64,000 nucleotides of DNA from Heterodontus francisci (lineage: Eukaryota), in contig NC_090387.1 of the NCBI RefSeq assembly GCF_036365525.1, forward strand, positions 88,515,691-88,579,690, given 5' to 3'. A model generated the notes under the pieces. The model saw nothing but the letters and a program-made list of their open reading frames with translations. It had not been told where the DNA came from and did not search any database. Of this stretch, positions 1-64,000 are shown piece after piece. The position numbers and the translations under genes are program-made. Numbering within the stretch: position 1 is the stretch's first letter; every line of letters begins with the position of its first letter.

Positions 1-50
1 TATTCATTATTTACTTTAAAGAAAATAATCGCTTCAGTTCGCTGCTCAAG

Positions 51-102
51 ATGCTGAGAGCCTTGCTTCCTTACATGGTGTTTCTGGCAATCAGTTGTCC
101 AG
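51..102 (+). CDS. Exon 1: signal peptide [17 protein letters not shown]
   Basis: ATG at 51, hydrophobic leader, donor CCAG|gtaaat in phase 1, as typical for IgSF leader exons. Confidence 0.85.
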
Positions 103-3100
103 GTAAATTTATTTTGTATCAACGCTCTCTCATTTCTTAAATTGACGAATATCATTTAATGTTCTCTTTTAGCTCTTCATGTTACTTTCCGCTTATTTTT
201 CATTATTTCTTTTCTACTTCTGAACTTTCTGCCTGTTTGTCAACTGGACAATTTAAATTGATGTTTCTTTGTTTAATGCTGCGTTTAATACTTTTTCGAC
301 AGCCGCTGGCAATTCTTCATCAACCGTGACACAGACTCCCGAATCCAAAGTGATGAGAGGAGGCTCCGTGACTCTTTACTGCATATTTCCCATCTTTTCA
401 GACAAGAGACCAGTGAAAGTGCATTGGTGGAGAGACGGGCAGGGTGGGTTCCTGGAGGAAAGTGTAGACAGGAGAATCCGGTTTTATTTCTTAAACCAAG
501 GGGGAGCTGCCTTTAAACTTACAGCCGCGAGAGCCGAGGACGCGGGGCTCTATTACTGCAGAGTGTCACACAAAGAGGTTGCAAATGGTACCGGCACAAG
601 ACTGGCTGTATATGGTGAGTGTCAATGTCGACGAGAATCGAATTTCGGTCACATATTGTGTAGAGTTTTAAAGCTATCACCTGCTCTGTCGCCTTAGAAA
701 TACGAGCTTTATTTATTCATTCGGTCCACGCGAGGGTTGTTGACAAGCACAAATTTTAATGCCCATCGCTCGTTACCGTTAACAAGTGGTGTTGAGCCGC
801 CTTCTTGAAAGCTTGCAGTCGGGTAGTGAAGATAATGTCGTAGTTCTGTTAAGTAGGCACTTCCTCGATTTTGCGCAAACATGGTAAATTACCGACGATA
901 GAAGCACAAGTCAGGGCGATATGTGACTTGGAGTATATATGGAGGGCGGATTTCCAGGCACCTGCTACTCTTGTCCTTCCAGGTGCTTGAGGTCCCGGGT
1001 TTGGAAGGTGCAGTCGATTCACCCTTGGAGTGCTGCTGCAGTGAACTTTGAAAACAGAAAGCACCCCAGCCACAGTGCGCCATTGATGGACAAAGTTCAT
1101 AATTAAGCTGGTTGATGGGGTTTAGATGAAGCAAAGTACTTTTACGAGCTGGATGTTCTTCTCCTGAGTGTTGTTGGAGCCGCAATCATCCAGCCAAGTT
1201 GAGAGAATTCTATAACACTCCTAATCTGTGCCCTATAGGTGCTTGAAACTATTTGGATCGTCAGCAGGTGAGTCAATCGCTGAAGCATACCCATTTTTGA
1301 GGAACTCTTTATCACTGTATGAATGTAGAGTGTCCAAGTTAAGTTTCTGTTCCTAAAGTTGACCGTCTGGATGTTGATTGAAATGGCATTGAATGTCAAA
1401 CGCAGGTGGATAGACTCTTGTTAGAGATGATAAATGGCTGGCATTTATGTTGCACGAATGTTGCTTGCCATTTTTCAGCACTTGTCTAGATTGTGGCCGG
1501 ATCGCGTTCCATGTGGACATGCCTTGATTCATTATATGAGGAAATGTGAATGGCACTGAATAAAAGCGAACTGTTGAACTTTCGATGAGGGGAGATTCAT
1601 TGATGAAGCAGCTGAAGATGGTTGTGCCTAAACCACTGCACTGTGGAATTCTTACAGCGACGTACTGGGGCTGAGATGATTGACCTGCAGCAAGCACAGC
1701 CTTCCTTCTTTATGCTAAGTACAACTCCAACCAAGGAGGGAGGTAGTTAGGGAGAGAGTAAGCCCCCTTAAGGATCAGTGTGGTAATCTATGTGTGGAGC
1801 CACGGGAAATGGGCGAGGTCTTAAATGAATACTTCTCGTCCGTATTTACCGTGGAGAAGCTCGTGAGTTCAAGGGAGGGAATAGCGATATCCTGGAGCAT
1901 ATCAACATTACAAAGGAGGAGGTGTTGGAGGTTTTGAAACACATTAAAGTGGATAAATCTCCAGGGCCTGACCAGGTGTATCCTAGGATGGTATGGGAAG
2001 AAAGGGAGGAGATTGCTGGGGCCCTGGCAGAGATTTATGTATCATCATTAGCCACAGGTGAGGTACCGGAAGAGTGGAGGATAGCTAATGTTGTGCCTTT
2101 ATTTAAGAAGGGCAGCAGGGATAAGTCAGGGAACTACAGGCCGGGAGCCTTACGTCAGTGGTGGGAAAGCTATTCTGAGAGACAGGATTTATATGCATTT
2201 GGAAAGGCAAGGTCTCATTAGGGATAGTCAGAATGGCTTTGTGCATGGGAAATCATGTCTCACGCATTTGATTGAGTTTTTCGATATGGTAACCAAGAGG
2301 ACTGACGAGGGCAGGGCGATGGATGTTGTCTACATGGACTGTAGCAAGGCCTTTGACAAGGTCCTACATGGTAGGCTGGTCTGGAAGGTTCGAACACATG
2401 GGATCCCGGGTGAGCTAGCCAATTGAATACAAAGTTGGCTTGGTGATAGGAGGCAGAGTGTGGTAGTGGAGGGTTGTTTTTCAGATTGGAGGCCGGTGAC
2501 CAGTGGTGTGCCAAAGTGATCATTGCTGGGCCTTCTGTTGTTTGTCATATATATTAATGAGTTGGATGTGAATGGAGGGGGCATGATTGGTATGTTTGCA
2601 GATGACACCATAATTGGTGGCACAGTGGACAGTGAAGAAGGTTGTCTAAGGTTACAACAGGATAATAGATAAACTGGGGAAGTGGGCAAGGGATTGGCAA
2701 ATGGAATTTAACGCAGACAAGTGCGAAGTGATGCATTTAGGGAAGTTAAACCAGGACATATACAGTGAATGGCAGGGCCCTGGGGAGTGTTATTCAACAG
2801 ATAGACTTTGGGGTGAAAGTACATAGTTCCCTAAAAGTGGCAACACAGGTAGACAGGGTGGTGAAGAAGGCATATGTCATGCTTACCTTCATTGTCTGAG
2901 GCATTGTGCATAACAAGAGTTGCGACGTCATGTTATTACAGTTCGACATAACGTTGGTTAGGCCGCACTTGGATTCTGGTCGCCGCACTACAGGACAGAC
3001 GTGATTAAGCTAGAGAGACTGCAGAAAAGATTCACAAGGATATTGCTTTGTTTGGAGGGCTTGAATTATAAAGTCAGATTGGATAGGCTGGGTCTGTTTT

Positions 3101-6100
3101 CCCTGGAGTGAAGGAGGCTGAGAGGGGACATGATAGAGGGATATGAAATTATGAGAGGCATAGATAGGGTAGATAGTCAGAGTCTGCTTCCCATGGTCGG
3201 GGTGACTGAAACTAGAGGACATAGATTTAAGATGAGAGGGAGGAGGTTTAAAGGGGATCAAAGGGGTAAATTTTTCACACAAAGTACAGTGGGTATCTGG
3301 AATGAGCTGCCAGAGGAGGTGGTGGAGGCAGGAACAGTAGCAACATTTAAGTGGCATTTGGACAGGTACTTGAATGAGAAAGGCATAGAGGGATATGGAA
3401 TTAATGCAGGCAGGTGGGATTAGTATAGATAGGCATTATGGTCGGCATGGACACGGTGGGCTGCAGGACGTTATGACTCTATGACTCTGAGAGCTTCTTG
3501 CCGATCTCGGTTGATTTCAGTTGAACAAGCATTTTAAAGTGCAATCTTCATTGCTCTCTACTTTCGAAATGTATCTGATTTTCCATTGCTTCTGCATAAG
3601 CTTTCCACCTTTATTTGAGTAGTTTGTTCAACAATATATAAGAATATACGTTTAAAATGTTGTTTTAACTGTTATGCAGACATAAACGGTGCAGAATTAA
3701 ATAACTAAACAACTATATATTTATCAAAATCTGAGAATTATTACAACACTCACTGTCGGCATTCAACTTTCGGTGCATACGTTGTAATTTGTAATGGATT
3801 AGGAAGCGAACTGAAAGAACGTATTAATACAGTAATATGTTTAAACCTTGATACTCCAGATAAACTGGACCTCTGGATTTGCTTCCTTTGCTCTGTGCCG
3901 GCTCTCTGCTAACCTAGTCGCACTCCCCGCCTTTCCCCAGTAGCCCTGTATTGTTTTTCTTCTTCTCAGATAATTATCCAATTCACTTTCAAAGGCTTCC
4001 ATTGCACACACTCTGATTAAGGATGCCAGTCTCGCCTTTACCCTTATTATGAAATCTTGTCATACGACCTTTAATGCCCATAGCGTCGGGGAGAGCGAAC
4101 TCAGTTTAAAGTTCCATTAGAAAACAAAGGCAAACGTTGCCATGCAGCCCTCCATCGCATACTACAACATCACCAGAAAATGTAAGCCCTGTTTTAGTTT
4201 GGAGCTTGTATCCAAATCTGGCGGAAGCAAGGAAAAAGCACTGAACTACGATGCAATTATACTAACTCACACTTTGCACTGGACTTTTATCGAATTTACA
4301 TTAAATTTTTACATTAAATTGGTGAGAGATTGAGCTATTTTACAAAATTTTGAATTGCAATTTCACATTACTGGTTCGAAGTTGCGGTCTCAGGGCGATC
4401 TTTCTAAGGATGAGGCCATATGGATCTTAATCCCTAAAATAAAACAAAAGTTATTGAAGGGCAAGGTATCTGTCTGTTGCTGTAGATGGTAGAACAGTTA
4501 GGTATTTGAATGTTTTAAGCATTTGGGGAAGTATGGACAAAATGATAAGAAGCTGTAAAAACGTAATTCATTTATTTCGCAGATAAACCGAAGGGATGTG
4601 ACGGATGGAAAGCGTAATAAACATTTTCATTGTTCCGTCTCTGAAATGCTGATAGATTTACATAAATTCAAATTATTGTCTTTAAAGTTCCCCGCGCCGC
4701 ACCCCCCCCCCCCCCGCACCCCCCCCCACCCCCCCCCCCCCCAAAAAAAAGAAAGTACCATACGCCGTTGTTTAATGTTTCCTCTTTGCCTTTCGCATGA
4801 ATCCGGTACCGGAAGATAATTGCCCAATACCTGTCATGTAACACGGTAAAGCGTATTTCAAATTTGAAGGGTCATTGCGGTTTAATTATGTCTTCTCTCG
4901 GGTTTCCAGCGATAGAATTTGCTTCAAATTCCCAAAAGCAGCTCCAGGATTAAAAAGAATTTCTTGCTGTACTTTTGTAGAATCTCCGAGCCCTCTACAG
5001 ATGGTCTTCAGTCGGTCTGAGAACGGATCAGCTGTTCCTCTGACGCTCAGCTGTAAAACAGCGGCGTATTTCCCGGATGATCTGAACATCACTTGGTACA
5101 AAAATGGGTCGGAAATTAGCACAGGGATGGAACAAAGGAAATGGCAGAATGCAGCAGGACTGTATGAGGCTTCCAGCAAACTGACTGAGATAGAGCCTGT
5201 AGAGAATGGGACTGTTTACACCTGTCAGGTCTCCCACATCTCTCTTCGGATACCAGCCAACGTCAGCTACACTTTCTATATCTTGGGTAAGATCAAGCAA
5301 TGAGATTAGTTACTTTGTAATTTGATGTGTGAAGAAAATAATTGTAATGCTCAGGTGCGCGTGCTGCATGACCCACAGTAGAACTGCGTTGTAACAAGTC
5401 TTACTAAGAAATTTGACTGAACCAGCCGTTGAAATACTGTAATTCCAAGAGCTGGCCAGAGGCTGTAAATACTGTGATGAGTAACACATTTCGTAACTCT
5501 CCAAAATCCTGCATACCTCTACAAACTACGAGTCAGGAGTGTGTTTGACTATCTCTGAAGCATCTATATCAATGATTTGGATGTGGGGATCAAATATAAT
5601 ATTTGCTGATGACACAAAACTAAGTGGGAATATGAGTTGTGAGGATGATTCAAAAAGGCTTTAAGGGGATTTAGACAGGCTAAGTGAATGGAACAGGAAC
5701 ACGACAGCTGGAATATAATGTGGAAAACGTGTAATTATCCACTTTGGTAGGAAAACAGAAATGCAGAGTATTTCTTAAATGCCGAAAAATTGGGAAGTGT
5801 TCAAAGGGTGTCCTTGTTTATAAGTCACTGCAAGCTAACATGTAGGTGCAGCAAGTAATTAGGAAGGAAAATGGGATCTTGGCCTTAATTGCAAGAGGAC
5901 CTCCACACAGGAACAAAATAACAGAATTGCTGCAATTGTATAGAGCCTTGTGCAATCATCAGCGAACATCCCCACTTCTGACCTTATGATGGAGGGTAGG
6001 TCATTGATGAAGCAGATGAAGATGGTTTGGCCTCGGACACTACCCTGAGGAACTCCTGCAGTGATGTCCTGCGATTGAGATGATTGAACTTTAACAGCCA

Positions 6101-9100
6101 CAACCATCTTCCTTTGCGCTAGGTACGATTCCAACCAGTGGAGAGTTTTCCACCTGATTCTCATTGATTCTAGTTTTGCTAGGGCTCCTTGATGCCATAC
6201 TCGGGCAAATGCTGCCTTGATGTCAAGTGCAGTCACTCCCACCGTGTGAGAAATCCTCTGCCATTACGTAATTCTGCATTTAACCCACAGATAGTTCGAA
6301 ATCCTGTTAATATTTTTCAGTTAACTTTGTAGCTAGAAATAGGCGTTACCACCTCTAAGTTTCGGAAATAAAATCCATTCTAACTAATATCTGGAAATGA
6401 AATACAACTATTTGCATTCGTATCGGTGAAGTTATTGGATTGCCATAAAAACTCAGTTCGTCCATTAACATCCTTCAGTGAAGGAAACTCGCTTTCCTTT
6501 GTCATGCTGGTCTTTAGGCGATTCTAGTACTGCATCAGTCACTCGAAGTCATAATTTGTCTTTGAAAGTGGTCGAGCAAGCCACTGAGTTGGATCAAATT
6601 AGGGATGACAGTCAATAGCGGAATTTCCAACCATGCTCATAAATGCAAATTGAATTAAATAAATGTGGGCACAGAAAGTTATTTCTCAGTCGTTACCGAG
6701 TCGCTCCAGATGACTTTTATTTGGACAGCTGACACTTCGACACTAACCGAGATTTTGTCCAATGCCCAGCTGACAGAGACAGTGAAATGTGACTTATCAT
6801 TACCCTACTCCTGTCTTGAAATTATTTCGTGGATTCTCAACAGATCAGCATCATGTTTCTGTTTACAAGATTGAATTCCACTTCAATACTTTAATTTCAG
6901 TTTTCTTTAAAGTGCGTGATGCAACAGACCACCGTACAAAATAAATAAAAATGACGGAAAAAGATTCGAAAATCTACGTTAACTGTGAATTTCTATACAG
7001 CTGCTGCAAGATCTGCTGAGCATTTCCTCATTTTCTGCTGTTATTTCAGATCTCTACCATTCGCATTGTTGGTCTCAATCAAACTCAAATTGCTCGGGAA
7101 TAAAACAGAAAGTGCTGAAAACACTCAGTTCTGATGAAAGGTCACAGACCTGAAACGTTGACTCAGCTTCTCTCTCCACAGATGCTGCCTGATCTGCAGA
7201 GTTTTTCCAGAACTTTCTGTTTTTATTTCAGATTTCCAGTATTTAGTTTTTTTTATCATACTGCTCGTGTTTGCAATACACGGAGTGAGATTGGGAGTCT
7301 CAGCGTGAATGATTATAGGAAATATTTCCCTGTGCTTTCTTTGTATCCAGCACAGGGCCGTCAGAGGAAACATTGCACTGAGTTTACTTTGTAACTAACA
7401 AAGAAGGTCATAGGATATATACACCACTACCGACTATCTATCTAACACAAAGCCGCCTTAGGAAACTTACCCTTTATGCTGATTATGTCCCTCGCACAGG
7501 ACCGTCGGAGGAAATATATGCCTGTATTAACTTTGCATCTATTGAAGAACCCTATTAGGAAACCTTCTCCTCTGCTTACTTTGCGTCTAAAACAAAAGAG
7601 TCATAGAAAATATTGCCCCGACATTAAAGATAAGCAGAAGTGAAGAGGTTGGAATAAATTGATACATTATTATCTGAATACGCTGTACATATTTTACAAA
7701 TTACGTCTATATTCACAATTAATCTAGCAGGTTATGGTGACACCAACGATTATCCACTGATTTGCGGTTGTCTGGCAGCAGGACTGATAATTTTCCTGAT
7801 CTTAATCTTCATTGTGAAGATAAGAGGTAAGACACAATGTCTATTAATTCGGTAGATTATTGTAATATTCCTCAGTTGGATTTAAGTGCTGGTAAATGTC
7901 AACCCGAGCAACGTATACTGTGCGCACATAGTTGCTTCGATTTAATGGTTCCATATCAGTTTCCGATGGTTTCACCTGGTAGGTTAATTCAGCCGAATGC
8001 TGTATATCGGGGTGTGTCGTAGAGGGGATAGTTCATTTGTGATGTCCCCGGTGATTACTTTGCCTCCCAGAACCCACTTCTTTGGAAGTCATGCATGCAC
8101 TCTCGCGGGCCGTTAACTTACACCAACATGAGTCATGTTTTCTATTCAACGCAGCTAACAGCCTGAAAATAAAGCCTGTTAATACTGTCGAGATTTAAAC
8201 CGAAACATATCCTGAGATTATTTTCTTTGCACACATGCTTTGAATCGCAACATAGGACGACAGGATGTTCCAGACATTCTTTGGCAAGAAATGATGAAGA
8301 ATTGCAATTGAACTTGTTCATAGACTAAGTTGGTTATGAGGACCTACCGGCCTCCTGGTATCAGTTATAACATTTTAGTGGGAGGTGCAATACCTGCTCA
8401 TTTACCTCCTCTCTCCTCACTATCCAAGGCCCCAAATACTCCTTTCAAGTGAGACAGCGATTTACTTGTACTTCTTCCAATTTAGTATACTGTATTCGCT
8501 GCTCACAATGTGGTCTCTTCTACATTGGGAGAGCCCAGAATACTGAGGGAGGCAAGGGAAGAAATTGCTGGGGTCTTGACAGAAATCTTTGCACCCTCAT
8601 TGGCTACAGGTGAGGTCCCAGAGGACTGGAGAATAGGCAATGTTGTTCCTTTGTTTAAGAAGTGTAGCAAAGATAATCCAGGAAATTATAGGCCGGTGAG
8701 CATTACGTCAGTGGTAGCGAAATTATCAAAGAGGACAGGATTTACTCCTATTTGGAAACAAACGAACTCATTAGCGAGAGGTGGCATGGTTTTGTAAAGG
8801 GGAAGTCGTGTCTCACTAATTTGATTGAGTTTTTTGAGGAAGTGACAAAGATGACTGATGAAGGACGGGCAGTGGATGTTATCTATATGGACTTCAGTAA
8901 AGCCTTTGACAAGGTCCTTCATGGCAGACTGGTACAAAAGGTGAAGTCCCACGGGATCAGAGCTGGCAAGATGGATACAGAAGTGGCTCAGTCATAGGGG
9001 ACAGAGGGTAGCAGTGGAAGGGTGCTTTTCTGAATGGAGGGATGTGACTAGTGGTTTTCTGCAGGGATCAATGCTGGGACCTTTGCTGTTTGTCATATAT

Positions 9101-12100
9101 ATAAATGATTTGGAGGAATATGTAGCTGGTCTGATTAGCAAGTTTGCGGACGACACAAAGGTTTGTGCAGTTCCGGATGGTGATGAGGATTGTCAGAGGA
9201 TACAGCAGGATAGAGATCAGTTGGAGACTTGGGCAGAGAAATGGCAGATGGACTTTGCGGATAAATGTGAGCTAATGCATTTTGGAAGGTCTAATGCAGG
9301 TGGGAAGTATATAGTAAATGGCAGAACCCTTAGGAGTATTGACCGGCAGAGGGATCTGGGCGTACAGGTCCACAGGTCACTGAAAGCGGCAACGCAGGTG
9401 GATAATGCAGTCAAGAAGGCATACGGCATGCTTGCCTTCATCGGTCGGGGCATGGAGTATAAAATGTGGCAAGTCATGCTGCAGCTGTACAGAACCTTAG
9501 TTAGGCCACACTGAGAATATTGCGTGCAATTCTGGTCACCACACTACCAGAAGGACGTGGAGGCTTTGGAGAGGGTACAGAAAAGGTTTACCAGGATGTT
9601 GCCTGGTCTGGAGGGCATTAGCTATGAAGAGAGGTTGGATAAACTCTGATTGTTTTCACTGGAGCGGTGGAGGTGGAGGGGCGACATGATAGAGGTTTAC
9701 AAAGTTATGAGCGGCATGGACAGAGTGGATAGTCAGAAGCTTTTACCCAGGGTGGAAGAGTCAGTTACTAGGGGGCATAGGTTTAAGGTGAGAGTGGCAA
9801 AGTTTAGAGGCGATGTGCGAGGCAATTTCTTTACACCGAGTGTGGTGAGTGCCTGGAAATTGCTGCTCGAAGCAGGTACGATAGTGACGTTTAAGAGGCA
9901 TCTTGACAATACATGAATAGGATGGGAATAGAGGGATACGGTCCCCGGAAATGCAGAAGGTTTTAGTTTAGGCAGGCATTAAGATCGGCGCAGGCTTGGA
10001 GGGCCGAATGGCCTGTTCCTGTGCTGTATTGTTCTTTGTTCTTTTGTTTTTTTTTTGTTCAAATGCAGACTGGGTGACCGCTTTGCGGAACAACTGCATT
10101 CAGTCCAAAAGCATAACCCCGAGCTTCCGATTGCAACAACAACCCCCCCCCCCACCCCCCGCCCCACCCGCTCTCATGCCCATATCTCTGCTCTGGGATT
10201 GCCGCAGTGTTCCAGTAAACATCAACACAAGCTCGAGAAACAGCATCTCATTAACCAAATAGGCACGCTACAGCCTGCCATACTGAACATTTAATTAAAT
10301 AATTTCAGAGCATGATGGGCTCCCCTTTTGATTTTGATTTTTAGTTTTATTTTCTTTTTTCTTCTTCATTTTTATTTTTTATGTGTTTATTTTATTTCAG
10401 TTTGTTTAGTTTGATTCTACTGTGCCTACCCATTGTTTTTTCCATGTTTGTGCTTTGGGCCAGGGCTGTTCATTTTCCTGACAATTAACACCCTCTCTGC
10501 ACTAAAGCTTTGTCTTTCACCATACCATTAACATACCGTTTGACTTTGCTCCATGACCTTCCGGTCAGTTATTCTTTGTGACCTTGTCCTATCAACACCT
10601 TCTCTTTTGTTATTTCTTGCCCCACCCCAACTTTATTTGCTTAAAACCTGTTACATTTCTAATGTCTGCCAGTTTTGAAGGGTCACTGACCTGAAACGTA
10701 AGCTCTTCTTCTCTCCACAGATTCTGCCAGACCTGTTGAGTATTTCCAGCATTTCTTGTTTTATTCAAGATTTCCAGCATCTGCAGTATTCTGCTTTTAT
10801 TGTAACATTTTAGTAGATTGATTGATAAGGAATTAAAATATCTTTCCCTAATTTACTTCTCCTTTAGGGACACGTAGAAAGCTGCCAAAACATGATCAAC
10901 GCATTGCGCAGGTAAATTCATCGCACTAACAATATCAGAAGTAACGATATATTTTTTTAAGTACTTCCAGCTTTTACCAGATATTCCCTTGCTTTCTGCT
11001 TACACTGTATAATTAAAAGGGCATGATGCAATTAGATATCATGAAACGCCACAATAATGAAATCAAAATAATCGATGAGCTACTTAAATTATCTCAATAG
11101 AAGGATTAGTTTAATCAGTTTCGAGTCCTGCTTCATTCTTTTCCAAAAATCATTACCTCAGTCCCTCGACTACCTGCATTTTGAGAGTCATGCGAACTTG
11201 AATGTCTGCAATACCTTCAATTGAATAAAATACCTTCAGGTTGTTTCAGTCGACAAAAGACAGACTGCTGCTTGTGGGACAATTATAGGATTTGAACAAC
11301 GTAGCGAAGTTAATTCTTGAGGGGTGATTTCCACAATTTTGAAACAACAACCATAAAATAATTTGCTTTGGTATATATAAATATCTATAAAACGAGTGGC
11401 AACAATCAAAAGCAATGGCACAAAACCGGAATACATCCATTTGAATGAGCTTACAAATAAACTAGCCTAAAACAATTTGGCCAGTGGCACATAAGCCATA
11501 CACTGCATAGTTAGACAACAAACTAAAGGATAACAAAGAGGAATACGGAAAAGATTTGCAAGTAAGTAAAATCAACCAACAATTTAAAAGATAAAGTGAA
11601 ACTACAAAATTAAATTATTAAGGAACGGACAAATAAATAGTATTCTATCGATGCATAAATGAGAAAATGAAAATCAAGTTAAGGATAGGCCTGCATAAAA
11701 TTACATCGGAGTAAGTCACAGATAATGACCTTGGAATGGAAGAAATAATAGATAACTTGCCTCGATATTTACCAGGTAGCCAATCATGGTGGCATGGCAT
11801 TAGAAGTCAAGAGGTCTGTTTTTCAAACAAAGCCACTTCAGCTAGAAAGAGCCAAGGAAATTGATATACTCCTCAGACCTATACAACATATGCACCTAAT
11901 CCAGATGGATTGCATCCGTGTATTTTGAGATAGCAGAGGCACAATTACACATATAAGTGAAAATAATTAGCAAAGGGAATAGTGCCATAATACTGGCATA
12001 TGATCACTTAAAAATGTGTTAAGGGAACTTTAGACCAATTAGCTTAACGTTAATGGGGCCAACAATAATGGGAATCTCACTCAAAGGTATAACAGAAAAA

Positions 12101-15100
12101 AAGTAGAAGCTAATAAAACAATAGAGTAGCCAGCAAGGACCTCATCATAGATAATCCTGCTTGACCAATCCTATCGATTACTTTGAGCAAGTAACATAAA
12201 GAGTACATAAGGGTATTGTAGTAAATGAAATATATTTAGATTTTCAAAAGACCTTCGCTAAGGAATTGCATAGTTGAGTCATGAGTAATGTCAGAACATG
12301 TGGAGTGACGGCCCAAGTAGCAGAATGGATAGAAAACCCGCTACAAAACAGAAAACAAAAACTCGGGGCTAAAGGTAGCAATTGCGTCTGGTAAAAGCTG
12401 AGAAGTGGCTTTCCACAAGGATTGCTGCATGGACTATTATTGTTCATTATTTACAAAAAAGCATTAGGACTCGAAAATTGGGAGTGCAATTTCAAGTTTT
12501 CCGATGACACAAAATAAGGATGTAGTTAATAGAGTGAAGGGTTGTGACAAAATATATTTCTTAGGAAGTTAGGAGTTAGGAAGTAAGTTGAAAAGTAGGA
12601 CCTCAAAGGTAGCGATCTCAGGATTACTACCACTGCCACGTGCTGGTCAGAGTAGCAATAGCAGGATATATCGGATTAATACGTGGCTGAAGAGATGGTG
12701 TGAAGTGGGGTGGGGGTTTAGATTCCTGGGACATTGGGACCAGTTCTGGGGGAGGTGGGACCAGTACAAACTGGATGGGTTACACCTGGGCAGGACTGGG
12801 ACTGATGTCTTAGGGGGAGTACGTGCTAGCGTGGTTGGAGAGGGTTTAGCTAAAATGGCAGGGGGATGGGAACCTTTGCAAGGAGTCAGAGGAGGGGGGA
12901 TCAAAGACAAGAACAAAAGACAGTAAGGGTGATAAGAAAAGTGATAGGCAGAGAAATCAAGGGCCAGAATCAAACAGGGCCACAGTGAGAAATAGTGGGA
13001 AGGCGACAAGTAATGTTAAGAAGACAAGCCTTAATGCTTTGTGCCTTAACACGAAGAGCATTCGCAATAAAGTGGATGAATTAATCATGCAAATAGATGT
13101 AAACGGGGATGATATAGTTGGGATTACGGAGACATGGCTGCAGGGTGACCAGGGATGGGAAATGAACATCCAGGGGTATTCAGTATTTGGGAAGGACAGA
13201 CAAAAAGTAAAAGGCGGTGCAGCTGCATTGCTGGTTAAAAACAGGACATTAACGTAACAGTGAGGAAGGATATTAGCTCTGACGATCTGGAATCTGTATG
13301 GGTAGAGCTGAGAAACACTAAGGGGCAAAAACGATAGTGGCTGTTGTATATAGACCCACAAACTGTAGTGGTGATGTTGGGAATGGCATTAAACAGGAAA
13401 TTAGAGACACATGCGATAAAGGAACATCTGTCATTATGGGTGACATTAATCTGCACATAGATTAGGCAAATCAAATTAGTCACAATACTGTGTAAGAGGA
13501 ATTCATGGAGTGTTTAGGATGGTTTTCTGGGCCAATACGTTGAGGAACCAATTCGAGAACAGGCCATCCTAGAGTTTGCATTATGTAACGAGAGAGGAAT
13601 AATTGACAATCCAGTTGGGTGAGACCCCTTGGGGCTGAATGACCATAATATGATAGAATTCATCATCAAGATTGAGAGTGACATAGTTGATTCTAAGACT
13701 AGGGTCCTGAATCTTACTAAAGGAAACTATGAAGGTATAAGGCGCGAGATGGCTATGATGGACTGGGAAATATTATTTAAAGGGATGACGGTGGATAGGC
13801 AATGGCAAACATTCAAAGAGCACATGGATGAACTGCAACAATTGTTTATTCCTGTCTGGCACAAAAGTAAAACCGGAACAGTAGCCAAACCATGGCTTCC
13901 AAGGGAAATTAGAAATAGCATTAGATCGAAACAAGAGGCATACAAATTTGCCAGAAAAAAAACAACAGACCTGAGGATTGGCAGCAGTTTAGAATTCAGC
14001 AAAGGAGGACCAAAGGATTGATTAAGAAGGGGAAAATAGAGTACAAGAATAAGCTAGCAGGGAACATAAAAACTGACTGTAAAAGCTTCCATAGGTTGGT
14101 GAAGAGAAAAAGATTGGTGAAGACAGATGTAGGTCCCTTACAGTCAGAAACAGGGAAATTTATCATGGGGAACAAAGAAATGGCTGACCAACGAAATGCA
14201 TACTTTGGTTCCATCTTCACAAAGGAGGACACAAATATCATACCAGAAATGTTGGGGAACACAGGGTTTAGTGAGAGGGAGGAACTGAAGGAAATCAGTA
14301 TTAGTAGAGAAATGGTGTTGGGTAAATTGATGGGATTGAAGGCTGATAAATCCCCAGGGTCTGATAATCTACATCCCAGAGTACTTATGGAAGTGGCCGT
14401 AGAAATAGTGGATGCATTGATGGTCATCTTCCAAAATTCTATCGACTCTGGAAGAGTTCCTACAGATTGGAGCGTAGCTAATGTAACCTCACTATTTAAA
14501 AAGGGAGTTAGAGAGAAAACAGGGAATTATAGACCAGTTAGCCTGAGGTCGTTAGTGGGGAAAATTCTAGAGTCCATTCTCAAAGATTTTATAGCCGAGC
14601 TTTTGGAGAACAGTGGTAGAATCAGACAGAGTCAGCATGGATTTACGGAAGGGAAATTATGCTTGATAAATCTATTAGAATTATTCGAGGATGTAGCTAG
14701 TGGGGTTGATGAGGGACAGCCAGTGGATGTGTTTATTTGGACTTTCAGAAGGCTTTCGAAAAAGTCCCACATAAGAGATTAGCATGTAAAATTAAAGCGC
14801 ATGGGATTGAGGGTAGTGTATTGTGATGGGTAGAAAATTGGTTGGCAGATAGGAAACAAATTAATAAATGGGTCTTTTTTTCTGAATGGCAGGCAGTGAC
14901 TAGTGGGGTACTACAGGGATCGGTGCCAGGACCCCAGCTAGTCACAATATTTCTGAATGATTTAGATGAGGGAACTAAATGTAATATCTCCAAATTTGCA
15001 GATGACACAACACTTGGGATTTGAGTTGTCAGGAGGATACAGAGAAGCTTCAGGGTGATTTGGACAGGTTGAGTGAGTGGGCAAATGCATGGCAGATGCA

Positions 15101-18100
15101 GTATAATGTGGATAAATGTGAGGTTATCCACTTTGGTAGCAACAACAGGAAGGAAGATTATTATCTGAACGGCTATAAACTGAGAGAGAGGATTACGCAA
15201 CGATACCTGAGTGTTCTCGTACACCAGTTGCTGAAGGTAAGCATGCAGGTGCAACAGGTGGTAAAAAAGGCAAATGGTATGTTGGCCGTCATAGCGAGAG
15301 GATTCAAGTCCAGGAGCAGGTGCTTGTCTTGCTGCAATTATGCAGGGCCTTGGTGAGGCCACACCTGGAATATTGTGTGCAGCTTTGGTCTCCTTATCTG
15401 AGGAAGGATGTTCTTTCTATGGAGGGAGTGCAGCAAAGGTTTCCCAGGCTGATTCCAGGGATGGCGGGACTGAGGTATGAGGAGAGATTGAGTCGGTTAG
15501 GATTATATTGCCTGGAGTTCAGAAGTGTGAGGGGGGATCTCATAGAAACCTATAAAATTCTAACAGGACTTGACAGGGTGGATGCAGGAAGGATGTTCCC
15601 GATGGTGGGGGATTCCAGAATCAGGAGTTATAGTCTAAGGGTACGGGGTAAACCTTTCATGACTGAGAGGAGGAGAAATTCCTTAACCCAAAAAGTGGTG
15701 AACCTGTGGAATTCGCTATCACAGAATGCAGTTGAGGACAGTTGAGCAGTTTTGAAGAAGGAGTTAGATGTAGCTCTTGGGGCGGAAAGGATCAAAGGAT
15801 ATGAAAGGAAAGCGGAACAGGTTACTGAGTTGGATGATCATAATGAGTGGCGGAGCAGGCTCGAAGGGCCGAATGGCCTACTCCTGCTCCTATTTTCTAT
15901 CTTTTTATGTTAATACACTTCACGAATGCGTGTGCAAATGGCAAATTAACTTGGATATTGTTAATTGTGAAATGTCCCGCTTTAACAGGAAGGGCACAAG
16001 CACCTTGGAAATGAAATGTATAATCACTTACAGGAGCACAGATATATGGGGTTAAAGCTACGTAAATCACGAAAAGTAATGATGGTGGTTAATAAGACCA
16101 GAAATAAAGTGATAAAGGTCGAGAGGGATAGAATTGAAAAGCAGAAAAGTTATGTTGAAATTGTTTGTACATCCGTTGACCGCATTTGAATGTTGCAAAC
16201 AGCTCTGGTCTCCATATTGTAAAGAAGGTATAGAGGCACTCGTGATCTTACAAATAATAGTAGAAAATGGTGCACGAACTGAAAGGATTTGCTGCTGAGG
16301 AGTGCTTGAACAGGGTGGGGCACTTATCTGTAGAAAGTAGAAGACTGTGGTGCGACCTCATACAGGTATTTTAGATTGTAAAAGGGTTTGAAAAGGTAAA
16401 CGTAGAGAAGATGTTTCCACGTTCAGCGGAGACCAGAACTAGGGACCTTGTATATGGGATAGTTACTGAGAAATTCAATAAGGATTTCTGGAGAAAAGTC
16501 TTTACCGAAAGAGTGGTCAGAATGTGGAACGTGCTACCAGGATGACTAACTGAGGCAAATGATATAAGAATAAATGCATGAAGCAGAAAAAAGAATAAAG
16601 GGATATGTTGATAGTGTTAGATGAAGAAGGATGCAAGGAGGTTGATATAAAATGTTTAAGACCTGGTGGACTGAATGACATATTTCGGTTCTGTAAATGC
16701 AATATAACAATTTGAATAAACGTACAAGAATAATTTGAAAGTATTAGAATTGATAAACATTGGGAAACATTCAACTGTGAGATGATAGGCGTATAGAGTA
16801 ACTACATTCCCAGACGAATTAAGAAGCAAACACGGGACTTTTCTGAAATAATAACGAAATAAAATTAAACGTAAAGTAAGACTAACAAAGTGGATTACAA
16901 CAAATTCAGCGCAGATAATACGGAAGCAAATCAAATGGAATAAAGACAATGCAGTGGAAGCAAATAACAATAAAGAAAAATTAAGGTTCATGCAGGGATT
17001 GAACAAACGTTTGTAGATGACAATAATGACAATACTACTGCGTATACTAAACACTTAATGGGGACTTTTAAAAACTTTTGGCCAAAGTGAAAATCAGACA
17101 ATAATGATTGTTCACCCATTATATGGCTGGCCCGATTTCCCTTTCTTTGTATTTAATGGGAGCGAAAACGAAGAGTAAAGTATAATTGGGCGCCGAAATG
17201 ATACCTACAGTTTTAGAGATTTGAACCTGCTTAAAGTGCACCAGTATTTATCTCTCTATTCGCTGATCTCCTGTTCCAAATTGCACAAAAGGTAGAGGGA
17301 AAACTTGGAGATGTAGGTAGAATACTGTTTTGTCACTCTTCCCAGCGCATCATACAGCCGATGCGTTACTCTCGCTTTACTCTGGATGACGAAATTTTGC
17401 ACACTACAATCATGTACAGTATTTATTTCAGTCTGGTATGACATCTTTATGGCAAATAAGTCGACTTCTAGAGAAAATGTTCTATGAGAAAAATGTGTTT
17501 TTTATCTACAGGTCATGCATACAGAAGCTGATGAGCGGCTAAAATACGTCACTCTGAATCTCACTGACACCCAGAAAATTAATAAACCCAGAAGTACAGA
17601 AGGAAGTACAATAGAGACCCAGGTAGAGGGAACATTAGTCAATTGATGGAGCTGTGATTCCAATTCCAGAATAACTGCACAGTCTTTTGACGTCATTATC
17701 GCAACACGGTATACGTGTGTGTGTGTGTGTGTGTGTGTGCGTGAGAGATTACGTGCATATTAAGTGTACAGCCCAAACCAATTTTTATCAGTACTGTTGA
17801 ATTTGATCCATGATGGAATAGATTACATTTTTCACAGAGCAAATGATCTAACCAAGTGCATGGTTTCAATTATTTCAACAATCCATACATTATGGCAAAA
17901 AGGAAATTAATTAGTTAAATTAAATTATTGACTTAACAGTGAAAAATGGTGGGAGCACTGAAACATGTAATGATTTATTCATCGTATAATGACGTGAGAG
18001 ATTTTGAAACATAACTCATCGCTTGAACAATAAGTAGTTACCTTAACAGGAAAACTTTGGACTTAAGAGGATTTTAAAATTATTTGTACCGCTGATTTGA

Positions 18101-18267
18101 ATGGTCCTAAATATTGGCATTTACAGATGATGCAAGAGGTTACCGGGAATAACATTGTGTACGCAACTGCGGATTTTACAGGATCGAAAAGGACGGGGAG
18201 AACTCCACGGAAGGAAGTGAATGCAGTTTATGCACAGGTACAGCAGAGATTAGGTACAGAAAGATGA
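51..18267 (+). CDS. Non-rearranging VJ-C1 immunoglobulin-superfamily type I membrane receptor with ITIM/ITSM-like tail; join(51..102,303..614,4981..5286,7731..7826,10868..10911,17512..17622,18127..18267), 353 aa predicted
   Basis: All six introns are GT..AG with compatible phases (1,1,1,1,0,0). The summed exon length of 1062 nt is open from ATG 51 to TGA 18265-18267. Domain order is signal peptide, V-set, C1-set, TM, cytoplasmic tyrosine motifs. No transcript data, so cytoplasmic exons are inferred. Confidence 0.85.
303..614 (+). CDS. Exon 2: Ig V-set domain with germline-joined J-like G strand
   Basis: Acceptor ttttcgacag, donor G|gtgagt. Motifs: [21 protein letters not shown] and J-like NGTGTRLAV (G-x-G-T-x-L-x-V pattern, first Gly replaced by Asn). 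Confidence 0.93.
708..1735 (-). mobile_element. Decayed non-LTR retrotransposon (CR1/L2-group), RT C-terminus and 3' tail
   Basis: Minus ORF remnants GQSSQPQ...[10 protein letters not shown] resemble an RT domain. Tail ends in gaatgaataaaaataaa. Confidence 0.7.
1736..3488 (+). mobile_element. 5'-truncated CR1 (HER1-like) LINE
   Basis: ORF2 remnants DKSPGPD, NYRP, KAFDKV, MFADDT. 3' end atggtcggcatggac...(atgactct)n. Confidence 0.92.
4689..4742. repeat. Interrupted poly-C tract (G-quadruplex-prone on the - strand)
   Basis: Several runs of 4-15 C seen directly. Confidence 0.85.
4981..5286 (+). CDS. Exon 3: Ig C1-set domain
   Basis: Acceptor cttttgtag, donor G|gtaaga. Motifs: [33 protein letters not shown] (Ig/MHC C1 signature Y-x-C-x-V-x-H). 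Five N-x-S/T sequons. Confidence 0.93.
5500..6243. mobile_element. Composite of LINE RT fragments: CR1 (+, ~5560-5950) abutting a second LINE family (-, ~5950-6243)
   Basis: FADDTK-like remnant on +. Minus [11 protein letters not shown]...GVPQGSV...MFADDC. Confidence 0.75.
6430..6663 (+). mobile_element. Degenerate 3' half of a tRNA-derived SINE (same family as 19101..19490)
   Basis: Loose colinear similarity to 19270-19490 (gaaggaaa..., gagcaagccact, attagggatg). Confidence 0.5.
6975..7245 (+). mobile_element. Penelope-like element terminal (pLTR) fragments with a short inverted segment
   Basis: Matches the terminus of the GIY-YIG-bearing element at 10670-10800. 7102-7128 is an inverted copy of ~7197-7224. 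Confidence 0.7.
7127..7163 (+). ncRNA. Minimal type I hammerhead ribozyme (Penelope-associated)
   Basis: AGTT-CTGATGA-A-AGGTC/ACA/GACCT-GAAA-CG-T-T-GACT: conserved boxes, 5-bp stem II, palindromic ACGT stem III, 4-bp stem I. Confidence 0.7.
7317..7620 (+). repeat. Degenerate ~48-bp tandem repeat, about 6.3 units
   Basis: Units start with AGGAAA-like words at 7317, 7365, 7412, 7460, 7509, 7557, 7605. Confidence 0.8.
7731..7826 (+). CDS. Exon 4: connecting peptide and transmembrane helix [32 protein letters not shown]
   Basis: Acceptor ctagcag (NAGNAG), donor AG|gtaaga, phase 1-1. About 20 hydrophobic residues with no charged residue, followed by basic residues. Confidence 0.88.
8380..10800 (+). 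mobile_element. Penelope-like element 3' part (GIY-YIG endonuclease and terminus), split by a CR1 insertion
   Basis: Left arm [23 protein letters not shown]. Right arm (from 10060) [15 protein letters not shown]...KLEKQHLI. Terminus with decayed hammerhead at ~10670-10703. Confidence 0.85.
8534..10059 (+). mobile_element. 5'-truncated CR1 (HER1-like) LINE, relatively young
   Basis: RT ORF pieces including [10 protein letters not shown] and KFADDTK. Tail ggccgaatggcctgttcctgtgctgta(ttgttc)n. Confidence 0.93.
10868..10911 (+). CDS. Exon 5: short juxtamembrane cytoplasmic exon [15 protein letters not shown]
   Basis: Strong pyrimidine tract plus tag acceptor, donor CAG|gtaaat. Phase 1-0 bridges exon 4 to the phase-0 exon 6. 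Confidence 0.75.
11560..16705 (+). mobile_element. Old CR1 LINE (11560-12560 and 15912-16705) interrupted by a younger CR1
   Basis: Highly decayed ORF2 resumes after the insert at the matching RT position (after FSDDTK, resuming at CKWQINL). Confidence 0.75.
12563..15910 (+). mobile_element. Long CR1 LINE: ORF1 C-terminus (SGNH esterase-like), APE endonuclease and RT, frameshifted
   Basis: KLDGLHL in ORF1; GITETWL and NDHNMI in APE; KFADDT in RT; 3' tail cctactcctgctcctatt. Confidence 0.92.
17512..17622 (+). CDS. Exon 6: cytoplasmic exon with canonical ITIM LKYVTL
   Basis: Acceptor tttttatctacag. Encodes [37 protein letters not shown]. Donor CAG|gtagag is weak; read-through stops at 17646. 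Confidence 0.78.
17715..17739. repeat. (GT)n microsatellite in intron 6
   Basis: About 12 GT units seen directly. Confidence 0.95.
18127..18267 (+). CDS. Exon 7: terminal cytoplasmic exon with IVYATA and AVYAQV tyrosine motifs
   Basis: Acceptor catttacag. Encodes [46 protein letters not shown]. Colinear with exon 6. Confidence 0.78.
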   Translation: MMQEVTGNNIVYATADFTGSKRTGRTPRKEVNAVYAQVQQRLGTER

Positions 18268-18912
18268 AAACAAAGTTACCTCTACCTGCATGTGAACTGA
18301 CATTTGATTATAGTAATATCGATTTTTTTTTTAACAAGTTGAAGACCATGGAATGAAAATGGAAGTTGCGGCCTGAATACGCCATTGCGTGCCTGTGAGA
18401 CAGCAGAGATGGAGCGAACATTTTTTTTTCCGATTGATTAGAGGGATGAGTGCAGCGCAGACTCCCAACGGGTCATTATTAGGACCAAAAATCTTTTTTT
18501 TTCAATTTATTGATTCTCTGGAGTTGAATATTCGGAGTAAAATTTGAAAATTTGCAGTTGAAACCAATCTTTGAAGGCGCTAAAGCATACTGATAAAAGG
18601 AGAAAAAACGTGATCCTTGACTTTATAAAGTGAAGCAAAAATGACAAAAGAAAGGTAGTTATGCTAAACATTTATGCATCAATATTTGGGCCATAGCTAG
18701 AGTATTGGGTGGGATGTCTCCCTCTGCTGCAAAGGAAGGACGTCAGTATTTATTGCTCTTGCTCTTGCCCATAGACTTTCTATGGGATTTTGCACTGGTA
18801 CGTAAAGTAAATCAGAGAACCAAAATGTGCAGATACATCTACAATGCATCAGGAATCTATACGAACAGGGCAAGCAGCACTGTAACTCTCTAACTAATCA
18901 GGTTGAAGAATT

Positions 18913-18918
18913 AATAAA
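18913..18918 (+). terminator. Candidate polyadenylation signal for the receptor gene
   Basis: First AATAAA I found after the stop codon. Position only, in AT-rich DNA. Confidence 0.3.
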
Positions 18919-19100
18919 GTACATCAACGATTGTAACGTTGGAGGAATCAATTATAATATTATATTGAATTTAAAATCAAGTTCAGAACGCAACATATTG
19001 AGAGAAAAGCGGAGATTGGGTTACGAGGGAGAGATGAAGGTGGCAGAAAGAAAACTTTTCGTTTTCTTTTTATGAAATCTCCAAAATCATTAAACCATTA

Positions 19101-19490
19101 GGAGAGATGGCGGCGTCGTTGTAATGTCCCTGGACTAGTAATCCAGAGACCCAGGCTAATGTCATGGGGACACGGGTTCAAATCCCACCACGGCAGCTGA
19201 AAAGTCAATTAATTAATAAAATCTGGAATTGAAAGCTAGTCTCGGTAATGCTCCATGAGTCTATCATCGATTGTCATAAAAAAAACTATCTTGTTCACTA
19301 GTTTCCATCAGGGGAGGAAATCTGCTGCCCTTACCGTTTCTGGCCGAGATGTGACTTCAAACCATAGCAATGTGGTTGACTCTTAACTGCCATCTGAAAA
19401 AGCCGAGCAAGACAATCAGTTCAATGGTAATTAGGGATGGCCAACATATGCTGGCTTTGCCAGCGACGCCCACATTCCATGTTAGAATAC
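19101..19490 (+). mobile_element. tRNA-derived SINE
   Basis: A-box-like tggcggcgtcgttg, B-box gggttcaaatccc. 3' tail resembles that of the LINE at 708-800. Confidence 0.8.
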
Positions 19491-19829
19491 CATAAAAGTG
19501 CAAAAGTTAATTTTCAGTGCAAGAGCGATTGTTTGCCACTAAAGAATATTGGCCATTGCATTAAAATGGTACTTAAACCAGAATGAAAAGATCTGTTTTT
19601 TTTGTTTTTCTGGCCAGTTTTGTTTCTATTTCTGTGGTACGTGCAGCAATATCACACCAAGAAATGTAATTGAACGGTTTTCAGGCAGCAAAATGCCACT
19701 GTAATGCAGTGTTTTGGAGGAGCAGCTGATTTCAGATAAGGATTTCTGGATTTTCGCGTTTACCGGATCATGTGTGGTTGCCCTAAGTTGCTGTACGAAT
19801 TCTATGTTGTTTCTAATGCAAATCGCGGC

Positions 19830-20385
19830 CTCCTGGGGAGGGTGCAGAGGCGATTCACTAGAATGGTACCGGAGAAGAACAATTTTAGCTAACTGGAGAG
19901 ATTAGAGAAAGTCGCATTGTTTTCCTATGAGCAAAGAAGGTTAAGGGAATAAATACAGAAAATGCTGCAAATACTCAGCAGGTAGAGAAGATCTGTGGAG
20001 AGAGAAACAGTTAAGTTTTTAAGTCGATGAACTTTTGTCCGAACTCGCAGTAAATGTAGCTGTAATAGAGTTGTTCAAATTTATGAGAAGTTTTGCAAAT
20101 ATAGAGAGGTTTGCACCGATAGGAGGATTGGTTGGAAGGCCACACAGATACAAATGCGTGGCAACAAAGGCCGAGATTAGGAGCGTGCATTTAAGTCAGT
20201 GCGTTGTTCATTGGGAATGCACTGCGTGAAAGTATGCTGAAGCAGATTCAATGGCAACGTTCAAAAGGCACTTCGGTCTTTACTGACAAAGGATAAAATA
20301 GAAGCGCTATGGAGAAACGTGGCCAGTGGGAGTAATTCGCGCCCATTCAATGTGCCAACACAGCTGCGATTGGCCAAATAGATTT
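19830..20385 (+). mobile_element. Decayed CR1 3' end with a short Penelope terminus inserted (~19948-20045, -)
   Basis: gagggtgcagaggcgattcactagaatg (ERVQRRFTRM-like). Insert resembles the reverse of 7160-7230. Confidence 0.55.
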
Positions 20386-21055
20386 TACAAGAATATTCAT
20401 TATCTTAGTATCCTTATTAAAGGAAATCTTAACCGTTTTAATGCACTCATTACTGGAAATGTAAACCGTTTAGACAACGAGATGGTGGTTAGCTAAGCAA
20501 AACTGGGGTGATCGTAACATGGAACATTGTTTACAGACCAAACATGGGATTTCTATGTACACCGAACTAAATGTGATTGACTTTAGCAAAACTGCAAAAT
20601 CATGAGGAACGGCAAATTTAATGAATACGAATAACATTAGAAATACTTTTATGAACATTGTAAAGAAACAATTGCAGAGAACTAATCATCTCATTCGTTG
20701 TCGGAATAGCCTTTGTGTCGATGTTATGATGTATTATTCATGTATTCTGTACGGCCGGAAGATTATCTTCATCCAACATTTTTCAGTGTAATTATGGATT
20801 CAATATATATACAAATAAATATAATACTAAAAACAAATGCTGTCGCCCACAATCATGTTAGACGTAGCAACAGTTCTTTGCTGAGCGACGTTTTCATGAC
20901 GACTCTAACATTCACAGCAGAATTTGAAGTTAAAACGTTCACTCAACTCGAATTTAACCCACGAATCTCTTTTCGGAATTATTTCAGTAAGCTATCTGGA
21001 ATAAATTGCGCATCTGCTGGTGGGCTGCGAACTGTTTGTATTCACATAGACTTTT

Positions 21056-22932
21056 CAAGAACAAGAACAAAAAACAGTACAGCACAGGAACAAGCCATTC
21101 GGCACTCCAAGCCTACGCCGATCTTGATGCCTGCCTAAACTAACACCTTCTGCACTCCCGGGGCCGATATCCCTCTATTCCCTTCCTATTCACATATTTG
21201 TCAAGATGTCTATTAAACATCGCTATCGTATCTGCTTCCACCATCTCCGCTGGCAGCAAGTTCCAGGCACTCACCACCCTCTAGGTAACAAACTTGCCTC
21301 GCACATCCCCTCTAAACTTTGCCCCTTGCACCTTAAACCTATGTCCCCTCGTAACTGACTCTTCCACCCTGGGAAAAAGCTTCTAACTATCCGCTATGTC
21401 CATGGCGCTCATAACTTTGTAAATCTCTATCGTGTCGCCCCTCCACCTCCGTCGTTCCAGTGAAAGCTATCCGGGTTTTTCCAACCTCTCCTCATAGCTA
21501 ATGCCCTCCAGACCAGGGAACATCCTGGTAAACATCCTCTGTACCCTGTCCAAAGCCTCCACGTCCTTCTGGTAGTGTGGCGACCAGAATTGCACGCAAT
21601 ATTCTAAGTGTGGCCTAACTAAGGTTCTGTACAGCTGCAACATGACTTGCCAATTTTTTTACTCTATGCCCCGACTGATGAAGGCAACCATGATGTATGC
21701 CTTCTTGATTAACTTATCCACCTGTGTTGCTACTTTCAGTGACCTGTGGACCTGTACGTCCAGATCTCTCTGCCTGTCAATACTCCTAAGGGTTCTGCCA
21801 TTTACTGTATACCTCCCACCTGCATTAGACCTGGCAAAATGCATTACCTCACATTTGTCCGGATTAAACTCCATCTGCCATTTCTCCGCCCAAGTCTCCA
21901 ACCTATATCCTATATCCTGCTGTATCCTCTGACAATCCTCATCATTATCCGTAACTCCACCAACCTTTGTGTCGTCCACAAACTTACAAATCAGACCAGC
22001 TACATTTTCCTCCAAATCATTTATATATACTACAAACAGCAAAGGTCCCAGCACTGATCCCTGCAGAACACCACTAGTCACATCCCTCCATTCAGAAAAG
22101 AACACTTCCACTGTTACCCTCTGTCTTCTGTGACTGAGCCAGTTCTATATCCATCTTGCCAGCTCACCTCTGATCACGTGTGACTTCACCTTTTGCACCA
22201 GTCTGCCATGCAGGACCTTGTCAAAGGCTTTACTAAAGTCCATATAGACAACATCCACCGCCCTTCCCTCATCAATCATCTTCGTCACTTCCTCAAAAAA
22301 CTCAATCAAATTAGTGAGACACGACTTCCCCTTTACAAAACCATGCTACCTCTCGCTAAAAAGTTCGTTTGTTTCCAAATAGGAGTAAATCCTGTCCCGA
22401 AGAATTCTCTCTAATAATTTTGCTACCACTGACGTAAGGCTCACCGGCCTATAATTTCCTGGATCATCTTTGCTACACTTCTTAAACAAAGGAACAACAT
22501 TGACTATTCTCCAGTCCTCTGGGACCTCACCTGTAGCCATTGATGATGCAAAGATTTCTGTCAAGGCCCCAGCAATTTCTTCCTTTGCCTCCCTCAGTAT
22601 TCTAGGGTAGATCCCATCAGGCCCTGGGGACTTATCTACCTTAATGCTTTGCAAGACACCCAACACCTCCTCCTTTTTGATAATGAGATGATTGAAACTA
22701 TCTGCACTCCCTTCCCGAGGCTCATCATCCACCAATTCCTTCTCCTTGGTGAATACGGATGCAAAGTATTCATTTAGCACCTCCCCCATTTCCTCCTGAT
22801 CCACGCATTGATTCCCGTCTCCATCCTTGAGTGGGCCAACCCTTTCCCTGGTTACCCTCTTGCTCTTTATATATGTATAAAGAGCCTTGGGATTTTCCTT
22901 AATCCTGTTTGCCAATGACATTTCATGACCCG
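21056..22932 (-). mobile_element. 5'-truncated CR1 LINE, same subfamily as 8534..10059
   Basis: Minus ORFs 22346..22921 and 21659..22111 (RT). 3' UTR nearly identical to the reverse complement of 9920-10050. Confidence 0.93.
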
Positions 22933-23169
22933 CACTTTGTTTTAGCTGACAAAATTTGGGTGCAGAAAATTAAATTAGTCAAGTAATATTAAACATGAGT
23001 CGGAAAGAACTGACTCTGAGGCCAATAGAACCCTGGTATTTGATAGATGCTGTTAGTTACATTGCAGCTCTGAATTGCTGAAGCAAACGCATTCTTCAAA
23101 AATTAACATAAATAACCACATATGTACCATAAAAAATATGTGCCAGAAAATCAAGAATAAATTGGGGAA

Positions 23170-24200
23170 AGTGAGTGTTGCAAGCATGGCTGATTGGGTA
23201 CAGCCGGTACCTTGTCCATTGAAAACAACCGAAGGGACATATTCTTTGATACGATCCTCCAGCCTCTGGGATGCCTGTAAACCGAGCATCACACTGGCAT
23301 TGAAATTCATATATCACATTACTTATATGTGTGATAGGCATAGTCTTTTTGGCTTGACGGTAGCATCCTGTTGGTGGTGAACACCACACGTGTTGATATT
23401 GCATAGTAGCAGCATGTAACAGCTAGGTTTACCAGTTGTTCAAATTCTTGGGATACATTACCGTTCCTGTGTAATTTGAGGCAGACTGGGTACTTTACAG
23501 GGCTGCAAATGACGGCCTTACGCCCGTTCATACGTTTGCACGATATACAGCTAGGTATATAGGCTATACATCACTAAGACTGACTGACCCTATCAAACAG
23601 CACGTCCCCCTGCTGTTCACAATGGGCAAGGGACAGGCCGTACTCAACCAGCCCATGCTTGCAAACCTCAAAACACAGTGTCCAATGTTAGATGTGATGC
23701 TGTGATTGGACAGCATTTGCTAAATAATCCGCAGTGTGCTAAGAATTACACTGACAAACAATTTAAGATTTTCAGTAGAGCTTGCAGTGTTGTGTATTTG
23801 CATGTATAGGAAGCTACATATATTAATCCATAGGAACCTGTTCTGAAGCAAACAGAAAGAACACATACACATATTGCACCTGTTTCAGCTGAACAAAATA
23901 CGTGACAACCATTCACTGTTTTGTTCCTCAGGGCAATGCCTTGACCAATCACATTCAAGCTGACTGGTTTAAATTTAAAACAAAACTTGGCAGTTAACTG
24001 TCAGTCACCCTAAACTGGTGCATGCCCCATGGCAACACCTCTACCAATCAGAGTTCAGTTGCCAACCAATCCGCATTCTCTTCGCACACAGTATATGTAG
24101 TTGTTTTCCCTTGCATTGGTATTCTTGTGCGTTGTCCTGACGCAAGATGAAAAGCTTTGACAATATGTCACTATTTTCAGCAATTCCCAAGTTCCGTACA
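23170..24200. mobile_element. Penelope-like element (second family), inverted arrangement: - arm ~23170-23545, + arm ~23550-24200
   Basis: SNVIYEFQCQCDARF GIY-YIG-like remnant on -. The same segment recurs on +, ending in a decayed hammerhead-like motif at 24132-24163. Confidence 0.75.
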
Positions 24201-24369
24201 AACAAATGACTATTAGTTATTCTTTTATACATAGTTACACTTTCCTATCTAAAGGCTTTAAGAGAAAGGCATTATTCCAAATGGCATTCAGTAAGGGACT
24301 CTTGACTTTTCTGTAAATTGAACTTTTAGCATTTTCCCTATTCTAAGAAGTGTTTACATTGCTAATTTT

Positions 24370-24965
24370 GGAAAATTGGCTATTTCCTTAAAGTAAGATG
24401 TTATGCTTCACTTGCACGAAAATTTGGTCAAACACAATGTGGAGTATTGTGTTCTGTTTTGGGCGTGGCTCTTGAGAAGGACATTTTAGAAATGGAGAGA
24501 CTGCAGTGCAGATTTACTTGAACTATAACATGACTCAAAGGGTTAAATGCTGAAGTTAATTTGCATAAACCTAGCTTGTACTTAGTTGTAAATAGAGATG
24601 GAATGGTAAGCTGTTCGAGGTCTTTGGACAGTTTATGCGATTCTGATGGAGAGTAGACACAAATAAACGATTTCATTTGCAAGGAAATCAAGAAGGGTCA
24701 TAATTTTAAAATCGGAGCCTAGCAATTTAGGACAGAAATGAGGAAACAATTTTACACACTAAGTGTGGGAGAAATTTGGAACTCTCTCTGCCAAAATGCT
24801 GTTTAGTCGAGGTCAACAGAAACTTTCAGTACTAAGATAGATCGAATGTTTTTATTCGATAATGCTATAATGTGATTATGGGGCATAGGTCGGTAGATTA
24901 AGTTAAGATGCACATCAGACACGATATAATAAAAAAAAAACTGAAGCGTGCCTGAATGACCTACA
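24370..24965 (+). mobile_element. Old CR1 3' fragment
   Basis: tggagtattgtgttctgttttgg (LEYCVQFW-like) and downstream decayed ORF2 end. Confidence 0.6.
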
Positions 24966-25461
24966 AGTGTTTCTAATGGTGTTATCCTGATCCATATCTG
25001 CACAATAGGGTTAAGCATTCAGCATGCATTGTCCCAGTAAATGCAGATTATATCCTGAAAGGGTAAAGGAAAATCCTCAGCCGTCTGAATTCAGAATCAT
25101 TGTTTCCTCCTTTAGCAGTAGATCTTTGTGCTCCAGCACGATTTTGTTCAGAAACAAAATATCTGACAACCAAGAGAAAGGCCAGAGGCCGGAGTACACT
25201 TCCGTGAGCCATGGTTATTAAGTTCAATTTGTCAGGAAAACTATAAAGGTCAAATGAGATATATTAAGTTATTTGGGTGGAAATTTACCTTAGACTTTTC
25301 ATGAAAAAAGACTACAAATAACTTTAAAAAAAACTAACATCCAAGATGGCCACTGCAATATACATCTGAAATACCAGGCGATTGGACTGGTGTCAAAAAG
25401 TCTAATAAGAATCCCAGCCAGGACAATGCCTTGCTCTAAGTTATTGAATTGCCTAGAATGG

Positions 25462-25730
25462 CCAGAGATGAGGAGATTCTTTTCTCTCAGAGGGTTGTGC
25501 GATTTTGGAACCATCTGCTTCAGAAGGTGTTGGAGGCGGGGTCATTGAACATTTCTAAGGTGGATGTAAATAGATTCTTGCTAGGCTTGGGAATCAAAGG
25601 TTATCTCACATAGATGGGAGTGTGGAATTCGAAACACTAACAGATCAACCATGATCTTATTGAATAGTGGAGCAGGCTTGAGGGGTCGAATGGCTTAGTT
25701 CTGCTCCTAATTCATATGTTCACATGTTCG
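25462..25730 (+). mobile_element. CR1 3' end inserted in the 5' LTR
   Basis: gagatgaggagattctttctctcagagggttgtg...(catatgtt)n. Absent from the 3' LTR at the equivalent site. Confidence 0.8.
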
Positions 25731-26424
25731 TAATGGTGTCATTAGTACGACAGTCAAGGCCATCACCACTCATTGACATTGAAAGATCCAAACCCTTCAA
25801 CGTGTGAAGGGACATCTTGGGGCATGTAGAATTTTAAATGTAATTTAAAAATTTCAGAAAAACCTCATTAGAAAGAAAAGGGATTGCGAGGAAACATTTG
25901 ACCACCTTTTAATCTCTGAAGAAACAAATGTTGCTATACAGACAAGCAGAAAGGCAGTAACTGAGTATACAGCAGCACAGAAGGCTGCTGATCCATGCCC
26001 CCCTTTTCTCTCCCTCCCTAGAGGTGATCTTGGGTGATCCTCCAAACCTACAGACCACTACAGCAAGCAACCAACTGCAAATCCTGCCTTCAAAAAACTC
26101 TGAGCAAAGCAAGCCATCCAAACTGCACTTCGATCAACCAAGGATTTCATGAATACAGCATCAGCCGAAGGCTACTGTATCAACTACTTTACAGACTGTA
26201 TCTAAGTTCCATTTATTCTGGACTTTAATCCAACCACCAAATTTATTTCCCCTCTGCAAGTTACTTGTTTGTGTGTGATTCGCGTGTGAATATGTACGTG
26301 GATATGTAGCGTATTTTTCAATATTTTTAAATGGGGTTAGACTGCTAAATATAATAAACTTACCTCATTCTTGTATAAACTCAAGAAAATCTGACTGATT
26401 GATTCTTTTGTAATCACAGTAAAG

Positions 26425-27329
26425 TGTCACGATCCTGTATTTTTTTCTCCTTTGGAAATATTTGGTGTGCCTTTAAGAGTGTAAAGACATTCGTGCATCT
26501 TTAGGAGATCTCTTCAGAATCTCAGTGTGCCGAATGCATTCTGGTTTCCAAGTTGCAGCCATACAGAGAGAGAGAATGAGAAGAGACATTCGATGCATCA
26601 GTTTTGACTTTGAAACTGGCTGGCAAAAACTGGTGTTGCAGAGACAGCAGACACAGTTTGCTTCAGCACGTGAAGAAATAAGAGAGCTCTCAAAGTCAAG
26701 TTCTATAGTCTGATTCTCAAATTTATAAAAACCTTCAAGCCAAATTAATTCCCTAAAGAAATAACAAATTATTGATCTGCTGTGTTCATTGCTGGAAAAA
26801 AAAGTTTATACTATGACTGTCGAACTGAACTGTTGAACTCCTATCTCTGGAGGGACCTGTTTCTCATCGGACCTTGGAAGACTGCAAGTGAACTTAGACT
26901 GTCTTGAATAAGAAGACTGTTCGTCGGAAGCTTAATCTGCAATGACTATATTGTGTTTTCTACTTTTTTGGGGCAGCTAATTAAAAACCAAACCACTATT
27001 TGTTTGAATATATATATACAAATTTGGTAGTTTTTTTGACATAAGAAGTTATAAGGTCTTTAGATATTGGTTTACGTTAATAGTGTTTAAGATTTTAGTT
27101 TTTTAAAAATAAATAGTTAACTTGTTGATATCTAAAGATACGTAGTTTGGGTTTCCTGATTCGGGGTTACTAGGTTGTTTCAATTCTGCTGCTGCTTTCT
27201 TTGATTTGGAAAGGTTAAAGATATGTGATGCGACCTGTGGAGAGACGGGACTAAATTGACAATGTGTTGCTCCCACAGCAATCAGAATCATATATTTTGA
27301 CTGGGGGCATTTTCCGAGTGGTCATAACA
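26425..27329 (+). mobile_element. Solo LTR inserted in the 5' LTR
   Basis: TGTCAC...ATAACA ends, imperfect 4-bp flanks aaag/aatg. Host LTR sequence is contiguous across this point in the 3' LTR. Confidence 0.7.
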
Positions 27330-28956
27330 AATGGAAAAACGTACAACATTCACAAAGGTGGCAGGCACAACCACCGTTTGAAGGGAATAAACCATGTTGC
27401 TATCAAATAAGAAGAAGGGACGAGAGGGGAGCCTCAGCCCTCTCCTCACCTGTCCACAACAAAAAAAGGAGGCTTTTGTCTGCGATCGTAACTCAAAGAC
27501 AAATGCAAAATTGGCAGTATGAAACCAAATTGACCCCTATTAAGACTTACAAAGAAACTTCAATACAGGTTATCTTGTGGTTTTGCTGCTAGAATACTAA
27601 CATGTCCACACTCGAGGCCAATACATTCACAAGCCAGGGTGATGTATTTTGGGATAGGTTAAATGCCTTACCTATTAAAGAGTTGAGGAATGTAGCAGGG
27701 CAGTTAGGGATTACTTTCGTGCAGAAGCTAAGAAATTCGAAATCTTAAGACTTATGGCCAACCATTTTTCACTTGAACCCGAAGATGCAGAGACAGGGTA
27801 AGGTTCACAAAAATACAATTAGAACAGAGGAACCTCGAATTGGAATTCCAGAGAGAGAAAGAGCAGAGAGAATATCAAGAAAGGGAAAAAGAGAGAACTT
27901 TACGGAAGGAGAAGGAAGAAAGAGAACTAAGGCAATTTGATTTAAATAGGGGGCCTCACAGTACCCCAGTGAAAGCATGGCATGTGAGGAGCCTACCCCT
28001 AGTTCAGGACCGTGTACTGAGGTCTTATAGTTCTCCCAGCTGATTCCAAAGTTCAATGAGGAAGATGTGGAACAATTTTTGTCACTTTTGATTAGCTTTC
28101 AAGACAGCTGACATGGCCAGCCGAGAGCTGCACCCTATTGTTACAAAGAAAGCTAACAGGACTTGCCTCATGTTTGAAACAGTTAAGCTGCTTGCTTTTG
28201 ACCAGTGCATAAGGGCACTGAAGTTACAGCCCATATATGAAAACCTCAGACAGGTGATTCCTCTAGAGGAATTTAAAAACTATTTTCCCCTTTCTATTAA
28301 AACCTATGTACAGGAACAAAAGGTTTACAGAGCCAGACAAGCCGGAGTTCTGACTGATGAATTTACTCTCTTACATAAGTCGTTACCCCAAGAGAACACA
28401 TTCCCCAGTCACTCCCACAACCCAAAATGATAAAATGTGGGAGGGTGAGAGGAGCCCCAAGAACCCTGGGCGAGAATGGAAAGCTGTACGCACAGGAGGC
28501 CCTCATCAAGCCAAAGAAGATGGTGCTGAGAGCAGGAGTGATACCCGAAGACCTATGTGTTTCCACTGTAACAAGGCAGGTCACCTCCAAGCTGACTGCT
28601 GGAAATGATGTGGAAATTGTAGGGTTGAACAGGGCACACCAGACCAGTGCAGGAGAAGAGCATCCTGATGGAAAGCGCAGCAGAACAATCTGTGGTTGAA
28701 TTGCAGCTGTACGACCCACTGAACATACTGTTGTGGCTGCAGGAAAATTTACCAAAATCCTTGAAGTTTATCTGGATTTTGTATTCCAAGGGAGACTAAC
28801 CCCATACCCCTCGTGTGAGGTAACCAAGCCCATAGTCTACTCATGGATACAGCGGCCACCAGATCCCTGCTGCTGGGAAAAGGTGTGGCCCTTCCCAGAG
28901 AGTGCAGTGAATGCTAGAACGTTAGTGAATAGCATCTGAGCACAATGTATGCCCAT

Positions 28957-29902
28957 TGTCATGCAGACCCTCACCTGCCAAGAATGAGGCAAATTAATTT
29001 TGCCATATGAACATTGATTTTAAACTGTTGCTGGAGTGAAGAAAGAACTTTCTTGAAGAGCACCAGACACTTGGTTGCATCAATATTTGCATACTAAGAG
29101 ACAGTGCTTGGAGAGACAAAAGAATTGCTCACTGATTCAATTAACAGAGATTTGTCTGGGCAATGGTTCGACATCTTGTCGGTTAAAGACAGCTCTACAC
29201 GCCGCACCTCCACCGCCTCCCCCCCTCCCCCACCCCGCAAACTTGCCGAGAGCTATGAAATCCACAAAGGCCGGACTGGTTAGACCAGTTGGTCAGATGA
29301 CTGACCGGCTGATCCAGGCTTTTGAATGAGACAGAGCAGTTTGAATTCAGAAGGTAGTTTGCAACTAAAGCTGAAAAAAGGAAGCCTCTCTCCTGGCTGT
29401 CTCTCTCTCGTTTTCTCTCAAGCCATTGGACACATGGAAGACATGTAAACATCAAGAGAAAAAAGAGTCCAACATCAAAAAAGTTGAAGCATGAACTGGG
29501 TCCCAACGAACAGCAGGACGTACCAGCAACCAAAGACTCCACATTTAGCTCAAAGGACTGTAATTATAATCTCAATAGTAGCTCAAACTTTTCCCCTCTA
29601 TTCTTTTCTACTTTTACTGTCTCTATCAGCGTGTATTTTATCGTGTATGCATGCTAGCGTGGTCGCATCCCATATTTGGAGTCGTTAACCACATTAAAGT
29701 TTAATACTAATAAACTTCCACTGTTCTTGTTTAAATCTAAGAACACATATCTGATTTCTTTGCCTTACAACTGGAAAACGGTGAACAAGGATTCACTGAG
29801 GGGGAGCTAAAACACCGTGTTTTAAAAACTAAACCCTGTTACAGTTAATCCAAAAAAAGGGTAAGAGGCAACCCCGAGACCCCTACTCACCAGGTTGTAA
29901 CA
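28957..29902 (+). mobile_element. Solo LTR inserted in the protease region; same family as the LTR at 40315-41197
   Basis: TGTCAT...GTAACA ends, flanks ccat/caat. cacctgccaagaatgaggc is shared with the reverse complement of ~41165-41183. Confidence 0.78.
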
Positions 29903-32900
29903 CAATACAATTATATCGGGTGTACCTGGAGTGCGACCTAGTTTCAGAAATGGTAACCATGGGATTGTCCCTAGTTGCTCGTGGACGGGTTTGACCTGCT
30001 CCTGGTTAACGATCTGGCGGGGTCATAGGTAGTAGCTTCCCCAGGAGCTTTAGAGAGACAGAAAGTGGTCAGGGAGACAGGGTACTTTCAGGGGATGGTC
30101 CCCAGCATTTCCATTAACTGTGTTGTGACTCGGGGTCCATGGCCAAACCAGTTCCCTTAGAGGAGGCTGAACTTGTACTGCAGATAGATGACCCTACTTT
30201 CTGCTTGACTGATACCTTCTTTGGGAAGTTAGTGGAAACAAGGTATGGGGGAAACAGATCTTTCCTAGTTAAGGCCCAGCAAGTGGACCCAGTATTAAAG
30301 ACGTTAGCACGGACAGCCCAAATTGAAATAGAAAGAGTCCCTGAGTGCTACTATTTAAAGAATGAGACACTAATGAGAAAGTGGAGACCTCCTCGCAGAC
30401 CTGCAGACGAAGAGTGGGCAGTGGTTCACCAGATAATGGTGCCACCGAGGTACCATAAAGAAATATTAAGAATGACTCACGACCTTCGACTGGCTGGACA
30501 TGTTGGTGTACAGAATACCAAAGCCTGCATAAGACAGCATTTTGATTGGCCAAAACTCACAAAGAGGTGGTGGAGTATTGTAATTCGTGCCACACATACC
30601 AAGTTGAGGGGAAGCCCCAACCTGCAGTCAAACTTGCACCCCTAATTCCCATGCCAGTTTTTGGGGAACCTTCCAGCAGAGTGCTGGTGGACTGTGTGGG
30701 ACCCTGGCCGAAAACAAAAGGGGACAAACAAGCACAGGTCTGTCAGACAGTCAGGGAGGAAGGGGACGGAAAGTGTATTGAGAAAAGTTAAAGGAGGGAA
30801 GGGAGGATGGAACCCCTACTGACCAGTAAGCAACCTTGAAATATCAGAAAAAATAGATCCCACACTCTCCTACGCAACTGCAGGCCAAAGAAGCACCGTA
30901 CCAAGGCTGATAACATTATTCACAGAAACATGCAGCGATAAGGAAAGTTCCCAAAAAGGCAAATCAACAATGAGGGCGATTCCTCACCTAGTGGAAGTGC
31001 CACAGGGGAGTGAAGTGAAAGCTGGACAGTAAACTGTGAGTAGAAACGTCCCAGAGGATATGGGGCAATTAGCAAAGAGACCCTCCCCACAGTAAAGGGA
31101 AAAGGGAAACAAAAATGCCCAAAAGTGAACAGCACTTGTGCGACTCACCAAAAAACTAAGAGTGAGTTCAGGATGGATGTACCCATTGAATAATCTAGTG
31201 ATCAGGGCCCAAACACCAAAGTTAATCAAACAATTTCAATTCCGAATTCAGCGAGAACAAGGGCCTAGAAGAAATTTCAGACACCTCACAGGGGCTTAAA
31301 ACCAAATTATTACCCACTATCACTGCAGTGAGAACAAATATCAACTACAAGCAACTTAAAAGAAACTAGCAGCCAAGATAGTCACTGCCATTTACATCTG
31401 AAATACCAGGAGATTGGACTGGAGACAAAAAATCTAACAAGCCCAGCCAGAACAATGGCTTGCTGTAAATGATTGAATTACCTAAAGTGGCTTCATTAGC
31501 ACTGCAGTCAAGTTCTTCGCCACTTTAAAAGAGCCACCCCCTTCCAAGTCAGAACTGACATCCTAGGGCATGTAGAAGTTTGAATTTTATTAGAAAATTC
31601 TACAAAAAAATCTCATTAGAAACAAACAGTAACTGAGTGTACAGCAGCGCAGAAGGCTGCTGCTCCCCTCTCTCTCCCCTTCTCTCTTCCTAGAAAACAT
31701 CAAGTACAAACCGTTTGCGACTGTGGGATCCTCCAAACCTACAGATCACTAAAGCCAGCATCCAGGGTAAGAGAGCCAACTGCAGATTCTGCCTTCAGGA
31801 AAACCCTGAGCAACGTAAGCCATGAAAAATGAACTTTGACCAAACAAGAACTTCAAGAATACAGCTGCTGCCGAGGACTACTGGATCACCCACTTTACAG
31901 ACTGTATTTAAGTTCCATTTATTCTGGATTTTAACCCAACCACCATATCTCTTTTCCCTCCTGTAATCTACTTGTGTGTGCGTGTGTGTGAGTGAGTGAT
32001 TCTTGTGTGAATGTGTGTGTGAATGCGGAGCGTATTTTCAGTATTTCTAAATGGTGTTAGAGTGCTAATTATAATAGACTTACCTCTTCCTTGTTATACT
32101 CAAGAAAATCTGTCTGATTGGTTCTTTCGCAATCAAAGTAAACGAAAAAGGTAAAACAATCACAAAGGTGTTAAGCACAACCACTGTTTAAAAGGAATAA
32201 ACTCCATTGTGGTCAAATAAGCGGAAGGGGCAAAAAGAAACCCTGAGACCCCCCTCCTCAACTAGCCATAACAAATTGTTCTCGAGTAATTAAAAAAAAG
32301 AAAAAAATATTGGAAGTAAAGTAAAAGGTAAATCAGAGCATAATACCGTTTCTTTGTTTGTTTCTGATTCTAACATACTGCTGCTGTCTGTTGTGAGAGT
32401 TAGACTGATACCTGTATCTTTGTTACCTTGAAACATATTTTGCGTTCAGTGGGATCCCCCAAACCATAATGCGGTGAGTGACCAATTATTCTGTTTTTAA
32501 TTATCCTAGTTAAGAGAAGGATGTTGACCAAGGCGCAGATAGAGATATATTGAGATCGTGCTATGAAATCCTTTGCATTCAGATAAATTATGTAAAATGC
32601 AGACATTTAATGTATCTCCCTTTAATGACTTATTGAAAACAATGCATTGACTCGTTCGGTGCTACAGCGATGAGTTAACTTCTTATGAGCTGGATTGTTG
32701 AGTGCGAATTGAAACCTTGGCCATTTCTCTTAAGTGCGAGAGGGTTCTACCTGAACCAATGAGAAACGCAATGGGAAAGACAGCCCATAACTTAAGGATG
32801 GGATGTATAATTGACAAGCACATTATAGGCCAACCCTACCGTGAAAATAAATAGTATTTATATTTTGCTGAACGTGATAAAATACCATTTTAATTGTTCC

Positions 32901-34299
32901 CATGTTTTGGTTATAAATGTCTAACCTGACCGTTATGTGAAAAAAACAGCGAGGTCCCAGATTTCCTTTCTGGTCTCTGCTTGAATTGTTTTTGTCAAGG
33001 CGGAGCAGCATTGTGATTTTAGAAACGGTTCAATATTCCATTTACCACATGTGTCAGGTGAACGTTTCAGCCTCTTCCAGAGTTCTGGCACAAGAGCCAT
33101 GGTCATTCAAAGAGAAGGGCAAGATAGGGCCCAACAAATAAAATAATGTAACAACAGCAATTGAATTACAAGAACTCATTTATTTGCTCAGAACAACTCT
33201 GGATGTAAACTGATCCAACCTAACGCTCTTCCCCCGCCCGCTGCCCTCGATCCTTCATTTGAGGTCAAATCGTCGACCTTTCCCCACGTCTGCTTTACAT
33301 TTAAAATCTTTTCAACAGCTATTTTGCCAATGACCAGTTTTCGGTAAATCTCCTAATTTTTGCCGTAGTCTTCAACTTTTCTCTTATACTTCAATTTAGT
33401 TTGGAACCCACTCCACAAGGGAGTTTGCTACGTGAAGGGTGCAATACAAATATTTTTTTGTCACTATTGTTCAGAATGGGTGTGGTAACCAATTCACTTA
33501 TCTGATAAAATGGCATACTAGCCACTGGAGGAACTGAGGGACGCATAACACCGATTTTGCATGTATCGTTGCGGTACTAGCTCTTCAACAGGATTTAAAA
33601 ACAACTACCAGTCACTTCTATTTCATCTCAGCCAACATATATAACTAAACATCGTTTTCTGGAACCAACAGTATGCTAAGACTAGTCAGTATTGATTCAC
33701 AGTTAATGTATTCCCGCCGCTCTAGCTTTTCATTGATTCTGCTCTTAAAGCTACACATTTCCCTATCGTTAAAGTCTTGATGACTGCATGAAGAAAACAA
33801 GTTATTTTTTTCCTAGGTGGGGTGGATTAACAGTTTATGGTTTAATTTTTATTTTAAAAAAGTTTGATAAGATGAATCAACAATGCAGCTGCCAGACAGA
33901 AGATGAGTGAATTTTAAATTGGAAGTTACAATATTACAAGAACAAAAATAACATGATTCAAAATAATTAATGTTTGAAAGAAGAGAAACCTCCAGACCGT
34001 TTCTATAGGGTATTAAGTGTATAAAATATAAAATATTCACGTGTTTAGAAAGGTGAATTTGCTTTAAGTTGGACAGAGTTTTGTTATTCACAGAAACGGA
34101 GTATCAAGCAGGAGCAGTTCAAATGAGGACAATACATTCGACTATTCTATTCTGTCCATAAGGTTATAGCCATATTTTAGAATGGAAGCACTCGTGCAAA
34201 ATACGACTTAAGATCAGAACATGTAGTGGATAAATATCACACGAGGAAGGGGAAGCAAAATTCATTTAGGATTTTTTAACTTACTTAATTGCACAAAAT

Positions 34300-36560
34300 C
34301 TACCACCCGTGGAGAAAGAAACAGAGATACATTCAGGTCAACTACCTTCTCTTCGAACTGGAGAAAAAATTAAAGAAATAAATTTGTAAACAATTCCGTA
34401 GTCAGGGAGAGGGGGCAGGGACGAAAGAACCAGCAAGGAAGGCCTTTGAGAAGATGGAAGGCATGACAGAAGGGATGTTGGTGCAAGGCAAAATAAAATG
34501 GTAATGGGCCAAGTAAAGAAACAAAAGATGCGTCGAGGGAAACTTTCAAAGGAAAGAGCAGGATCATCGCCAACAGCTACCTCCAAAAAACATGCCAGCA
34601 AAGATCATGATCTGAAGTTATTGAACTCAATATTGAGCACTGAAGGCAGACAGGTGCCCAATCGAAAAATGAAGTGCTGCTCCTTGAGCTTACTTTGAGA
34701 TTCATTGAAAGAGGCTGGGGACAGAAATCGTAGAGTGAGAGTGGGATGGAGAATTAAAATGGCAGGAGACTCGAAACTCAGAATCATGCTTGAGGAATTA
34801 ACACAGCTGTTCTGCAAAGCTGTCATCCAACTTGAGTTTGTTCTCCCTGATTGAGTGGAGACTGCACTGTGAGCAGTGAATACAGTGCAGTAATTTGAAC
34901 GAGGTAGGAATGAATCTCAATTTCACTTCGAAGCAATATTTGGAACCTTGGTTTGTGGGAAGGGGTGCATTAAAAGGCCAGGTGTTGAATCACCTGTGCT
35001 TGCATGCGAGGATGCGGTGGGAGGGGGAGTGCTTGTTGAGGATGATTGTGGAGTGAGCGAGGGTAGAAGATTATCGCGGATGATTTTGCGACTAATTATT
35101 TTACTGATTCATTTGTCGATATGCTGTTGCAATGATAGTACTATGTCTTTGACACTGCAGTAATCTGGGCAATTTCTAAAATGTGAGCTACACGTTTGAA
35201 CTGACCTCTCTCTTGAAGAGGATTGGCGGTCACATGGAGGTTCTTGTGATTAATGAGTAACTGAAACATGTGTGCTACGTCAGCAATTTCTGTTGACTGT
35301 ATTAGATTAACGAATGAAGATAATTCATGTAACAATAAGTGACTATTTTAGAGATCAAACAGCAATGCTCTGCAAGATGTTGAATAGGAGCAGGAAATGC
35401 AGTGGTGCAATTAACTCAGATGTATAAATTTGCTGGATAATCAGGAAATCAGAGTGTAAACTGGCATGGACAAAAATGAATAGGCTTATTGACCCAGATG
35501 AACAGAATTTTGGGACATAAAAGAAGCAGGACTGTGAACGGCCCAATACAGGAGCAAAGGACAAGGCATTTGGCTTGTGGATGTGGTTGTGAATCTTGGC
35601 TGAAGTACTTGTCTAGCTAAAGAACAAAACTAAAAAGACAACATTTGCTATCTGTCCAGTAACCGAGTGGGTAATAACCAATCGGGGCTGTGAACTGTTG
35701 CCATGATATATCAGGTATTGATCGTTGCCATACATCCAATAATCGCCTTCTGTCACCAATTAGTATCATGTTCAATCCTTAAACAAAAATGTGGTAGGCA
35801 GAAATGGTGGAGAATGATTACTTGAATGTGAAGGCTGGTGAGGTGGAAGGGAAGGGAAAAGGGAACGTTATGGTGATCCTGTGAGGGAAAAAGTTTGACA
35901 GCAGCTTTGTGGGAAATGGAATGGACATGTTGTAGCCCTGGCAACCACAGTAGAAAGAACCCTTGGCTGAAGTAAAATGAAGGCATATTGGAAGCAGTCG
36001 TATGAAAGGTGACATCTTCAGAACAGATGCAATAGAAGAAGAGAAACATGGAGAATAGAACAGAGGACTTACAGGAGGTGGAGTGAGAAGAAGTGTAGTC
36101 AATGTATCAGTGGCAGCCAGTGGTCTTCTAATATTGGTTGCTAACCTATTTCCAAAAAATAGAGACAGAGATGTCAAGGAAGGGACCGGAAGGGTCAGAG
36201 AAGGATTATGTAAAGGTATGGGAAGTGTGAAATTTGGAAACAAAATTAATGATATTTTCCAGTTGTGGGCGAGGGGAGGAAATTTCAGTCATTGTTGTAC
36301 GGGAACAGGAGATGAGGGAAGGACCTGAGCAAGTCTGGAACAAAAAAATGATCCACAACGCTGCGAAAATACAGGCATAGCTAGAACCCATATAGGGTCC
36401 AACGGCAATAATTATTATTGGGAGGAATATGTGTGGATTCAATGGAGAATTGCTTCAATGTGAGAATAAGTTCAACCAGCCGGACTCATCAGGTTTCCAT
36501 TAAAGCACGTAACGGAGAGCCCTCAAACATCCAAATGACGGGTGGAAATATTAAAAGGAT
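34300..36560 (-). mobile_element. Decayed Penelope-like element fragments (RT ~35750-36560; endonuclease and terminus ~34300-35050)
   Basis: AVGPYMGSSYACIF (PLE RT motif remnant). KLKEQHFIFRLGT matches the element at 10055-10294. Confidence 0.65.
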
Positions 36561-36629
36561 AGCCAGAAGAAGGAATGTAGAAAGAAATGTTCATGCACAG
36601 TCAGAGGACATAGCTAAGGTACTTATAGG

Positions 36630-37565
36630 CATAGTGTCATAGAGTTATACAGCACTGAAACAGGCCCTTCGACCCATCGTGTCTGTGCTGGCCATCAAAC
36701 ACAGATCTATTCTGATCCCATTTTCCAGCACTTGGCCCATAGCCTTGTATGCTATGGTGTTTCAAGTGCTCATTTAAATACTTTTTAAATGTTGTGAGGG
36801 TTCCTGCCTCTATTACCTCTTCAGTCAGTGCGTTCCAGATTCCAACTACTCTCCAAGTGAAAACATTTTTCCTCAAATGCCCTCTAAACCTTCTGCCTCT
36901 TACCTTAAATCTATGCCCCGGTCATTGAAAGCTCGTTAAGGGGGGAAAATGTTTTTTCTTATCTAACCTATCAATGCCTCTCATAATTTCGTATACCTGA
37001 ACCAGCAACCCCCCACCCCCCACCACCTCCTTCTCTGCTGTAAGGAAAACAGCCCTAGCCTTTTCAGTCTCTCTTCAAAGCTAAAATTCTTCAGCCCAGG
37101 CAACATCTTGGTGAATTTCCTCTGCACCCTCTCCAGTGCAATTACGTCCTTCCTATAGTGTCGTGCCCAGAACTGTGGCCTAACCTGCATTTTATACAGC
37201 TCCATCAGAACATCCATGCTATTATATTCTATGCCTCGGCTAACAAAGGCAAGTATCCCATATGCCTTTCGAACCACCTTATCTACCTGTGCTGTTGCCT
37301 TCAGTGGTCTATGGACAAGTACACCAAGGCTCCTCTGGCCCTCTGTGCTTCCTAGGATCCTACCATCCATTGTATATTCCCTTGCCTTGTTAGTACTACC
37401 ACAATGCAACTCCTCACACTTCTCAGGATTAAATTCCGTTTGCCGCTGCTCTGCCCAACTTACCAGCCCATCCATATCGTCCTGTAATCTAAGGCTTTCC
37501 TCCTCGTTATTTACGATACCACCAATTCTCGTGTCATCTGCGAATTTACTTATCATACCTCGTAT
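36630..37565 (-). mobile_element. CR1 (HER1-like) 3' fragment
   Basis: Minus [13 protein letters not shown]...; tail gggcctgtttcagtgctgtataactctatgac. Confidence 0.9.
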
Positions 37566-38240
37566 ATGAGTGCTTTGCAGCTATTTTCATAAGGAAAGAG
37601 GATTCTGCCAATGTAGTCATAAAGGCGATGGCAGTTGAGAAACTTGATAGCATAAAAACAGATAAAGCGAACATACTAAGAATGTTGGCAGTCCTCAAAG
37701 TGGAAAAATCACCCAGTGCAGATGGGATTCAACCTTGGTTGCTGAGGGAAATAAGGCTGAAAATTGCAGAGGCACTGGTGACAACTCCCAATCCTTCTTG
37801 AAGATCAGATTGGTGACAGAGGATTGCAAATACAAATATTACACTCCTGTTTACAATCGCTGAGATGGATAAACGTGACAACTATGGGCCAGTCAGCGTG
37901 AATTATTCAGTGGTGAGGAATATTGGAGAGACAATAATCCTAAACAAAATAAAGCAACATGTGGAAAATTATTGGCTAATAAATGAAAGTTCACCCGAAT
38001 TTGTTAAAGGCAAATTGTGTATGACTAACCTGACTGAGGTTTTTGATGAAGTAACAGAGATTATTGATGAGGGCAGTCCATTTGTTGTTTTGTGTATGGA
38101 TTTTCAAAATGTGTTTGACAAAGTACATATGATAAGCATCTTAGTAAAATTAAAGTCACTGGGATATCGGGACAGTGGCAGCATTAATACAAAATTGGCT
38201 AAGCGACAGATGAAAGAGGACAAGTGGTGAAACGTTTTTT
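37566..38240 (+). mobile_element. Old CR1 RT fragment
   Basis: ORF 37865..38230 DNYGPVS...MDFQNVFDKV. Confidence 0.8.
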
Positions 38241-38529
38241 TTTCTCCCAGCATCGTAGACTTGACGATGTCTGGACGCATTCCTGCTTCGATCGTTGACC
38301 CCCTCATTCTGGTGAAATCCAGCAGTTCAACTGCCCTCATTTGTCACAGTGGAAGAGGGAAAATGCTTGTCCTTTCATCTCCAAAGGCTTTGCATATGCT
38401 GTAGCCTCCCAAATACATGCCCTTCTTTCCAGGAACCCCTTGTTTGAATCCTGTGCATTCAGGCTTCTTCCTCTGTCACTGTACCAAAGCGTTTTTTCTC
38501 AGAATCATAAATGTCATCTTATGTGACTG

Positions 38530-40310
38530 TGACAAAGGTAATCTGTTGTCATGATCCTTCACGACCTGTCTGCAACCTTTGATTCAACTAATCAGCGTAA
38601 CCTCTTCCAACGCCTCTTCACCATCATTTAGTTGGGTGGGAATGCTCTCATCTGCTTCTATTCTTATCTATCAAATCTCAGCCAGGGTACCACCTGAAAT
38701 GGCTTCACTTCCCACTCCAGCACTGTTACATCTGGTGTAGCCAGAGTATTTAGCCTTGCTCCAATTCTATATCTTATCTATATGCTTCCCTGCAGCGATA
38801 TAATTCAAAAACAGAGCATCGGTTTTCACATGTAAGCAGGAGAAATAAAAAATAAAACACTACTTCTATCTAATTGTACACTGCCAGGATTTTACTGGAC
38901 TCCTTATCTGATATCCAATACTGAACGAGCAGAAATGTGCTCCATTTAAACATTGGGAAAAACTGAAAACATTAATTTCGGTCCCTACTCCAAGCTCTCC
39001 TCTCTAGTTACCGACTCCATCCCTCTCCCTAGCAGCAGTACACGACTAATTCAATCTGTTTGAAATCTTGGCGTCATATTTGACCCTGAGTTGACCTTCT
39101 GGCTACATATTTGTATCATTACTAAGACAACATATTTCGACCTCCGCTATATCATATCATCCAGCTTCACCCTGTCTCAGCTCATCTGTTGCTGAAAACC
39201 TAATTCATGCCTAATATATCTCTAACTTGACAATTCCAACACACTCCTGACTGATGTCCCACATTCTCCTCCCTGTAACCTTGAGATCATCCAAAACCCT
39301 GCTGCCCATGTCTTAGCTCGCACCAGTTCCTGTTCACCTATCACTCCTGTGCTTGTTGACCAACATTGTCTTCCAGTCAAGTAATAATTGGATTTTAAAA
39401 TTCTCATCCTTGTTTTCAAATCCCCTCATGGCCTCACTTCTTCCTATCTCTAACATATTCTTCAGCACCCCAACCCTCTGCTTTATCTGCATTCATCTAA
39501 TTCTGGCATGCTGAGCATCCCTGATTGTAACCACTCCACTACTGGTGGCCATGCGTTCAGGTGTCTAGGACCTAAACTTTGGAATTTTCTCCCTACATTT
39601 CTCTGACTCTCTATCTCGCTTATCTCCATTAAGACATGCCTACAAAGCTACTTCTTTGAACCAGTTTTTGGTCATCTGAGCTAATATCTCCTTATGTGAA
39701 GCATCTCGGGATATTTGATGACTTTAAAGTTGCTTTACAAATACAAGTTCTTGCTGTCCCCATCATTATCTCAACAATTCGCTCTGATTGCCAATGGACT
39801 CTCATCCCACTATCCATCCTTTTTGATTATAACAGATTATAACACTCATTCGCTGTCTTGTTGACTGCTGGCCACCCAACTTCCTTCCTCCCCAACCTCC
39901 ACTCCCTGCCCTTTGCTGGATGATATTGTTCAAGGTTCCCTTTCAGTTCCCGTCCCAATGCAATCTGCAATTTTTCTTGAAAAATAGACCCCTCGGTCCC
40001 TTTGCCCTCTTTCAACGTACCATATCATCTCCAATTTCCATATTTGTCGCTTGTCCCAAATCAATGTACAGTTGAACGTGCCCATCTTTTTCTGCAACAC
40101 CATGTTTGAAGCCATTCAATCAGGTTGGTGGCACTGCCAAAGCACTGAAACGGCCCTTATCAAATCACGAACGAAATATTATTTGATTGTGATCTTGGTA
40201 ACATAACCCTCCTCATCCTTCTGGACTTGTCAGCAGCATTTGCTACGTTGATCACTCCTCTGTTGTCTACCGAAGTGGGACTGTATTCACTTGTTTCCAT
40301 TCTTATCTAT
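38530..40310 (+). mobile_element. L2-type LINE fragments (RT to 3' end ~38530-39760; further RT piece ~39760-40310)
   Basis: LHDLSATFD and LLDLSAAF, HSTETAL-like agcactgaaacggccct; L2-like C-terminus IQNPAAHVL, HITPVL-like. Confidence 0.7.
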
Positions 40311-40314
40311 TCGG

Positions 40315-42940
40315 TGTTCCAGATGAGAAATAGGTCCAGGGCTCCCTTTCAGACTTCTCCCTGGTCTTACCATAACAGGATTTCATTTTAAAACACAATC
40401 CTTGTTCACCGCTTTCCAGTTATCAGGCAAAGAAACTATCACAAACGGGCTTTCTTAGGTTTAAAGAAGAAAAATTGAAATTTATTAAACTCTAATTTGG
40501 TTAACACCGACACACGGCAACCACACTAGCAAGCATGTGCAATACAAACATGAAAATAGAGACAGAAAACAGCAGACAAAAATAAAGTGGAAAACTTAGA
40601 GGCAATAACTGAAGAGGTTTATTTTTACATTATTCGAGCCCACTGAAGAGTCCTTGATGTAGGTAGATCTTGCTTTTAGTTGGGTAACAGTATTCCTCTT
40701 AAACATTGTTCACTTGTTTTCTCTCTTGGGGCTCATGGGTCTTCAGTGGATTCAGAAGCTTGTGAGAAAGAGATGGTAGCAAGCAGACAGGAGAGGCTGT
40801 GATGAGCCAGCCAGGAGAGATCTTCTCAATCCAGCAATATTCTGTTTTCTGCCCAAACTGTCTGCACAGATTCAAAAAACTCAGGTTGCCCAGCAGGTTA
40901 GTCATGTGAAGAGCTGGTTCCCCTATGTCCATTTGTGTATTCGGCCACCTTAGCAGTCAACCTGGAATGCAATCTCTACCACCTTCAACATCTGGTGATC
41001 AAAAGTGTATTCTGTGTTGAATGTCAGGGAATGGCTGTTTTGTCCTTCTAAACACCGTCTGCCAATATGCAAACATCATTTCCAGTTATGTCCGATCTGT
41101 TCAACAAGTCCTCCCCTCACTCCAGCAACCGTTTAAAATCCATGTTCATGACAAAATTATTATGCCTCATTCTTGGCAGGTGGGGGCAGGCATACCACCT
41201 CCACACCAGGCAGAATGAAATGAGCCTTCAGAAAAGGCGCAATTCATTAAAAAGGGTTCAGTAAACTGCAAAGTTAAAGAAAAAAAAGCATGCATTTCTC
41301 TCATTCATCCCCATTCATTCACAAATCTTAAAACTTATTACCACCAATCTTCACTTGGTGCCAATGCTGCTTTAATTGCCACCTTTTTGGCATCACAATG
41401 AACACGTGGTTCTTTTTTGTTGGGAAGTTTCTCTTCCATTTTTCCATTTTCATGGCTGTGTAGGGTCTTTGTTCCTGCTGAGGAACTTATTTTTTAAAAG
41501 GATCAGTCGTGGGCGGGTCAAAACTGAACTCTCAGTGCTTTGCTGAGTCATGCAAAGGCTTTTGACTTCAAGGTTTGCTTTTTTTCTGATGGTGCCGGAG
41601 GATTCTTTGCTAATCTCCCCTTTGTCCCAGAGGACACTCCTGCCTGCAAGTGTTGGTGCAGACACTACTGCACTCCCTTGTGGCACTTCACTGTTTTTCG
41701 GCCCCCTACAGGTCTTTCTTTGTCTCTGCACGTTCCAGTAAATGCTGTTTGCAACTCTGATGGGGTGCTTCTTGTGTCTGCATTTACGTAGGATGCTCTG
41801 GGGTCCAATGTTTCACTTTTTTATGGGTTGGCTGACCGGACAGTAAGAGTTTTCATCTAGGATTCCTCCCGGGCTTCCTTTAACCTGCCATTTTGATCAA
41901 TTTTTCCACATCTCTGTCTAAGCTTTTGCCAGCCTTGTGCCTGCCTGTGCCCTTTTTGTTCTTTGTGGGGATCCCTTACAGTTCAGCAGCCCTCTGCTGG
42001 TGGGTCTTCCTAACACCGGTACAGGATTTAGATGTGCAGGTTTTACTGTAGGTTAGGGTTTCTCCTCAATCTGCCACATGTGGCAACTCCTGCAGTACTC
42101 CACCACATCGTTGTGGAGTTTTGCCCAATCAAACTGTCGTCTTATGCGGGCTTTGGTCTTTTGTATACCAGCATGTACAGCCACTATAGTCTCATGGGCC
42201 CTTCTTAATATTTCTCTCTGGTACCTCTGCGGCACCACTAAATGCTGAACCACTGCCAACTCCTTGCTGTCAGATCTGTGAGGAGAACTCAATTTCCTCA
42301 TCATTACCTCACCCTTAAAATAGTATCAATCAGGGACTACCCCTGCTTAACTTTCAGACTGGGCAGCCTGTGCTAACTCATGCAATATTAGGTTGGCTCA
42401 CTGAACCTCAGTGAGGCAAAATTCATTTAATTAATTCCATGGGTCTCCTAACTTTGCAAAGAAACTCTCGGAAAGGCAGACCTCATGGTCATCTGCCTAC
42501 AATGCCAATGCAGTCTTCTCTTTGGCAGCGGGTTTTTTATCATGGCCTGATCCACTCCACATTCAGAGAAACTGCAGGGGTCTGTGTCCTGCCACGGCCC
42601 TTTGTCTCTGACCTCTTGCGGTCTTTCTTTCATTACTGGGGTGGGTGGGGGAGGGGGGCGAGGTTGGGGATTGGGGCTACCACCTTCACCCCTGCCAGAT
42701 TGCTACCTCGGAGCAGGGCAACCCGTCCACGGGCAAATTAGGGACAATTGCTTTGGTCACTGGTCCCAAAACTAGGTCGCACTCCAGGTACACCCACTGC
42801 ACAGGTACAGGCATACACTGTGCTCCAATACACTTCACTGCACTGTATGCAGGAAAGGCCAGGAAATTTCCCAGTAAAAGGGATCTAGTGGCTCCTGTGT
42901 CTCTAAGTACACGTATGTATCCACATTTCACTCATTCTGC
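40315..42940 (-). mobile_element. Second Gmr1-like LTR element (3' LTR ~40315-41197, protease and integrase HHCC), 5'-truncated
   Basis: IRVLRDTGATRSLL protease; HETIVAVHAG...CRSCHMWQ integrase finger; purine-rich tract just before the LTR. Confidence 0.82.
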
Positions 42941-42984
42941 TTGCCAAAATTAACATGCTTAAAAATGGTATTCCAAAATTTCTA

Positions 42985-45900
42985 ACAAAAACATAGGACG
43001 TAGGAAATAGCAGCAGAAGTAGACCAAACTGGTAATCGAACCATTTTCGCAATTCAATAAGATCATGGCTGAACATGTACGTCAACAATAATTTTGCATC
43101 GTACATGCATATTCCTTAATTTCTTTAGTGCCAAACCTCCATGGGTCGCAGTCTTGAACATATTAACCCATTTAACATTTACAGCCCTCAGTGGTCGAAA
43201 ATTCCCCAAAGTCATAAGACTTTAATTGAAGAAAGTTCACATCTCAGTCCGAAATGGCCTATCCATTATTCAGAGACTATCAGCAATATTTCTAGACACT
43301 CCAATCAGTTGAAGTAAGCTCTAAGTATCAATCCTGTTAAGTCATCTAAGAATGCCACATGTTTTAATGAGATAACCTCCCATTCCTCCAAACTCCCGTG
43401 AATATAGGACAATTCCATTCAATCTCTCATAGAATAATAGATGGTTACAGCACAATAGGAAGCCATTCGGCCTGTGTGTCCATGGTGACTCTCCACAAGA
43501 ACAATTCAGCTCTTCTGACTCTCTCGCTCTTTAGCTGTAGCACTGCATTTTTTTTATCTTTAGTTAATTATCCAATTCTCTTTTGGACTTCAGAATTGAA
43601 TTTGCCTCCACCACACTCTCAGACATTGCATTCTAGATTCTAGCCACATGCTGTATTTTAAAAGAACACTCATCTCTCCTTCGGTTCTTTTGCCATTCAC
43701 TGTCGATCAGTATCTTCTATTTTTCGTACCTCCCATCAATAGGAACATTTTCTCCCTACCTACTCTATCCAGATTCCTCACGATTTTGAACATCTTTTTC
43801 AAATCTACTCTTTGTTCTAAGTAGAGAAACCAAGCGTCTCCAATCTATCCATATTAACTGAAGCCCCTCATCCCTGGAACATTTTCGTAAATCTTCTCTG
43901 CACCCTCTCTAAAGGCTACACATCCTTCTTAATTTGTGTGCCTAGAAATGGTCACAATAATTCACTTGAGGCCAAACAAGTGCTTTATAAATTTCCACCT
44001 TAACTTCCTTTCTTCCGTACTGTATGTCAGGATTATGAACCGCTTTCTGACCTGCCTTGCATTTTCAAAGAGTTGTGCACATATACCCACAGGTCTCTCT
44101 ACTCCTGCATCCCATTTAACAAATATATTCTTTATATAAAATATTACCTTTCCTTGTGCTTCCTACCAAAATGTATCACTTCACACTTCTCTGCATTAAG
44201 TTTTGTCTTCTACGTGTCTATCCCTTCCACCAGCCTGTCTATGTCCTCTTGAATTCTATTACTACCATCCTCACCTTTCTTGAAATTGTGTCCTGCACAC
44301 CCAAGTCTAGGTTATTGATATAGATCCAAAAAAAAAAATCAGTGGCCCTCGTACTCACCCCCGGGGAACCCCGCCCTACACCTCCCTTGTGTCCATAAAA
44401 CAACCGTTCACCACTACACTCTGATTCTCGTCACACGGCCATCTTGGTATCCATGCTGGCAAAGTCCCTGTTATTCCATTGGCTGACAATATTATTATCT
44501 GGCACTGTATCTAACGCCTATTGGATGTACATATATACCACATCAATCACATTATCTTCAGAAACTTTCTTTGTTACCTCATCGAAATACTCACTCAATT
44601 TTAGTTCAACACGATTCGCCTTTAACAAACCAGTACTGGATTTTCAGCATTGATCCACATTTTTCGAATTGACTGTTAATTTTGTTCCAGATTAGCTCTT
44701 CCAAAAATCTTTCCAACCGCAGAGGTTAAACTGGCTGCCCTGTAGATTCTGGGCTTATTTTACACTATTTTTGAACAAGAGTGTAATATGTGCAATTCTC
44801 CGGGCTTCTGGCACCATTCCTGCATCTATGGAGGATTAGAACTTTATGACCAGTGACTCCAAAATATTTAACCTTACTTTTCTCTGCTTCGTCTGATATA
44901 TTCCATGTGGTCTTGATGACTTATTAACTATAACTACAGCTAGCCTTTCTAAAACCTCCGTGTTATCAATATTTAGCTCATCTAATGTCTCAATACCTCC
45001 TCTTTCACTATGACCTTGACATCAGCTCTCCCTTGGTAGAGACAGATGCTCAGTAGTCATTTAGTACCTCCCCCGTGGCCTCTGCCTGCATGAGTAAATT
45101 CCCCGCCTGATCTGAATCGGCCTCAACCCTCCTTTTGCTATCCTTTTCCCATCTAGATGTTTATGAAAGACTTTGGGATCCCCATTTATTTCAGTTGCCA
45201 GTTTCTTTTGATATTTTCACTTTTCAATTTCTTGATTCAGTTTTTACTTCGTTCTGACATTTCTATTCTGAGCCTGGTTCTCAGTTGTATTATTGACATC
45301 TCTCATACGTATCGTCTTTCTGCATCATCGTACTCTCCATCATTTTCATCAACCATGGAGCTCCAGCTTTTCTTTTCCGACCGTTTGTCTTTCTTCTCCA
45401 CATAGTCTTCTCATCCACGGAATCAAGCTATTGAACCTTCTCCAGGGCAAGTATCTTTTTCCATAGGCAAGAAGACAAAATCTGTGTACAGTATTGCAGA
45501 TGTGGTCTCACGAAAGACCTATATAGTTGCAGCAAGACCTCCTTACTCTTATCCTATTAATCCCTTGCACTAAAGGATAATGTTCCCTTTGCCTCCCGAG
45601 CTGCTTGCTGTCCCTACACGTTCGCTTTCTGTGATTCCTGTACAAGGGCATACATATCCCTCTGAATGCAAATATTTACCAGTTGCTCACCTTTGAACAA
45701 TATTCTGCTGTTCCATTATTATTACAATAGTTGATAATTTCACACTTACCCACATTATACACCATTTGCCACCTCGTTACCCAACCCCTTAACGGGTCCC
45801 TATCCCTTCTTTGCAGCCATGTTGGCCTCACAATTTTCTCTCCGACCTAGTTTTGTATCGTCAGCAAGTTGGATATATTGCACTCAGTCCCCTCATTATT

Positions 45901-46400
45901 TATTTCAGATTGTAAATATCTGAAGCCCAAGCATTGATCCTTGCGGTGCACCACTAGATATATCCTGCTAACGTGAAAATGACTCGTTTCATCTGTATTC
46001 TCTTTGCTGCCTTTGGTCAATTTCAGTCCTTATCCATATGCTTCTGGCATGGATTTTCCGATCATAAAAGGGGCATTATCGTTTTCGTCTGTATAAAACA
46101 TTAGTATGATGTCTGAAAGAGTAGTTGATCAAAATACAAAAAATAGTACATCTTGTACGAAAATCATGCAAGTAAACTTGTAGCAGGTTAACACATTACC
46201 CCTAAACCCAAGAATTATGATCTTTTGTGACAGCATCTTGTATGAAACCTTACGGAATATCTTTTGAAAATTCAAACATACTACAGTCACTGGTTCTCCC
46301 TTCTCTGCCATTCTAGTTATACAGTAGAGAGTTCATATAGATTTGTCAAACACAATTTTCTTCTCATAAACCGGGTTAATTCTGTCGAATCATTTTGTGA
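42985..46400 (-). mobile_element. Cluster of old, nested CR1 fragments
   Basis: Repeated reverse-strand CR1 3' ends and RT remnants (for example ORF 46129..46311 VVCLNFQKIFRKV). Confidence 0.7.
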
Positions 46401-46622
46401 TTTTCCAACTGTCCTGTTATCAATTCCTTCAAAGTAGGCAACTCATTTTTTTTATTTGAGTGCCTGACATGAAAGTCGCAACACATTTTTAAAGAAGTCA
46501 AACTCATTTTCAGATCACAATGCTGCATCAAATTTCTGTCTTTTCCTGAACAATAGTGTATGGACCAATTGTACAGCTCTTCACTAAATAGCACGTGAAA
46601 TATCGTAATGTAAATTACGCTT

Positions 46623-48845
46623 TAGAACAAAGAACAAAGAAAATTACAGCACAGGAACAGGCTCTTCGGCCCTCCAGGCCTGCGCCGATCCAGATCCTCT
46701 ATCTAAACATGTCGCCTATTTTCTAAGGGTCTGTATCTCTTTGCTTCCTGCCCATTCATGTATCTGTCCAGATACATCTTAAAAGACGCTATCGTGCCTG
46801 CGTCTACCACCTCCGCTGGCAACGCGTTCCAGGCACCCACCACCCTCTGCGTAAAGAACTTTCCACGCATATCCCCCCTAAACTTTTCCCCTCTCACTTT
46901 GAACTCGTGACCCCTAGTAATTGAATCCCCCACTCTGGGAAAAAGCTTCTTGCTATCCACCCTGTCTGTACCTCTCATGATTTTGTACACCTCAATCAGG
47001 TCCCCCTTCAACCTCCGACTTTCTAATGACAATAATCCTAATCTGCTCAACCTCTCTTCATAGCTAGCGCCCTCCATACCAGGCAACATCCTGGTGAACC
47101 TCCTCTGCACCGTCTCCAAAGCATCTACATCCTTTTGGTAATATGGCGACCAGAACTGCACGCAGTATCCCAAATGTGGCCGAACCAAAGTCTTATACAA
47201 CTGTAACATGACCTGCCAACCCTTGTACTCAATACCCCGTCCGATGAAGGAAAGCATGCCTTATGCCTTCTTGACCACTCTATTGACCTGCGTTGCCACC
47301 TTCAGGGAACAATGGACCTGAACACCCAAATCTCTCTGTACATCAATTTTCCCCAGGACTTTTCCATTTACTGTATAATTCACTCTTGAATTGGATCTTC
47401 CAAAATGCATCACCTCACATTTATTTATTTTTATTTATTTAGAGATACAGCACTGAAACAGGCCCTTCGGCCCACCGAGTCTGTGCCGACCAACAACCAC
47501 CCATTTATACTAACCCGACAGTAATCCCATATTCCCTATCACCTACCTACACTAGGGGCAATTTACAATGGCCAATTTACCTATCACCTGCAAGACTTTG
47601 GCTGTGGGAGGAAACCGGAGCTCCCGGGGAAAACCCACGCAGACACAGGGAGAACTTGCAAACTGCACACAGGCAGTACCCAGAATCGAACCCAGGTCCC
47701 TGGAGCTGTGAGGCTGCGGTGCAAACCACTGCGCCACTGTGCCACCCCAATTTCCCTGATTGAACTCCATCTACCATTTCTCTTCCCAACTCTCCAATCT
47801 ATTTATCTTCTGCTGTATTCTCTGACAGTCCCCTTCACTATCTGCTACTCCACCAATCTTAGTGTCGTCTGCAAACTTGCTAATCAGACCACCTATGCTT
47901 TCCTCCAAATCATTTATGTATATCACAAACAACAGTGGTCCCAGCACAGATCACAGTGGAACACCACTGGTCACACATCTCCATTTTGAGAAACTCCCTT
48001 CCACTTCTACTCTCTGTCTCCTGTTGCCCAGCCAGTTCTTTATCCATCTAGCTAGTACACCCTGGACCCCATGAGACTTCACTTTCTCCATCAGCCTACC
48101 ATGGGGAACCTTATCAAACGCCTTACTGAAGTCCATGTATATGACATCTACAGCCCTTCCCTCATCAATCAACTTTGTCACTGCCTCAAAGAATTCTCTT
48201 AAGTTGGTAAGACATGACCTTCCCTGCACAAAACCATGTTGCCTATCACTGACAAGCCCATTTTCTTCCAAATGGGAATAGATCCTATCCCTCAGTATCT
48301 TCTCCAGCAGCTTCCCTACCACTGACATCAGGCTCACCGGTCTATAATTACCTGGATTATCCCTGCTACCCTTCTTAAACAAGGGGACAACATTAGCAAT
48401 TCTCCAGTCATCCGGGACCTCACCCGTGTTTAAGGATGCTGCAATGATATCTGTTAAGGCCCCAGCTATTTCCTCTCTCGCTTCCCACAGTAACCTGGGA
48501 TAGATCCCATCCGGACCTGGGGACTTGTCCACCTTAATGCCTTTTAGAATACCCAACACTTCCTCCCTCCTTATGCCGACTTGACCTAGAGTAATCAAAC
48601 ATCTGTCCCTCACCTCAACATCCGTCATGTCCCTCTCCTCGGTGAATACCGATGCAAAGTACTCGTTTAGAATCTCACCCATTTTCTCTGACTCCACGCA
48701 TAACTTTCCTCCTTTGTCCTTGAGTGGGCCAATCCTTTCTCTAGTTACCCTCTTGCTCCTTATATATGAATAAAAGGCTTTGGGATTTTCCTTAACCCTG
48801 TTTGCTAAATATATTTCATGACCCCTTTTAGCCCTCTTAATTCCT
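46623..48845 (-). mobile_element. Young 5'-truncated CR1 LINE interrupted by a SINE
   Basis: Long open RT segments (248 aa and 184 aa); tail (ttctttg)n. Confidence 0.94.
47420..47748 (-). mobile_element. HE1-like V-SINE (tRNA-derived)
   Basis: tRNA head ggcacagtggcgcagtgg...gggttcgattc, V-SINE core gcgtgggttttccccggg...ccggtttcctcccaca, CR1-derived tail. Confidence 0.9.
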
Positions 48846-49464
48846 CAATTTAATTGCAAGTCATATTACTCAGACACCAATTTGTAAAGTGTTCATCAAT
48901 ATATAGATTCAAACTATTGCTCAGTCATATTTTAGCATGGTTTGTTCAGACGTAAATCAAATTATTTCTCTAAGTTCCGTTTCCACTTCAGTCAATAATA
49001 GATTTACATTTTCGTTATTCAGAAAGTTCACAGGGCATGCATTCCTTAAGAAGCTTCTGGCATGGTGCTCGCCAATAATATAAGTGACTTTAGAAAAAAA
49101 AGACGGTCAACTGTGTGATGTCTGAAACAGCCAATGATCAAAATTTTTTAAAATGCATCTTGTCCGATAATGACACGTAAATACTGCTGGTGAAGATGGT
49201 CAAAGGAACAAATTGCTTTTCTGTTGAATGTGCAGAACGTTTTATTGAATGCAAATAATGAAATGTTGGACGGACGGGTTGAAAGAAAAGTCAGACAGAA
49301 TTGTGAAGTGGCAACGACCAATGAGAATGAAACTATTTTAGGATATTTTCGAGCACGGATGGAACAGCAAACGGGATTGATCATGAACTCCGAAGGGAAG
49401 ACAGGCAGTGCTTCAGACTGATATCCCAAGTGCTAGATCAGACAGGATAACAAGCAGTGACCTA

Positions 49465-49595
49465 ATATAAAAGCAAAATACTGCAGGTGCTGAAAATCTG
49501 AAATAAAAACAATAAATGCTGAAAATACGCAGCAGGTCTGGCAGCATCTGTGGAGAGAAAAGCAGAGTTAACGTTTCAGGTCAGTGACCCTTCAC
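49465..49595 (-). mobile_element. Penelope-like terminus with truncated hammerhead
   Basis: Reverse complement of the 7135-7240 and 10677-10800 terminus. Confidence 0.75.
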
Positions 49596-50532
49596 CAATG
49601 CAGAAAGTGTGATTTGTCATGGCCTCAACATCCAAGATGGGAACAAATGTCTTTGGAGGGAAATGCTCAGTCGCCAAGTAAATTGATCATTGATTGGCTT
49701 CTAATCCTGTCCTGTTGGATAATATCGTAATAAGATCGCACTTTAATGCTGAATCAAATACGGGATTATGGATAGAACACCCGACTAAACCTTGAGTAAT
49801 CATAATAATTTTATAAAAAAAAACATTGCAAGTTCTCAATTCAAACCAAAATCAAAACAGGAAAGCCACGAACCAGTCAGCAACTTTGGAGAGAGCAGAC
49901 AGATTAGCACTTGGGGCTCGGTTTATCTTCTGAACATAAGCATGAAGCATGAATATTTTCAAGTGACATGGTATATGGAATGGCTGAACAAAGAAGAAAA
50001 CTATTTCTGGAATGATAATCCGATGAAGTAACAATTAATGTCAGGCAATACAATGAAACATTCATAAATTAAAGACAAGGCAGTAATCGAAATCCCATGC
50101 AGAAAAAAACACAAAGTAAAAAGAGGAGTCAGGGAAATAGAAATATAGATATTTTCCCTTGTTTGACAGTACAAGTTAAATCACGAGAAAGTATATGACG
50201 GAATCTGACTGTCGACAGATATGCTGGAGAATATTACAATACCATGTCAAACTTGATGCAGAGTGCAAAGGGAATGAGAACAGTGTTGACAGTTCCAAAG
50301 AGGCCGATTGTGATGTTCAATGGCACACGTTCCAAGAGTTTGAAGCTGGAATGGAACGTGCCCACGACAAATTGGTTGAAGAAAAGAACTCGTTTCACGA
50401 CTTTGGAAAGGAACGGAAGGCTGAAAAAGGCAGCAGCAGGCTTAAATTCATAAACGACGTAAATGATTCCGTGATGTGCATATGGATCAAATCTTTTAAG
50501 CGCATTCATGTCTTCTTAATTTAGCTGCTGGT

Positions 50533-50648
50533 TTATACCATTGTGTAGACTAGACTTGTGTCTTTGTGTTTAGACTTCGACGTTTGCTTAGAACCAGTCA
50601 AATTCAGAGCAAGGTAGTCAGTTTGCTGCCAGTGGTGTTCTGTCTGGT
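50533..50648 (-). CDS. Terminal cytoplasmic exon of a paralogous IgSF receptor (TDYLAL, LVYTMV motifs)
   Basis: Minus-strand acceptor atgttttacag. Encodes (D)QTEHHWQQTDYLALNLTGSKQTSKSKHKDTSLVYTMV*. Same 23-residue Tyr-Tyr spacing as exon 7, and shares Y-x-x-LNLT with exon 6 and TGSK with exon 7. Confidence 0.72.
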
Positions 50649-51293
50649 CTGTAAAACATAAGGTGAAGATCTGTTAATTTTCCTTCATAAAGCTAAAGGA
50701 AAATTTCTTCAATTTGCTTTCCGATATCATCACAAAACCAATTATTGTTTCCACATGTGAACTGAGAGATACATCTGCATATATTGTGCTTTCTTCCCGT
50801 TAATTCGGAACTTCATGTTCCCTTTAATTGACCAGATAAAGAGAAGCGCACATCAGTTTGTCCTTAGATGCCTCTCGTTCTTTCCACAAAGTTAATGTTT
50901 AGCATTCATTAACTTACTTTTCCGCAGTTTTGAGAAGTCAAGAAACCCGTGTCATCATTGGCAATTGAGGCAACACTTTTGTATTGTAGTTCTAATAGCT
51001 ATCTACTGCTCGCCAGGCAGCAAAATTCAGAAGCTACTGGATTTGACGATTCTAAACTGTTCCGAAACTAACAAACATCATTGTTCAATATGTTGAAAGT
51101 TAGCAAAGAACCTCTGCATCTATTCTATTTCCTGAAGAATAGGTTTTACGCTTCAATGCAAAATATTCAATTTTCTGTATTCACAAAGAAGATGCGCTGT
51201 TATAAATTGAGAATGCAGTTTGTTTTCTTCATTAATTCAATCTGCAATTGGTAACAAAAATAAATAAAAACAAAAACATGGATTGCACGTTAC

Positions 51294-51359
51294 CTTGTTC
51301 GGCAATACAAGGCATACAAACTAATTCGAGGGGAAAATACTCAATAGCATCTTCCTTAC
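51294..51359 (-). CDS. Penultimate cytoplasmic exon of the paralogous receptor, (G)KEDAIEYFPLELVCMPCIAEQ
   Basis: Pyrimidine-rich acceptor ...ctatactctaag, donor CAAG|gtaacg. Phase 1-1 joins in frame to 50648. Contains the ITIM-consensus IEYFPL, and the end CIAEQ resembles exon 5 end RIAQ. Confidence 0.55.
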
Positions 51360-51989
51360 CTTAGAGTATAGGGTGTAACAACAGGATAAACAAAAGCAGT
51401 CCCTGACGTGTATAGTTAAACGGTTGAATTTTTTAAAAAAGTAAAGAAAAATAATGTCCAGTCGTAAACAGAAAACAAGGTTAGTAATTGTGCCTCCTAT
51501 AACAAGAGGAAGGCAACCACCTCGATTGAAGGCACCAAAAGCTAACACTTAGGATTGTATTTACATTGAATCGTCGAAGTACACAGTATGTTTCTAAGTA
51601 TTTCGTAGCAAATTATTTTTGCCTAGAACGTAGTTATTGTTCTTTTTTATTCAACAAATGTGCCAATCAACTTATACAGAGCATGTTCAGGTAAATAACA
51701 ACAACAAAAAAAGAATGGCCAGTTAATCTGTGTTGATTTTTTTTGACAAAAGCACAGATCGCAAGAATGTCATGTTATTTTTAAAATCGTGTCCTCGGAT
51801 CTTCCATGTAACATTGAACAACCACAGGAAGCCTTGGTTCGTCTTTTGATCTGCACCACTGCAACTAAGACAATGCAACACACGCTAAGCATTGCACGTG
51901 AATATCAGCCTACATTATGATGTCAGCTCCAGCAGTGTACCTTCAAAAAATTACCTACAGAATTAAGTTGAGAGTGCAACAGCTACTTG

Positions 51990-54900
51990 AAATCCACGTT
52001 TCGGACGTGGAGTGGCGGCTGGGGACACAGTGGAGCATCCGCGAGGCCGAGATCATCGTGGACAGCACGTACAAGGAGGTAGTCACACCGCAGTTAAAGA
52101 CTGCTCAGGCAGAAAGGGAATGGGTGACCGCCAGTCAGAGTGGAAGAACGAGACAGGTAGTGCAGGAGTCCTCTGTGTCCATTTCCCTCTTGAACAGATG
52201 TTCCGCTTTGAATACTGTTGGGGGAGATGCCTTTTCAGGGGAATGCAGCAAGTGCCAAGTCTGTGGCACCACGGGTGGCTCAGCTGCAGAGGAGGGGAGA
52301 AAAGGAGAGCTATAGCGATAGGGAATTCTATTGTAAGGGGTGCAGATAGGCGTTTCTGTGGCCGCAAACGTGACTCCAGGATGATATGTTGCCTCCCTGG
52401 TGCTAGCGCTAAGGATGTCATGGAGCGGCTGCAGGACATTCTGAAGGGGGAGGGTGAAAAGTCATATGTCATGGTTCATATTGATACTGAAGACATAGGT
52501 GGAAAGAGGGATGAGGTCTTGCAACAAGAATTTAGGGAGTTAGGTAGCAGATTAAAAGGCAGTACCTCAAAGATTGGAATCGCGTGCCATGTGCTAGTAA
52601 GTATAGGAATAAAAGGAGGAGCAGACGAATGTGTGGCTGACGAGATGGTGCAGAAAAGAGAGCTTTAGTTTCCTGGATCACTGGGTCTGTTTCTGGCGAA
52701 GGAGGGACCTGTACAGCTCGAACGGGTTGCACCTGAACTGGGACAGGGCCAACATTCTTGTATGGAGGTTACCTGGTGCTGTTGGTTTGGGGTGGGAGGC
52801 GGTGCTGTGGGGTTCAAACTAATCTGGCAAGGGGAAGGGATACAGATTGGGGGTACAGCAGGGATGATGCACAGCCAAATATAGAAGAGAAACTAAGTCA
52901 GTCTGGAAGGCAGAGCAAATATAGACCTGTTAAGGCACAAGCGAATAATTCAAGGCTGAACTGCATCTATTTTAACTCATGGAGTCTTATAAGTATGGTA
53001 GATGAATTGTGGGCGTTGATTAACACGTGGGAATATGATAGCATTGCTACCACAGAGATATGTTGAGGGAAGGGAAGGGCTGGCAGCTTACTATTCCAGC
53101 ATACAGAATGTCCAGTCGTGACAGGGGGTGGGTGGTGTATTAGAGGAGGTGGAATTGCACTATTGATCAATTATTGCAGTAAGGAGGGATGATATCTTAG
53201 AAGGTCCCTCAAATGAGGCCATATGGGTAGAACTTACAAAACAAAAAAGCACGAAGTGGGTAATCACTTTGCTGGGAGTGTACTACAGGCCTCCAAACAG
53301 CCAGGGAGAGATAGAGGAACAGATATGTAGGCAAATCGCAGAGAGATGTGAAAATAATAGGGCAATAATAATAGATTTCAATTTCACCAATATTAACTGG
53401 GTTAATCTTAGTGACAAAGGCTTAAAGGGGTTGGAATTCTTCAAGTGCATACAGGAGAGCTTTATGAGCCAGCACGAAGAAAGTCCTACAAGAGAAGGGG
53501 CGGAGGGGGGGGGGGGGCGGGGGGCGGTACTGGACCTATTTTAGCGAAAGCAGCGGAACAAGTGGAGGAAGTGTCAGTGGAGGCACATTTCGGGGATAAT
53601 GACAAGAGCTCTGTGAGATTTAAAGTAGTTATGAAAAGGACAAAGATCGGCCACAAATAAAGATACTGAACTGGGGGAAGGCAGATTTCAATATGATAAA
53701 ACAGGATCTGACCAAAGTGGACTGGGAGCAGCTACTTGTAGGGAAGTCTACATCAGACCAGTGGGAGTTATTTAAATAAGAAATAGGGAGGGTTCAGGAC
53801 CAACATGTTCCCGTAAAGGTGAAGGGTAGGACCAATAAGTCCAGCGAACGCTGGATGTCAATGGATATAGAGGATTGGTTAAGGAAAACAAAAGAAGTGT
53901 ATGGCAGATTCAGAGGGCTGAAAACAACAGAGGCACTAGAATAGTATAGAAAGTGTAGCGTGGTACTTAAAAAATAATTGGGGAGCGGAGGGTATGCATG
54001 AAAAGACACTGGTGGGCAAGGTAAAGGCAAATTCCAAGCGTTTTATAAGTATATTAAGGGCAAGAGAATAACCAGGGGAAAAATAGGACCCATTAGGGAC
54101 CAAATTGGCAATCTGTTTGTGGAGCTGGAAGATCTACGTGAGGCTTCAAATGATTACTTTTCATCTGTGTTCACTATGGAGAAGGACGATGTATGTGGGG
54201 ACATCAGGGAGGGGGATTGCAATATACTTAAACAAATTAGCATTGAAAGGGAAAAGGTATTAGCTGTTTTAGGGGGCTTAAACTTGGATAAATTCCCAGG
54301 CCCAGATGAGATGCATCCCAGGCTCTTTTGTGAGGCAAGAGAGGAGATTACGGGGCCTCTGACACAAATTTTCCAATACTCTGTGGCCACAGGAGAAGTG
54401 CCAGAGGATTGGAGGACAGCGAATGTGGTACCAATATTCAAGAAAGGTAGGAGGGATAAACCAGGTTAATTACAGGCAAGTGATTCTATCATCAGTGGTT
54501 GGGAAACTATTGGAAAAAAATCTGAGGGACAGGAGTAATCTCCAGTTGGAGAGGCAGGGATCAACCAAGGATATTCAGCATGGCTTTGTCAAGGGGAGAT
54601 CATGTCCAACAAATTTAATTGAATTTATCGAGGATTGACTAGGTTTGTAGATAAGGGTAAAGCAGTTGATGTAGTCGACATGGACTTCAGTAAGACTTTT
54701 GATAAGGTCCCACATGGGAGATTGGTCAAGAAGGTAAGGACCCATGGGATCCAGGGCAATTTGGCAAATTGGATCCAAAATTGGCTTAGTGGCAGAAGGC
54801 ACAGGGTGATGGTCAAGGTTTGATTTTGTGGTTGGAAGCCTGTGGTCAGTGGTATACTGCAGGGATCAGTGCTGGAACCCTTGGTGTTTGCAGTATATGT

Positions 54901-55850
54901 TAATGATTTAGATGTGAATATAGGAGGTATGATCAGTAAGTTCGCAGATGACACGAAAATTGGTGGTGTCGCAAATTGTGAGGAGGTAAGCCTTAAATTA
55001 CAGGATGATATAGACGGGCTGGAAAAATGAGCAGAGCAGTGATAAATGGAATTTAATCCTCAGAAGTGTGAAGTGATGCATTTTGGGAGGACTAACAAGA
55101 TATAGGAATATACAATGGATGGTAGGACCCTAGGAAGTACCGAGAGTCCGAAGGACCTTGGTGTACTTGTCCATGAATCACTGAAGGCAGCAGCACAGGT
55201 AGATAAGGTGGCGAGGAAGGCGTATGTGATACTTGCCTTTATTAGCCGAGACATAAAATATAAAATCAGGGAGGTTGTAATGGAGCTGTATAAAATGAAA
55301 GTTAGGTCACACCTGGAGTACTATGTACAGTTCTGGTCGCCACACTATAGGAAGGATGTGATTATACTTTAGAGGGGGCAGAGGAGATTCACCAGGATGT
55401 TGCCTGGGCTGGAGCATTTCAGAGAGACTGGATAGGCTAGGGTTGTTTTCCTTAGAGCAGAGAAGGCTGAGGGGGGACCTGATTGAGGTATACAAAATTA
55501 TGAGTGTCATAGATAGGGTAGATAAGAAGAAACTTTTTTCCCTTAGCAGAGCTGTCGATGACCAGGGGACATAGATTTAAGGTAAGGGGCAGGGGGTTTA
55601 GAGGGGATTTGAGGAATTGTTTTTCTCTCCGAGGTTGGTTGGAATCTGGAAAACTCTGAAGGGGTGGCAGTGGCAGGAACTCTCATTACATTTATGTCGT
55701 ATTTAGATGAGCAGTTGAAACGCCATAGCATCCAAGGCTACGGGTCCAGTGCTGGAAAATGGGTTTGAGCATAGATAGGTGCTTGTTGGCTGACACGCAC
55801 ATGGTGGGCCGAAGGTCCTGTTTCTGTGCTGCATAACTCAATGACTCTAG
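51990..55850 (+). mobile_element. Near full-length decayed CR1 LINE (ORF1 SGNH esterase-like plus ORF2)
   Basis: AIAIGNSIVRG and NGLHL in ORF1; GVYYRPPN APE; KFADDTK RT; HER1-like tail. Confidence 0.92.
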
Positions 55851-56629
55851 ATACAGCAAAGGATGGGATGAAAAAAGAGAATATGAAAAGTTTAGGGAAA
55901 GTTTCAAAAATAAAAAGCAAAGAGGAAGTTAATAAATTAAATTATCAAGGAATAAGGAAAAGGAATAGTTACATATCCTTCAAACACATACATGACAAAT
56001 GAAACGTCCTGATAGTGATAGGCCCACACATGATAAAATCACAGATAATGGCAGAAAACGTGTAAAAATAATTTATTTTCTAAATATTTGTGTTTTTATC
56101 ATATTGGAGATTTTTTAAATTCTGCAATATAAAATTAGTTTATCATGACCAGACAGTTGGTTCCAGTAATTATAAATTTGGCAAAACGTTAAAATACAAA
56201 TACACCTCATTTAAAAGGTATAACAGTTCTGAGGATTTTTACAGCAAGCGTAACAGGACAAGTTCTGTTCAGTTCAGTAATTTTAAACTGATTACAGTTA
56301 GTGGTGGCTTCAACAGCACACCATATGCAGAAGCGCAAATCAGTGACAGCAACTTCTGGATTGCCGTATTTAGCTGCACTTTAGCTGTACCGAATCCAGA
56401 AGTTTCTGTCAGTTTCACAGTTGTAATAAAGATGAAACTCATTGCTTCACAGAAATTGACAACTACTTCCGGGGACCACAGATGCGCAACATAACACTGA
56501 TATCCAGAAGTTGCTGCCCGTGATTCTATATTTCGCCAGACGGGGCGTTGTTGAGAGACAATCTTTCCCTGCCCCGCACCACCCTCCACCCCAGCAAATT
56601 GCAATCAATGGGAAATCACCTGAATAAAC

Positions 56630-57340
56630 TAGAACTTGCAATCTTCAGCTGACAGTTTCCTTCCATGAACCATTGGACAATTTAGAGCTTGAATATTGCT
56701 GAAAACAGAGACACTTTGTCGAAGATTTCCGTCTTGCAGTCATCAGGACAATTTGAAAGAATACCAAAGTAAGAGTACGAACAGAGTGCTGATTGGTTGG
56801 CAAGTGGAGTCTCATTGGTAGAGGTGTTGCCATGGAGAATGCACCAGCTTATTGTGACTTTGTTTGAAATTTAAACCCAGCAGCTTGACTCTGATTGGTC
56901 AAGGCATTATCCGGAAGAATGACCCAGCAAATGACTGCCACTTATTTTGTTTAGCTGAAACATGCACGATGTGTGTACATGCTCTTTCTGCCTGCAAATA
57001 ACACGGCCCTGTGTATTAATATATGCAGCTTCCAGTATGTATTAGCACACTGAGGATTATTTAGCAAATGTTGTCCAATCGCAAAATCACATTTAATGTT
57101 GGACACTGTGTTTTGACTTTTGCAAGCACCGGCTCGTAGGCTACGGACTGTACCTTGCTGTTGCAAACAGCAGAAGCGACACGTTGATATGATCCACAAG
57201 TCTTTGGTGCATACGGCCTATATAACTAGCATCACACTGGGACTGAAATTCAAACATCACATTAGTCATTTGTGTGACAGCAGAAGAGCTTTTTGGCTTG
57301 ACTGCAGCATCCTGTTTGACTGCATCGTAGCAACGTGAAA
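56630..57340 (-). mobile_element. Penelope-like element 3' part (same family as 23170..24200)
   Basis: TNVMFEFQSQCDASYIGR GIY-YIG remnant; hammerhead-like ttgtc-CTGATGA-ctgcaagacg-GAAA-tcttc-gacaa at 56716-56751. Confidence 0.8.
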
Positions 57341-57719
57341 CATCTAGCGCCATCTGCTGGCCACATTGTTTGAGGTTTTTTTTGTCGAAGTTCCAGGAAC
57401 AAATTACGTGATTAAGTGATTCAAAATGCTGAGCAATTTTGGGCTTAAGTACCTGATGTGAGTAAATATAATACGCCACATCTCCTCTATAATTTATGGT
57501 TATCTATTTATCCCGCCGCACAATTGCATCTCCACCGATTACAAAGGCCAAACCACCAGCTGCTGGGAATTATTCATGAATTCCGTGCAATAGCGCTTGC
57601 TTGGAGGCTCTCTTAATATGATTATCATATTTCCAGGCGCACCAGGAAATAAAGTCAGTTGATTTGGTGTTTTATCGCAATTAAAAAAAAATCTTCACCC
57701 AATTATGAACCAGAAGCTC

Positions 57720-59835
57720 AAAGCTCTGTATTATTTTCGGAGCCACGCGCAAATTGGCATAGGGCAATGAAGATTACAGAAATGCATGCGTGGCTCAAAG
57801 GCTGGTGTGGTAGAAGTGGGTTCCGGTTCTTGAGGCAATAGAACAAGTACTGGAGAAAGTGGTGACTGCATCATTGGGATAGTCTACACCTGAACCATGC
57901 TGGGGCTGGAGTTCCAGCGAGCTATATACCTAGGGGAGTACAGAGGGTGTTATACTGAATACTGGGGGTAAGGGATCAAATTTGGGAAGATATGTTAAAT
58001 CAAGGAGAAGAGACAAGTCAAGAGAGAAAGGTATTAATATGGGAAATGATAAACAGACTGTGACAGGAAGAGACAGAGCATGCAAATCTAAGAGTAAATC
58101 AACAGATAAGGCTGGAGGTTACAAAAATAATAAATGGAAAATAAAGTAAAGGCTCTGTATCTGAATGCATGGAGCATTCAAAATAAAACACATGAACTGA
58201 GAGTGCAAATAAAAATAAACAAATATGATCTGATAGCCATTACAGAGACATGGCTGCATAATGACATAGATTGGGAACTGAATATTGAAGAGTACACGGC
58301 ATTTAGGAAGGACAGGAAGTTAGGAAAAGGTGGAGGGATAGCTCTGTTAATTAATGATGGCATTAGCACAGTACAGAAGGATGACCTAAGTTCAGGAAAC
58401 CAAGATGTGGCAGCAGTTTAGGGAGAGATGAGAAGCCCTTGTGGGATCATGTGCCACAGGGATCTTTGCTGGGGCCTCAGTTGTTTACAACTTATATAAA
58501 TGACTTAGATGAAAGGACTGAAGGTATGGTTGCTAAACTTGATGATGACACAAAGATAGGTGGGAAAGTAATTTGTGAAGGGGACATAGGGGGAGGGGGG
58601 GAGCGGTGCGTCAAGTGAGTGGGCAAATACCTGGCAAAGGGAGTATAATGTGGGAAAGTGTAAAGTTGTCCACTTTAGCTGCAAGAATACAAAACAAACC
58701 TATCATCTGAATGGTGAGAGATTGCGGATCTCTTAGATGCATGTGCTGGATGCATGATCTGGATGTCCTAGTGCATGAATCACAAATGTTTAGTAAGTAG
58801 GCACAGCACGTAATTAGGACAGCTGATAGAATGTTATCTTTTATCATGAGGGGAATTGAATACAAAAGTAGGGAGGTTATGCTTCAACTTTGGGGTGGCA
58901 CAGTGGCGCAGTGATTAGCACTGCAGCCTCACAGCTCCAAGGACCCGGGTTCGATTCTGGGTACTGCCTGTATGGAGTTTGCAAGTTCTCCCTGTGTTTG
59001 CGTGGGTTTTCTCCGGGTGCTCCGGTTTCCTCCCACAAGCCAAAAAGACTTGCAGGTTGGTAGGTACATTGGCCGTTATAAATTGTCACTAGTATAGGTA
59101 GGTGATAGGGAAATATAGGGACAGATGGGGATGTTTGGTAGGAATATGGGATCAGTTTAGGATTAGTATAAATGGGTGGTTGATGGTCGGCACAGACTCG
59201 GTGGGCCGAAGGGCCTGTTTCAGTGCTGTATCTCTAATCTAAAAATCTAATCTGTACAGGACATCGGTGAGACTATATATGAAGTACTGTGTATGGTACT
59301 AGTCTCCTTATTGAAGGAAGGATGGAAATGTATTGGAGGCAGTTATGAGAAGGTTGATTGGACTAACACCTGGAATGGGCGGACTGTCTTATGAGAAAAG
59401 ATTGGACAGGTTGGATTTGTATGCCCTGGAATTTGAAAGAGTAAGAGGTGACTAGATTGAAGCATATAGAATCTTGGGGGGTCTTGCCAGGGTAGATGTG
59501 GAAAGGATGTTTCCCCTTCTGGGATCATCTAGAACTAGGGGTCACTGTTTAAAAATAAGGGGTCGCCCATTTAAGACAGAGATGAGGAGCCTTTTTTTTT
59601 CTCTCAGAGTGCCGTGAGTCTTTGGGATTCTCTTCCTCAAAAGACAGTGGAAGCAGAGTCTTTGAATATATATAAGGTAGAGGTAGATAGATTTTTGATA
59701 CGCTAGGGGTGAAAGGTTATAGGGGTGGGTGGAAATGTGGAGTAATCAGTTCAACCATGAGCTTATTGAATGGCTGAGCCGGCTCGAGGAGCCGAGTGGC
59801 ATACTCCTGCTCCAAATTCATATGTCCGTATGAAT
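57720..59835 (+). mobile_element. Internally deleted CR1 (ORF1 end, APE start, RT 3' end) interrupted by a SINE
   Basis: AITETWL APE motif; KLDDDTK RT remnant; CR1 tail. Confidence 0.85.
58891..59252 (+). mobile_element. HE1-like V-SINE
   Basis: Near-identical organisation to 47420..47748; tail gggccgaagggcctgtttcagtgctgtatctc(taatc)n. Confidence 0.92.
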
Positions 59836-60349
59836 CCTGCAGTGTATTTTCTACTTCGGTTATGATTTCTGTTATGAATATAAATCATCTTCAAAATTCA
59901 AAAGCATCCCGATGGTAGGTTCTTCAACTCTACGCGTATTCTGCATAAATGATGGATGAATCAGATGTAACAACATACTTAGAGATGCAGTATATGGCGT
60001 GAATTCTGCAATACTTTTATGCTGGTGGACGCCCATTTTACGATCTTGCATATTCAAATAACATTGCACCTGAATCCTTATCATCTGGAAGCTGGATGGA
60101 ACGCTCTTATGAGCATGTGTCAGATCATACTATACAATGCACACTAAGTCTGGGCCTGATGTTACGGCTCTGCTGTTGACAGTCTCCCACAATCCAAAAA
60201 TTAAATTATAATTTTCATGTATTCAGGGCCACAATGTCCAATTAGGGGACAGAACAGAGATCCGAATGAGGAAATACCTAATGGTAACCCATTATCTGTA
60301 CTAAAGACGTCGGGGAATCTCAAATTATTCCTAATATAAGCACATATCT

Positions 60350-62605
60350 TAGACACATGGAAGAATAGGTGCAGGAGTAGGCCATGCGGTCATTTGGGCC
60401 TGCTCTGCCATTCCATACCAACATGGTTGACCATCCAAACTCATCCTGTTCCCACTTTATCCCCATATCCCTTGATATCATTAGCCCTCTGAGCTACATC
60501 TAACCCTTTCTTGAATATATTTCATGACTTGGCCTCAACTGCTTTCCCTGTTAGAGAATTCACTCTCTGGGTGAAGAAATTCCTCCTCAACTCAGACCTA
60601 AATGGCTTACCCTTTATCCTTAGACTGTAACACTTAGTCCTGGACTCCCCCACCATCGGAAACATCCTTCCTGCATCTAGTCTGTCCAGTCCTGTTAGAA
60701 TTTTGTAGGTTTCTATGAGGTTCCCTCTCATTCTTCTAAACTCTTAGCGCACAGAAGACTAATTGACCCAATCTCTCTTCATATGTCAGTCCTGCCATCC
60801 CAGGAATTAGTCTGGTGAACCTTTGATGCACTCACTCCATAGCAAGAACATCATTCATCAGATAAGGAGACCAAAACTGCACACAATACTCCAGATGTTG
60901 TCTTACCAAGGCCTTGTATAATTGCAGCAAGACATCCTTGCTCCTGTACTCAAATCCTCTCGCTATGATGGCCAACATAACATTTGCCTTCTTAACTGCC
61001 TACTGCACCTGCATGCTTGCTTTCTGCGACTGGTGCACAAAGACACCAAGGTCTCGCTGCACCTGCCCCTTTCCCAATCTATCACCGTTCAGATATAATC
61101 TGCCTTTATGTTTTTGCCTCCAAAATCGATAACTCACATTTATCCACATTATACTGCATCTGCCATTTATTTGCCCACTGACTCAACCTGTCCAAATCAG
61201 ATTGGAGGTTCTCTGCATCCCCCTCACATCTCACATTCCCACCTAGATTTGTGTCACCTACAAACTTGGGTGTATTACATTTAATTCCCTCATCTATATC
61301 ATTAATTTATATTGTGAATAGCTGGGGTCCTAGCACTGATCCCTGTGTTGCCCCACTATTCACTGCCTGCCACATGGAAAAAGACCCGTTTATTCCCACG
61401 CTTTGTTTCCTGTCTGCCAAGCAGTTCTCTATCCATGTGAGTACCTTACCCACAATCCCATGTGCTTTAATTTTGCACGCTAATCTCTTATGTGGGAGCT
61501 TATCGAAAGCCTTCTGAAAGTCCAGCTGCACCACATCCACTGGTTGTCCCTTATCTATTCTACTAGTTACATCCTCAAAAAATTCCACTAGATTTGTCAA
61601 ACATAATTTGTCCTTCGTAAATTCGTGTTGGTTTTGTCCAATCCTGTCATTGTTTTCCAAGTGCTCTGTTATTACATCTTTTATAATGGGCTCTAGCATT
61701 TTCCACACTACCGATGTCAGGCTAACCAGTCTGTAATTCCCTTTTTTCTCTCTACCTCCTTTGTTAAATGGTGGGGTACACGAGCTACGCTCCAATCCAT
61801 TGGAACTGTTACAGAGTTAATGGAATTTTGAAAAATGACAAGCAATGCATCTACTATTTCTAGGGCTACCTCCTTCCATACTCTGGGATGTAGATTATCA
61901 GGCCCTGGGAATTTATCAGTCTTCAATCCCATCAATTCCCCTAACCAAATTTCCCTACTAATACTGATTTCATATGGTACATCCTCCTCACTATACCCAA
62001 TGTTCCCCAATATTTTTGGCAGGTAATTTATGCCCCCCCCCTTTTGTGGAGACAGAACCATAGTAGTATTTAATTGGTCTGCCATTTCTTTGATCCCCAT
62101 TATAAGTTCCCCCGTTTCTGAATGTAAAAGACCCATATTTGTCTTTACTAATCTTTTTCTCTTCTTATATCTATAGAAGCTTTTTACAGTCAATTTTTAT
62201 GTTCTCTGTCAGCTTACTTTCATACTCAATTTTCTCCAACTTAATCAATTCCGTTGTCCTCCTTGGCTGAAATCTAAACTGCTCCCAGTCCTCAGGTTGC
62301 TCCTTGTCCTGGCCATTTTATATTACTTCTCCTTGGATCTAATACTATCTCTGATTTCTTTTCTAAGCCACGGTGGAGCGACCCTTCCTGTTTTATTTTT
62401 GCGCCAGACAGGAATGAACAATTGTTTTAATTCAACCATATGCTCTTTAAATGTTTGCTATTGGCTATCCACGTTAACCCTTTAAGTAACGTTCCTCAAT
62501 CTATCATAGCCAATTCGCACCTCACACCTTCATAGTTTCTTTTATTTAGATTCAAGACCCTAGTCTCGGAATCAACTCTCTCACTCTCCATCTTAATGAA
62601 GGCTT
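60350..62605 (-). mobile_element. 5'-truncated CR1 LINE related to 12563..15910
   Basis: Minus ORFs 61717..62193, 61307..61795, 60522..60731. Confidence 0.92.
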
Positions 62606-63114
62606 CCAGCGGGTTTTTTTTTCCAGTTTTGTTAAGCTATTCATCAGTCTTGACTAATAACGTTGAGCAGATAAATTGAGATGGTAGTTTGAGAATTTAA
62701 ATCAATGTTTTAAAAATGAAGAAATGATGCAAAATGAAAAACAACAACTGTTGCTGAGACAGTTGAATTGTTCTAATAAATCTAACTTATCCAATAATGT
62801 CCTTTTGTTCCAACCCGGTCTATCATACATTTGGTCGCAGACCAAGCCAGAATGATTGAATTTCAACTGTCCTATGAAGTTGCCTAGAAAGTCATTCAAT
62901 TGTACCAAGCTGCTCTCAGTGGTTCAAGAAGGTGTCCCATCAGCCCATCATGAATGAAAGCAAAATGTGCGCTGTACCATCAAGTCTACCTTTTCAAGCT
63001 TCCATGCCACCGCAGTTTGTTCGGCTAACTGCCAGAAGAGCTTGCAATTTTATGTTGTTTGAGGGAGCCAGCTTGTGACAGTGGACTGCAAGCTGGCCAC
63101 AAAGCATAAACGTT

Positions 63115-63430
63115 TCCATACGAGCATGCAAACAGACACATTAGGAGCAGGAGTAGGCCACTCAGCCCCTCGAGCCTTCTCCACTATTTAATAAGATCAT
63201 GGCAAACCTGATTATATCTTCAATTCCACATTCCCACCTACCCCCAATAACCTTTCACCCCCTTGATTATCAACAATCTATCTACCTCAGCCTTAAAAAT
63301 ATTCAAGACTCTGCGTCCACCACCTGTCGAAAAAGAGAGTTCCAAATACACACGACTGTCTTAGAGAGAGAGAAAAAAACTCCTCATCTCTGTTTTAAAT
63401 GGGTGACTCCTTTCTTTGAAAGTGACCCCA
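63115..63430 (-). mobile_element. CR1 3' end
   Basis: aggagcaggagtaggccactcagcccctcgagc is the reverse of the CR1 tails at 15850-15890 and 59780-59815. Confidence 0.8.
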
Positions 63431-64000
63431 GAACAGAATTTTACACCCGCCAAAAGATTGAGCTGGTGGCGGGGTGAGGTGGGGTGCGGTGGGAGGGCAG
63501 AGGTGGTGTGTAAATAATTTACACTGGGCAGCGACAGTGAGAAACAGCCCGCACACCCCGGGCCAAGCAAGAGCCTTAGGTGCCTGCCAATATGGGGAAT
63601 TTACGGATAGCTGGCAGGTGGCTGAGGCCTCAGAAAAGCTGTCTGATAAAACTAGGCTGCCTTCTGGCGACCTGTAGGAGGCCCTCATGATAAAGCAAAC
63701 TGAGCCCCACCGACGGCCGCCCCCAATGCCCCAACCACCGCCACAGTTCAACACGCCTCCCACCCCCTAATTGACCTCCCCCCCCCCCCTGCCTTGCAAC
63801 GGCCAGACCGATTGCCCCCGTGAGGCTTCTAAAACGGACTTGTTTTCCGGTGCTCTCCGTCATCGTCATCCTTGAGCTGGGCTGCAGTCTCAGCAGTGGC
63901 CACTGCTCCCAGTAGCACTGCTGGTACTATGAGCTATCGGCTCGCTGATTAGCTGGCAGCGCCATTTGTCTCGTCTTCCTGCCTCAATGAGATGGAAGTC
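63431..64000. repeat. GC-rich interspersed repeat of unassigned class, running off the window
   Basis: Abrupt switch to GC/CpG-rich sequence truncating the CR1; no coding signal. Confidence 0.35.

Follow-up and report, generated by a model that had tools for sequence, protein, structure and literature searches.

Among receptors and ligands built from V-type immunoglobulin domains, NKp30 (NCR3) lacks a C domain and combines a short tail with an arginine in its transmembrane (TM) segment. B7 proteins are ligands and, to our knowledge, do not occur as pairs of ITIM-bearing and Arg-TM forms. UrIg and UrIg2 are non-rearranging shark antibodies (PMC12227049). UrIg2 consists of V-C1-C2-C3, dimerises through disulfide bonds and maps in linkage with the Ig/TCR complex; UrIg is linked to the MHC (PMC12227049, PMC10751288).

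Here we analyse a locus in a 64,000-nt stretch of DNA (the window), which an earlier sequence-only reading had attributed to a cartilaginous fish; the species is the horn shark, Heterodontus francisci. The locus is an intact, transcribed gene for a type I membrane glycoprotein with one V and one C1 domain, probably an inhibitory receptor.

Exon structure of the gene

The sequence-only reading had proposed a seven-exon gene with the order leader-V(J)-C1-TM-tail. All seven exons were confirmed at the proposed positions on the + strand (Table 1), their splice sites follow the AG/GT rule and their phases fit together, and the exon-by-exon translations were 100% identical to the RefSeq proteins XP_067906068.1 / XP_067906069.1 (Heterodontus francisci). 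Each Ig domain is encoded by one phase-1 exon. The shortest exon, exon 5, was the top candidate of a splice-site and phase scan (17 of 20 upstream nucleotides are pyrimidines, donor GTAAAT).

The predicted product needed correction at its 3′ end. The seven exon lengths of the reading total 1062 nt (353 aa), and its last exon (18127-18267, stop codon 18265-18267) reads through a 101-nt intron that RefSeq splices out (donor 18237/18238, acceptor 18338/18339). The RefSeq protein has 349/350 aa and ends in ...AVYAQ-LKTME, with the stop codon at 18354-18356. The RefSeq isoforms also vary by an alternative NAGNAG acceptor of exon 4 at 7728, which adds one Ala in isoform X1, and an internal acceptor at 18181/18182 in isoform X3, which leads to a stop at 18218-18220.

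Table 1. Features of the horn-shark V-C1 gene (positions in the window)
Feature	Position	Strand	Basis
Exon 1: start codon and signal peptide	51..102	+	Phase 1 out; 100% to residues 1-17 of RefSeq P0152/P0167
Exon 2: V-set domain with J-like G strand N-G-T-G-T-R-L-A-V	303..614	+	Phase 1 in/out; 100% to P0152 residues 18-121
Alternative 285-nt cassette exon within intron 2	983..1267	+	Run X1 contig record 1
Exon 3: C1-set domain (YTCQVSH)	4981..5286	+	Phase 1 in/out; 100% to P0152 residues 122-224
Exon 4: stalk and uncharged TM helix, then K-I-R	7731..7826	+	Hydrophobicity scan; 100% to P0152/P0167
Exon 5: 44-nt juxtamembrane cytoplasmic exon	10868..10911	+	Phase 1 in, 0 out; 100% to P0152 residues 256-271
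Exon 6: 111-nt signalling unit with canonical ITIM LKYVTL	17512..17622	+	100% to P0168; 97% window match to P0152
Exon 7 (RefSeq): second 111-nt signalling unit, IVYATA … AVYAQ	18127..18237	+	Comparison with P0152, P0167, P0168
Terminal exon, coding part, isoforms X1 and X2 (L-K-T-M-E-stop)	18339..18356	+	ttg aag acc atg gaa tga after acceptor 18337-18338
Candidate unused or relic terminal exon (…SMYTEL…SKTAKS-stop)	20527..20605	+	tblastn vs Heptranchias P0003 residues 347-367, weak, E 0.79

The gene is already predicted in RefSeq as three isoforms (XP_067906068/69/70), so it is not hidden. The sequence-only reading had noted that five of the seven exons do not show up among the open reading frames. 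The name given there, 'immunoglobulin lambda-1 light chain-like', is a similarity label only.

Downstream of the annotated gene, the candidate terminal exon has the acceptor tgtttacag and a frame open to the stop, and shows similarity to the final exon of the ortholog in Heptranchias. None of the three RefSeq isoforms uses it. Judged by its translation it would supply another canonical ITIM, which we regard as a lead only.

Transcripts

RNA contigs were compared with positions 1-6000 of the window; the leader-to-V junction and the four 3′ junctions are based on the RefSeq models and the Heptranchias ortholog. In a 1087-nt Logan contig (run X2, record 8) the V exon is spliced straight to the C1 exon: 363-613 and 4980-5286 are contiguous and are followed by 529 nt more on the 3′ side. 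The contig of run X1 (record 1) exits the C1 exon exactly at 5286, as does that of run X2, and over the C1 exon there were 0 differences to either. Expression is thus shown for the V-C1 part, and the RNA check that had been called for came out positive at the V-to-C1 junction.

The run X1 contig also contains the cassette exon, with junctions 613/614 to 982/983 and 1265/1267 to 4979/4981 and GT..AG ends. Its in-frame translation begins G-A-stop. Because this stop lies two codons past the V exon, the cassette is either a poison exon or yields a V-only product. The contig carrying it had the deepest coverage among the contigs seen, so some of the transcripts made from the gene may yield no functional product.

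The V and C1 domains

The V-set domain was recognized by Pfam with E 7.5e-9, above the gathering score. G-T-G-T-R-L-A-V, a J-like strand of the pattern G-x-G-T-x-L-x-V, closes exon 2, immediately before the donor; its first G is preceded by Asn, where Ig/TCR J segments have an aromatic residue. A search of 280-720 for RSS-like heptamers, with a CAC core and up to one mismatch allowed, found none. The domain therefore belongs with the germline-joined VJ-type V domains (NKp30, SIRP, NITR, CD8, PRARP group), as first proposed. A rearranging Ig/TCR gene is ruled out, since a single exon runs from V through the J-like strand and lacks an RSS-like heptamer.

The C1 assignment also held: exon 3 scored 52.4 bits with PF07654 (cut-off 21, E 7e-14) and encodes the Y-x-C-x-V-x-H signature of C1-set domains. 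In a phmmer search of the PDB it matched Ig CH/CL domains and the C domains of UrIg2 (9dmx, E 4e-15). The TM exon directly follows this single C1 exon; tblastn detected no second C1 domain in the window, and the RefSeq protein has one.

Transmembrane segment and tail

The TM segment contains no charged residue. It is followed by a tail of ~95 residues, predicted to be disordered and encoded in large part by the two tandem 111-nt exons. When motifs after the uncharged TM were compared with the ITIM consensus, [S/I/V/L]-x-Y-x-x-[I/V/L], LKYVTL conformed to it, whereas IVYATA and AVYAQL are degenerate and fall outside. A second tyrosine of exon 6 has been lost (STIETQ, compared with STIYSET in the ortholog). 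Tandem-SH2 phosphatases usually require two phosphotyrosines. The SHP-recruiting tail of the sequence-only reading therefore stands as far as the canonical ITIM and the uncharged TM are concerned; as just one of its three tyrosines lies in such a motif, we can but infer the recruitment itself.

Structural comparisons

In the AF2 model the two Ig domains have pLDDT >90, residues 231-256 form the TM helix and the tail is disordered. Among 48,161 representative PDB chains the best match of the modelled ectodomain was B7-H6 (4zso_E; Z 17.1, rmsd 3.4 Å over 191 residues, 25% identity), followed by B7-H3, PD-L2, BTN and ICOS-L (Z 14.8-16.1). B7-H6 and other B7/butyrophilin V-C pairs superposed at 2.6-3.4 Å, so that in fold and domain arrangement (IgV + IgC) the model resembles the B7 family, and the nearest named Atlas clusters were of the B7/butyrophilin, HHLA2 and PD-L1 types. 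Ig light chains matched the ectodomain with Foldseek E ~1e-15 and 21-25% identity, but with an rmsd of ~9 Å; judged by the model, the ectodomain is thus unlikely to have the TCR/Ig-light-chain shape that had been ascribed to it.

With the V domain alone (model pLDDT 91.7) the picture was different. The top Foldseek match in the PDB was NKp30 (6yjp_A, E 1.2e-8, 29% identity), a second NKp30 structure, 3noi, occupied ranks 4 and 6, and among the VIA matches, too, NKp30 ranked first in identity (30%). V-lambda domains were level with NKp30 as the nearest V structures.

These comparisons bear on the possibility that the protein is a ligand of the B7-H6 type: a V-C1 member of the B7 family on target or stressed cells, seen by shark NKp30, with a tail that serves reverse signalling or trafficking only. 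The ectodomain matches and Atlas clusters speak for it, as do the several paralogs named 'NCR3 ligand 1-like' by NCBI and the presence of multiple NCR3 copies in the shark MHC. However, B7-H6 exceeds unrelated V-C pairs by less than 1.5 in Z, with a small margin over nectins and Neph-type proteins, and the inter-domain geometry of the AF2 model is uncertain. The V domain on its own is closest to NKp30 and has the same G-x-G-T-x-L-x-V strand, and the family to which the gene belongs is split into ITIM-tailed and short-tailed Arg-TM forms, a signature of paired leukocyte receptors. Taking both sides together, we consider a B7-H6-type ligand unlikely.

A relative of the pre-RAG antigen receptor, that is, a VJ-C1 chain of Ig/TCR-like dimers recognising antigen in the manner of UrIg/UrIg2, would account for the uninterrupted VJ exon, the true C1 domain, the match of this domain to UrIg2 and the proximity of the V domain to V-lambda. 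UrIg2 (9dmx) superposed poorly on the model (rmsd 10.3 Å), and the light chains matched at ~9 Å; the gene has a single C domain followed by an ITIM tail, with no C2-C3 Fc-like part, and linkage to the MHC or to the antigen-receptor complex was not found. This origin appears highly improbable to us.

The chondrichthyan V-C1 family

In the phylogeny, the gene represents the horn shark in an orthogroup with strong support (SH-aLRT 99) that is conserved across sharks, rays and chimaera (Heterodontus, Heptranchias, Chiloscyllium, Mobula, Leucoraja, Callorhinchus). The orthogroup is nested in a V-C1 family with ~70 distinct members among the matches listed. Members of the family occur in all chondrichthyan lineages, and its named matches are all chondrichthyan. 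Several loci of the family lie on the same horn-shark chromosome; the gene is one of many and no lone relic. No description of a chondrichthyan V-C1 family was found in the literature searched.

The family contains short-tailed relatives with an Arg in the TM (P0031, P0158, P0109, P0022, P0162, P0116, P0063) besides the ITIM forms, and judging by these predicted proteins it looks like a paired-receptor family. Some paralogs or isoforms have no C1 domain (P0070, P0074, P0052).

In RefSeq the members are called Ig lambda-like, tapasin-related-like, NCR3LG1-like, SIRP beta-1-like or tyrosine-protein phosphatase non-receptor type substrate 1-like. The last two names, borne by many paralogs and, in one form or the other, by the Heptranchias ortholog, raise the question whether SIRP-alpha (PTPNS1) has its cartilaginous-fish ortholog in this gene. 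A VJ-type V domain, a C1-set domain, a tyrosine-motif tail and activating-type relatives are shared with SIRP, and the repeated tail units, h-x-Y-A-x-L … x-x-Y-A-x-V/L, may be reminiscent of the SIRP-alpha tail. But the names are inconsistent across the family and must be similarity labels, not orthology calls. No SIRP chain appeared among the top 50 structural matches, with the whole ectodomain or with V alone, or among the top 60 PDB sequence matches. In a profile search all matches stronger than E 1e-27 were chondrichthyan, the next being turtle MHC class II chains matched via the C1 domain. With one C1 domain in place of two, orthology to SIRP-alpha seems very unlikely.

Synteny with the MHC had been put forward as a check. 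In sawfish, catshark and white shark, family members lie on chromosomes of 54, 199 and 194 Mb, respectively, whereas the gene lists of the MHC chromosomes end at ~20, 163 and 116 Mb; in these three species we found no sign of MHC linkage. The multi-copy NCR3 genes of sharks (n=5 in white shark, n=3 in sawfish) form clusters in MHC class III, adjoining AIF1 and DDAH2.

Proposed function

As an inhibitory receptor, the protein would bind a cell-surface or soluble ligand by its V domain. Once its ITIM tyrosine had been phosphorylated by Src-family kinases, phosphatases with SH2 domains, of the SHP-1/SHP-2 type, would dock there and dampen activation of the leukocyte bearing the receptor. Signalling by the Arg-TM relatives would be the opposite, through an ITAM adaptor. 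Ligand, cell type and phosphatase recruitment are here inferred. Set against a receptor is that its best two-domain structural match, B7-H6, is a ligand.

A more speculative idea, which we think rather unlikely, is that the chondrichthyan V-C1 family, with this gene as an old single-copy lineage, could be a surviving form of the ancestral VJ-C1 gene from which both NKp30 and B7-H6 descend. If so, a receptor consisting of V only and its V-C1 ligand would share one origin, and neither the MHC nor the Ig/TCR complex would house this further set of antigen-receptor-like genes that do not rearrange, the second of its kind.

Comparison with known systems

The layout of V followed by C1 is that of the Ig lambda light chain, from which the gene differs in lacking V-J rearrangement and RSS, in being membrane-anchored with a signalling tail, and in the arrangement of its domains. 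UrIg/UrIg2 likewise have a non-rearranging VJ exon followed by C1 in elasmobranchs; unlike them, the horn-shark gene has one C domain without C2-C3 and encodes a TM segment followed by a tail with an ITIM. SIRP-alpha/beta share the VJ-type V preceding C1-set, the inhibitory tail with tyrosine motifs and the short-tailed relatives with charged TM, but have two C1 domains where the horn-shark gene has one.

With NKp30 the gene shares a single, non-rearranging V exon that has the J-like G-x-G-T-x-L-x-V strand and an N-glycosylation site. The C1 domain, the uncharged TM and the long, ITIM-bearing tail of ~95 residues set the gene apart from NKp30/NCR3, and shark NCR3 lies in MHC class III, whereas in sawfish, catshark and white shark the V-C1 family appears to lie elsewhere. 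B7-H6 (NCR3LG1) and the B7/butyrophilin proteins have a similarly extended ectodomain of V and C1-like domains, with one Ig domain per phase-1 exon; in sequence identity, however, the horn-shark V domain is nearer to the receptor NKp30 than to any B7 V domain.

Gene structure and protein isoforms

The gene spans 51-18356 on the + strand of the window and is composed of multiple exons (table). Pfam analysis of exon 2 yielded V-set (7.5e-9) and Ig_3 (2.5e-10) matches, and the landmarks C…W…D-x-G-x-Y-x-C are present in its V domain. The 3′ end of this exon, abutting the donor, encodes [10 protein letters not shown]. Exon 3, which contains a Y-x-C-x-V-x-H signature, matched the C1-set family with 7e-14 (52 bits, cut-off 21); its top PDB sequence matches were Ig CH/CL domains and shark UrIg2. 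The PDB sequence match lists are dominated by antibodies, and the E-values of NKp30, SIRP and B7-H6 are not readable from them. An RSS-like heptamer was sought in and beside the V exon and none was found. With the V-set and C1-set matches, this bears out the non-rearranging VJ-C1 structure proposed in the sequence-only reading.

Features of the V-C1 receptor gene and of its surroundings in the window
Feature	Position	Strand	Remarks
Exon 1	51-102	+	opens with ATG; hydrophobic leader; phase 1 out; GT donor
Exon 2	303-614	+	312 nt; phase 1-1; V-set domain
Cassette exon in intron 2	983-1267	+	285 nt; between V and C1 in the run X1 contig
Exon 3	4981-5286	+	phase 1-1; C1-set domain
Transmembrane exon	7731-7826	+	the sole convincing one in the hydrophobicity scan
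Cytoplasmic exon	10868-10911	+	44 nt; found by scanning for phase-compatible AG…GT intervals and comparison with the ortholog
Tail exon 6	17512-17622	+	111 nt; phase 0
Tail exon 7	18127-18237	+	111 nt; phase 0
Candidate terminal exon	20527-20605	+	open frame; good acceptor; …SMYTEL…SKTAKS-stop
LINE reverse-transcriptase / integrase zinc-binding fragments	1900-3400, 8500-9900, 12600-15750, 30139-30642	+	
LINE reverse-transcriptase / integrase zinc-binding fragments	21660-22110, 47950-48700, 61310-61800	-	
Paralog cytoplasmic-tail exons	50524-50883	-	similar to XP_067905931.1; convergent with the receptor gene

Homology searches were performed with single-exon references or with P0152 (RefSeq XP_067906069.1), which equals the spliced product. 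P0152 was retrieved by a search with the Heptranchias ortholog (P0003), and is labelled in RefSeq as 'immunoglobulin lambda-1 light chain-like isoform X2' of the horn shark, Heterodontus francisci. The translation of the window is, exon by exon, 100% identical to P0152. The gene is therefore real, and RefSeq already models it in three isoforms, which removes the novelty that had been claimed for it.

The exon lengths of the earlier seven-exon model total 1062 nt (353 codons plus stop). Exons 1-6 of that model are common to all three RefSeq isoforms, but its 3′ end was wrong: the stop at 18265-18267 arose by read-through of a 101-nt intron. In isoforms X1 and X2, 18237 is spliced to 18339 and the protein has the C-terminus L-K-T-M-E. 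Isoform X2 (349 aa) uses the tabulated exons 1-3, the transmembrane and cytoplasmic exons and tail exons 6 and 7, and isoform X1 (350 aa) differs from it by one Ala, resulting from a NAGNAG acceptor of the transmembrane exon (7728/7731, + strand) used 3 bases upstream, at 7728. For isoform X3 (320 aa), splicing goes to an acceptor inside exon 7, at 18181/18182, and the product ends early; its short, frame-shifted tail is without the last two tyrosine motifs.

RNA evidence

Four public RNA runs were compared with positions 1-6000 of the window. A 1087-nt contig of run X2 (run codes are separate from isoform names) joined 363-613 directly to 4980-5286 and extended 529 nt further in the 3′ direction. 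A 902-nt contig of run X1, with no differences from the window, left the V exon at 613/614, included the cassette exon, re-entered at 4981 and exited at 5286. As both contigs are spliced, they derive from RNA, and expression of the gene is confirmed. The contigs established the donor site of V and both splice sites of C1; of the splice junctions proposed earlier, these cover the V-to-C1 joint and the exit from C1. Compared with the window, the run X2 contig shows 3 differences over the 251 nt of V exon that it covers and no difference over its 307 nt of C1 exon. Allelic variation centred on V might account for this, though the sample is much too small to decide.

The 285-nt cassette exon introduces a stop two codons past the V exon and is absent from RefSeq protein isoforms X1-X3. 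Either it acts as a poison exon or it gives a V-only product. In each of the four runs, read depth across 801-1200 ran from the hundreds into the thousands, so a repeated element probably holds at least part of the cassette exon (983-1200). Reads were apparently cut at a G/C-rich low-complexity tract around 4690-4760.

Cytoplasmic tail

Exons 6 and 7, which are equal in length and phase, clearly represent a tandem duplication. Exon 6 kept the canonical ITIM LKYVTL and lost its distal tyrosine, which is retained in the Heptranchias ortholog. Both motifs of exon 7 are non-canonical: IVYATA has Ala at +3 and AVYAQL has Ala at -2. The transmembrane exon and LKYVTL uphold the earlier description of the protein as an ITIM-bearing receptor. 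Phosphatase recruitment by this tail is plausible but would depend on a single motif. The candidate terminal exon downstream would add a canonical ITIM (S-M-Y-T-E-L). It has a weak match (E 0.79) to the final exon of the Heptranchias ortholog, and is used by none of the three horn-shark RefSeq isoforms.

Surroundings of the gene

The introns and the remaining 45 kb of the window consist of transposon debris with reverse-transcriptase and integrase fragments. The introns are filled by LINE reverse-transcriptase fragments, several of them oriented like the gene, and an integrase zinc-binding fragment is located downstream of it. A (GT)n run lies near 17715-17740, within the intron that separates exon 6 from exon 7. 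On the minus strand, the alignment of the paralog's tail exons is interrupted by in-frame stops, and the window has no V, C1 or transmembrane exon to go with them. The paralog could have decayed; alternatively, its exons could have another arrangement.

The V-C1 family

A search with the V exon among 1.84 billion representative proteins gave 408 matches at E ≤ 0.001, all of them either giant multi-Ig proteins or members of a V-C1 family. The best non-giant matches are ~220-410 residues long and comprise a V domain with a G-x-G-T/S strand, a C1 domain, a transmembrane segment and a tail. Every species-named match was from a shark, ray or chimaera; ~25 V-C1 matches fall outside that named set. 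RefSeq labels are inconsistent across the family (SIRP-alpha-like, SIRP-beta-1-like, NCR3 ligand 1-like, tapasin-related-like, Ig lambda-like), and one V-only isoform is labelled NCR3-like. The profile search gave no strong match outside Chondrichthyes, the next matches being turtle MHC class II chains (1e-12, via the C1 domain); as this search sees word-sharing candidates only, absence of the family elsewhere is not proven. A homology search with the C1 region of P0152, in which 13 candidates were scored, yielded nothing new. A description of the family was sought in the literature and none was found; an earlier one is possible, since key papers lay outside the search.

A maximum-likelihood tree was computed from 46 ectodomains; in it the gene falls in a clade (SH-aLRT 99) that also includes Heptranchias, Chiloscyllium, Mobula, Leucoraja and Callorhinchus sequences, with a branching order equal to the species tree. 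Judged from these sequences, the lineage is old and conserved, not a recent copy, and has been retained since before the split between chimaeras and sharks/rays. The V domain is 76% and the C1 domain 69% identical to those of the Heptranchias ortholog, and such conservation of V hints at a conserved ligand. A pseudogene was ruled out by the intact frame, the expression and the conserved orthologs.

The horn shark has at least seven further family loci on the same 99.65-Mb chromosome. Tails of the family fall into two classes: long tails with repeated units (h-x-Y-A-x-L … x-x-Y-A-x-V/L), and short tails accompanied by a transmembrane arginine near the outer end (P0031, P0158, P0109, P0022, P0162, P0116 and P0063, database proteins from other species and loci). 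The two classes match the arrangement of paired receptors, one kind inhibitory and the other activating; the Arg-containing short-tailed proteins would be activating-type counterparts to those with an ITIM. The C1 exon is skipped in some RefSeq isoforms of the family, which results in an NKp30-like V-TM layout (P0074, P0070, P0052). The gene in the window has an annotation but is uncharacterised, and it belongs to a large paired-receptor family of Chondrichthyes; its function we infer from motifs only.

Chromosomal location relative to the MHC

In the accessible part of the PMC10751288 supplement, white-shark chromosome 19 carries five NCR3 genes between AIF1 and DDAH2, and sawfish chromosome 34 carries three 'NCR3-like' genes adjoining ddah2. 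Names of the V-C1 family do not occur in the accessible gene tables of that paper, where among sharks and rays only the sawfish table gives gene names. We compared the size of the chromosome carrying the family member with the position of the last gene listed, in the same accessible part, on the MHC chromosome: 54 Mb vs near 20 Mb in sawfish, 199 Mb vs near 163 Mb in catshark and 194 Mb vs near 116 Mb in white shark. By this comparison the family members found in these three species sit off the MHC chromosome, and the V-C1 family is apparently without MHC linkage.

Comparison with known receptors

Genes with an unsplit VJ exon and a C1 domain have been sought as relatives of the gene into which the RAG transposon moved, a discussion so far carried by UrIg/UrIg2, NKp30, SIRP and PRARP (PMC10751288, PMC12227049). 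VJ-C1 membrane receptors also occur in cartilaginous fish, as a large family that includes both inhibitory and activating-type members. For the one locus studied here the result is modest: RefSeq already has the gene, under a misleading name.

An AF2 model of the protein, built with the family alignment, had pLDDT >90 across both Ig domains, a confident transmembrane helix and a disordered tail. In a Foldseek search with the ectodomain model Ig light chains ranked first (E ~1e-15), at an rmsd of ~9 Å, which indicates a different domain arrangement. When the model was aligned exhaustively with 48,161 representative chains, B7-H6 was first (Z 17.1, 3.4 Å over 191 residues, 25% identity), followed by B7-H3, PD-L2, butyrophilins, ICOS-L, nectins and Neph-type proteins, and the TCR/light-chain shape suggested by the sequence-only reading was abandoned. 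UrIg2 fitted the ectodomain model poorly (10.3 Å) in this alignment, and no SIRP chain was among its top 50. The Atlas neighbours found by protein language model were B7/butyrophilin, HHLA2 and PD-L1 clusters.

For the V domain modelled alone (pLDDT 91.7), the first Foldseek match in the whole PDB was NKp30 (E 1.2e-8, 29% identity), whose 30% identity was also the highest in the VIA list; V-lambda domains were essentially tied with NKp30. By these models, and with small margins, V is of an NKp30-like or VJ-type form and the two domains together have a B7-H6-like shape, which makes the lineage helpful as an outgroup when dating the SIRP family and the NKp30/B7-H6 pair.

Follow-up and report, generated by a model that had tools for sequence, protein, structure and literature searches.

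Recruitment of SHP phosphatases through ITIMs is established for ITIM receptors. Activating KIR are traced, in the sections of Abi-Rached and Parham (2005, PMC2213150) that deal with their origin, to the gain of a basic transmembrane (TM) residue and the destruction of the membrane-proximal ITIM on the same branch. Where the basic TM residue sits matters for the choice of adaptor, according to the part of PMC1440944 that concerns this residue. Antigen-receptor-like genes that do not rearrange have also been described: the relevant passages of PMC10751288 present UrIg, PRARP and NKp30 as non-rearranging VJ(-C1) genes of the MHC region, and in those passages the shark cluster reported below is not named. 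The literature that we searched (main texts) contained no description of this VJ-C1 family, and an earlier description may exist.

The locus studied here lies in the 6.0-Gb genome of the horn shark Heterodontus francisci. We analysed a window of 64,000 nucleotides (C17:88515691-88579690, where C17 is contig NC_090387.1) together with the 10 kb that follow it, locus L001, and compared the receptor genes found there with their relatives elsewhere on C17 and in other species.

Gene B and its front half beyond the window

The plus strand of the window carries gene A (51..18267), a complete family member of 7 exons and 353 aa that is convergent with the gene under study. Its exons lie at 51-102, 303-614, 4981-5286, 7731-7826, 10868-10911, 17512-17622 and 18127-18267 and encode a leader, VJ, C1, an uncharged TM and a tail with two modules. 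The second tyrosine is gone from exon 6 of gene A; in the VJ-C1 family the second tyrosine of the first module is placed at the exon junction and forms no ITIM there. Elsewhere in the window we found LINE fragments that are mutually 64-89% alike (1700-3500, 8500-10050, 13600-15900, 21000-22900, 46600-48850, 54000-55850 and 60300-62600) and two remnants (27800-30950 and 41700-42800) that we take to resemble LTR-retrotransposon integrase regions; the LINE label is likewise our assumption.

A sequence-only reading of the window had proposed that a convergent paralog occupies the minus strand and that its V, C1 and TM exons should lie past position 64000. Both expectations were borne out. The leader, VJ, C1 and TM exons of this gene, gene B, are intact on the minus strand of L001, 6-9 kb past the window end. 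The leader exon (L001:8625-8571), the V exon (L001:8229-7918), the C1 exon (L001:7094-6786) and the TM exon (L001:5898-5785), which carries an arginine, are each open and have GT/AG ends, and their 790 nt contain zero stops, frameshifts or lost GT/AG dinucleotides. The first 42 nt of exon 5 follow at L001:5257-5216, with the donor after L001:2432. Intron 5 (51360..64000 on the minus strand, continuing past the window end) is LINE-rich and colinear with that of a sister gene, gene C. The VJ exon is a single exon of 312 nt that holds both the V and the J-like ends, and is thus unsplit and non-rearranging; gene B has lost the second Gly of its J-like motif, which gene A retains. Both genes exceed the Pfam V-set and C1-set cut-offs, and they are 41% identical over V+C1.

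An identical V is found in the RefSeq protein XP_067905013.1 (P0001), which is the model of gene B. This model stops in exon 5, 16 residues past the TM exon and with zero tyrosine, and uses neither of the two tail exons of the sequence-only reading. Ahead of the family leader it has about 135 extra residues, which are probably an annotation artefact. Searches of the genome with the last exon of gene B returned gene B and gene C only, and those with its TM exon returned gene B, gene C and one further gene only. Orphan pseudo-exons, with no upstream Ig exons and no expression, had been named as the alternative to a second receptor; the Ig exons proved intact, and RNA-like contigs lie on the last exon and the 3′ UTR. 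We conclude that gene B is a real gene and that the exon model first proposed for it is wrong.

Tail exons of gene B and its sister gene C

Exons and introns of gene C (C17:88.725-88.739 Mb, XP_067905931.1) are colinear with those of gene B, and the two genes are 91% identical over V+C1. A single contig of 848 nt from run X1 runs through C1, TM, exon 5 (44 nt), exon 6 (111 nt) and exon 7 of gene C into the UTR, and its loose end agrees with the exon 5/6 junction. The TM of gene C is uncharged and its tail motifs are LTYLAL and LVYAAV. Two tail modules are also present in the zebra-shark relatives P0008 and P0017, and on the tree genes B and C cluster with zebra-shark P0008, P0017 and P0019 (support 100/90). 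We therefore take two tail exons as ancestral for the gene B/C branch.

Runs X1-X3 represent one sample, RNA by guess, and their contigs report presence only, some having been filtered; blanks on the 66-nt segment discussed below, and the lack of B-type contigs on the TM exon and exon 5 of gene B, were therefore not counted as evidence. Three GT-AG joints mark the material as spliced RNA, and it is C-type contigs that supply the C1-to-TM and V-to-C1 ones. In one of the three runs, 50274-50649 and 49620-50301 are spanned by RNA-like contigs that show 0 differences. The B-type contigs of this one run reach a depth of 19-41 over exon 7, the UTR and the beginning of C1, with two intron pieces at about 4. 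Run X2 gave no contigs on exons and run X3 gave C-type contigs only. The 3′ UTR of gene B (49620..50532, minus strand) extends past 49620, and poly(A)-signal-like hexamers occur at 49747 and 49246.

In the sequence-only reading, the tail of gene B was assembled from two minus-strand segments, 51359-51294 (66 nt) and 50648-50533 (116 nt). The pair does have AG/GT ends and joins in phase 1 to give the peptide that had been quoted, but the status of the 66-nt segment as an exon is unsupported. Likewise, the reported similarity to exons 6 and 7 of gene A holds for the last exon only, whose scores against gene A exons 7 and 6 were each reached by 0 of 2000 shuffles. The 66-nt segment has no clear likeness to them: against gene A exons 5, 6 and 7, respectively, 1065, 87 and 1930 of 2000 shuffles scored equally high. 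Its counterpart in gene C measures 67 nt and matches it at 82%, close to the 84-87% of the flanking intron, and the observed 848 nt of the spliced contig match the length predicted without this counterpart (848 nt) and not the length predicted with it (915 nt). Because the counterpart is unspliced in gene C and the divergence is intron-like, the 66-nt segment (51294..51359, minus strand) is most likely intronic, together with the IEYFPL and CxxC motifs that it contains; these two motifs, once counted as part of the tail, would drop out of it. The acceptor of the segment can equally be read as a strong donor-like site. At 51496-51360, a 137-nt candidate exon also had a good splice-matrix score, but was rejected since its position is intron in gene C. 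The HHWQQ stretch of the quoted peptide is a shifted-frame reading of ancestral exon 7 sequence.

That the 66-nt segment is nevertheless a true exon, giving a pre-duplication tail with three tyrosine motifs and a CxxC, seems to us very improbable. The join is open, and the 19.1-kb interval holds only 2 stop-free phase-1-1 segments that score at least as high as the 66-nt one (itself and one inside a LINE), by a crude splice matrix with the threshold set by the 66-nt segment itself. It is therefore not a common chance object, and since a 1-nt loss relative to gene C makes it frame-preserving in gene B, the birth of a new exon is conceivable. However, the segment is unlike the exons of the family, and the notion of a single two-tyrosine exon in the pre-duplication state is contradicted by the two-module relatives and by a dead exon 6, which remains between the two segments. 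Gene B has thus lost a module.

Dead exon 6 (50773..50883, minus strand, 111 nt), which the sequence-only reading overlooked, is the first tail module. Its acceptor has changed from AG to GG and it carries two in-frame stops, while its homologue is spliced in gene C. Exon 7 (50533..50648, minus strand), the second tail module, has phase 0 as its ancestral phase, as in gene C. Its first ITIM contains a 1-nt deletion near 50616, and its end is trimmed by a Lys-to-stop change. Because of the deletion, phase 0 now ends after 14 residues, none of them a tyrosine, and phase 1 yields the two tyrosine motifs noticed earlier; the latter frame is open solely through the deletion and needs a direct splice onto exon 7, either from the TM exon or from the 66-nt segment. 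The deletion is no assembly slip, because the B-type contig 50274-50649 carries it with 0 differences and 0 gaps. Altogether, the ancestral tail exons of gene B (284 nt) have received 5 disabling point lesions and a LINE.

The LINE (L001:2434-5215, 2.8 kb, antisense to gene B) splits exon 5 at 2 nt before its donor and is flanked by a 6-nt target duplication; it is presumably of the CR1 type. It keeps a 905-codon open frame, and exact copies lie on many contigs, with at least 24 other copies identical over 801 of 801 tested bases among the best 40 scored of 539 candidates. The element may be active and its insertion polymorphic. Since exons 6 and 7 of gene B differ from those of gene C by 12-18% and the copies of the LINE are exact, the tail decay is far older than the LINE, which was ruled out as its cause. 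The loss of the ITIMs would accordingly have preceded the insertion.

The gene B transcript could take three forms. If exon 5 is read through into the LINE, the tail has 16 residues; if an allele free of the LINE splices exon 5 onto exon 7, the tail is short and has zero tyrosines; and if TM is spliced to exon 7, the frame is open and both tyrosine motifs are retained. In the three runs of the one sample, no contig crosses a junction onto exon 7 of gene B. The B contig starts one base ahead of the exon-7 acceptor, which weakly suggests a partner of exon 7 that ends in GG, like the exon-5 donor. By the third form the deletion would restore the frame and combine both tyrosine motifs with the TM Arg in a dual receptor, for which KIR2DL4 is the comparison. 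We consider this outcome unlikely. The skip keeps both motifs, skipping is favoured by the disabled state of both exon 5 and exon 6, and the last exon and UTR are present at a depth of 26-41 with the deletion; on the other side, the RefSeq model terminates in exon 5, and the contig start would fit a GG partner alongside the AG one, so that the skip would supply at most one of two forms. Moreover, the first motif has Asp where gene C has Thr and Thr where gene C has Leu. No candidate emerged when the protein database was searched for the shifted-frame tail, but the same search also missed gene C (9 shared residues) and so carries no weight.

The TM arginine and the receptor family

The TM of gene B, known from the assembly alone, has Arg where gene C has Gly and other relatives have Ala or Thr, and the Arg is therefore derived. 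The longest charge-free run is 13 residues in gene B and 22 in gene C, so any helix of 19-21 residues in gene B must bury Arg or Lys. The Arg lies 14 residues from the cytoplasmic boundary (15 in gene D, described below), compared with 17-18 residues in 15 of the 18 Arg-bearing database proteins, a set that includes gene B. It is thus one helix turn off the usual place in the family.

The clustered multigene family of VJ-C1 receptors that had been suspected from the window exists: in the stretches of C17 that we analysed, clusters at 71.0, 76.1-77.1, 88.4-90.3 and 92.5 Mb contain 47 C1 and 43 V exons, with one more V found later. Sharks and rays have relatives of these genes, as do a chimaera and the coelacanth. 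TM exons were located for 40 of the 47 genes, and 13 of these 40 have an Arg, 14-18 residues above the cytoplasmic boundary, which supplies the charged-TM partners that the sequence-only reading had suggested looking for. No tail module was found within 5-27 kb downstream of 9 of the 13 Arg-bearing genes, whereas tyrosine-bearing tail exons were located for 22 of the 27 Arg-free ones. One Arg-bearing gene (C1 at C17:76404839) retains a C-terminal tyrosine motif and shares its ITIM deletion with an Arg-free gene, and two others have broken Ig exons. Family C1 domains were present in 93 database proteins, 75 of them with a TM. The ITIM is absent in 14 of 18 proteins with a basic TM residue versus 23 of 57 without (Fisher p 0.007, kinship ignored), a count that misses ray members with Arg outside the interval used and includes truncated models. 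A zeta-family TM exon with Asp (L101:1477-1581, C10) is the sole zeta/FcR-gamma-family TM exon found in the genome. The family is one of paired activating and inhibitory receptors, for which adaptor binding, phosphatase recruitment and a shared ligand are predicted.

A second gene resembles gene B. Gene D (L004-L005, C17:88617147-88627340, plus strand) stands head to head with gene B, and its twin D′ (L041, C17:89299468-89290340, minus strand) is 98% identical to it over V+C1. Relative to D′, gene D has gained an Arg and lost both last-exon tyrosines, each of the three codons differing by two bases. D′ has one module, its exon 6 having been removed by deletion. Gene D is the cleaner candidate switch of the two. 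Further pairs lie at C17:88.81/88.90 Mb (V+C1 93%) and 76.81/76.85 Mb (94%). B/C, D/D′ and these two pairs are each sisters on the tree (support 100/99-100), from which 7 of the 47 C1 exons, having no full V, were omitted, and in which the row with C1 at C17:76397381 is mispaired with a neighbour's V and is to be ignored. The pair of L028-L030 and L032-L033 (C17:88.809-88.824 and 88.897-88.900 Mb, 93% over V+C1) is of the classic kind: the inhibitory member has four tail modules, with identical peptides, as the outcome of a tandem duplication (about 1 kb) that is recent, and the activating member a canonical TM Arg and a short tail.

Charge gain and ITIM loss on one branch, with the inhibitory state ancestral, were seen in gene B and gene D against their sisters and outgroups; gene B fits the ITIM-less activating definition only in the forms that contain exon 5. 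In the zebra shark, P0019 differs from P0017 by an Arg in the TM and by a last module that reads off-frame. P0019 and P0018 of the epaulette shark have a TM of the inhibitory type with Arg one residue beyond that of gene B, and P0018 resembles two genes fused by annotation.

Our best explanation, in which we place about even confidence, is that gene B is an inhibitory receptor turned activating (or non-inhibitory) partner of gene C. In the order that we propose, duplication from a C-like inhibitory gene would have been followed by the loss of exon 6 and, in exon 7, the 1-nt deletion within the first ITIM, by which the normal phase loses both remaining tyrosines, then by the Gly-to-Arg change in the TM and last by the LINE, which would have cut the tail again. 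Gene C would bind ligand and recruit SHP phosphatases via its ITIMs, and the Arg of gene B may associate with the paired Asp residues of an ITAM adaptor of the zeta/FcR-gamma type. A ligand that silences the cell through gene C would then activate it through gene B; alternatively, gene B may compete as a decoy. This switch is favoured because the lesions are confined to the tail and the 790 nt of ectodomain and TM exons are clean, because gene D and P0019 repeat the combination of Arg gain and tail damage, and because the family has classic activating members, an association of Arg with ITIM loss and a zeta-family exon in the same genome.

Several observations weigh against the switch. The Arg of gene B is off the usual position, and position matters for adaptor choice; for this reason neutral decay is the main rival. 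By this account gene B would be a transcribed copy on its way to a pseudogene, or a decoy that does not signal, and its Arg an unpaired product of drift, which we regard as possible rather than probable. Gly-to-Arg is a single-base change within the reach of drift. Amino-acid constraint on gene B relative to gene C also appears weak, with synonymous/nonsynonymous codon differences of 3/6 in V, 4/14 in C1 and 6/7 in TM (small counts) and a nonsynonymous excess in C1, TM and exon 5. A very young LINE is tolerated within a coding exon, and read-through into it would put a stop upstream of a junction, so the transcript would likely be a target of decay. The cluster is of the birth-and-death kind and contains broken members, among them the two Arg-bearing genes with broken Ig exons, and one Arg-bearing gene keeps a tyrosine motif. 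Finally, the exon 7 junction was unseen in the single RNA-by-guess sample. Neutral decay fits less well with the placement of all lesions in the tail, with a V that is 96.5% identical to that of gene C when the adjoining introns are 87-92% identical, and with the same paired changes in gene D, made there by two-base codon swaps.

Comparison with known receptor systems

Many relatives carry the automatic RefSeq name 'tyrosine-protein phosphatase non-receptor type substrate 1-like', and SIRP-alpha (2wng) was among the top PDB matches (E 1.5e-19), with a score near those of UrIg, Ig light chains and B7-H6. When the V domain alone was used as query, the PDB matches were generic Ig ones only, and on the tree SIRP-alpha is one long-branch row that serves only as an outsider. 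SIRP-alpha/beta and the shark family share a VJ-type V followed by C1, a tail with tyrosine motifs and the existence of paired forms. The SIRP ectodomain is, however, V-C1-C1, whereas the shark genes have one C1, as seen from the V-to-C1 and C1-to-TM joints in contigs, and their activating forms use Arg. Human SIRP genes presumably neighbour NSFL1C and PDYN. No marker of this neighbourhood was found on C17: SEP-domain genes lie on C16 and C5 and one opioid-precursor match on C5, in searches that recovered fewer paralogs than expected. NUP93-family exons are at C17:68.71-68.72 Mb, on the chromosome of the receptor clusters. Because of the single C1, the use of Arg and the lack of a SIRP-neighbour match on C17 in these searches, we did not file the shark family as SIRP.

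UrIg, PRARP and NKp30, as described in the passages introduced above, have in common with the shark family the unsplit VJ exon and the V-C1 layout of antigen-receptor chains. They differ in that the shark family comprises about 40 genes, whose signalling ends are of the ITIM or Arg kind, and resides on the NUP93 chromosome. Fc-alpha-RI, which uses FcR-gamma, resembles the activating shark members in its TM Arg and short tail, and the usual Arg position of the family suits this adaptor as far as the treatment of the residue in PMC1440944 goes; the Arg of genes B and D lies 2-3 residues deeper than this usual position.

A broader reading is tentative, and we hold it with some doubt: that this is an undescribed paired family of about 40 shark VJ-C1 genes in which activating members have arisen repeatedly, that genes B and D are side-by-side switches with a new Arg position, and that gene B may flip by splicing between ITIM-less and frame-rescued ITIM forms. 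If gene B is merely decaying, it is an ordinary birth-and-death event, with the lesson that when two segments of a single window join in frame, the result can be a damaged exon read in a shifted frame. Should the switch be functional, the rule of repeated origin of activating from inhibitory receptors, known from KIR and Ly49, extends to cartilaginous fish and holds in a receptor that is built, as VJ-C1, like an antigen-receptor chain. B/C and D/D′ are matched pairs for testing how deep a new TM Arg can lie for an ITAM adaptor, and for testing ligands.

Gene B shares with the activating KIR (2DS/3DS) and Ly49, in those parts of the published accounts that cover their origin, near-identical ectodomain pairs and recurrent origin in a tandem cluster. 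It differs from them in its shark VJ-C1 ectodomain, in having Arg and not Lys, in being known from sequence alone, and in a tail lost via splice-site decay, a frameshift and a LINE. By analogy with these accounts, so far as they describe activating KIR, the shark family can be regarded as an addition to the known class of paired IgSF receptors, in which the proposed switch would mirror the origin of activating KIR.
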